Below are positions 1 to 32,000 of a DNA stretch of 32,000 nucleotides, in pieces. The stretch lies in assembly GCA_022646745.1 (NCBI GenBank), contig CP060262.1, positions 3,090,001 to 3,122,000 of the forward strand. Direction: 5' to 3'. The notes beneath the pieces are model-generated. The model was not told the origin of the DNA, ran no database searches, and saw only the letters and a list, made by a program, of their open reading frames with translations. A program made the translations under genes and the position numbers. Positions within the stretch are counted from its first letter, which is position 1, and each line of letters begins with the position of its first letter. The DNA comes from Planctomycetales bacterium. GTDB taxonomy: Bacteria > 4484-113 > JAFGCY01.

Positions 1-924
1 GGTCACGCTGACAAGCATGATGTTCATGATGCCGACGCCACCGACCAGAAGCGAGATGAAGGCAACGCCGCCGAAGATCGAGATCAGCACGTTGAGGAAC
101 TGGTTGCCGATCTCGAGGAACTGGTCAGGGCTGATGAACTGGAAGTCGTCATCGGAAGCGTTGCGGATCCTGCGGCGCTGCCGCATGATTGTGGCAACCT
201 CCTCCTTCGCTTCCTTCACGTCCGCGCCATCTGCAAGGTATAGGCTGACCCAGAACACGTCATCATTGCCGATGATGCGCTTCTGCACAGTGCTGACCGG
301 GCTGAGGAAGCCCGTGTCAGGGTTCGGCGCTCCGTCAAAGATGTTCTTGCGCTTCTCGATCAGGCCGATGATCTCGTAATTTGTTCCGTTCAGGCGGACC
401 TGGCTGCCAACGGCATTTTCATAGTCCTCGAACAGGTCGTCCATTATGTCGTGGCCGATGACGACGACGCGGGACGCGCCATTCACTTCGGCCTGGGTGA
501 AGAAGCGGCCCTGTTCGATCTTCTCCGGGATGTCATCCATGTAGTCAGCCGCTACTCCGAGCACATGCCCGTTCGTCGTGTTGTTGCCATGCTTGGCGGT
601 GACTCCCACGTCTATCGCCGGTATCACGTCGCGCACGAGGGTGGTCTGTTCCTCGACGGCGCGCATGTCGTCCATCGTGAACATCTTCATCGGCTGGCGC
701 GCCTGTCCCGGCCGCTTAGGCGCGACAGGTGTCATGAAGAACACGTCACCACCCATCGATGTGATGTTGGCAGTGAACTGGTGCCGCAGGCCCTCACCAA
801 GGCTGACGATGGCGATCACCGCGCCGACTCCGAGGATGATGCCCAGCAGTGTCAGCAGGCTGCGCAGCTTGTTGCGCATCAGCATCCTGTAGCCGATCAC
901 CAGGCTGAGCCAGATCGTCCGCAT
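1..924 (-). CDS. ABC-transporter permease, MacB/FtsX family (3' end cut by window edge)
   Basis: Absent from the ORF track because it is open at the window edge. Minus-strand ATG at 924..922, preceded by AGGAAGG. Translation starts MRTIWLSLVIGYRMLMRNKLRSLLTLLGIILGVGAVIAIVSLG. At the edge it reads ...GGVAFISLLVGGVGIMNIMLVSVT, the hallmark FtsX/MacB transmembrane motif. It begins directly with TM1, so no ATPase domain is fused at the N-terminus. Confidence 0.85.
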   Translation of the reverse strand, partial: MRTIWLSLVIGYRMLMRNKLRSLLTLLGIILGVGAVIAIVSLGEGLRHQFTANITSMGGDVFFMTPVAPKRPGQARQPMKMFTMDDMRAVEEQTTLVRDVIPAIDVGVTAKHGNNTTNGHVLGVAADYMDDIPEKIEQGRFFTQAEVNGASRVVVIGHDIMDDLFEDYENAVGSQVRLNGTNYEIIGLIEKRKNIFDGAPNPDTGFLSPVSTVQKRIIGNDDVFWVSLYLADGADVKEAKEEVATIMRQRRRIRNASDDDFQFISPDQFLEIGNQFLNVLISIFGGVAFISLLVGGVGIMNIMLVSVT

Positions 925-939
925 CAGTCAGTTGCCTTC

Positions 940-2280
940 CTAGTCGAACTTGATGGATGTCTCGAAGCCCCGGACCTTGACGTAGTCTCCTTCCTCAAGG
1001 CCCTCAAGCACGATGATGTCGTAGTAGTCAGTGTCGCCGAGCTTGACCTCAACCTCCTCGGTTGCGGCCTTCTCGCTCGTGATGTCCTCGCCCTCCTTCA
1101 GGCGGAAGACCATGTTCGTGTCCGGCTTCTCACCCGCGCGCGTGGCGCCGAGCGGGATCAGCAGGACATCCTTCTTCACGTCGGCCTCGATCTTCACACT
1201 GGCGGTCATGTTGCCGAGCAGCAGGCCCTCATTGTTGTCAACCTCGATGATCACCACGAAGTTGATCAGACCGCTGCCTGCCTGCACACCCTGCGGGTAG
1301 ATGTTCGTCACCTTGCCGCTGAACTCCTGCTCGCGGAAGGCGTCGACCTGCACGGTGGCAGTCTGGCCGACCTTGATCTTGCCGATGTCGATCTCGTCCA
1401 CGTATGTGCGCACCTTGATGCGGCTCAGGTCGGCGACCTTGATGATCGTGTTGCCTCCGCTGAATGAGGAGTTGATGCTGATCACGCTGTCACCGATGTC
1501 CAGCAGCTTCTCCAGCACGATGCCGCTGATCGGGGAGGCGATTTCGCTGTCCCCGAGCTGCTTGCGTGCTTCCGCCAGCTGGACGCCGGCGGCGTCATAG
1601 CTCAGCTTGGCGAGGCTGATGTTGTTGCTGTTGCTTCCCTCATCGAAGGCGCGCAGGTTCTCCTCAGCGAGGGACAGGGAAGCCTCGCCATTGGCAACAG
1701 CCGTGCGCATGCTGATCAGCTGGTTGCTGGCGTTGTCATATTCCTGCTGGGTGGCCCAGTCCTTCTCGTAGAGCGAGCGAATTCGCTCAAAGCTGTCTAT
1801 CTGTGTCTGGAGGTTGCTTTTGGCGTTGTCCAGGCTGTTGCGGGCATTGGTGAGCTGGGTCTCGAGGCTGGCCCGGGTGGTCTCGCTGTTGGCGTTGCGG
1901 GCCTCGTCATAGCGCAGCTGCGCCTGCTTGAGCACGATCTGCTGCTGGTCAACGACGAGTTGCTGGTTGCGCTGGTCGAGCCGGCAGATCACGTCACCGG
2001 CCTGGATCATGTCACCTTCCTCGACGAAGAACTCCTCGATGCGGCCGGTGGCCTCACTCTTGACTTCGATGTCGGTGACGGGCTCTGTGGTACCGGTGGC
2101 CTCGACGATGATCTTCAGGTCACCACGCCGGGCCTGCTCGAAGTATTCGGTGGATTCCTCTGAGTCCTTCTTTTCACCGCTGCTGATGAAGCCCTTGCCA
2201 TCCTTCTGCTTGATGACGATCGCGGCCGCGACGCCCAGCAGCAAAAGGACGAGCACAATGATTCCAACCCTGCGCCACAT
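940..2280 (-). CDS. HlyD/MacA-family periplasmic adaptor (membrane fusion protein) of an efflux ABC transporter
   Basis: 446-aa ORF with an N-terminal TM anchor (IIVLVLLLLGVAAAIVI). Lipoyl-like motif EVKSEATGRIEEFFVEEGDMIQAGDVICRLD, a long coiled-coil hairpin region and a C-terminal beta-barrel region. GGAGGAAG lies upstream of the ATG. Its stop is 15 nt upstream of the permease start. Confidence 0.85.
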   Translation of the reverse strand: MWRRVGIIVLVLLLLGVAAAIVIKQKDGKGFISSGEKKDSEESTEYFEQARRGDLKIIVEATGTTEPVTDIEVKSEATGRIEEFFVEEGDMIQAGDVICRLDQRNQQLVVDQQQIVLKQAQLRYDEARNANSETTRASLETQLTNARNSLDNAKSNLQTQIDSFERIRSLYEKDWATQQEYDNASNQLISMRTAVANGEASLSLAEENLRAFDEGSNSNNISLAKLSYDAAGVQLAEARKQLGDSEIASPISGIVLEKLLDIGDSVISINSSFSGGNTIIKVADLSRIKVRTYVDEIDIGKIKVGQTATVQVDAFREQEFSGKVTNIYPQGVQAGSGLINFVVIIEVDNNEGLLLGNMTASVKIEADVKKDVLLIPLGATRAGEKPDTNMVFRLKEGEDITSEKAATEEVEVKLGDTDYYDIIVLEGLEEGDYVKVRGFETSIKFD

Positions 2281-2633
2281 GATCTTCCTCCATACCCACT
2301 TATCCCCCGCTCTTGCGGTAGGGCGTTGGACGCATGCCCCTGTGAAGTGGTTTCAGCTTCGATAAGCCGATTGACCGGCAGCTGGACTGCCGGTTGCAGC
2401 ACAATATTATCAGACTGGTCCTGTAGTCAGTGAGTGATTCCGTCACCGGTTGCTGCGGTTTCCAAATGAATTTCAATCTCACTGGTGATGCTGGGCAGCC
2501 ACCGCCTTCCGGCAGGATGACGTCAAATTAACAAATAGAAGGCGCGTGCGTTGAAGGGCAACTTGTCTTGCAATGCAGGGTCAGCTCCAGGGATAAGTTA
2601 GCTAGGTAATCCAGCAATCCAGGAGCTAGGCGA

Positions 2634-3332
2634 TCAGCTCAGGTTGCCAAGTCGCTGGAACAACTGCCAGATGCCGGTGATGACCAGCATGCACAGCAAG
2701 AGCATCGCAACGCTGGCAATGATGCCCTGGCTGCGTTCCGCCTTGAGGAAGTGCCTCAGGCCCAGTGCCAGCAGGACCAGGCTCCAGATGCCAAAGATGT
2801 CCAGGTAGCTGGCGGCAACCCAGTTGAATTCAAGCGGATGCCAGTTGCTGGCGATCCAGCTGACCGGCCCGATGCTGAGTCCGCGGAACTGCAGCGGTGC
2901 TTCCAGCACCTGCGGAATCATTGCGGGGTGCAGCAGTTCAAGGCAGAGCCGGCCAAGGAATGTACCAAGTACGAAAGGCAGCATTCCGTAGGCTGTCCAG
3001 TGCAGGAAGTCGCTGTAGGAGCGCGGGATGCCGAGCAGCCGGAAGAACAGCCAGCACAGCCCGGCAAAGGCGGCGTTCATCAGCAGGGTGAGGGGGATGA
3101 AACCGATTAATACTCCGAGCGGCACCAGCCAGGCTGCACTGCCTTCGCGCGGATTGCCCGCCACCTGCAGCATGACAGGGCTACCCACGATCTCCGCCAG
3201 GCTGAGCAGCAGCCATTGCCAGAGCAGTGCAAACAGCAGCGATCGCCTGTCAGCAAGCTGTTGCCATGTCAATACGGGCCGCACCATCAGGTGCCATGGC
3301 TGGGCTGCTGCGAGGATGGTTTCAGAAGCCAA
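2634..3332 (-). CDS. Polytopic membrane protein, Yip1-domain-like
   Basis: 232-aa ORF with about 5 hydrophobic segments. The N-terminal region (PWHLMVRPVLTWQQL) resembles the Yip1/DUF1282 N-terminus. Starts 13 nt after the NifU-like stop. The family call is from general resemblance only. Confidence 0.45.
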   Translation of the reverse strand: MASETILAAAQPWHLMVRPVLTWQQLADRRSLLFALLWQWLLLSLAEIVGSPVMLQVAGNPREGSAAWLVPLGVLIGFIPLTLLMNAAFAGLCWLFFRLLGIPRSYSDFLHWTAYGMLPFVLGTFLGRLCLELLHPAMIPQVLEAPLQFRGLSIGPVSWIASNWHPLEFNWVAASYLDIFGIWSLVLLALGLRHFLKAERSQGIIASVAMLLLCMLVITGIWQLFQRLGNLS

Positions 3333-3345
3333 TTGGCTGCCTGCC

Positions 3346-3711
3346 TCAGTCGATGGTGATCAGCTCACCGAACTCGGGGATTTCCTTCTTGATTGCCGTT
3401 TCCACACCCATCTTCATGTGCACGGTGGAGATGGAACAACTCTGGCAGGCCCCCATCAGCCTGATCAGTGCATTGTTGTCCTCGATTGCAACCAGTTCCA
3501 GGTCGCCGCCATCCATCTGCAGGAAGGGGCGGACCTTTTCCAGGGCGGCCTTGAGGCGGGTTTCAAAATCCTCCTCGGCACCTCGCAGGGGGCCGGCACA
3601 GCCACAGCTCGGCCCGCAGGGCTCCACTGCACGGTTGTAGTCGGTCTGCGCACGCGCCGCAGCGATTTCGTCCAGATGCTGGTCGTTCACCTTGCTCATG
3701 CCTGTTGTCAC
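3346..3711 (-). CDS. NifU/Nfu-like Fe-S cluster protein
   Basis: The C-terminal half, KVRPFLQMDGGDLELVAIEDNNALIRLMGACQSCSISTVHMKMGVETAIKKEIPE, matches the NifU C-terminal (Nfu) fold with a CxxC pair. The N-terminal part has an extra CGPSCGC Cys cluster. Start is ambiguous: GTG at 3711 or ATG at 3699. Confidence 0.7.
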   Translation of the reverse strand: MTTGMSKVNDQHLDEIAAARAQTDYNRAVEPCGPSCGCAGPLRGAEEDFETRLKAALEKVRPFLQMDGGDLELVAIEDNNALIRLMGACQSCSISTVHMKMGVETAIKKEIPEFGELITID

Positions 3712-3717
3712 GGCTCC

Positions 3718-4494
3718 CTAGATAAGCTTACGTCTGACGAGGATGACCCTGCCGAGGATCTCCACCTCATCCGGGTACTTGAGGACCTGCGGACGGTAGT
3801 TGTGGTTCGCCGGCTGCAGGATAACCGAGTCATTCTCGAAGTACACCTTCTTTACCGTGGTCTGGCGACGGTTAACCTGCACGACGGCGATATCACCGTT
3901 GTTAACCTGGCTGGCCGGACTGACGATCAGGGTGTCCCCGTCAAGGATACCAGCCTCCAGCATGCTGTCACCCTGCACAATCAGGCCGAAGCTGTTCGGG
4001 TCAAACATCATTTCTTCTTCAGAGAGCACCAGCTTCTCAACGTCGGCATGCGCCTCGACCACGTTCGCATCCTTCAGCAGGCCGGCGGGTACGGTGTCAT
4101 AGACGGGCATCGCGCGGCGGGCTGTGGCTACGGCTGAGGAGCCATTGCTGCCGGCAGGCTTGCCCTGAATACCCGAGATCAGCTGCTGCAGCGCATGGGT
4201 GGTGGGATCGTTGCTGCTGGGCTCGCTGGGAGTGGACTTGACGAAATCCTCACTGAGGATGCCGCTTGTCACCACCAGTTCGTCATAGGGGAACTGCAGG
4301 ATCTCACTGAAGCGCTTGAGGATCTTGGGGCTCGGACGTCGCTCACCATTCTCAATACGTGAGAGGTAACTGTTGTTTATTCCTGAGGCATCCGCCAGAT
4401 CAAACTGACTCATGCCACGACGAAGGCGCAGGTTCCTCAGCAGAGTACCGATCTCTGCATAAGGTTTGCCCTCGTTGCTTGTGATCTTGGGCAT
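3718..4494 (-). CDS. LexA-like autocleavable repressor with an XRE-type HTH N-domain and an S24 peptidase C-domain
   Basis: N-terminus LRNLRLRRGMSQFDLADASGINNSYLSRIENGERRPS is an HTH_3/XRE motif. C-terminus has GLIVQGDSMLEAGILDGDTLIV (catalytic Ser) and TTVKKVYFE (catalytic Lys), typical of S24 LexA/CI. AGGAG lies 7 nt before the ATG. Confidence 0.8.
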   Translation of the reverse strand: MPKITSNEGKPYAEIGTLLRNLRLRRGMSQFDLADASGINNSYLSRIENGERRPSPKILKRFSEILQFPYDELVVTSGILSEDFVKSTPSEPSSNDPTTHALQQLISGIQGKPAGSNGSSAVATARRAMPVYDTVPAGLLKDANVVEAHADVEKLVLSEEEMMFDPNSFGLIVQGDSMLEAGILDGDTLIVSPASQVNNGDIAVVQVNRRQTTVKKVYFENDSVILQPANHNYRPQVLKYPDEVEILGRVILVRRKLI

Positions 4495-4664
4495 ACGAAA
4501 CTCCTAAAAATGTAATCACCATTGAAACTTGAGGTGATCGGATAACTTTTAAGGCAGGTCAAACTGACTCAGCCTGAGTTAATATTATCACAAATCGTTA
4601 CAAAATTCATTTTATTTGAAAAAATTGAGCAAAACCCGTCCGACAAACCCGCGAATTTCAACAT

Positions 4665-4696
4665 TTATCCCCAAAAGGTCAACACTATGGGGATAA
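4665..4696 (-). terminator. Candidate terminator or structured element downstream of lgt
   Basis: 9-bp perfect inverted repeat TTATCCCCA (4665-4673) / TGGGGATAA (4688-4696) with a 14-nt loop, 27 nt past the lgt stop. The following tract on the minus strand is only moderately U-rich. Confidence 0.3.
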
Positions 4697-4722
4697 TCTG
4701 CCTTTATTTTCCTGATGGAAAA

Positions 4723-5631
4723 TCAGGGTTTTGACTTTTCGGCGCGCTGCCTTGCCCGGCGTTCCTGGCGGGATTCCGCTCCACCAAATCCGCTGCCGCG
4801 ATTCTCAACTTCGCGCCGCGCCGCATCCCATTTGCGCAGCTGTGTGTAGGCCCAGATGCACACGAGTATGAGGACAATGTCAACGATCTGTGAATATGTC
4901 AACGTGATGCTGCCAAACAAGGGGATCCTGTGCTGCTCAGACACATGGCGGAACGGATCCTCGATGGTGGTCCGCAGCAGGCTGTAGCAGAACACGAAGG
5001 TGATGTAGTTGGCACCGCGGGGAAGGACCTTGTCAATGTATATCTTGCGCCAGACAACGTAGCAGACGAAGAATGTGATCACGCCGACCAGCAGCCCGTA
5101 CAGCTCCGTCGGGTGGCGCAGGATGATGTCCTCCTGGCTGGCGCCGGGCATGCGGTGGTATTCGTCGTAAGGAAAGTTCATTGCCCAGGGCCCATCCCAC
5201 TTGAAGCCGAGGATGTCGCCGTTCATGAAGTTGCCGATGCGGACCAGGATCACGCCGATGGCAACTCCTGGAGCGAAGCTGTCCATCACCTCGATGAAGT
5301 TGATCTTGTGCCGCCTGAAGTAGAAATAGGCTGCAATCACACCCGCAATGATTCCACCATGGAAGGAGAGGCCACCGTGGTCAACGCGCAGGATCTCCTC
5401 GGGATGGGCCACGAAGTCACTGATGTTCGTCAGTACATAGACGAGGCGAGCACCGCTTATGCCGGCCAGGATGATCCAGACTAGTCCGTCCCATATCAGG
5501 TCGCCGGGCCTGCCGATCTTCTTGAGCAGCTGGGCACCGATGTAGCTGCCCAATAGCATCGAGATCGCCATCATGATGCCGTACCAGCGGATCTGCAGGT
5601 TGTCGGTTATTGCAAATGCAATCGGGTCCAT
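4723..5631 (-). CDS. lgt: Prolipoprotein diacylglyceryl transferase
   Basis: 302-aa polytopic ORF. N-terminus IRWYGIMMAISMLLG, then GARLVYVL and HGGLSFHGGIIAGV, typical Lgt signatures. GAGGAAG RBS. Confidence 0.85.
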   Translation of the reverse strand: MDPIAFAITDNLQIRWYGIMMAISMLLGSYIGAQLLKKIGRPGDLIWDGLVWIILAGISGARLVYVLTNISDFVAHPEEILRVDHGGLSFHGGIIAGVIAAYFYFRRHKINFIEVMDSFAPGVAIGVILVRIGNFMNGDILGFKWDGPWAMNFPYDEYHRMPGASQEDIILRHPTELYGLLVGVITFFVCYVVWRKIYIDKVLPRGANYITFVFCYSLLRTTIEDPFRHVSEQHRIPLFGSITLTYSQIVDIVLILVCIWAYTQLRKWDAARREVENRGSGFGGAESRQERRARQRAEKSKP

Positions 5632-5893
5632 TCAGTCTTCCTCGCCCTGGAGTGAGGAGATTCTAGCACCACCACGTGGCGGATCAGGACTGGTTTGCCA
5701 GCATCTCCTATGCCTCTCCTGACGCATGCTTGCCAGGCTCTGGTCAATAAATTTGACGGAATTTGCCGCAAAACCTTTACAGGCGTTTAGTTTAGTGCTA
5801 ACATCCAAGTATTGCCTGTTGATTACCTGCCCATAGCGGGGGAGGTCCTCGGGACAATCTATTCTATAATTATCAACGAGTTTGGAGCTGGTG

Positions 5894-6952
5894 ATGTCGA
5901 GACAGCAAACAGATGATCGCTTGAAAGCTCTCCAGATGGCTACGGACCAGATCGAAAAGCAGTTCGGCAAGGGTTCGATCATGAAGCTGGGGGACCGTGC
6001 GATACGTATCGAGGATGGTGTGATTCCTTCGGGAAGCCTGTCCCTCGACATTGCGCTGGGTATCGGAGGCATTGCCAGAGGGAGGATCGTTGAGGTCTAT
6101 GGACCTGAATCTTCCGGAAAGACGACACTTGCTATGCACATGATGGTGGAGGCCCAGCGTCTGGGTGGTCGCGTGGCGATCATCGACGCAGAGCACGCCA
6201 TGGATCCTGAATATGCGGCCAGGCTTGGCCTTGATGTGAATGAACTGCTGATCAGCCAGCCCGATACGGGTGAGCAGGCGCTGGAAATCGCCGAGATGCT
6301 CGTCCGCAGCGGTGCCCTGGACATCATCGTAATCGACAGTGTGGCGGCCCTGGTTCCCCGGGCGGAGATTGACGGGGAAATGGGAGACAGCCACATGGGA
6401 CTGCAGGCCCGGCTGATGAGCCAGGCCCTCAGGAAGCTTACAGGAATCACTTCGCGTAGCAAGACCGCGTTGATCTTCATCAACCAGGTACGAGAGAAGA
6501 TCGGAGTGGTGTTCGGCAACCCCGAGACCACCACGGGTGGACGGGCGCTCAAGTTCTACAGCAGCATGCGGATAGAAGTGCGGCGCTCGGACAGCATCAA
6601 GATGGGAACTGATATCGTCGGCAACCAGGTGACGGCCAAGGTCGTCAAGAACAAGCTGGCACCTCCCTTCAAGAAAGCCACCTTCGATATCATCTTCGGC
6701 AGGGGCATATCAAAGTCAGGCGACATTCTCGATCTCGCCGTGGAAAACAAGCTGGTCGCCAAGAGCGGCAGCTGGTACACCATGGGAGATGAGAAGCTCG
6801 GCCAGGGACGTGAGAACGCCAAGCAGTACCTTGAGGAAAATCCCGCACTCCAGAACTCGCTTGAGAACGAGCTGCGAAAGATCCACGGCCTGCCCCAGCT
6901 GGGACAGGGCGATGCCGCGAAGGAAGTTCCCGCGGCTGAGGAAGCATCGTAG
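5894..6952 (+). CDS. recA: Recombinase RecA
   Basis: [23 protein letters not shown], Walker [27 protein letters not shown]. The ATG at 5894 with GGAG 7 nt upstream is preferred over the track's TTG at 5882. Confidence 0.97.
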
Positions 6953-6984
6953 CTCCGAAGCGTAAATAAAAGCTGGAGAAGACG

Positions 6985-8565
6985 ATGAACCCCATTCTGG
7001 CAGCCATTGTCATTGTGGTCGGCGGCCTCGTTGGAGCCGCGATCGGCTACTTCATCAGCGCACGCGCGATGGCACAGCGCGGCGAGCTCGCTGAGAAGAA
7101 GGCCGAGGCACTGCTAAAGGACACACAGGACCGCGCGGACAAGCGCGCATCAGACCTGCTGGCGGAAGCCCGCAAGGATGCTGAACTGATCACCAAGAAG
7201 GCCAATGATCGGGCCAGCGAGAGCATCCAGCGCGCCAAGGAAGGCGACCAAGAGCTCAGGCGCCGCGTGAAGGAGTTCGAGAAGCGCGAGGAACTGCATA
7301 TCAAGGCAGAACAGACCCTCGCCGAGCAGCTCGACAAGGTGGACAAGCGCCGCACCGAACTGGACCGCCGCTCCTCAAACCTCGACAAGCGTGAGCAGAA
7401 GATCGAGGAGCATGAGGACCTGATGCGCATCGAGACCGAGCGCATCGCCAACATGGACCAGGACCAGGCCCGCCGCGAGGTGCTGGCCCGAATTGAGGAT
7501 GAAGCCCGCTACGAATCCGCCAAGATCCGCAAGGAGATGGAGGATGAGGCGCGCAATGAGGCGAATGAGATTGCCCGCAAGCTGATCCTCAAGGCCGTGT
7601 TCCGCTGCGCAGTTGACCACTACAGCGACAGCCTGATCACCACGGTCGAAATCAAGAACGACGAAATGAAGGGCCGCATCATTGGACGTGAAGGCCGCAA
7701 CATCCGCGCGATTGAGGCAGCCACCGGCGTCGACGTGATCATCGATGACACTCCGAACGTGATCATGCTTTCCAGCTTCGACGGCGTGCGCCGCGAGGTG
7801 GCCCGCCAGGCCGTGGAGCGCTTGATCCAGGATGGCCGCATCCATCCAGCCAAGATTGAGGAAGTCGTCAGTGATGCCCAGAAGGCGGTTGACGAGGAGA
7901 TCTGGCGCGCCGGCCAGGAGGCCACCTTCAAGGTCGGTGTGACCGGCGTCAACCCGGAGATGATCAAGGGCCTTGGCAAGCTGAAGTACCGTACCTCCTA
8001 TGGCCAGAATGTGCTGGCGCACTCCATCGAGGTTGCCATCATGTCCGGCGTGATCGCTGCCGAACTCGGCATTCCGGTCAAGAACGCCAAGCGCGGTGGC
8101 CTGTTCCACGACATCGGCAAGGGCGCCGGCCCTGAGATGGAGGGCAGCCACACCGAGGTCGGTGGCATCATGGGCCGCAAGTACGGTGAGAACTCGGTTG
8201 TGATCAACTGCATCGAGGGTCACCACGGTGACGTGGAAATGACCATCGAAGCCTGCGTTGTGCAGGTCGCTGACGCGATTTCCGCCGTCCGTCCGGGTGC
8301 CCGTGGTGAAGCCCTGACCAGCTACATCCAGCGCCTGCGCCAGCTTGAGGACATGGCGATGAGCTTCGCTGGCGTGGAGAAGGTGTTCGCCATCTCGGCC
8401 GGCCGTGAGTTGCGTGTGATGGTCAAGCCCGACATGATGGATGACATCCTGACCTACGACCTCAGCCGCCAGATTGCCAAGCGGATCGAGGAAGAGATGG
8501 AGTATCCGGGCACGGTGAAGGTGACGGTGATCCGCGAGACCCGCGAGATCGCCACCGCACGCTAG
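6985..8565 (+). CDS. rny: Ribonuclease Y
   Basis: 526 aa. N-terminal TM helix, a long charged coiled coil, a KH domain (GRIIGREGRNIRAIEAATGV) and an HD domain (LFHDIGK ... EGHHGD). Confidence 0.95.
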   Translation: MNPILAAIVIVVGGLVGAAIGYFISARAMAQRGELAEKKAEALLKDTQDRADKRASDLLAEARKDAELITKKANDRASESIQRAKEGDQELRRRVKEFEKREELHIKAEQTLAEQLDKVDKRRTELDRRSSNLDKREQKIEEHEDLMRIETERIANMDQDQARREVLARIEDEARYESAKIRKEMEDEARNEANEIARKLILKAVFRCAVDHYSDSLITTVEIKNDEMKGRIIGREGRNIRAIEAATGVDVIIDDTPNVIMLSSFDGVRREVARQAVERLIQDGRIHPAKIEEVVSDAQKAVDEEIWRAGQEATFKVGVTGVNPEMIKGLGKLKYRTSYGQNVLAHSIEVAIMSGVIAAELGIPVKNAKRGGLFHDIGKGAGPEMEGSHTEVGGIMGRKYGENSVVINCIEGHHGDVEMTIEACVVQVADAISAVRPGARGEALTSYIQRLRQLEDMAMSFAGVEKVFAISAGRELRVMVKPDMMDDILTYDLSRQIAKRIEEEMEYPGTVKVTVIRETREIATAR

Positions 8566-8616
8566 GGCCTGGCGGGGGTGCTACAGTAGTGGCATCCCAT
8601 TGCCAGGAAACTGAAC

Positions 8617-11025
8617 ATGCGCATCTGCAAGCCGCTGCTGGCATTGCTGCTGTTGCTCATCTGTGCAACGGCCGGTAACGCCGCGGGTGATCCCTACCTC
8701 GGCGTCGGGCACGAGCCAAGTTCCGACCCGCCAGGGTTGCTGATCAATGTCGTGCCGGGCAGTCCGGCTGACAGGGCGGGGCTGAGGAGTGGTGACGTGA
8801 TCACGGCCGTCGATGGCCACCAGATGGCGGATGCGCCGGATGGCAAGTACGATGCCGTCTTGCGCGAGGCACTGGTCGGCAGGGAACTTGGCGACAGCCT
8901 GTTGTTCAGCATCCACCGCAGCATTCCGTCCGTTGTGTTGCATGATGCAGCTGGTGACGCGGTCAATGATTTCCCGCTAGACGAACTGCGGCCACGCATT
9001 GACGGCCTGCAGGACGGGCAGAGCCTCAGGCTTGAAGCCAGCAGGATTCCGGAGGAGCTTGAGATCAGTGTTGTGCTCGGACCCCGGCCGGACACGCTAG
9101 GCGAGCCTTTCCCGGCAAATGATGAACTTCCGTGCAGGGTCGACGACCTGCGTCCGGGAATCAAGCAATTCAGGGATGAATTGATTGCCAGGGCTGGCAT
9201 CGCTGCGGACTGTGAGGACCTGGCGATGCGGCTGGACCGGCGCGCAACTCCTGATGACGGATACCGCTTCCAGCGCACCGTCTACCTGCTGCGCGACGGT
9301 TTCAAGGGTGAACCCGTCACCCGGGCCATCACGGGCAAGCTGACCGAAAGCATGGTGGCCGGCATCAGTGGCTACAGCCAGATCCAGTACACCAGCGCGG
9401 AACTGATGGATCTCTACGATCAGGACTTCCCGCAGCTGGCTGACAACAAGGATGGCACGCTTGACGATGACCTGCAGCTGCTGAAGCAGACGCTGGAGGA
9501 CAGTGATGCGCTGGTCCGCAGGGCCTTTGCCGGATTCAGTGAGGAAGAACTGACATTCCTGGACCGCCAGCGCGCTGAGCTGACAGAGGCCTTCCGCCAG
9601 TGGCATTACATCGACAGTGAGGACAGCAATGCCCGGCGGGTGGCTGACAACCTGCGCCTGATCGAACTTGCAAAGCGCATAGACTATGCCAGCCTGCAGC
9701 AGGCCCAACTGAAACTGAGCAGCCTGGCGCAGATCAACTTCCTCAAGCGCCTGGAGCAGGAGCTGCTGGCCTCCTATGCTGGCAATCTTGCCGACGATGA
9801 GCTGCTGCGGATGGAGACTGCCGCAGGTGACATCGTTGTCAATGGCACGGGCCGCAGCTGGCAGCGCAAGGATGATGCAGTACTGCGTATCGACCTCGGT
9901 GGCGACGACTTCTACACCAATGCGGCGGGCAGTGCCACAGGCATCTCCCATCCCGTCGGCGTGCTGATTGAATTCGGAGGCAACGATGCATATGAATCCA
10001 CTACGCAGCACTGCCAGGGCAGTGGTTCAATGGGCTGTGGCCTTCTGATCGACATGTCGGGGAACGACCAGTACATTGGCCTGCAGTGGGCCCAGGGCTG
10101 CGCCTTCCTCGGCTGCGGTGCACTCGTAGACTACAGCGGGAATGACATCTACCGCGGCGAGGAGCTCTGCCAGGCGGCGGCGATATTCGGCAGCGGCATC
10201 ATCTTCGACATATCCGGCAATGACCGCTTTGAGGCACAGCAGAAAAGCCAGGCCTTCGGCGGGGCGCATGGGATTGGCCTGCTGCTTGACGCGGAAGGAC
10301 ACGACTACCGCTATGCCAAGGGCAAGTACCCGACAGGCTATGGCGACGCCGGCATTTTCGACTCCTGGAGCCAGGGCTGCGCGCAGGGATTCCGTAACCG
10401 GGCCTCCGGTGGAATCGCGGGCATTGTCGATCTTGAGGGTGAGGACTACAACGAGGCCGGCAACTTCAGCCAGGGCGGCGGCTACTACTTTGGCTATGGC
10501 TTCTTCCACGATGTCGGCCAGCAGGATGACCACTACATCGGCAGCCGCTACAACCAGGGCTTCTGCGCCCACCAGGCGGTCGGCGTGTTCCTCGAGGAAG
10601 GTGGCAACGACTGGTATCAGACCCGCCAGAGTGTGTCACAGGGACTGGCCTGGGATGAATGCAGCACGGTGTTCATCGACTACCTCGGCAACGACCGCTA
10701 TGAAGGCGGCGGCGGGTTCTCCCAGGGAGCCAGTGCGCACAACGCGGTCTGCCTGATGTGGGACATGAATGGCGACGACGTCTATGACTATCCCGCCGGC
10801 CAGGCCCGGGCCGGTGGCAATGATTACCATGGAGGCACTTCGCTTTCACTGTTCATCGATGCCGGTGGCGGCAATGACAGCTACAACTCAAAGGATGGCG
10901 CAAACGACAAGGTCAGTGGCTGGCCGGCCCATGGATTCTTCGCTGACCTGCCGGGTTCACTGGCAGATGCGCTGCTGGACCAGGCCTGGCAGCAGCTCTG
11001 GCAGGACCCTCCAGCCGCAGAATGA
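8617..11025 (+). CDS. Secreted PDZ-domain protein with a C-terminal array of GNDxY repeats (function unknown)
   Basis: Signal peptide MRICKPLLALLLLLICATAGNAAG. PDZ-like GLLINVVPGSPADRAGLRSGDVITAVDG. An alpha-helical middle region, then about 12 repeats (see the repeat feature). Confidence 0.8.
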   Translation: MRICKPLLALLLLLICATAGNAAGDPYLGVGHEPSSDPPGLLINVVPGSPADRAGLRSGDVITAVDGHQMADAPDGKYDAVLREALVGRELGDSLLFSIHRSIPSVVLHDAAGDAVNDFPLDELRPRIDGLQDGQSLRLEASRIPEELEISVVLGPRPDTLGEPFPANDELPCRVDDLRPGIKQFRDELIARAGIAADCEDLAMRLDRRATPDDGYRFQRTVYLLRDGFKGEPVTRAITGKLTESMVAGISGYSQIQYTSAELMDLYDQDFPQLADNKDGTLDDDLQLLKQTLEDSDALVRRAFAGFSEEELTFLDRQRAELTEAFRQWHYIDSEDSNARRVADNLRLIELAKRIDYASLQQAQLKLSSLAQINFLKRLEQELLASYAGNLADDELLRMETAAGDIVVNGTGRSWQRKDDAVLRIDLGGDDFYTNAAGSATGISHPVGVLIEFGGNDAYESTTQHCQGSGSMGCGLLIDMSGNDQYIGLQWAQGCAFLGCGALVDYSGNDIYRGEELCQAAAIFGSGIIFDISGNDRFEAQQKSQAFGGAHGIGLLLDAEGHDYRYAKGKYPTGYGDAGIFDSWSQGCAQGFRNRASGGIAGIVDLEGEDYNEAGNFSQGGGYYFGYGFFHDVGQQDDHYIGSRYNQGFCAHQAVGVFLEEGGNDWYQTRQSVSQGLAWDECSTVFIDYLGNDRYEGGGGFSQGASAHNAVCLMWDMNGDDVYDYPAGQARAGGNDYHGGTSLSLFIDAGGGNDSYNSKDGANDKVSGWPAHGFFADLPGSLADALLDQAWQQLWQDPPAAE
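9874..10911 (+). repeat. Protein-level tandem repeats, period about 26-28 aa, consensus [SC]QG-x(5-7)-G-h-h-h-D-x-x-G-N-D-x-Y
   Basis: G(N/D/H/E)D-x-(Y/F) motifs occur at aa 429, 455, 482, 508, 534, 561, 608, 636, 663, 691, 719, 734 and 752 of the 802-aa product. Examples: GGNDAY, SGNDQY, SGNDIY, SGNDRF, EGHDYRY, EGEDYN, QQDDHY, GGNDWY, LGNDRY, NGDDVY, GGNDSY. Confidence 0.8.
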
Positions 11026-11064
11026 TTTCCAGTGCCGTCCTGTGGGCTTTGCTATCATTTCTGC

Positions 11065-11331
11065 ATGGACCACGACCTCTTCCTGCATCTCTGTGGGCTG
11101 GCCAGGCTGCGCCTTGATGAGCGCGAGGCAGCTGACTTCGAGCGCAAGTTCAACAGCATGCTAAAGATGGTGGACAGCCTGAACCAGTGGGAACCGCAGG
11201 ATAGCAAGCTGGCCGGCATCGATGGCGGCCTGCAGCTTCGTCCTGACAAGGTTGTCGAATATGTGTGGCCGGAGGGCACGGTGCACGATTACCGCGTTCC
11301 AACCATCATCGACTTCGAGGGTGATGGCTGA
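11065..11331 (+). CDS. gatC: Asp/Glu-tRNA amidotransferase subunit C
   Basis: MDHDLFLHLCGLARLRLDEREAADFERKFNSMLKMVDSL fits the GatC pattern. The stop overlaps the gatA ATG (TGATG). Start taken at the internal ATG 11065 rather than the track's 11032. Confidence 0.8.
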   Translation: MDHDLFLHLCGLARLRLDEREAADFERKFNSMLKMVDSLNQWEPQDSKLAGIDGGLQLRPDKVVEYVWPEGTVHDYRVPTIIDFEGDG

Positions 11332-12818
11332 TGCGTGAGCTGCTTGCGCGCACGGCGCATGAACTGCTGGCTGATGTCAGCAGCGGCGAGATTGACCATA
11401 ATGAACTGCAGGAAGCCCAGTACGCGTTTGCGCGTGAAATTGATGGTGAACTGAATAACTTCACGGCCTGGGATGAAGTGGTGGAAAGCCAGGGCTGGGA
11501 CCTCGACCTGAGCCCGGACAGGATGCAGACCTTCAGCCACATGCCTTTTGCCGCCAAGGACCTGTTTGCCACGAAGGGACTTAGCACTACGTCAGGCAGC
11601 AACATCCTCAAGGGGTATGAGCCAAGCTTCGATGCCAGCATCGTGGCCCACCTGCGCCAGGAAAAGAACCACCTGATGGGCAAGACCAACATGGACGAGT
11701 TCGCGATGGGGAGCTCGGGCGAGAACTCGGCCTATGGCCCGAGCCGAAATCCATGGGACCTGGCTCGTGTGGCCGGCGGCAGCAGTTCCGGCAGCGCGAG
11801 CGCGGTGGCTGCCTGCCAGAGCTTCATGGCGCTTGGCACCGATACCGGGGGCAGCATCCGCATCCCGGCAAGCTTCTGTGGGGTGGTCGGCTACCGACCG
11901 ACCTACGGCCTGCTCAGCCGCTATGGCATGGTGGCCTACAGCAGCAGCTGTGACCAGGCTGGCACCTTCACGCGCTGCACGCTGGATGCGGCGCTGGCAA
12001 TGAACACGATGAGCCATCCTGACCCACTGGACAGCACCTGCCGGGTCACGGAGCGGATTGACTACTACGCCGATGCCCGGAAGCCGATCCACTGGAACAA
12101 GCTGCGCGTGGGCGTGATCAGCCAGTTCATGGATCCGGAGCGAGTTGACAATGCAGTGCTTGCCAACTGCCAGCGCTCCATTGATATCCTGCGGGAAGCA
12201 GGTGCTGAGATAATCGAACTGGACTTCAGCATCGCACAGTACTGCATACCGGCTTACTACGTGATCACCGCGGCTGAGTGCAGCAGTAACCTCGCGCGCT
12301 ATGACGGCGTGCGCTTCGGCGACGAGCCACAGGGTGATGATTTGCTGGAGCGTTACCTGGATGTCAGGTCCCGCGGCTTTGGCGAGGAAGTCAAACGCCG
12401 CATTCTGCTTGGGACATACGTTCTCAGCAGCGGGTACTTCGATGCCTACTACAACCGGGCCCGGGCGATGCGCGGCGAGATAGCCCGCACGATGTCCGAG
12501 ATGTTCCGCAAGGTGGACGTGATCGTCTGCCCGACCAGCCCGAATGTGGCGTTTGGCATAGGGGAAAAGGCTGACGACCCGGTGGCAATGTACATGTCCG
12601 ACCTGTTCACGGTGTTTGTCAACCTGGCCGGGCTGTGCGGAGTGAGCATGCCCAACGGCTTTGCCGATTCTGACGGCAGCAGCTTGCCGACATCCATCCA
12701 GTTCGTTTGCCCCGGATTCCACGACAGCCTGCTGCTGAGGATCTGTTCGCAGTTCGAGGAACTGAGTGCATGGCGGTTTACGCCGCCGGCCTGGATCACG
12801 GAGAAGCTCGGAGCGTGA
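11331..12818 (+). CDS. gatA: Asp/Glu-tRNA amidotransferase subunit A
   Basis: 495 aa. Amidase signature GGSSSGSASAVAA ... LGTDTGGSIRIPASFCG. GatC lies immediately upstream. Confidence 0.93.
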   Translation: MRELLARTAHELLADVSSGEIDHNELQEAQYAFAREIDGELNNFTAWDEVVESQGWDLDLSPDRMQTFSHMPFAAKDLFATKGLSTTSGSNILKGYEPSFDASIVAHLRQEKNHLMGKTNMDEFAMGSSGENSAYGPSRNPWDLARVAGGSSSGSASAVAACQSFMALGTDTGGSIRIPASFCGVVGYRPTYGLLSRYGMVAYSSSCDQAGTFTRCTLDAALAMNTMSHPDPLDSTCRVTERIDYYADARKPIHWNKLRVGVISQFMDPERVDNAVLANCQRSIDILREAGAEIIELDFSIAQYCIPAYYVITAAECSSNLARYDGVRFGDEPQGDDLLERYLDVRSRGFGEEVKRRILLGTYVLSSGYFDAYYNRARAMRGEIARTMSEMFRKVDVIVCPTSPNVAFGIGEKADDPVAMYMSDLFTVFVNLAGLCGVSMPNGFADSDGSSLPTSIQFVCPGFHDSLLLRICSQFEELSAWRFTPPAWITEKLGA

Positions 12819-13483
12819 GTGCAGGCAGCACAGCCGTTCCCGGTGTGCGACAGCAGGTCGACGCTATCATCCCCGCATTTGATGAGGGCCCGCGCGTGCT
12901 GGCCGTTGCCAGGGTGGCGCTCGAGAGTGAACTGTTCGCGCGCGTGATCGTGGTTGATGATGGCAGCCGCGATGACACCGCTGCAAGGGTGGAGGCTGAA
13001 CCGGGGCTTGAGCTGGTGAAACACGAGCGCAACCGCGGCAAGAGCCAGGCGATGCACAGCGGTTTCCTGGCCAGCAGCGCTCCCGTGATCTGCTTCCTCG
13101 ATGCCGACCTGCTGCATGTGAACGCGGGGCACCTGCGAGCGCTGATCGAACCCGTGCAGTACGGGCACAACCAGGCCAGCCTCGCGATGTTCACCGGGGG
13201 ACGGACCCTGACGAGCCTGGCGCAGAAGATATCTCCCCTGATCAGTGGACAGCGCTGCCTGCAACGCCAGCTGCTGGACAGCTTCGAGGACTGGGATAGC
13301 CGATTCGGTGTTGAGACCTCCCTCAATGAGCACCTTGAGTCACTGGGGGTTGCACAGCTGGTGGTGGAATGGCCGGGAGCCGCACAGGTGATGAAGGAAG
13401 AGAAGCGCGGCTGCCTCGCCGGATTTGCCGCGCGGCTGGGAATGTACCGTGACATCGCGGCGAGCAAGATGAGAAGGCACTGA
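12815..13483 (+). CDS. Family-2 glycosyltransferase (short, about 222 aa)
   Basis: IIPAFDEGPRVL ... VIVVDDGSRDDT ... NRGKSQAM ... FLDADL (DxD). The GTG at 12815 overlaps the gatA stop (GTGA). The in-frame ATG at 12770 is an alternative start. Confidence 0.75.
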   Translation: MSAGSTAVPGVRQQVDAIIPAFDEGPRVLAVARVALESELFARVIVVDDGSRDDTAARVEAEPGLELVKHERNRGKSQAMHSGFLASSAPVICFLDADLLHVNAGHLRALIEPVQYGHNQASLAMFTGGRTLTSLAQKISPLISGQRCLQRQLLDSFEDWDSRFGVETSLNEHLESLGVAQLVVEWPGAAQVMKEEKRGCLAGFAARLGMYRDIAASKMRRH

Positions 13484-13508
13484 TGCTGCTGCAACCTATA
13501 ATCTGCGC

Positions 13509-15116
13509 ATGCTGATTGCACTGAGCCAGCTCAATGCCACCGTGGGGGCGCTGGAGGGCAATACCGAGAAGATCATCCATGCGGCGAGGGCGGCGCAGTC
13601 CCGTGGTGCGCGCCTGCTGGTTACCCCCGAGCTGATGGTGACGGGATACCTGCCGCAGGACCTGGTGCTCAAACGGCACTTCATATCCGCACAGCGCGAA
13701 CTGGTGTTTGGCCGCCTTTGCAATGAACTGGCTATGCCGGCCCTCGTGGGATTCATTGACAACGATGGGGATGGCCACCTCTACAACTCCGCTGCCCACA
13801 TCGCGGAAGGCAGGGTTCAGCACATCGTGCGCAAGAGCCTGCTGCCCACATACGACGTGTTCGATGAGTGGCGTTACTTCAAGCCCGGGGTGAACCGCGA
13901 ACCGCTCGAGATTGACGGCCACCGTGTGGCGGTGACGATCTGCGAGGACATCTGGGACGACGAGTATGAGATAAAGGTCGTGCGCCAGCTTGCTTCCGCC
14001 GGGGCGGACATAATTGTCAACCTGAGCAGTTCGCCATACCGCCAGGGCAAGCAGCGCCGCCGCATAGAGCTGTGCAGCAAGCATGCACGCGAAACCGGCC
14101 TGCCACTGCTTTACTGCAACATGGTGGGCGGACAGGATGAGCTGATCTTTGATGGCAGCAGCATTGTGGTCGACGGACGCGGGCGGCTGATTGCCACCGG
14201 TGAGTCCTTCGGTGAGGACATGCTGATGGTTGATCCATTCGCTGACAATCCTGAGCTGGAGGACACCCGCGAGCATGACGGCAGCGCGGAGATTTTCCGC
14301 GCGCTCTGCCTCGGTATCAGTGACTACTTCACTAAGACCGGGTTTGAAAAGGCGGTGCTTGGGGTGAGCGGCGGGATCGACAGCGCACTGGTAGCCTGCC
14401 TGGCGGCGGAAGCGCTCGGACCGCAGAATGTCACCGGCGTTGCCATGCCATCGCAGTTCACAGCTGACATCAGCAACAGTGACGCGGAACTGCTCGCTCG
14501 AAACCTCGGGATGCCATTCCACGTCTTTCCGATTGAGGAAAGCGTTTCACTCGCCGAGCGGCGCTTCGTTGAGAACATGGGACAGTACCACAGCGGGCTC
14601 ACCCGCGAGAACCTGCAGTCACGCGAACGCGGCAAGATCCTGATGGAGATATCCAACGACCGCGGCTCACTTGTGCTGGCAACCGGCAACAAGACTGAGT
14701 ATGCACTGGGTTACAGCACACTCTATGGCGACATGTGCGGTGCCCTTGCACCGATCGGGGACCTTTCCAAGCCGCAGGTCTACCAGCTGTCCCGCTGGTA
14801 CAACCAGTGGAAGGGCAGGGAAGTGATCCCGCAGCGCAGCATTGATCGCGAACCATCCGCCGAACTGCGTGCAGACCAGGTGGATCCCTTTGAATACGAG
14901 CGGACCGGCCCGCTTGTTGACGAGATAATCGTCAGCCAGCGCAGCCGCCATGAACTGCTGGGGCTGGGTTACCCTGCGGATGAGATTGACGAAGCCTTCC
15001 GCCTGATCAGGCTAAATGAATACAAGCGCTGGCAGGCGGCCCCGATCCTGCGCGTCACCCGCAAGGCATTTGGCAGCGGCCGCAAGATCCCGCTTGTCAA
15101 CGGCTTCATGGAATGA
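13509..15116 (+). CDS. nadE: Glutamine-dependent NAD+ synthetase
   Basis: 535 aa. N-terminal CN-hydrolase domain (LLVTPELMVTGY ... VTICEDIW). C-terminal NAD synthetase domain with PP-loop GVSGGIDSAL. Confidence 0.93.
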   Translation: MLIALSQLNATVGALEGNTEKIIHAARAAQSRGARLLVTPELMVTGYLPQDLVLKRHFISAQRELVFGRLCNELAMPALVGFIDNDGDGHLYNSAAHIAEGRVQHIVRKSLLPTYDVFDEWRYFKPGVNREPLEIDGHRVAVTICEDIWDDEYEIKVVRQLASAGADIIVNLSSSPYRQGKQRRRIELCSKHARETGLPLLYCNMVGGQDELIFDGSSIVVDGRGRLIATGESFGEDMLMVDPFADNPELEDTREHDGSAEIFRALCLGISDYFTKTGFEKAVLGVSGGIDSALVACLAAEALGPQNVTGVAMPSQFTADISNSDAELLARNLGMPFHVFPIEESVSLAERRFVENMGQYHSGLTRENLQSRERGKILMEISNDRGSLVLATGNKTEYALGYSTLYGDMCGALAPIGDLSKPQVYQLSRWYNQWKGREVIPQRSIDREPSAELRADQVDPFEYERTGPLVDEIIVSQRSRHELLGLGYPADEIDEAFRLIRLNEYKRWQAAPILRVTRKAFGSGRKIPLVNGFME

Positions 15117-15150
15117 CAACACTGATGAGTTTCGATACCAGGAGTGAACC

Positions 15151-15924
15151 ATGCTGAAGAAGATCGGATCGATCATGGGCGCCGGGCTGTTTGCCATCCT
15201 GCCGATGGTGATCACGCTAGCTGTGCTGACCTACCTGTTCAACATGATCTACGGCTGGCTCGGCCCGGCCAGCGCCTTTGGCCAGTTCGTCAGCCGCCAC
15301 GCTGACAAGCAGTTTGAGGCCGTGTTGCTGTATGTCGCCACCCTGCTGGTGATCCTTCTCCTGATCTTCATTGCGGGACTGTTCACCCGCGGGGCGGCCG
15401 GCAGCCGCTACGGCAGTGTACGCAATGTGATCGGCAATTACTTTGCCGGGCACGTGACGGGCATGATCAAGAAAGTGCCATTCATCAACACCGTCTACAC
15501 AAGTGCCGAACAGGTGGTCGATCTCTTCCAGAAGAAGGAGGAGGATGCCGCCAAGGCGATGAGCAACGTGGTGCTTGCCAAGTATGCCAACATGTGGATT
15601 CTCGGCATGCTGGCCAGCGCCAAGCCGATCGAGATCCGCGGTGAGAAGTACTACTACATCTACTTCCCGAACACACCGATGCCAGCCACGGGTTTCAGCT
15701 ACATCATCCCCTGCGATGACGTCGTAGACATTGACATGACGGTCGAGGAAATGACCCGCATCTACGTGTCCTTTGGTAGCCTCGGCCCGGGCATCCACCA
15801 GGGACGCCGGATGGTGGACATGGATCCGGCGCATAAAGGCAGCCATTTTGAAAGTGCGGAAGGTGGTAGCTTCAGCGATGCAATCGGCCCCGGTACAGCA
15901 CCCGATGCAGGTGATCCGGCATGA
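15151..15924 (+). CDS. DUF502-family membrane protein
   Basis: Two N-terminal TM helices, then PFINTVYTSAEQVVDLF ... VVLAKYANMWILGML ... FPNTPMPATGFSYIIPCDDVVDIDMTVEEMTRIYVSFG, the conserved DUF502 core. AGGAG RBS. Confidence 0.75.
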   Translation: MLKKIGSIMGAGLFAILPMVITLAVLTYLFNMIYGWLGPASAFGQFVSRHADKQFEAVLLYVATLLVILLLIFIAGLFTRGAAGSRYGSVRNVIGNYFAGHVTGMIKKVPFINTVYTSAEQVVDLFQKKEEDAAKAMSNVVLAKYANMWILGMLASAKPIEIRGEKYYYIYFPNTPMPATGFSYIIPCDDVVDIDMTVEEMTRIYVSFGSLGPGIHQGRRMVDMDPAHKGSHFESAEGGSFSDAIGPGTAPDAGDPA

Positions 15925-15940
15925 TTTTGGTGTAGTGCTG

Positions 15941-15949
15941 TGTTATATT
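15941..15949 (+). promoter_or_regulatory. Candidate extended -10 (TGTTATATT) for tRNA-Ala
   Basis: TGnTATATT ends 17 nt before the mature tRNA 5' end. No convincing -35. Confidence 0.3.
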
Positions 15950-15966
15950 AGTTAGCCCGAATCCTC

Positions 15967-16039
15967 GGGGGTATAGCTCAGCTGGTAGAGCGCATCGTTC
16001 GCATCGATGAGGCCAGGGGTTCGAATCCCCTTACCTCCA
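15967..16039 (+). tRNA. tRNA-Ala (anticodon CGC)
   Basis: Folded by hand. Acceptor GGGGGTA/TACCTCC with the G3:U70 Ala identity pair. D stem GCTC/GAGC. Anticodon stem CATCG/CGATG with loop TTCGCAT (anticodon CGC). T arm AGGGG-TTCGAAT-CCCCT. Discriminator A. CCA is not encoded. Confidence 0.95.
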
Positions 16040-16056
16040 GATTCCCGGGACATCCA

Positions 16057-16089
16057 GGCCCCCATCATGCATGGGGGCCTTTTCTTTTC
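16057..16089 (+). terminator. Rho-independent terminator after tRNA-Ala
   Basis: GGCCCCCAT-catgc-ATGGGGGCC stem-loop followed by TTTTCTTTTC. Confidence 0.85.
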
Positions 16090-16108
16090 AACCTCTCCGA
16101 TGCATGCG

Positions 16109-16144
16109 CAGAAAACGCAGAGTCCCCGAACCAGGCGGGGACTC
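16109..16144 (-). terminator. Rho-independent terminator ending the micro-ORF pair
   Basis: On the minus strand: GAGTCCCCG-cctggtt-CGGGGACTC followed by TGCGTTTTCTG, about 34 nt after the stop of the 50-aa ORF. Confidence 0.75.
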
Positions 16145-16177
16145 TGATCTGTTTGCGGCCGGCTGGATGGCCGTGGT

Positions 16178-16330
16178 TCAGAACATGTTAATGAGGGCCA
16201 GTGTAGCGTCATGGATGTAATGACCGACCTGGCCGATGAAGCCGATAACGGCTGCGATGGCGCCGCCGATGGCATTGCCGATGCTTACTCCGAGTTGTAC
16301 GAAACCCTGTTCAAATGCGTCGAAATTCAT
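16178..16330 (-). CDS. Micro-ORF B, 50 aa, hydrophobic glycine-zipper peptide (unannotated)
   Basis: Hand translation: MNFDAFEQGFVQLGVSIGNAIGGAIAAVIGFIGQVGHYIHDATLALINMF. GAGGTG sits 6 nt upstream of the ATG. Below the 60-aa track cutoff. Repeated GxxxG spacing (G14, G18, G22; G30, G33, G36). No Lys or Arg. Confidence 0.7.
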   Translation of the reverse strand: MNFDAFEQGFVQLGVSIGNAIGGAIAAVIGFIGQVGHYIHDATLALINMF

Positions 16331-16379
16331 GATGTTCACCTCTTTGGATTGATATCGGTTGGAATGGACTGTCGCTTGA

Positions 16380-16538
16380 TCAGAACATCAAGGGCCAGCC
16401 AAGGTCACTGAGGGCTGCGGCGTAGTTGAAGTCGTATGCTTCCTGGGCATCGATCTTCGCCGCATCATCCGTAGCAGGACGGATCTCGGCACTGTCGGGA
16501 ATCTCAATCAGTTTCCTGATGTAATCCAGAATGTTCAT
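16380..16538 (-). CDS. Micro-ORF A, 52 aa, acidic soluble-looking peptide (unannotated)
   Basis: Hand translation: MNILDYIRKLIEIPDSAEIRPATDDAAKIDAQEAYDFNYAAALSDLGWPLMF. GAGGTG sits 6 nt upstream of the ATG. The initiation region GAGGTGAAC-N3-ATGAA and the terminal codons ATG TTC TGA are the same as in micro-ORF B. Confidence 0.65.
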   Translation of the reverse strand: MNILDYIRKLIEIPDSAEIRPATDDAAKIDAQEAYDFNYAAALSDLGWPLMF

Positions 16539-16760
16539 GTCGTTCACCTCATTCGTTTATTTGGTTGAGGCTTCCTGATTGCCTGAACCATTCTTGTTAC
16601 CCGCTGGTTCAGGACGATAAACAGTAAACTGTCTAAAATTCGAAATATCTAATTGTAGAGCAACTGCCTGCAATAACTGCATGATTGAAAAGTATCAGGC
16701 AAGGTGCGCCCGGTTTGTGATGGAAAGCGACCTGTAAGTGGTGCAGTGTGCAGAAGAAGT

Positions 16761-17507
16761 CTAGTAACTGATTCCGAAGTAAAGCAGAATGAATGATATT
16801 GAATTGGTCAGCCCATGCGCAATGATGCTGACCCACAGGTTCCGCTTGGACAGGAGATAGGCCGAACCGAGTATCAGTCCGACCAGGCCTGTGCTGATCA
16901 TGCCAGGCAGGTTCTGGTAGGCGTGGATCAGGGCAAACAGGAATGAACTGATGAGCAGGCCGACAATCCAGCCTGTACGTGATTCGTTGAACAGCTTCGA
17001 AATCCTGCCGATCAGGAATCCACGCCAGATCAGTTCCTCCCCGAATCCGGCAGTGGTCCAGGAAACGGCCAGCATCAGGAACAACCTGTTCAGGTCCTGG
17101 TATGCAGTCTGGTGCCTGCTCAGGTCGGGTTCCTGCAGACCGGTCGCGACAAAGATGGCCCCCAGCAGGACTGCCATAAGCTTGATGACTGCCACTACTG
17201 CAATCGCCAGCAGGATGGTGCGGGGCCAGCTGTCCGGTCTTGCCAGTCCCAGTTCAGCCGGCTTGCCACCTTTCAGCAACCATAGGGCGAGGATCACGAG
17301 CATTGCCAGCGGAATGGCAATAAATGCAAGCAGCTCAGGATTAACGCCGGCGGGGAAGGCTATCCCGACGGCTGCCAGAAGTCTTGGCAAAAGGTCTATG
17401 AAATTGGCTGCAAGCACCAAGAGGATGGTGATGCTGATGCCCAGTATGGACTTGTCAAGGAATCTCCCCATGGAGAATCCAGCCCTGTTTGCGCTCAGAC
17501 TGCTCAT
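16761..17507 (-). CDS. CPBP (CAAX protease / bacteriocin-processing, Abi) family intramembrane glutamic metalloprotease
   Basis: All three CPBP motifs are present: EELIWRGFL (EExxxR), FALIHAYQ (FxxxH) and HGLTN (HxxxN). About 7 TM segments. Start set at the ATG 17507 (MSSLSANRAG...) with AGGAG 5 nt upstream. The track's TTG at 17669 lies inside a terminator U-tract. Confidence 0.85.
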   Translation of the reverse strand: MSSLSANRAGFSMGRFLDKSILGISITILLVLAANFIDLLPRLLAAVGIAFPAGVNPELLAFIAIPLAMLVILALWLLKGGKPAELGLARPDSWPRTILLAIAVVAVIKLMAVLLGAIFVATGLQEPDLSRHQTAYQDLNRLFLMLAVSWTTAGFGEELIWRGFLIGRISKLFNESRTGWIVGLLISSFLFALIHAYQNLPGMISTGLVGLILGSAYLLSKRNLWVSIIAHGLTNSISFILLYFGISY

Positions 17508-17656
17508 GTCCACTCCTGTGCCGATCCGGTCTTGCATGTATGGATCAGGCAGCATTCCGGTCCATCTGCTTCTATCTTTCTCCAGGCTTTGGAAGAACTC
17601 GGAATAGTGGGGAGGACGACGCTGGCAGTTTTTCAGTTTCAACGCTTGACTCAACT

Positions 17657-17700
17657 GAGAAAAAAACAAAGCCCCCGTCCCACACGGAGGCTTTTGTCTT
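17657..17700 (-). terminator. Orphan, bidirectional-looking intrinsic terminator between the CPBP gene and yigZ
   Basis: AAAGCCCCCG-tcccaca-CGGAGGCTTT. On the minus strand the single mismatch becomes a G:U pair and is followed by TTGTTTTTTTCTC. On the plus strand it is followed by TTTTGTCTT. No annotated gene ends here on either strand. Confidence 0.55.
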
Positions 17701-17856
17701 GAACTGGTTTTTGATCCCTTACCGGACCATATCCGATACCCTGCAGGACGAGCGCTAAAACCTGCTTATTCAAACATTCCGGGTGAATTCCTGAAGATTG
17801 GAATGAGTCTCCGTTATCGATCCATAAAACGCTGAACCCACTGGGGCTAGAATCAA

Positions 17857-18474
17857 GTGGTGGCTGATTCCAAGGAACGGTATCTGATCCCGGCTGAAAC
17901 GCATCGCGTTGAACAGGAGATCCAGCGCAGCCGCTTCATTGCCACCATCGCCCACTGCTCGACACGTGAGGAAGCGGAATCCTTCCTGCGTGCAATACGA
18001 CAGGAATTCCCGGATGCCACACATAACTGCTGGGCCTTCCAGCTTGGAGCTCCCGGCAGCCAGCAGCATATCGGCATGAGTGATGACGGCGAACCACATG
18101 GCACGGCCGGCCGGCCAATGCTCACCATCCTGACTCACTGCGGCATAGGGGAGATTGCTGCAGTCGTCACGCGCTACTTCGGTGGAACCAAGCTTGGCAC
18201 CGGTGGCTTGGCCAGGGCTTACAGCGGTAGTGTGAAGCTGGCCCTGGAAAGCCTGCCGACAACTGAACGGATCGACTGGTGCCAGCTGGCAGTGACAATC
18301 GACTACCCGATCCTTGACCAGTTCCGCCTGCTGCTGACCCCGCATGAGGCAGTCACGGAATCCGAGCAATTCACTGACAGGGTGCGCTACATCCTGCAAC
18401 TGCCCGCTGAAAATCTGGCGGCCTTCAGGCGTGCAGTTACTGAGCTCACCAGCGGCCGTGCAAGTTTCAAATGA
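17857..18474 (+). CDS. yigZ: IMPACT/YigZ (UPF0029) family protein
   Basis: YLIPAETHRVEQEIQRSRFIATIAH ... HNCWAF ... SDDGEPHGTAGRPML ... VVTRYFGGTKLGTGGLARAY aligns by eye with E. coli YigZ along its length. GTG start. Confidence 0.85.
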   Translation: MVADSKERYLIPAETHRVEQEIQRSRFIATIAHCSTREEAESFLRAIRQEFPDATHNCWAFQLGAPGSQQHIGMSDDGEPHGTAGRPMLTILTHCGIGEIAAVVTRYFGGTKLGTGGLARAYSGSVKLALESLPTTERIDWCQLAVTIDYPILDQFRLLLTPHEAVTESEQFTDRVRYILQLPAENLAAFRRAVTELTSGRASFK

Positions 18475-18564
18475 GAGCACCACCCATTCCGAGAGATGAG
18501 CGGCATTTGTCGTACCTCTTCACAGCCAAGTCGTCTGGTTCACATGAACTCGGATTCATTTACC

Positions 18565-21500
18565 CTACTGTTCAAATGCCGTGAACATTCTCATGTTCTG
18601 ATTGACTTCATTTGAGTACAGGATACAAATTTGTCCATTGCGTTCGGTAATAGCCAACTCACCATTGCCCAAGCTGAACAAGTCAGGGAATATGTAAGGA
18701 TCAACTACTTCAATTTCCCATCCATTCACAGTCTGGGATGCCAGTTTCAGTGCAGCATACCCATTCACAATTGATACTCCACTGATGTAAGCAAGTACTG
18801 CCTCTCCATTCGCACGAACCATCGACGCAGCGCTCCGCTTGTTATGGCAATGTTTATGGGAGTAATTTGTGGGTAATTCCTGGCAAGACTCTACGACTGA
18901 CTGTGTTTCTCCGGAAACGGTAAAGGCGGTTGCCACAATACTAGAATCAGAAACAGTGATCCCACTAGTGGATCGCTCGGAAACGAATACTAGCGGTGAG
19001 TATACTGTATCTACATTGCTGGATCCGTCAAAAAGCACTGCACCCAGCCAGCTATTGTCGTTGTAACTGAACTGCAAAGGTATACTGCTAGTTACGACAC
19101 TTGGGGTACTGTAGTCGATCTCACTGTAATACACTCCCAGCGGATTATTGTATCCGGCGCGCAACCCCAGTGGTGTGACAATAAAGTCCTCGTTGTATGC
19201 ATTGTTGAATGGGAATACGCTAATCTGGTGACTAATCCAAGTCCCGAACTGCAGTTGCTCTCTGAGGATGCTGTCGCTAAGTGAATCGACAACTGAAAAG
19301 ATGTGGCTGTCAGGACCTTCAGTTCTTGTAAACCGCGCATACGAGAAATTTCCCTCTGTATGGCTGGCAGGATCTTCCAATATGGATACGTTCCCGTTAA
19401 CATCAATCGTAGCATGTTGATTATAGGCAAGGATGTTCGGAGAAGTGCTGCCTCTGAAATATGTCAGGTAATACTTGTTATCATACATCCCTAGACTGAG
19501 ATCATTCCAATAGTCTGCCTGAGCATCAATGCTGGAAGCCACGTTGAAAGTAGCAAACTGATTACTGTTCGGAGCGGTCTCGCGGAAAATGTTCAACACA
19601 AGTTCTTCAGGTTCATTGTTGTTGTACTCCCACGACACTCCGGCAAACAATCTTCCTTGCTCATCCACACCAATAGCACCATATTCCATATTACCCCACT
19701 TACTTTCCTGTAACAGCTGAAAATCCCACTCTAATCTATCGATAATCACCCTGGAAGGATGCGTATAAACTGTAGGATGATTGGGTAGTATCAATGCACA
19801 ATAGATATCACAAACCCCGTCAGCACCTGCGTAGTTGTCCACGTCAAATGCAATGTTTAAATCGAAATTTGGTGATTCCTGAATTGAAAATGGGACAGGT
19901 TGAGGTGATGTGATCTGCCAAGTTACTCCGTTGGAATCAGTACAGAATAACTGTAATCTATACAAGTTGGTAATACTTGAAAGTAGTCCTGACGGAAGAT
20001 TTCCCTTTAATTGCACTTCGAAATCATCTGTAAAGACTTCCATTTCGCTTGGATTCGCCGGATTCCAGTCTGGTGATACAAGATCCACCCAAGGTAGAGC
20101 ATTGCTCGCATTAATGATTGGAATAACGGTGTCGCCCGGTCCTGCTGGTGAATATGGCAGCGGTACAGGAAGTCCTAAAGCATGCGCGGGTAGATCATTG
20201 CTGCTGCCCCAGTACTTATATCTTCCTGTTTGCAGGAGATGTGTCCGGATGTCCGTTGCCGTTATTCCGGGTGAATAAGCCTGAATCATAGAAACAAGAG
20301 CTGCAACATGTGGAGTAGCAGCTGAAGTTCCATTGAATCCATCATTCGGATCGAATCCCGTTGATGATTCATACAATGGTAATAACAGTGGGATTAGTTT
20401 CTCGTAACCGCCATACGCTGATACTGTCACGGCTCTGGTAAAGTTTCCATAACCAGGTGGGTTAAATGTATCTTCAACCATATAGTTAGAATATGGTGTC
20501 CTGTCATCTGTCCAATCTACAGCTGCAACTGAAATAATTTGATCAGTGTCTACCGCAAAAGCGGCAGGCCATCTGCCATGCACATGCAAATTATTTGCTG
20601 GATCTTCTTCATATATTACGATAGCTTGATCGGGTTTATGTCCCTCGTTTCCCGTTCCGCAAACAAGAACAAAGGAAGGATCCGTTTGAATTGTTGCGAG
20701 CATTAACTCGAAAGGACTGGTAGGGCCATCGTAATAAGCATCCTGAGCCCAACTCATACTGGCTACATATGCATTCGCCCACTGCCTGATACTAAATGCT
20801 CTGAGAGTTGCTTCACAAAGATGATATCCAAGTTCAGTGTTGTATTCTTGATTAGGATCGAATTCTTGTGATTGAGGAATTGTTGGATATGATTTGAACG
20901 GAAAAACTCGACCATATGGAAGCATGCCACAAGTTCCTTGTGGATCTGAATAATCCTGACCCCTGCCAGAGATTATAGCACAACAGTTTGTGCCATGATA
21001 ATCATGATTTCTACCTGCAAAATCATTAAAGTATTCGTAAGGTGTGCATGACCAACCAGAGGGAAAGTCAGGATCCTGAAGGAAAATTCCATAGGCAATA
21101 TCCCAAAAATCTAGGGTGGAGCTATTTGGAGACTCAACGGGCATCCATACAGAAGGCCATTCCTCATTTTGATTCCAGTTTGGCCAGATAAAAGCTGGAT
21201 CCTCAGAGGTAGGAAGATCAGGGTGAGAACCAGGACCTGGATTATCACCACAAACGCCCGTATCAACTACAAACACCCCCGCTGCTATACCGGTCTTATG
21301 TGGGTATGTTACCGGAAAATTCCCATTTGGCCACATGGGTGGGAACCAACATGAATGTAACTGATGGAAATTCATTTGAAATATTGAATATTCTTCCGTA
21401 TGATCCCAGAATTGTGGTCCGTTATCTTCAACATAAATTCCAGTACCTATTGTTCCAATGTCTACAAGCGGATCAGCACTCCTTGGTTCATACGTAGTCG

Positions 21501-22251
21501 GTGACATTGCTACAACTGGATCAATCATCCAAATGAAATCATTATTTTCAGTGAGAATTTCCTTGGCAAGTGTGGTCTTATCAATAGACCCCGATAAGTT
21601 GAACACTGCCCAATTTGAGGACAAATAGTAAACTTCTCGAACAGGCAGAATGTTGTATTTCTTCGATAGATACCTAGTTATGGCAATGTAACTCTTGTTC
21701 TCAACCATCGAATCTGCAGACTGTGTTAACTCTATGTCAGGATAAGTTGATATCATTTCTAAAGTAATTGGAACGGCATATTCTGGTATAACTTGCTCCT
21801 TGGTACCATCGGAAAATGACATTTCCGGTATTGAATCACGCTGAATTCTTCTGCGATTCTCGTTGATCAGATCAAGAGTAAGGTTCGGATGGTAACTGAC
21901 AATAATTGAGTTTGGCAGTGATTTGTTCTCCTTTGTTAGTAAATCACTGCGGTACTCTTCGTCAATTTTGAATCTAGTATCAATTCGCTGAATTTTTTCC
22001 TCAAGCGTCCTCTCAGAAGGTAAACATCCGGTAACATTGGAAATGTTCGATAAATTGTAAACACTTCTTGGCTCAGTTTCTTTTAAAGACTCTAACAAGT
22101 ATCCTGGAATGCTCAGTTTGGTCTCTCGGTCTATTCCATTGAGAATTTCCAAGTTTGTATTGATATCTAACTCTTCACGCCTTCCGCTGCCACAACCAAG
22201 CAGAAAAAGGACAGCAAGAAGAAGCAAATTAAATGCAGCAAGACTTTTCAT
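18565..22251 (-). CDS. Large (1228 aa) lipoprotein with a central S8 (subtilisin-like) serine peptidase domain; AT-rich, probably horizontally acquired
   Basis: Lipobox LFLLGC at aa 15-20. Catalytic signatures in subtilase order: VFVVDTGV (Asp about aa 330), DYHGTNCCAIISG (His about 419), CGTGNEG (oxyanion Asn about 535) and GTSAATPHVAALVSMI (Ser about 643). About 300 aa N-terminal and about 550 aa C-terminal carry no motif I recognise. Sampled 60-nt lines give 37-52% G+C against 57-68% in the flanks. Confidence 0.85.
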   Translation of the reverse strand: MKSLAAFNLLLLAVLFLLGCGSGRREELDINTNLEILNGIDRETKLSIPGYLLESLKETEPRSVYNLSNISNVTGCLPSERTLEEKIQRIDTRFKIDEEYRSDLLTKENKSLPNSIIVSYHPNLTLDLINENRRRIQRDSIPEMSFSDGTKEQVIPEYAVPITLEMISTYPDIELTQSADSMVENKSYIAITRYLSKKYNILPVREVYYLSSNWAVFNLSGSIDKTTLAKEILTENNDFIWMIDPVVAMSPTTYEPRSADPLVDIGTIGTGIYVEDNGPQFWDHTEEYSIFQMNFHQLHSCWFPPMWPNGNFPVTYPHKTGIAAGVFVVDTGVCGDNPGPGSHPDLPTSEDPAFIWPNWNQNEEWPSVWMPVESPNSSTLDFWDIAYGIFLQDPDFPSGWSCTPYEYFNDFAGRNHDYHGTNCCAIISGRGQDYSDPQGTCGMLPYGRVFPFKSYPTIPQSQEFDPNQEYNTELGYHLCEATLRAFSIRQWANAYVASMSWAQDAYYDGPTSPFELMLATIQTDPSFVLVCGTGNEGHKPDQAIVIYEEDPANNLHVHGRWPAAFAVDTDQIISVAAVDWTDDRTPYSNYMVEDTFNPPGYGNFTRAVTVSAYGGYEKLIPLLLPLYESSTGFDPNDGFNGTSAATPHVAALVSMIQAYSPGITATDIRTHLLQTGRYKYWGSSNDLPAHALGLPVPLPYSPAGPGDTVIPIINASNALPWVDLVSPDWNPANPSEMEVFTDDFEVQLKGNLPSGLLSSITNLYRLQLFCTDSNGVTWQITSPQPVPFSIQESPNFDLNIAFDVDNYAGADGVCDIYCALILPNHPTVYTHPSRVIIDRLEWDFQLLQESKWGNMEYGAIGVDEQGRLFAGVSWEYNNNEPEELVLNIFRETAPNSNQFATFNVASSIDAQADYWNDLSLGMYDNKYYLTYFRGSTSPNILAYNQHATIDVNGNVSILEDPASHTEGNFSYARFTRTEGPDSHIFSVVDSLSDSILREQLQFGTWISHQISVFPFNNAYNEDFIVTPLGLRAGYNNPLGVYYSEIDYSTPSVVTSSIPLQFSYNDNSWLGAVLFDGSSNVDTVYSPLVFVSERSTSGITVSDSSIVATAFTVSGETQSVVESCQELPTNYSHKHCHNKRSAASMVRANGEAVLAYISGVSIVNGYAALKLASQTVNGWEIEVVDPYIFPDLFSLGNGELAITERNGQICILYSNEVNQNMRMFTAFEQ

Positions 22252-22289
22252 TGTATGACCTGTTTAAATGATTATTCACTTCACATGAA

Positions 22290-22319
22290 AATATATCACA
22301 CAGGATAAGTGGTTGTCAA
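22290..22319 (-). promoter_or_regulatory. Near-consensus sigma70-type promoter of the S8 lipoprotein gene
   Basis: Minus strand: TTGACA (22319..22314), 18-nt spacer, TGa-TATATT (extended -10, 22298..22290). An A/T-rich tract (AAAATTATTTTTTTTC) lies upstream in UP-element position. About 38 nt upstream of the ATG. Confidence 0.6.
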
Positions 22320-22524
22320 GAAAAAAATAATTTTCTTTCTACTGAGAGCAAGTCGCATTTGACTATGCGTTGCATATTTGCATACAAAGGGTAAGTATTG
22401 GTTTCTTGGGAATGGTCTAGATATCCTCTAATTTTCGGGTCAGAAGGATGAAATGGATTTGTTTGACGCCAGGTTCACCGTTCCAAAGTTGCCTGAAGCG
22501 ACATAGAATTTTGAGTTAGTTTTA

Positions 22525-24087
22525 TCACAGGCCCTGGATGCTCTCCACAGTACCGGACTGTTCCACCGCTGCACGGCTGTCACCGGGATAACCCGCCGGG
22601 AAACCCTGTGCCCGCTCAAGGTTCGTGTAGGCCTTGCGGATCTCCGCAATCGTATTCAGGTAGAGCAGGGCAGCAGTCACGCTGCTGTCCAGTGCGTCCT
22701 GGTAGTCAATGAATGGCACGACGCCGGCCGCGTAGCCGACTGCGGCACTGAGCAGGCCCTCCTGGCTCAACTCGAGGTTCTTCTCAGCGACACCAATGGA
22801 TTGGTGAGCAGCCACGAGGCGGTTCCACGAAATGGTGACATCGGACTGGACCTGGGTTTCCAGCTCGAGGATGTCCTGGCTGATTGCCGCGAACTCGGTG
22901 TCGATCACATCCTGCTCAGCCCTGCTGCGGCCACCGTCATGCAGTGTCCAGTTAAGGCGCACGCCGATCTGGTAGTTCATCGAGCCGCCGAAGCTGGTCG
23001 GGTCGGTATAGGCCGCGTTGCCATAGGCCTCGATGATCGGCCGGTTCTCCGCCAGGCTGCGCTCCAGGTCCTTGCTGAACAGCGCGGCATACTGCAGCTG
23101 GATCTCCGGACGGGTCTCCAGCGCTGCCACGATATATTCCTCAAGGTCACCGGGGAACATGCCGGGCAGCAGCATGTCCGCCGTTGCCAGGGTCGGGACG
23201 TACTGCGCGTCGTTCACGCCGAGCAGCGCATGGAAGCGGGTCGCTACATTGCCAAGGTTCGCCCGAGCCTGCACCAGCGCCTGCTGGGCACTCTCGACAC
23301 GCGCTTCGGAACGGATCACATCCAGCCGCGGAACGGTGCCGGCATCGTAGCGCGCGCGGGACTGGCGCAGGAACTCCTCGGACAGCTCGACTTCGTTCTT
23401 GCGGATCTTCACTTCACCGAGCGCCAGGTTGAAATCCCAGTAGGAATCGACGACGGACTGCACCAGCTGCTGCTCCGTCATGTCAACGGTCTGCACCTGG
23501 ATTGCATGCCGGGCCTCAGCGCTGTCGACCAGGTCGCGTGTCAGCCCGAAGTCGTAGATGCGCTGCGTGATGCCAAGCGCGAGGTTGCGGATGTTCTTGC
23601 CCTCGGTGGAGGAGTTGCTGTTCTGGTTGGTGTTAGTGCTCTTTGCTGCGTTGTCAAACTGGAAGTAGGTGTTGGCCGACAGGCTGACCTGAGGACGCAG
23701 CGCCGTCCAGTTCACATCCACCCCCTGGCAGGCGGCCTGCGCAGTCAGTCGTGCACTGTTCAAGGCATGGTTGTTGATGATCGCCATTTCGAGCGCCTCG
23801 CCCAGTGTCAGCTCGGGCAGTGGCTGTTCGTACTCGCTGGCCAGGCTGAGCAGGATGTCTCGCGGGTCCGCCGTTGTGCGCAGCTTGTCAAGCAGGCTGG
23901 AGTCCGGGGTCAGCTCATCAAGCAGGCGCTCGAGCTCGTCCATGTCCGGCTGCACTGCCGGGACTTCCTTGGAGACCGTTTCCTCTGCCTGCGACGGCGT
24001 TGCCAGCAGCAGCACAGCACCGGCTGCGGCGAAGATGCGCAAGCCTGCGCTGCACACGATGCGCGGAAGTGGTGTAATCAGTTTCAT
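22525..24087 (-). CDS. TolC-family outer-membrane efflux channel
   Basis: Signal peptide MKLITPLPRIVCSAGLRIFAAAGAVLLLATPSQA after a GAGGAAGG RBS (start 24087, not the track's 24180). Two-fold OEP repeat architecture with long helical segments (LTLGEALEMAIINNHALNSARL ...). Confidence 0.8.
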   Translation of the reverse strand: MKLITPLPRIVCSAGLRIFAAAGAVLLLATPSQAEETVSKEVPAVQPDMDELERLLDELTPDSSLLDKLRTTADPRDILLSLASEYEQPLPELTLGEALEMAIINNHALNSARLTAQAACQGVDVNWTALRPQVSLSANTYFQFDNAAKSTNTNQNSNSSTEGKNIRNLALGITQRIYDFGLTRDLVDSAEARHAIQVQTVDMTEQQLVQSVVDSYWDFNLALGEVKIRKNEVELSEEFLRQSRARYDAGTVPRLDVIRSEARVESAQQALVQARANLGNVATRFHALLGVNDAQYVPTLATADMLLPGMFPGDLEEYIVAALETRPEIQLQYAALFSKDLERSLAENRPIIEAYGNAAYTDPTSFGGSMNYQIGVRLNWTLHDGGRSRAEQDVIDTEFAAISQDILELETQVQSDVTISWNRLVAAHQSIGVAEKNLELSQEGLLSAAVGYAAGVVPFIDYQDALDSSVTAALLYLNTIAEIRKAYTNLERAQGFPAGYPGDSRAAVEQSGTVESIQGL

Positions 24088-24198
24088 GCCTTCCTCTGTA
24101 ACGGGCCCCTTGGGCCAGGGACTGATTATATACCCACGTGCCGGCGGGCTTGGTTCAAGTTGGCAGCGTGATTGTGGCAATTATCCGGAATCGTTCAA

Positions 24199-24228
24199 CA
24201 AAAAAAATGGCCCCGCCGGAGCGGGGCC
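24199..24228 (-). terminator. Rho-independent terminator after rpsD
   Basis: Minus strand: GGCCCCGC-tccg-GCGGGGCC followed by ATTTTTTTTG, 26 nt after the rpsD stop. Confidence 0.85.
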
Positions 24229-24253
24229 TGTGTGTTCTGTGTGAAGCCTTGTC

Positions 24254-24862
24254 CTAGACGTACTTGCTGTAGAACTCGACGATGTAGGACGGGTCGAAAT
24301 TCTGCTCAGCCTCGTCCGGGTTCGGCAGGCGGTCGACCTTGAACTTGAAGCCGTCCTTGCCATCGCGCTGCAGCCAGAAGCCGGGGTTCGGATCAACCAG
24401 CTCCTCCTGCAGGGTCTTGTAGAAGGGCTTGCTGAGCTTGCCGCCCTTGACCTCGATCACATCCCCGACACGCAGCTGGTAGCTCGGACGGTCCAGCGGC
24501 TTGCCGTTCACGGCGATGTGGCGGTGGGTCACCATCTGGCGGGCCTGGCGACGGGTGGTGGCCATGCCGCTGCGGTAGAGGGCGTTGTCGAGGCGGCGCT
24601 CCAGGCTGGTGAGCAGCACATCAGCGGTGTTCTCACCGGTGGCCTTCGCCTTCTTGAAGTAGTTACGGAACTGGCGCTCGTAGATGCCGTACATCATGCG
24701 GCAGACCTGCACTTCGGTGAGGTGAAGGCCATAGTCGGATTTCTTGCGGGCACGACGGCGAATTGGGCCGCGGCGGCTAAGAGGATCCTTGTCCTCGAGC
24801 TTCTGGTCAACCTTGCGGCCAAGGGCACGCGAATACTTACAGCGTGAGCCACGGATATCCAT
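24254..24862 (-). CDS. rpsD: 30S ribosomal protein S4
   Basis: 202 aa. YGLHLTEVQVCRMMYGIYERQFRNYF and S4 RNA-binding domain LERRLDNALYRSGMATTRRQARQMVTHRHIAVNGKPLDRPSYQLRVGDVIEV. Confidence 0.93.
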   Translation of the reverse strand: MDIRGSRCKYSRALGRKVDQKLEDKDPLSRRGPIRRRARKKSDYGLHLTEVQVCRMMYGIYERQFRNYFKKAKATGENTADVLLTSLERRLDNALYRSGMATTRRQARQMVTHRHIAVNGKPLDRPSYQLRVGDVIEVKGGKLSKPFYKTLQEELVDPNPGFWLQRDGKDGFKFKVDRLPNPDEAEQNFDPSYIVEFYSKYV

Positions 24863-25099
24863 GGTTCCACCTCAATCAGACATGCTGGTTCGATGCATAC
24901 ACTAACTGCACTGGGCAGGGGAGCAGTCCCGGCTCCCACGGGGTCCTGCGGCAATCAAGCCATGGACTCACAGTACATCGACCGCGAGGGGGAAGTATAC
25001 CACAACGAGGGTTTAGGAACTGGGTTGTAGGGGGAAGCAGAAGATTTGAGTAAGATGCCTTTATCTGCTACAACCTACAACCAAGATCCTGGTTCCTCA

Positions 25100-26083
25100 T
25101 TAGGTTTCCCAGGTGATGTTATTGTCGACCCGGTGCAGGTCAGCTTCGACCATCTTCGTGATCATGTCCCGGAAGCTTGTGGCGGGCTGCCAGCTGAGCT
25201 GCTCCCTCGCTTCGCCGATATCCCCGAGCAGGGTATTCACTTCGGCGGGGCGCAGGAAGCGCGGATCGATCTTTACGTGGTCCTCGTAGTTCAGGCCGAC
25301 AGCACTGAATGCCGCATCGCACAGTTCCCGTACCGATGACTGCTCGCCGGTGGCGATCACGTAGTCTCGAGGTTCCTCGCGGTTGAGCATCAGCCACATC
25401 GCCTGCACGTAGTCCGGGGCATAGCCCCAGTCCCGCTGGGCATCGAGGTTGCCGAGCGAGACACTCTCCATCTTCCCGCGCTTGATGTTGGCGGCTGCCC
25501 AGGTCACTTTACGGGTGACGAACTCCAGGCCGCGCCGCTCACTCTCGTGGTTGAAGAGGATGCCGCTGCAGGCGTACATGTCGTAGCTTTCGCGGTAGTT
25601 GATGGTCATCCAGTGACCATATACCTTACTAACTCCATAGGGGCTGCGCGGATAGAACGGGGTGGTGCGCTTCTGCGGGGTCTCCCGCACCTTGCCGAAC
25701 ATCTCGCTGGAACTTGCCTGGTAGAAGCGGATCGCCGGGTCCACCATGCGAACGGCCTCCAGCATGTTGAGCACGCCGATCGCGGTCACCCCGCTTGTGG
25801 CTTCCGGCGCTTCCCAGGAGAAGGGCACGAAGCTCTGGGCTGCGAGGTTGAAAACGTACTTTGGCCTGATCTGCTGCAGGCTGCGGGTCAGGCTGGTAAC
25901 ATCCATCAGGTCACCATTCACAAGGTGCATGCGCTCATGCCCCGCCAGGTGGTGGATCCGCCAGTTGCTGGCACTGGCCTTGCGCCGGATCAGGCCGTAC
26001 ACTTCGAGCCCTTCTGACAACAGCAGGTCAGCCAGGTAACTGCCGTCCTGGCCGGTGATCCCCGTGATGAATGCCTTGTCCAT
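25100..26083 (-). CDS. gmd: GDP-mannose 4,6-dehydratase
   Basis: MDKAFITGITGQDGSYLADLLLSEGLEVYGLIRR, SSEMFG, PRSPYGVSKVYGHW (YxxxK), ILFNHESERRG. Confidence 0.93.
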   Translation of the reverse strand: MDKAFITGITGQDGSYLADLLLSEGLEVYGLIRRKASASNWRIHHLAGHERMHLVNGDLMDVTSLTRSLQQIRPKYVFNLAAQSFVPFSWEAPEATSGVTAIGVLNMLEAVRMVDPAIRFYQASSSEMFGKVRETPQKRTTPFYPRSPYGVSKVYGHWMTINYRESYDMYACSGILFNHESERRGLEFVTRKVTWAAANIKRGKMESVSLGNLDAQRDWGYAPDYVQAMWLMLNREEPRDYVIATGEQSSVRELCDAAFSAVGLNYEDHVKIDPRFLRPAEVNTLLGDIGEAREQLSWQPATSFRDMITKMVEADLHRVDNNITWET

Positions 26084-26212
26084 CAGGTAATTCTAGCCGC
26101 AGCCTTCCGGAAATCAGCCGGAACAGGTTACAATGTTCGGCCTATGCTTGCCCGGGGTGTATTCCGGTGCTAGCATAGTGTCCGCTTCAAATCCGATCGG
26201 AGATAGTAGTCA

Positions 26213-27772
26213 ATGACAAACGAGTTTAACAACCTGCTGGAAGAGGATCTTGCTGGTCGATCCTTAGCAGTAGGTCAAGTTGTGGACGGTACCGTTGTCC
26301 AGATCAGCGAAGACGGAGTCTTCGTGGACATCGGCGCGAAATCTGAAGGCCATCTCGAGCTCGACCAGATTTTCCAGGAAGAGCTTGCGACCCTCAAGGT
26401 TGGGGACCCCGTAAAGGTCCGCATCATCAAGAAAAAGAACGGCGAGTACCACCTCTCAAAGAAGAGCGTTGACTACGAAGCCGCCTGGAACCTGCTCGTT
26501 GCCGACCGCAAGGAAGATAAGGTAATAGAGATCAAGGTCGTCGAGAAGGTCAAGAACGGCTACATGGCCGAGGCCTACGAGCTGCTCCAGGGATTCATCC
26601 ACCACACGAACTTCAAGGGCCGTCCCAATGTCGGGGACACTTACAAGGCCAAGATCCTCGACCTCAACCGCAAGGCGCGCAAGCTGGTGTTCACCCGCCG
26701 CGACCTGCTTGAGCGTGAGGAGACCGAGAACCTCGAGCGCGACTTCGGCATGCTGCAGGAAGGCATGGTGATCGAAGGCCAGGTCGAGAAGCTCTCCCCC
26801 TACGGTGCATTCGTCAAGATCACCGATACCCTGACCGGACTGCTGCACATCAGTGAGTTCAGTTTCGACCATGTCAAGAAGCCGAGCGAAGTGCTGAAGG
26901 CCGGCGACATGGTGCAGGCCAAGATCCTGCAGATTGACAAGGACAAGAAGAAGATCTCCCTCTCCCGCAAGGCGACCATGAAGGATCCGATGATGACCAT
27001 GATCCCGGGCGAGGAGCTGGACGGCAAGGTGGAAAGCCTCGCCGAGTTCGGCGTGTTCGTCAAGATGGATAACGGTGTCACCGGCCTCGTGCACATCAGC
27101 GAGATCAGCCATCGCCGCTGCAACCATCCGAGCGAGGTTGTCAGCGTCGGCGACCCGATCCGTGTTAAGGTGCTGCGCATCCAGCCGGAGGACCGTCGCG
27201 TCAGCCTCAGCGCCAAGGCCTGTGAGCGTGATCCGTGGACCGAAGTCTACAGCCGCTACAGCGTCGGCCAACGCGTCGAAGGCAACGTCACCCAGCTCAT
27301 GCAGAGCGGCATGGTGATGAAGCTTGATGAGTTCTTCGAGGCCTTCATCCCGATCAGCGAAATCAGCGAGGAGCGCATCAACCACCCGAATGACATGTTC
27401 GAGGAAGGTGCGGAGACCGCTGGTACGATCATCTCCATTGACACCGCCAAGCGCCGCATCCGCGTCAGCCTGCGCCGCGTCGATGAGTCCATCACCGACT
27501 CCGGCTCCGCCGAGGTCAAGGGCATCAGCGATGCCGGTGGCATGGGCACTGAGATCACCGCCACCGCAGGCCGAGTGACCCTCGGTGACATCCTCGGCAG
27601 CAAGCTTGACCTCACCAACGTATCCAGCAAGGACAAGGATGCAAAGGCTGAGGAGAAGCCGGCCGCCAAGGCGGAGGAGGCCCCGGTTGCTGAGGTTGTG
27701 GCTGAGGAAGCCGCGAGCGAGGCCGCCGAGGAGGAGACCGTCGAGACCGGTGGCGAAGGCAGCGAAGGCTGA
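26213..27772 (+). CDS. rpsA: 30S ribosomal protein S1
   Basis: 519 aa with repeated S1 OB-fold modules (GQVVDGTVVQISEDGVFVDIG; GMVIEGQVEKLSPYGAFVKI; GEELDGKVESLAEFGVFVKM; GQRVEGNVTQLMQSGMVMKL). Ala/Glu-rich C-terminal tail. Confidence 0.92.
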   Translation: MTNEFNNLLEEDLAGRSLAVGQVVDGTVVQISEDGVFVDIGAKSEGHLELDQIFQEELATLKVGDPVKVRIIKKKNGEYHLSKKSVDYEAAWNLLVADRKEDKVIEIKVVEKVKNGYMAEAYELLQGFIHHTNFKGRPNVGDTYKAKILDLNRKARKLVFTRRDLLEREETENLERDFGMLQEGMVIEGQVEKLSPYGAFVKITDTLTGLLHISEFSFDHVKKPSEVLKAGDMVQAKILQIDKDKKKISLSRKATMKDPMMTMIPGEELDGKVESLAEFGVFVKMDNGVTGLVHISEISHRRCNHPSEVVSVGDPIRVKVLRIQPEDRRVSLSAKACERDPWTEVYSRYSVGQRVEGNVTQLMQSGMVMKLDEFFEAFIPISEISEERINHPNDMFEEGAETAGTIISIDTAKRRIRVSLRRVDESITDSGSAEVKGISDAGGMGTEITATAGRVTLGDILGSKLDLTNVSSKDKDAKAEEKPAAKAEEAPVAEVVAEEAASEAAEEETVETGGEGSEG

Positions 27773-27784
27773 TCCGGTGCACCA

Positions 27785-28375
27785 ATGATCCTCGGGATCA
27801 CCGGCGGCATCGCCAGTGGCAAGAGCACCGTTGTCCGGATCCTCAGGGAGCTGGGGGCCCGGGTGGTGGACTGCGATGACCTGGTACGCTGCCTGACCGA
27901 TCACGAGCCTGAAATTCTGAATGCAATCCGCACCCGCTTCGGAGAGGAATACTTCTCCGGGGCGGGTGCTCTGCTTCGGGGCCGGCTCGGACAGCTGATC
28001 CTCGAAGATGAACAGGCCCGCCATGAGCTCGAAGCGATCCTGCACCCGCGGGTGATCGAGACCTGCTCCCGGATCTCCGAAGACAGCAAGTCACGCAATG
28101 AACCACTGGCAATCTGTGCCCCGTTGCTGATCGAGGCTGATATGCTATATTTGGTCGACCGCACCTGGCTCGTCAGCTGTACAAGGGAGCAGCAGGTCGA
28201 GCGGCTGATGCAGCGCAATGGCATCAGCCGGGAACTTGCGGAGCAGTGGATTTCCATCCAGATGCCACTGGAGGAAAAACAAAAGTATGCCGATGACGTC
28301 TTGGATAACAGCGTTGATGGCATTGAGGGTTTAGCAGATGAAGTATCCCGCCGCTGGAATGAAATCATCCGGTGA
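27785..28375 (+). CDS. coaE: Dephospho-CoA kinase
   Basis: MILGITGGIASGKSTV P-loop, ILHPRV, about 196 aa, typical CoaE length and layout. Confidence 0.9.
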   Translation: MILGITGGIASGKSTVVRILRELGARVVDCDDLVRCLTDHEPEILNAIRTRFGEEYFSGAGALLRGRLGQLILEDEQARHELEAILHPRVIETCSRISEDSKSRNEPLAICAPLLIEADMLYLVDRTWLVSCTREQQVERLMQRNGISRELAEQWISIQMPLEEKQKYADDVLDNSVDGIEGLADEVSRRWNEIIR

Positions 28376-29519
28376 GTGGTTCCGCGCGGTTGTGCGTGGC
28401 CTGTCGGCCGGCCTGCTGCTGCTTTGCGTCACCCTTATGAATCCCGCATCGGCCCAGGCCAAGCAGGAAATGAGCGCGGAGGAAGCCTACCGCGCCGTAC
28501 TTTCCTGGGCCACGCAGAACAATAACAAGGCCTACCTCGATGAGCTTTACCTGCAGATCGAGAGTGCCGCATCCCGCTACCGCATCCCGCCGGAGCTGGC
28601 ACTGGCCGTGATTGGTGCTGAGGCCCGCTATGGGCAGCGCATCAGTTATGCCCGCTACGACTCCTGGCAGCTATACGACAAGACCACCGGCCAGACCCGG
28701 GACAAATACCCGGAAGTCACCGATGACCTGCATACGATGCTCAGTGAGCTCCGCTACATCATGAGCCGCAGCAAGACGATGGACCAGGCCATCCGGGAGT
28801 ACTGGTGTGGTCCGAACAACGACTTCAACCAGGACAGTTACGAGCAGTTCAGCACCGCCTTCGCCAAGATCTGGAACGCACTGGAGGAGTACGCCAAGGA
28901 CCGCAAGCAGCCCACCCAGCGGCAGGATCCCGGCGACTTCACCTACAAGGGGGCACAGACCAGCTGGGAGCACCTTGAAGGCGGGAACATGAAGAACTGG
29001 AAGAGCAAGCTCGATCCGATCCCGCACAGCTACTCAGACCTGAAGATCTACAAGGAAGAAGCGGCCTACGCTTCAGTGATCCGCAAGATGAACAAGAATG
29101 TCACGCAGGCTGATGCGGACATGATTGCCAGGATCATCCTCAACTACTGCGACCAGGCGGACGTGAATACCGTTGACCCGCGCCTGATCATGTCGATCGT
29201 GGCGGCGGAAAGCCGCTTCAACAAGAATGCGCGCAGCCGGGTAGGGGCACTGGGCCTTGGACAGCTGATGCCGGCAACCGCCAAGGGCATGGGCATCAAT
29301 GACCCGATGGATCCGGTGCAGAACCTCTGGGGTTGCGTGCGCTACGTGGAGCGGGAAATCCACCGCTGGGCTGACCATCCGGACGCACTGGACAGGGTGC
29401 TCGCGAGTTATAATGCAGGCCCCGGTGCCGTGCAGAAGTACAACGGCATCCCTCCCTACAAGGAGACCCAGAGCTACGTCAGGATCGTCAAGCGTTACTA
29501 CGCTGACTTCACCAATTAA
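28338..29519 (+). CDS. Secreted lytic transglycosylase (SLT domain) with an uncharacterised N-terminal region
   Basis: Signal-like LSAGLLLLCVTLMNPASAQA. C-terminal SLT motifs AAESRFNKNARSRVGALGLGQLMPATA ... SYNAGPGAV ... ETQSYV. Start 28338 (GAGGG 8 nt upstream) or 28359. Overlaps the coaE 3' end. Confidence 0.82.
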   Translation: MKYPAAGMKSSGEWFRAVVRGLSAGLLLLCVTLMNPASAQAKQEMSAEEAYRAVLSWATQNNNKAYLDELYLQIESAASRYRIPPELALAVIGAEARYGQRISYARYDSWQLYDKTTGQTRDKYPEVTDDLHTMLSELRYIMSRSKTMDQAIREYWCGPNNDFNQDSYEQFSTAFAKIWNALEEYAKDRKQPTQRQDPGDFTYKGAQTSWEHLEGGNMKNWKSKLDPIPHSYSDLKIYKEEAAYASVIRKMNKNVTQADADMIARIILNYCDQADVNTVDPRLIMSIVAAESRFNKNARSRVGALGLGQLMPATAKGMGINDPMDPVQNLWGCVRYVEREIHRWADHPDALDRVLASYNAGPGAVQKYNGIPPYKETQSYVRIVKRYYADFTN

Positions 29520-29538
29520 CGAGGCAAGGAAAACAGGA

Positions 29539-30669
29539 ATGGCAATGGAGCATCACTCGGTAAAGCATACGGCGCTGCACACGCGCCACGTCAACCTGGG
29601 CGCCCGCATGGGTGAGTTCGCCGGGTTCATGATGCCGCTCTGGTACTCCAGCATCAAGGAAGAGCATGACGCTGTGCGTAACGGGGTCGGGCTGTTTGAC
29701 CTGTCGCACATGGGCGAGTTCTTCATCAACGGCCCGCAGGCCTTTGACCTCTGCCAGTACCTGACCTGCAATGACGTGCGCCGCATCGGCGACGGGCAGT
29801 GCCAGTACACGCTGTTCCCGACGCCGGAGGGCGGCACGGTGGACGACCTGATCGTCTACCAGCAGAACCCGGAAAGCTACATGATGGTTGTCAATGCGAG
29901 CAACATTGACAAGGACTTCGCCTGGGTCACGAAGCACAACAGGTTCGACTGCACGGTCGAGAACCAGAGTGACGACTATTCGCTCGTTGCGGTGCAGGGC
30001 CCGAATACCGATGCCCTGCTTGAAGCATTTGGCTTCAAGAACATCTCCGCGATGTCACAGTTCACCTGGAAGCGCACTAAGCTGCACAACCGCAGCGTGA
30101 TCCTCTGCGGCACAGGCTACACAGGCGAGCGCGGCTTCGAGATCATCGTTGCCAACGAGGATGCGGGCTGGCTGTGGGACGGCCTTATGAAGGTCGGCGA
30201 ACAGTTCGGTGTCAAGCCGATCGGGCTTGGTGCCCGTGACACCCTGCGCCTCGAGATGGCTTACAGCCTCTATGGCAATGAGCTGGATGACAACACATCA
30301 GCGCTTGAGGCCGGCCTGCCGTTCTACGTGCGCACCGGACCTGAGTTCATCGGGGTGGATGTGCTGCGCAGGCAGGAGCAGGAAGGCGTGACCCGCAAGG
30401 TCTGCGGACTGGTGGTGACCGAGGAGAAGCGCAGCGCGGCCCCACGCCATGGCGCACCGGTCTACAGTTCGGAAGGCGAGGACATTGGCGAGGTCACCAG
30501 CGGCAGCTTCAGCCCGTCACTTGACAAGGGCATTGCGCTGGCCAGCCTGAAGAAGGGCTACTGGGAACCCGGCATGCATGTGCAGATCGAGATCCGCGGA
30601 CGCCGCATGAACGCTGAGATCGTCAACCTGCCGTTCTACCGCAAGCCGAAGAAGAAGTCCAAGTCCTGA
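29539..30669 (+). CDS. gcvT: Glycine cleavage system aminomethyltransferase (T protein)
   Basis: TALHTRHVNLGARMGEFAGFMMPLWYSSIKEEHDAVRNGVGLFDLSHMGEF ... GYTGERGFEI. Start at the ATG 29539 after AAGGA. The track's longer ORF from 29299 overlaps the SLT gene. Confidence 0.92.
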   Translation: MAMEHHSVKHTALHTRHVNLGARMGEFAGFMMPLWYSSIKEEHDAVRNGVGLFDLSHMGEFFINGPQAFDLCQYLTCNDVRRIGDGQCQYTLFPTPEGGTVDDLIVYQQNPESYMMVVNASNIDKDFAWVTKHNRFDCTVENQSDDYSLVAVQGPNTDALLEAFGFKNISAMSQFTWKRTKLHNRSVILCGTGYTGERGFEIIVANEDAGWLWDGLMKVGEQFGVKPIGLGARDTLRLEMAYSLYGNELDDNTSALEAGLPFYVRTGPEFIGVDVLRRQEQEGVTRKVCGLVVTEEKRSAAPRHGAPVYSSEGEDIGEVTSGSFSPSLDKGIALASLKKGYWEPGMHVQIEIRGRRMNAEIVNLPFYRKPKKKSKS

Positions 30670-30682
30670 CTGGCGATCCTGC

Positions 30683-32000
30683 CTAGTGCAGGAAGTGGCG
30701 GTTCGGGGCGAAGATCAGCGGGACCTTGAGCTGGTTGGCCATTGCCACCACTTCGACATCGCGCTTGGAGCCTCCGGGGGCCACCACGCAGCCGAACTTG
30801 GCCTTGGCCGCCATCTCGATGCTGTCGGCAAACGGGAAGAAGCCATCGCTGACGAACACAGCTCCCTTGCAGTCCTTGCCGGCATTCTTGATGGCAATTT
30901 CCGCCGCATCGACGCGTGACATCTGGCCCAGGCCAGCGCCGATCATCACACCATCCTTGACGACACACAGTGAGTTGCTCTTGAGGTGGCGGATGATACT
31001 CAGGCCGAACAGGATGTCCTCGCGCAGGTCGTCATCCGGCTTGGTCTGGCTGACGAGGTCAAGGTTCTCCCATTTCTCCTCGACGTTGTCATAGTCCTGC
31101 AGCAGTGCGCCGAAGATGTTGATGTTGACCTTCGGGCTCTGCTGGCGAACGCTGCGCACGAGGTCCAGGTCGACCTCCAGCAGCCGCCAGTTCTTCTTCT
31201 GCTTGAGGGTTTCCAGCGCATCCTTCGTGTATGAGGGGGCGATGATCACCTCGAGGAAAGTGCGCTTCAGCTCCTCAGCCAAGGCCTTGTCCACCTCGGA
31301 GTTAAGGCTGACAATCCCGCCGAATGCGCTCTTGGCATCCGCTTCGCGTGCGTTGATGTATGTCTTCACCGCGTTGTCGCCGATGGCGATGCCGCAGGGA
31401 TTGGTGTGCTTGACGACGCAGGCCGCAAAGGGCTTGGAGAAGTTGCCGGCAACCACCGAGACTGCTGCTGCGGCATCGAGGTAGTTGTTGTAGCTCATGT
31501 CCTTGCCCTGGTGCACCTTGAAGGGCAGGGAGGGAATGCCCGTCATGGAATAGCGGGCAGCCTGCTGGTGCGGGTTCTCACCGTAACGCAGCTTCTCGCT
31601 CTTCTTCAAGGTGAGTGTGATGCGGTCCTCGAACATCTCGCTCGGGAGTTCCACCGTCATGTCCTCGCTGGCATCACTCAGGCCGACCGGGGCAGTCTCC
31701 TCAAAGTAGGCGGCAATGGCAGCCTCGTATTCGTATGTCTTCTTGAAGGCATCACGGGCGAGCTTGAGGCGGTATTCCTCGGAGACATCGCCATGGTCCT
31801 TGATGTAGCGGGTTACTTCGCGGTACTGCTCGATGTCAGACACGATCACCACGTTACGGTGGTTCTTGGCAGCGGCGCGCACCATGCTCGGCCCGCCTAT
31901 GTCAATCAGTTCAATCGCCTCGGCGAGCTTGGTGACGCCGGCCTTGACCTTCTCATGGAAGGGGTAGAAGTTGACCACCACCATGTCGAAGGACTTGATG
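30683..32000 (-). CDS. purH: Bifunctional AICAR transformylase / IMP cyclohydrolase (5' end beyond window)
   Basis: DMVVVNFYPF ... IDIGGPSMVRAAAKNH ... YGENPHQ ... VVKHTNPCG ... GAGLGQMSRVD ... IAPGGSKRD ... RHFLH. The frame stays open to the window edge. Confidence 0.93.
   Translation of the reverse strand, partial: IKSFDMVVVNFYPFHEKVKAGVTKLAEAIELIDIGGPSMVRAAAKNHRNVVIVSDIEQYREVTRYIKDHGDVSEEYRLKLARDAFKKTYEYEAAIAAYFEETAPVGLSDASEDMTVELPSEMFEDRITLTLKKSEKLRYGENPHQQAARYSMTGIPSLPFKVHQGKDMSYNNYLDAAAAVSVVAGNFSKPFAACVVKHTNPCGIAIGDNAVKTYINAREADAKSAFGGIVSLNSEVDKALAEELKRTFLEVIIAPSYTKDALETLKQKKNWRLLEVDLDLVRSVRQQSPKVNINIFGALLQDYDNVEEKWENLDLVSQTKPDDDLREDILFGLSIIRHLKSNSLCVVKDGVMIGAGLGQMSRVDAAEIAIKNAGKDCKGAVFVSDGFFPFADSIEMAAKAKFGCVVAPGGSKRDVEVVAMANQLKVPLIFAPNRHFLH

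Follow-up and report, generated by a model that had tools for sequence, protein, structure and literature searches.

The window, that is, the whole 32,000-nt stretch of DNA analysed here, contains a gene whose 802-aa product is 100% identical to GenBank MCB1220925.1 / UNM07640.1, a "PDZ domain-containing protein" from a Planctomycetales MAG. The gene sits among housekeeping genes in a terminator-free string. Upstream lies rny, with RNase_Y_N, KH and HD domains; the downstream gene adjoins gatA, although its Pfam match to gatC is weak, at 17.3 bits against a gathering score of 23. The placement between rny and gatC, proposed in a sequence-only reading of this DNA, is therefore firm on the rny side and weaker on the gatC side. 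The gene had also been regarded as core genome rather than cargo. The housekeeping string and the chromosomal orthologues in many phyla agree with this, but synteny is not conserved: all-against-all ORF clustering of 84 loci revealed no neighbour family in more than six, and three orthologue contexts that were looked up had nothing in common with the query window. No second copy was found within the 32,000 nt, and no att-like repeat was found for the low-GC stretch beside a tRNA-Ala gene in the window. The context of the gene is neither that of a phage nor that of a defence system. HlyD-family and OEP genes are located at 940-2280 and 22525-24180 on the other strand, 6-11 kb from the gene.

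A signal peptide and an HtrA-type PDZ domain are followed by an all-alpha domain and, as the fourth part of the protein, by a beta-solenoid of about 370 aa with 13 rungs (Table 1). The signal peptide begins with MRICK followed by a Leu-rich core, and cleavage is inferred between GNA and AGDPY; the junction of A-x-A with AGDPY is kept among close homologues. A signal-peptide-like N-terminus was recognized by a hydrophobic-segment heuristic in 42 of 43 family members, some of which have lipoboxes, in agreement with the proposed secretion. The PDZ domain has a carboxylate-loop-like PPGLLI and a GSPAxxAGLRxGDVI segment. Three Pfam models matched it at aa 26-76, all above their gathering scores (in brackets): PF17820 (PDZ_6; E 8.7e-10) with 38.6 bits (27), PF13180 with 32.9 (27) and PF00595 with 27.4 (23.2). 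PDB sequence searches matched it to the PDZ domains of HhoA, HtrA2 and HtrA3. Foldseek aligned it over about 145 columns to DegP, DegQ, HhoA and CtpB, with a probability of 1.00 for the first three, and over 93 columns to the isolated HtrA PDZ of S. agalactiae (7l71; TMt 0.51, rmsd 3.8 A); DSSP assigned strands at aa 30-153 of the AF2 model. The open reading frame, the signal peptide and the PDZ domain are thus as first described, and the helical region noted behind the PDZ domain was recovered as ten helices at aa 180-386, with pLDDT mostly above 90. This all-alpha domain is marked in the family by the motifs DLxxRL, [HR]-R-x-P228-[FL], AFxxLxxxE and LAxKID, and accompanies the solenoid in 299 of the 354 members with room for it. 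Its profile retrieved nothing from the PDB below E 0.05, and Pfam searches of 83 N-terminal regions of the family found no family except PDZ.

Table 1. Features of the gene and its product, with positions in the window.
Feature	Residues (aa)	Position (nt)	Strand	Basis
Whole gene	802 aa	8617..11025	+	ORF list; exact cluster look-up
Sec-type signal peptide	1-22	8617..8682	+	Hydrophobic-segment heuristic and homologue comparison
HtrA-type PDZ with beta extension	~26-155	8692..9081	+	Pfam, PDB sequence matches, Foldseek, DSSP
All-alpha domain	~165-395	9109..9801	+	AF2 DSSP; no database match
Partial rung 0 / N-terminal entry strands	397-420	9805..9876	+	DSSP strands E397-399 and E405-409; family consensus
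13-rung beta-solenoid	421-779	9877..10953	+	Rung layout, periodicity, family occupancies, AF2 strands
Rung 6 20-aa insertion and return arm, AKGKYPTGYGDAGIFDSWSQGCAQGFRNRASGG	566-599	10312..10413	+	Conservation in 84 sequences from >12 phyla
Rung-specific non-periodic patch, Q-G side, rungs 6-11 (candidate site)	583-740	10363..10836	+	Alignment columns, rung layout
C-terminal capping helix	782-794	10960..10998	+	DSSP: H782-794 (full model), H371-378 (solenoid-only model)

The rungs of the solenoid follow the consensus [VIL]-G-h-[LF]-h-D-x-x-G-[DN]-D-x-Y-x(6)-Q-G-x(5-6). Anchors of the form [DE]xxGxD were found at aa 426, 452, 479, 505, 531, 558, 605, 660, 688 and 716, with spacings of 26, 27, 26, 26, 27, 47, 55 (27+28), 28 and 28; variant turns that are one residue longer occur at aa 632 and 748, and a degenerate last rung at aa 777. 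The dipeptide Q[GA] is found in ten rungs of the query. The first description gave about 12 highly regular repeats at aa 420-765. The array itself was recovered, and its count was corrected to 13 rungs preceded by a partial rung 0, which has the consensus TxxGxIxxGGxGxNxY in 84 sequences and forms an RTX-like nonapeptide in most homologues (GGPGNDYY in homologue P0041). The period of 26-28 residues was supported by BLOSUM62 autocorrelation of aa 415-790 against 200 shuffles (z 4.5 at lag 26, 5.8 at lag 28 and 3.3 at the harmonic lag 52). Rung 6 carries a conserved insertion of 20 aa and rung 11 one of 4 aa; therefore, the array is not perfectly regular. No tandem repeat was found at the DNA level in the gene. 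The repeats are therefore old and diverged, and a recent expansion was rejected.

The C-terminal half of the protein is confidently predicted to be an ordered, repetitive beta-solenoid. The full-length AF2 model reached a pLDDT of 91.9 and a pTM of 0.91, and the solenoid alone, modelled with a different alignment, 89.8 and 0.90. Both independent runs agreed on a regular strand pattern with pLDDT of about 90-98 over the rungs, each of which has two long strands and one or two short strands or bridges by DSSP. In the models, the alpha domain closes one end of the solenoid and a short helix the other. The beta-solenoid fold proposed from the sequence was thus borne out by prediction, and so was the view that the repeat belongs to no named family. 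Neither the full protein nor 13 solenoid sequences gave a solenoid match in Pfam or NCBIfam at E<=10, and PDB sequence searches with the protein and with the solenoid profile returned PDZ domains or noise (E>0.05). With the full model, the Foldseek list from the PDB was swamped by PDZ; with the solenoid-only model, nothing was found in the PDB or BFVD at E<=1e-3. The top solenoid match was a Ca2+-bound antifreeze beta-roll (3p4g), which was non-significant (E 0.27-3.7, probability <=0.30, TM 0.28-0.43). The rest of the weak list includes PL6 alginate lyases, RbmB, pectin methylesterases, phage proteins, Ag43 and the SRRP adhesin of L. reuteri; PL6, PL1, CE8, Ag43 and tailspike entries in the PDB list had E 1.3-9.8 and TM 0.13-0.28, and the phage entries of BFVD named "pectate lyase superfamily" had a best E of 0.47. 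All source names of family members, retrieved by two large searches and by exact look-up of the cluster, were "hypothetical" or "PDZ domain-containing", including RefSeq WP_124926319.1, and a literature search on PDZ and HEAT together with a periplasmic beta-helix found nothing relevant.

Though undescribed, the solenoid domain is very widespread. At E<=1e-3, the module of about 370 aa has end-to-end matches in 4,376 representatives of 50%-identity clusters; the cut-off E<=1e-30 leaves 2,551. It occurs in at least 565 GTDB species from more than 12 mostly diderm phyla, a family size that was not foreseen when its taxonomic distribution was proposed for study. The genome sources of relatives include desert salt-flat soil, groundwater, and anammox bacteria such as Brocadia. 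In most members the solenoid is 372-379 aa long and matches uninterruptedly from end to end, and the overall identity of 84 aligned sequences, drawn from more than 12 phyla, is only 25-30%. A PDZ domain is present in 52 of 83 members; elsewhere fusions to HEAT_2, LysM (one member) and an Ntn-hydrolase of the AAT/C45 type (another member) were found. The PDZ domain is an exchangeable accessory to the solenoid. The replacement of PDZ by HEAT repeats in one subfamily had not been foreseen.

The tight turn of the rung is strongly conserved throughout the family, with D(0) in 85%, G(+3) in 96%, [DN](+4) in 76%, D(+5) in 94% and Y(+7) in 84% of cases. RTX proteins are built from a tandem nine-residue unit, XUXGGXGXD, with 18 residues per turn of the roll (PMC6891781). 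When the two turns are superimposed, RTX Gly-7 corresponds to the Gly (96%), Asp-9 to the Asp (94%) and U to the Tyr (84%); the equivalent of Gly-4 is Asp (85%), and that of Gly-5 is variable (L 25%, R 11%, G 10%). RTX Gly-5 needs a positive phi; thus, the turn departs from the canonical RTX turn. The resemblance to RTX turns suggested earlier holds, at the level of sequence, for one half of the turn, G-[ND]-D-x-aromatic, and is confined to it.

Other residues are conserved without periodicity. In the alignment of 84 sequences, Q586, G587, G591, R593, G598 and G599 of the rung 6 insertion and return arm are invariant, as are H652 and D680, and F617, Y623 and R644 are kept in at least 90%. These positions suggest a functional site on rungs 6-11; the patch is taken as a working surface because its rung-specific residues are invariant or nearly so across phyla and are accompanied by a conserved loop.

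The best reading of these data as a whole, to which we assign a probability of about 0.5, is that the protein is a Sec-exported planctomycete envelope protein with RTX-like turns and a working surface on rungs 6-11. The chain would cross the inner membrane unfolded, and the solenoid would fold in the periplasm. Each rung would provide one tight turn, D-x-x-G-[DN]-D-x-Y, the second half of which would correspond to the Ca2+-ligating half of the RTX/MpAFP_RIV turn. The two near-invariant Asp residues are in phase with the hydrophobic residues of the flanking strands and therefore probably point into the corner. Ca2+ is probably bound at one RTX-like turn per rung, and about 12 Ca2+ ions lined up along one edge may stabilize the very acidic coil (net charge -32); the alternative to this row would be an Asp-backbone hydrogen-bond ladder. 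The Gly-rich Q-G side of rungs 6-11, opposite that edge, and the 20-aa loop may form a groove for binding, and possibly processing, an envelope ligand, and the PDZ domain (HEAT in the sister architecture) may recruit or tether a protein partner via the C-terminus of that partner. Against this reading stand the variable Gly-5 equivalent, the non-significant match to 3p4g and the absence of a recurrent neighbour gene that would suggest a pathway. A more far-reaching version can be offered only tentatively. It would make the protein the representative of a new class of Sec-exported, Ca2+-stabilized beta-solenoids with a catalytic or ligand groove on rungs 6-11, and a previously unrecognized envelope factor. 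Such a factor might be common to PVC, FCB, Desulfobacterota, Bdellovibrionota, Nitrospirota and some Proteobacteria, and might act in the periplasm, for example by processing an envelope polymer, or a protein delivered by PDZ/HEAT, or by serving as its chaperone.

The patch may also be that of a beta-helix enzyme that works without metal on an envelope polymer (polysaccharide lyase, hydrolase, epimerase, or peptidoglycan-active enzyme), with R593, R644, H652, D680 and Y623 as catalytic residues and the Asp ladder as a purely structural element. Arg, His, Asp and Tyr that are invariant or nearly so do lie on consecutive rungs, a mix reminiscent of active-site grooves in PL1, PL6 and AlgG-type beta-helices, and the LysM and Ntn-hydrolase fusions as well as the lyases, RbmB, methylesterases and phage proteins of the weak Foldseek list are in line with such an enzyme. 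However, all of these structural matches have E>1 in the PDB and TM<=0.28, none of the Pfam beta-helix, PL, GH, GH28, CE or CE8 models matched at E<=10, and no polysaccharide or cell-wall genes recurred as neighbours at the 84 loci. The motif of the query is also far more regular than anything in the pectate-lyase-like helices, for which a review reports no repeating sequence motifs (PMC6891781). An enzyme of this kind is thus considered unlikely, though still credible.

A passive strut, spacer or adhesin would need no ligand site of its own; the solenoid would simply be a rigid rod that holds PDZ or HEAT at a fixed distance from an anchor or surface. Its length would be about 6 nm, as estimated from 13 rungs at the spacing of about 4.8 A in RTX rolls (PMC6891781). 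The caps at both ends, the lipoprotein orthologues and the exchangeable protein-binding modules fit this role, and many known beta-solenoids are stalks, with Ag43 and the L. reuteri adhesin in the weak match list. On the other hand, the number of rungs and the total length are almost fixed, whereas stalk repeats usually vary in copy number, and rung-specific invariant polar residues with a conserved insertion loop are not expected in a mere spacer. These features make a strut improbable.

The G-[ND]-D-x-aromatic turn, the GGxGxNxY of rung 0, and the HlyD-family and OEP genes elsewhere in the window could raise the suspicion of a canonical RTX protein, in which a Ca2+ beta-roll is exported by type I secretion. 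However, the period is 26-28 residues instead of 9 or 18, PF00353 (HemolysinCabind) did not match the full protein or the 13 solenoid sequences at E<=10, the signal peptide is N-terminal and cleavable with no C-terminal signal, and Gly-5 is not conserved. The efflux-type genes, on the other strand and kilobases distant, are not kept as neighbours in the family, and no T1SS genes were adjacent or recurrent at the 84 loci. The period, PF00353 and the type of signal refute a canonical RTX protein, which has very little probability left. Equally remote is an ice-binding or antifreeze domain like MpAFP_RIV: 3p4g is the best Foldseek match and shares one G-N-D turn per rung, but the match is non-significant, the ice-binding Thr of xGTGND is G, A or S here, and desert salt-flat soil, groundwater and anammox sources do not suggest a cold-specific role. 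A compositional artefact, or low-complexity sequence modelled over-confidently by AlphaFold, could be imagined from 18% Gly and 10% Asp in the solenoid region but is effectively refuted by position-specific conservation of 94-96% across phyla, thousands of end-to-end homologues at E<1e-30, the agreement of two AF2 runs with different alignments, and a periodicity above that of composition-preserving shuffles.

At present, the solenoid is a well-defined domain of unknown function. A domain of about 370 aa that occurs in thousands of clusters and has no family model, solved relative or name represents a sizeable annotation blind spot. The fixed length, the invariant rung-specific Arg, His and Asp, and the exchangeable modules point to a specific and conserved role in the diderm envelope; the envelopes of many of these hosts, among them Planctomycetota and candidate phyla, are poorly understood. 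If the RTX-like turns do bind Ca2+, the series of such turns would extend from rolls of 9/18 and 19 residues to a much wider, Sec-exported coil of 26-28 residues.

Among known systems, HtrA, DegP, DegQ, DegS and Ctp/Prc share with the query a signal peptide followed by an HtrA-type PDZ domain with the GSPAxxAGLxxGDxI signature; HhoA, HtrA2 and DegP come nearest to the PDZ domain of the query in sequence and structure. These proteases carry a trypsin-like (S1C) or S41 domain beside the PDZ, whereas the query has neither: no protease Pfam match was found anywhere in the 802 aa, and TIGR02037 and TIGR00225 aligned at the PDZ segment only (28 bits for a cut-off of 416 and 19 bits for one of 219, respectively). 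Its N-terminal PDZ is followed instead by novel alpha and beta-solenoid domains. The pectate-lyase-like helices (PbH1; PL1/PL6/GH28/CE8, Ag43-type passengers and tailspikes) fill the weak list of structural neighbours, and they too have rung-specific polar residues on consecutive rungs, which form the active-site grooves of the enzymes; their rungs, of 22-28 residues, are similar in length. According to a review, they are without repeating sequence motifs and need no metal for stability (PMC6891781); the query, in contrast, has a sharp repeat motif and no Pfam match.

The RTX beta-roll (PF00353; AprA 1KAP, CyaA block V) is likewise a Gly/Asp-rich tandem repeat that forms a parallel beta-solenoid, with turns that end in G-x-D and continue as x-U-x with the hydrophobic residue inward, with Asn common before the Asp, and with an acidic domain expected to fold only outside the cytoplasm (PMC6891781). 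It has two turns per 18 residues, whereas the query has one per rung of 26-28; the first half of the turn is G-G-x in RTX and D-x-[GAS] in the query, which also has a second invariant Asp. RTX proteins end in a C-terminal T1SS signal, in contrast to the N-terminal Sec signal and C-terminal capping helix of the query. Region IV of MpAFP/MpIBP (3p4g), a non-canonical RTX-like roll with Ca2+ along a single edge, is like the query a continuous capped solenoid of 13 rungs, each of which places an x-G-x-G-N-D turn on one edge and returns along the other through a Gly-rich, non-binding segment. However, its rungs are of 19-21 residues, XGTGND-XUXU-GGXUXG-XUX (PMC3492233, PMC6891781), compared with 26-28 in the query, and only G-N-D-x-U is common to both. 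The Thr of xGTGND forms the ice-binding array of MpAFP (PMC3492233); the query is without such a Thr/Asx array, the equivalent position being G in 35%, A in 23% and S in 11%. MpAFP_RIV belongs to a T1SS adhesin of 1.5 MDa; the query, in contrast, is an 800-aa Sec-exported protein with rung-specific invariant residues and an insertion loop. Beside these systems, the solenoid is a new type of repeat inside the known beta-solenoid class.

The gene under study is an intact ORF, and its 802-aa product is identical to GenBank MCB1220925.1 / UNM07640.1 ('PDZ domain-containing protein'; Planctomycetales MAG, 4.1-Mb contig). The N-terminus, MRICK-PLLALLLLLICATAGNA|AGDPY, is a predicted Sec-type signal; the signal peptide claimed by the sequence-only reading is supported by the same arrangement in 42 of the 43 gene-called family members, the remaining one being 5'-truncated. 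Several members, including the orthologue of the cultured isolate Amphritea balenae (WP_124926319.1; FLSAC), carry lipobox-like L-x-x-C motifs. The claimed PDZ domain was confirmed by three Pfam models, PF17820 (8.7e-10), PF13180 and PF00595, each above gathering at aa 26-76, the sole Pfam match of the protein. NCBIfam and PDB sequence matches were far under family cut-offs and confined to the PDZ segment of HtrA, HhoA and Ctp proteins; Pfam, NCBIfam and PDB sequence searches found no protease domain in the 802 aa. In a full-length AlphaFold2 model (pLDDT 91.9, pTM 0.91; input alignment of 43 sequences), the PDZ domain has a beta extension whose strands reach aa 153, and ten helices at aa 180-386 match the helical stretch proposed to follow it. 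A strictly regular strand-turn-strand pattern then occupies aa 397-777, followed by a terminal helix at 782-794. A second run on aa 412-790 only, with a different alignment of 13 sequences, reproduced the pattern (pLDDT 89.8, pTM 0.90). Because the helical domain and the terminal helix flank the strands, the modelled solenoid is capped at both ends, as expected of a soluble, non-polymerising solenoid. Confidence in the architecture, the export and the solenoid is high.

Within the solenoid, [DE]xxGxD anchors stand in register at aa 426, 452, 479, 505, 531, 558, 605, 660, 688 and 716. Manual layout added two units with a turn one residue longer (D632, D748) and a degenerate final unit (D777), giving 13 rungs in total over aa 421-779. 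Autocorrelation of aa 415-790, with BLOSUM62 scoring against 200 composition-preserving shuffles, gave peaks at lag 26 (z 4.5), at lag 28 (z 5.8) and, as a harmonic, at lag 52 (z 3.3). Since anchors, layout and autocorrelation agree, the earlier description of a tandem 26-28-aa repeat is judged correct, although it missed a conserved 20-aa insertion in rung 6 and a partial 'rung 0' ahead of the array. No DNA-level tandem repeat is visible in the gene, which indicates that the repeats are ancient.

The sequence-only reading had recognised no named repeat family in the solenoid, and the searches agree. Pfam at E<=10 never covered the module in the whole protein, in 13 diverse solenoid sequences or in 19 further full-length members; NCBIfam returned nothing for it, and its 375-position profile had no match among PDB sequences at E<=10. 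Foldseek with the solenoid model found no structure at E<=1e-3 in PDB or BFVD. The best PDB match, which was non-significant (E 0.27-0.5, TM 0.28-0.43), was 3p4g, a Ca2+-bound beta-helix that forms an antifreeze domain in Marinomonas primoryensis; the next, all at E>1, were mixed beta-helices (Ag43, PL6 alginate lyases, the CyaA RTX block, CsgA and pectin methylesterases). The viral BFVD gave one uncharacterised protein (E 0.047) and then generic 'pectate lyase superfamily' tail proteins (E>=0.47). The helical domain was likewise without a match (Pfam on N-terminal regions; profile against PDB). Taken with the regular strand pattern of the models, these results place the module in the beta-solenoid class, with a specific repeat undescribed by the family and structure searches made. 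In effect, it is a large, well-defined domain of unknown function.

When the module profile was run against 1.84 billion 50%-identity representatives, 4,376 proteins matched at E<=1e-3, of which 2,551 reached E<=1e-30. Nearly all matches listed align to about positions 1-370 of the profile in a single stretch; thus, the module behaves like one domain of fixed length instead of a variable-copy repeat. Across GTDB, sampled at one genome per species, relatives are encoded in at least 565 stretches. The best 80 of these come from Planctomycetota, Eisenbacteria, Krumholzibacteriia, Latescibacterota, Gemmatimonadota, Verrucomicrobiota, Victivallaceae, Desulfobacterota, Bdellovibrio, Halobacteriovorax, Nitrospirota, Nitrospinota, Spirochaetia, Bacteroidales and a few Proteobacteria, e.g. 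Amphritea balenae and Sulfitobacter. All source names obtained for the family are 'hypothetical protein' or 'PDZ domain-containing protein'.

Pfam detected PDZ in 52 of 83 N-terminal regions and no other family in any of the 83. PDZ-less members exist (a class of ~645 aa), and others bear C-terminal HEAT repeats. The helical domain was detected in 299 of the 354 members having room for it, with an HMM built from the PDZ class. This HMM did not detect the ~270-aa N-terminal region of the ~645-aa subfamily (large; e.g. Zixibacteria) and of the HEAT-repeat subfamily; this region may be either a diverged form or another domain. Additions seen in single members are LysM with DUF4912, an AAT/C45 Ntn-hydrolase domain, or a pair of PDZ domains. 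The module is unusually fused to an N-terminal AAT/C45 Ntn-hydrolase and PDZ in the family member P0190, to DUF4912, two PDZ and LysM in P0067, and to an N-terminal match to HEPN pEK499_p136 (7e-9) in P0120. The members with LysM or the hydrolase hint at a link to the cell wall.

The gene belongs to a co-directional series of recA, rny, the solenoid gene, gatC, gatA, GT2, NAD synthase and DUF502, without a terminator-like site until 16056. This fits a chromosomal housekeeping setting and not cargo, as had been suggested, but the surroundings of the gene are not conserved: no neighbours were shared between the window and three contexts that were looked up, and clustering of all flanking ORFs at 84 loci gave no neighbour family in more than 6. 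Of the proposed flanks, rny is confirmed and gatC is probable. The gatC candidate scores only 17.3 bits with PF02686 (gathering score 23; E 0.0055) but abuts gatA (Amidase, 5.6e-122), and probably encodes a diverged GatC whose start codon lies further on. The GT2 glycosyltransferase ORF, as listed, overlaps the gatA 3' end by ~110 nt, and its true start is probably further downstream. Between the HlyD-family gene and lgt, a 369-aa ORF has no Pfam family at E<=1e-5. At the locus of the family member P0009, a 1085-aa protein with no Pfam match (L001 2603-5860 and L002 352-3609), absent from the window, is encoded directly upstream of the orthologue on the same strand. After the terminator-like hairpins, GC drops to 0.41-0.55 versus ~0.60 elsewhere (window 15967-23000 region). 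This stretch beside tRNA-Ala has the look of an island gained by horizontal transfer; a search for att-like direct repeats was negative.

Features of the window, with positions and strands
Feature	Position	Strand	Remark
HlyD-family membrane-fusion gene	940-2280	-	
369-aa ORF	3028-4137	+	
lgt	4723-5631	-	
Solenoid gene	8617-11025	+	802 aa
Putative gatC	11032-11331		
GT2 glycosyltransferase ORF	12707-13483	+	as listed
tRNA-Ala(CGC)	15967-16039		
Strong terminator-like hairpins	16056-16146		
Rce1/CPBP-like intramembrane protease	16761-17669	-	low-GC stretch
236-aa ORF, no Pfam match	17770-18483	-	low-GC stretch
Subtilase S8 protein, 1227 aa	18565-22251	-	low-GC stretch

Rung occupancies were computed over 12 rungs of 84 sequences, relative to the first Asp. 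Position 0 is D in 85%, preceded by G at -4 (51%) and L/F at -2 (69%), and followed by G/A/S at +2 (69%), G at +3 (96%), D/N at +4 (76%), D at +5 (94%) and Y at +7 (84%); the Tyr is followed by Gly-rich positions and, near +14, a Gln. The conserved Leu(-2) shares its phase with Asp(0), as Tyr(+7) does with Asp(+5), from which we infer that both carboxylates face the corner of the coil. With inward carboxylates and a solenoid net charge of -32, a row of cations lining one edge would be the most economical explanation.

Over 84 sequences, only ~25-30% identical overall, rungs 6-11 carry the invariant rung-specific residues Q586, G587, G591, R593, G598, G599, H652 and D680, and conservation reaches 90% or more at F617, G620, G622, Y623 and R644. 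The insertion in rung 6 is kept, with the consensus A-x-G-x-x-P-x-x-Y-G-x-x-G-x-F-x-x-W-S-Q-G. The conserved residues sit a few positions past the Q-G of successive rungs, and would therefore be stacked on the side opposite the Asp turn. This patch is probably a functional surface, a candidate binding or catalytic groove. The fixed length, the conserved loop and the invariant Arg/His/Asp/Tyr argue for a specific groove over a mere spacer. Two rival accounts are unlikely: a metal-free beta-helix enzyme acting on an envelope polymer and, slightly less probable still, a passive strut or adhesin. Three further readings, as a canonical RTX/T1SS substrate, as an ice-binding protein or as an artefact, were rejected by membership tests, and each is now highly improbable. 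The best account, with a probability of about 0.5 as a whole, is that Sec would export the protein, cations would drive folding of the solenoid in the periplasm, the rung 6-11 groove would engage an envelope ligand, and PDZ (HEAT in other members) would bring or tether a protein partner. Confidence is moderate for the Ca2+ part and low for the envelope ligand.

In the RTX unit XUXGGXGXD, Ca2+ is ligated via Gly-5 and Gly-7 (both with positive phi) and Asp-9, and the next U faces the core (Baumann review, PMC6891781). The rung of MpIBP region IV is XGTGND-XUXU-GGXUXG-XUX, with Ca2+ on one edge only (PMC6891781, PMC3492233). The resemblance to RTX turns noted in the sequence-only reading holds for the second half, G(+3)-[DN]-D(+5)-x-Y(+7), with its in-phase hydrophobic residue. 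The first half differs: Asp(0) stands for Gly-4, and the position equal to Gly-5 is variable. Rung 0 has the family consensus GGxGxNxY, a near-canonical RTX nonapeptide in homologues (GGPGNDYY at aa ~266-275 of the member P0041), and is degenerate in the window protein (NGTGRSW, window 9805-9876). None of the general elements (beta-solenoids, RTX-like turns, PDZ domains) is new in itself; the 26-28-residue repeat, the fixed 13-rung domain with its conserved patch, the unmatched helical partner domain and the breadth of the family are new.

Follow-up and report, generated by a model that had tools for sequence, protein, structure and literature searches.

On comparative sequence evidence, two tandem micro-ORFs, A (52 aa) and B (50 aa), on the minus strand of the window (the whole 32 kb stretch of DNA analysed here) are genuine, selected protein-coding genes. 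They are orphans with no relatives beyond one uncultured wastewater lineage, and are preceded by a near-invariant 5′ leader, which is the most unexpected feature of the locus and was absent from the original prediction. Our preferred reading, with a probability of about 35%, is that B is a membrane-active peptide under translational gating and A its acidic, soluble companion; in this reading we infer a membrane action of B, A–B binding, toxicity and gating by the leader. The elements of the gene pair are as follows.

16538..16380, minus strand: gene A, 52-aa ORF from an ATG, acidic (MNILDYIRKL...LGWPLMF)
16550..16544, minus strand: Shine–Dalgarno sequence (SD) of A, GAGGTGA
16330..16178, minus strand: gene B, 50-aa ORF (MNFDAFEQGF...LALINMF)
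16342..16336, minus strand: SD of B, GAGGTGA
16146-16108, minus strand: intrinsic terminator closing the A–B unit, an 11-bp stem and a T-tract

The original prediction had proposed both ORFs as unannotated. This is true relative to the 60-aa floor of the ORF list, but not of GenBank, where both are deposited as hypothetical proteins (A, MCB1220932.1 and UNM07647.1; B, MCB1220931.1 and UNM07646.1) from MAGs that the depositors labelled ‘bacterium’ and ‘Planctomycetales bacterium’; both exact peptides have already been called in > 20 public contigs. Contigs L014 and L018 carry a diverged pair, A′ and B′, with gene order and tRNA-Ala/DUF502/NadE location unchanged; A′ (44 aa) is 57% identical to A, and B′ (50 aa) 48% identical to B. 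Nei–Gojobori dN/dS ratios were 0.29 for A and 0.25 for B, close to the 0.27 of their DUF502 neighbour; dS was 1.2–1.5 for the cassette and 1.0 for DUF502. Frameshifts or stops in orthologous loci had been named as evidence against the ORFs; in L014/L018 the A and B frames proved open, an outcome in the genes’ favour. The window species has two haplotypes at the cassette. At strain level, B shows three SNPs, all synonymous, and its protein is identical across > 20 contigs; nonsynonymous changes in A are confined to its linker, and variants of the terminator alter the loop alone.

That the locus is a non-coding RNA with incidental, untranslated frames is barely credible to us. The leader is indeed better conserved than the ORFs, as this explanation would have it, but both frames stay open with order and length kept and 48–57% amino acid identity, dN/dS is 0.25–0.29 at dS above 1, each alternative frame is interrupted by stops in at least one lineage, and the SDs are strong and correctly spaced. 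The case illustrates that comparative genomics by itself can validate micro-ORFs too short for common annotation floors.

Matching starts and ends had been reported for the two ORFs, and we recovered both. The initiation regions are tGAGGTGAACgacATGAAc (A) and aGAGGTGAACatcATGAAt (B), which a repeat search returned as a 25-nt direct repeat of 80% identity. They share the 9-mer GAGGTGAAC, located 5 nt 5′ of each ATG and occurring twice in the 32 kb window (∼0.26 occurrences expected); the only GAGGTGAAC-N3-ATGAA sites in the window are the two of A and B. The last three codons, ATG TTC TGA, are likewise the same in both genes. Paralogy of A and B as the source of the matching starts and ends was rejected, with an hhalign probability of 0.1%. 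Since the two genes are not paralogous, the likeness of their initiation regions most plausibly reflects two very strong Shine–Dalgarno sites and not a duplication, and the shared 9-mer is an extended Shine–Dalgarno sequence; rpsD alone is comparable to A and B in SD strength within the window. All four peptides (A, B, A′ and B′) terminate in [L/M]-F, an end with a chance of ∼0.5% per peptide by our own estimate from general residue frequencies.

A terminator had been predicted to close the pair at 16109-16144, and is present with slightly shifted boundaries. Its stem (16146..16118, minus strand) comprises 11 bp, eight of them G-C pairs, and is followed by CGTTTTCTGC; in L014/L018 a different hairpin and T-run occupy its place. 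The tRNA-Ala(CGC) gene (15967-16039) is convergent with A–B and has a terminator of its own. A and B as a single terminated unit are supported. We also noted that tRNA-Ala(CGC) is overlaid by a spurious 37–38-aa CDS call (15967-16039 in the window, 8139-8255 in L001 and 5147-5263 in L003).

Upstream of A, conservation sets in abruptly ∼120 nt from the gene, and strains of the L001 type carry unrelated DNA 5′ of this onset. The conserved region contains the following elements.

16613..16655, minus strand: conserved promoter-proximal block, T.GATATTTCGA..TTAGACA.TT..CTGTTTAT
16524..16591, minus strand: near-invariant leader core, extending through codon 5 of A
16590..16562, minus strand: predicted hairpin 1, invariant, with loop AAUCAGGAA (RNAalifold consensus)
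16554..16529, minus strand: predicted hairpin 2, enclosing the SD and AUG of A, GAAUG pairing with CAUUC of codons 3–4
16544..16591, minus strand: candidate uORF MVQAIRKPQPNKRMR (MVQAIRKPQP...), hypothetical, with its stop within the SD of A

The promoter-proximal block is 93% identical between the window and L001 and 77% identical between the window and L014, and TTTCGA-N17-GTTTAT within it is a possible promoter, put forward from the sequence. The 68-nt leader, single-copy in the window, is identical at 65 of 68 positions between the window and L014/L018; in the same comparison, identity elsewhere is 62–63% for A/B coding DNA, ∼55% at third-codon positions and 40–62% in other non-coding segments. 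L014 and L018 differ from one another in promoter and coding DNA, and at no position in the leader. If regulatory, these 68 nt would constitute a compact new translational control element, one that stayed nearly unchanged while synonymous sites of the adjacent genes became saturated.

The pairing predicted in hairpin 2 would explain why codons 1–5 of A are identical even at synonymous sites. An alternative pairing, of GCCUCA with the SD sequence UGAGGU, appears in the single-sequence MFE fold. The leader fold was not significantly more stable than shuffled sequences (z = -1.4) and displays no covariation, its columns being invariant; Rfam searches with leader and cassette returned no known RNA family, only sub-threshold terminator look-alikes. 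The reading frame of the candidate uORF is uninterrupted in each of the four haplotypes, with 12 codons in the L001 type and 15 in the others, and its ATG follows an invariant GGGTAA at a distance of 5 nt.

A candidate sRNA of ∼100 nt is located at 17660-17775 (minus strand), divergent from yigZ, and ends in a strong intrinsic terminator (17694..17668) for which that strand offers no upstream gene to serve. It is kept in all five related species, including those devoid of both the pair and the CPBP gene described below (L001, 5460-5580; L015, ∼6945-7060; L016, ∼6942-7060; L017, ∼2640-2760), and its stem exhibits one compensatory G-C to A-U change. It has no Rfam match, and public gene calls render it as spurious 40–65-aa ORFs. 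The leader was rejected as a target of this sRNA, the duplex energy being not better than 18% of shuffles and 62% of genomic windows.

Directly upstream of the pair in the window is a gene for a CPBP/Rce1-like intramembrane protease (16761-17669, minus strand). Its longest ORF (TTG start, 302 aa) begins within the terminator hairpin of the candidate sRNA, and a 264-aa call with its start at 17555 is more plausible. To compare the site across relatives we used a DUF502-based synteny search, which retrieved three related MAG species (L015, L016 and L017). In L015 and L016, tRNA-Ala is followed directly by yigZ, with neither the pair nor CPBP; in L017, the order is tRNA-Ala, CPBP and yigZ, again without the pair. 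The cassette is missing at the same site in three of five related species, and is thus accessory and dispensable. Strains of the L001 type, which belong to the window species, have the pair and lack CPBP. As all four presence/absence combinations occur (both in the window, pair only in L001, CPBP only in L017, neither in L015/L016), obligatory coupling of the pair to the CPBP protease was rejected; the protease varies independently among strains as well as among species and is outside the A–B unit.

The pair had further been thought to have backbone-like G+C and to be native, not imported. The first claim is not quite right: the whole cassette is 50.6% G+C (A, 52.8%; B, 52.3%) against 57.2% for the window and 58–61% for flanking core genes, and GC3 is 0.63–0.66 in the cassette genes versus 0.75–0.78 in the flanking core genes. 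The second stood in part. The DUF502 identity matrix resolved two subclades, one of the window, L001 and L015 and the other of L014, L016 and L017, each with carriers and non-carriers. The cassette is not a recent import, because it occupies the same locus in the two subclades and has a dS similar to that of DUF502; against the claim, it is accessory. An insertion signature was not found, flanking direct repeats and att-like duplications being absent. Because the dS of the cassette matches that of its neighbour and both subclades mix carriers with non-carriers, the simplest history would be that of an old resident cassette, native but dispensable, that has been lost repeatedly.

The tRNA-Ala/yigZ interval as a whole is a multi-event variable hotspot in which the pair, CPBP, GH2 and S8/S15 genes all vary. 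Strains of the L001 type have an insertion between B and tRNA-Ala that encodes a 594-aa GH2 glycoside hydrolase (6325-8109 in L001/L002/L004). The window carries a 1228-aa S8 subtilase gene (18565-22251, minus strand) that is itself a low-GC island (39–48% G+C, 43% for the gene; GC3 0.38; flanks ∼60% G+C), and L001-type strains and related species have an S15/PepX peptidase gene in its stead between the OEP gene and yigZ. The S8 subtilase looks like a strain-specific gene replacement.

These proteases bear on the idea that A and B are processed or modified precursors (RiPP or signalling) whose [L/M]-F ends, or the DFNYAAALSDLG motif of A, are recognised by the CPBP or S8 enzyme. We regard this as quite improbable. 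The [L/M]-F end in four of four peptides, the layout of A, whose variable linker leads into a conserved ‘core-like’ motif at the C terminus, and the presence of CPBP and S8 protease genes nearby in the window would all suit it. However, genes for a RiPP maturase, a radical-SAM enzyme, a cyclodehydratase or an exporter are lacking from the 32 kb window; strains of the L001 type do without CPBP, although their B is identical; and the low-GC S8 gene (43%) stands in for the S15 peptidase in a strain-specific manner.

Peptide A was described as acidic, with 10 Asp/Glu against four Lys/Arg, and our counts are the same; its pI is 4.05, its charge -6.5, and it has one Gly. At its N terminus is an amphipathic helix, followed by an acidic linker that varies and tolerates an 8-residue indel, and then by an invariant C-terminal motif, QEAxDFNYAAALSDLGxPxxF. 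AF2 modelled helix 3–11, a disordered stretch and helix 25–45 at low confidence (pLDDT 60), the latter predicted helix bearing the invariant motif. A has no transmembrane segment (Hessa sum +12.5).

Peptide B has no Lys or Arg, eight Gly, a pI of 4.5 and a charge of -3.3, and AF2 predicted one continuous helix of 47 residues (3–49; pLDDT 86.7). It had been credited with a hydrophobic glycine-zipper core free of Lys and Arg. The lack of basic residues is borne out, and the small-residue stripe of the zipper (G14, G18, G22, A26 and G30) is conserved in B′, but hydrophobicity is not: the core of B′ contains N23, C24 and E27 (D27 in L018), the best Kyte–Doolittle 19-residue window falls from 1.82 in B to 1.23 in B′, and the position-independent Hessa sum rises from +3.1 to +6.7 kcal/mol. 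By these predictions B is a marginal, not a classical, transmembrane segment. A polar/small stripe (Q12, S16, N19, G/N23, G30, Q/G34, H/Q37 and D41) runs opposite a hydrophobic face (F10, I17, I21, V/A28, V/I35 and I/L39), and the modelled profile would suit an amphipathic helix that oligomerises and acts on the membrane better than it would suit a mere anchor. B could instead be a soluble helical-bundle protein, because its hydrophobicity is marginal and the homologue keeps an acidic E/D27 in mid-helix. A light-harvesting-type peptide pair was rejected, since the two His of B are not conserved in the homologue.

As originally proposed, neither peptide can be placed in a known family, and this held after exhaustive profile and sequence searches. 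As families, they have no match in Pfam, NCBIfam, PHROGs, PADLOC or PDB sequences: Pfam gave zero matches at E ≤ 1, NCBIfam gave a single one, to ssl2009 (E = 0.24, far below its cut-off), and no Pfam/NCBIfam profile of Hol-Tox or other catalogued small glycine-zipper membrane peptides matched. A word-indexed search of 5.8 billion protein clusters recovered A and B themselves and the L014-type homologues, and nothing else. An exhaustive HMMER search of 1.84 billion representative proteins with a B profile yielded no true extra homologue; its sole extra match, P0011 (E = 1e-6), is spurious, being a TPR-repeat STAND-type protein whose repeats mimic ‘GAAAGLGHY’. Comparison with 50,697 phage and 72,556 plasmid records by tblastn gave no match to A or B, and a phage, plasmid or defence origin was rejected as tblastn, PHROG and PADLOC were all empty. 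Neither peptide patterns nor the leader sequence gave any match when scanned against GTDB genomes, JGI metagenomes and IMG/VR. Foldseek with the B model found no match, as expected of a single helix, and PDB similarities of B are limited to transmembrane helices. With two known lineages and no cultured host, the practical reach of the cassette is limited for now.

How might such a pair act? In the preferred reading, A and B would form a self-contained bicistronic cassette with its own promoter block, a structured leader, two strong RBSs and a terminator. The amphipathic helix of B would self-associate via its glycine/small-residue stripe in or on the cytoplasmic membrane and perturb it, by ion leak or depolarisation. 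A, soluble, acidic, partly disordered and translated first from the same mRNA, would bind B via the invariant C-terminal motif and keep it harmless or escort it, making the pair a miniature toxin/antidote-like module. Translation of the operon would be gated by the leader, in which the SD and AUG of A are predicted to lie in a hairpin that the short uORF may open.

We count for this model that the pair is inherited together, its order and locus being kept in two lineages. For B as an oligomerising, membrane-active helix speak the AF2 model, the conserved stripe with its opposing hydrophobic face, the Kyte–Doolittle maximum of 1.82 and the PDB similarities to transmembrane helices; glycine zippers drive the oligomerisation of membrane toxins (PMC5380434; PMC12744356). 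For A as a soluble partner speak its charge, its lack of a transmembrane segment and a disordered, variable linker flanked by two conserved ends, and for tight control the leader identity and the predicted hairpin over the SD and AUG. Antidotes are usually encoded upstream, and A is the upstream gene. Toxin/antidote and competition modules are typically accessory and found at variable sites next to tRNA genes, as the pair is. Against a toxin–antitoxin interpretation, neither A nor B has a PADLOC or toxin–antitoxin family match. It is doubtful that A–B is the founding example of a protein–protein ‘micro toxin–antidote’ module, with partners of ≤ 52 residues gated by a new, nucleotide-invariant uORF/hairpin leader. 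If B is indeed held by the 52-residue A, they would rank among the smallest protein–protein toxin/antidote or peptide/chaperone pairs known, and their source would be an uncultured wastewater lineage that has hardly been studied.

Type I toxins such as TisB, Hok and ZorO are small membrane peptides, expressed monocistronically and countered by antisense or divergent RNA antitoxins. B is like them in being a hydrophobic helix of < 60 aa behind a long 5′ leader that is conserved and predicted to mask the RBS; unlike in type I systems, a conserved protein gene, A, precedes it. No type I RNA antitoxin was found in Rfam above threshold, and the candidate sRNA has no special complementarity to the leader. 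Classical type II antitoxins carry a DNA-binding domain. A has none, no Pfam, NCBIfam or PADLOC domain is present in either peptide, and the likeness to type II systems is in gene order alone (acidic protein first). By analogy only, the closest mechanistic precedent for A–B would be EsxX–ExiAB of Staphylococcus aureus, in which the soluble ExiA/ExiB sequester a membrane-depolarising glycine-zipper toxin domain in the cytoplasm (PMC12744356). The proposed logic would be the same, with a zipper helix, toxic from the cytoplasmic side, restrained by the soluble product of an adjacent gene. However, the toxin there, EsxX, is a large LXG/T7SS effector and its partners ExiA/ExiB are folded proteins, whereas A and B have ≤ 52 aa, no secretion system and no homology to EsxX–ExiAB.

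A benign role is possible, if tentative: B, as a small membrane protein or helical-bundle protein, would modulate a larger membrane complex or stress response with A as its co-factor, and neither would be toxic. Many bacterial small membrane proteins of 30–60 aa modulate transporters or sensors. The very strong, rpsD-like SDs suggest abundant, tolerated expression, and the long residence at one locus, with a dS like that of the neighbouring gene, also agrees with this. On the other hand, loss in three of five related species and the lack of a conserved partner gene nearby speak against a core-complex role, and the invariance of the leader suggests unusually tight control.

The main rival to the preferred reading is antagonism by an exported two-peptide, bacteriocin/microcin-like system, in which A and B together, or B alone, are released and kill competing bacteria as the zipper helix enters their membranes, and a neighbouring CPBP/Abi-type protease, in some strains, confers immunity; we consider this unlikely. 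In its favour, two adjacent small peptide genes form one operon, B has a GxxxG zipper, and presence varies by strain and species. Glycine-zipper toxins of Gram-negative bacteria, CdzC/D among them, lack a cationic character (PMC5380434). Bacteriocin loci and Cdz-like islands frequently include Abi/CAAX proteases (PMC5380434), and a CPBP/Rce1-like gene is directly upstream of A–B; but CPBP and the pair assort independently.

The Cdz-like bacteriocins (CdzC/CdzD of Caulobacter) are peptides of 60–151 aa with a predicted secretion leader that terminates in G[G/A/S], with one or two glycine zippers uninterrupted by proline or charged residues, and a T1SS within ∼10 kb; CaaX-type proteases are often nearby and not required (PMC5380434). 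A–B resembles them in its small adjacent peptide genes, an extended zipper in a non-cationic hydrophobic peptide, a patchy, island-like distribution and a CaaX-type (CPBP) protease that is nearby without being required. In contrast, B (50 aa) and A (52 aa, or 44 in L014) fall below 60–151 aa and share no sequence similarity with them, and A has no zipper. B has neither a double-glycine leader nor any other, and lacks a G[G/A/S] cleavage motif or 15–25-aa leader sequence: its zipper begins at G14, directly after L13 (A13 in B′), so that residues 13–14 read LG, or AG in the homologue. The zipper stretch G14...G36 is uninterrupted in the window B, and contains C24 and E27/D27 in the L014/L018 homologues.

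Class IIb two-peptide and leaderless two-peptide bacteriocins (e.g. enterocin L50/MR10) come from Firmicutes, with transporter and immunity genes; their peptides are cationic with a pI above 10, are mutually similar and adopt a saposin-like fold (PMC6131525). A–B shares with these classes tandem-encoded peptides of ∼45–50 aa and GxxxG in B, and, as in the leaderless class, no leader is recognisable in either sequence. Unlike class IIb peptides they have no GG leader and no dedicated C39-ABC transporter in the 32 kb window, and, instead of being cationic with GxxxG motifs in both peptides, are strongly anionic (A, -6.5; B, -3.3), A with a single Gly. Unlike the leaderless peptides, they have pI values of 4.05 and 4.52, are unrelated to each other (hhalign 0.1%) and gave no homology to the subgroup in database searches; B is predicted as one straight helix, not a saposin-like fold. 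The cassette represents a new family of very narrow distribution, like two-peptide glycine-zipper systems in kind and a member of none.

According to Pfam annotation of the whole window, the surroundings of the pair contain no machinery for bacteriocins, RiPPs or secretion, the remainder being housekeeping genes. Within 10 kb there is no C39/ABC exporter or T1SS, which argues against export; the nearest candidates are only a MacB/HlyD-type pump 14 kb off and the OEP. This MacAB-like efflux pump lies at the window edge (1-2280, minus strand), with an HlyD-family fusion protein (940-2280) followed by a MacB/FtsX-type permease that extends past the window end. Neither the pump nor the TolC-like OEP gene (22525-24180) showed a link to the peptides. 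SOS/LexA control of the cassette was rejected, as its promoter shares no operator with the lexA-like or recA upstream regions. The LexA-like repressor (HTH_3 + Peptidase_S24) is encoded at 3718-4494 (minus strand) and recA at 5882-6952 (plus strand), with lgt between them, and a sigma-70-like promoter, TTTACA-N17-TAACAT, is located upstream of recA.
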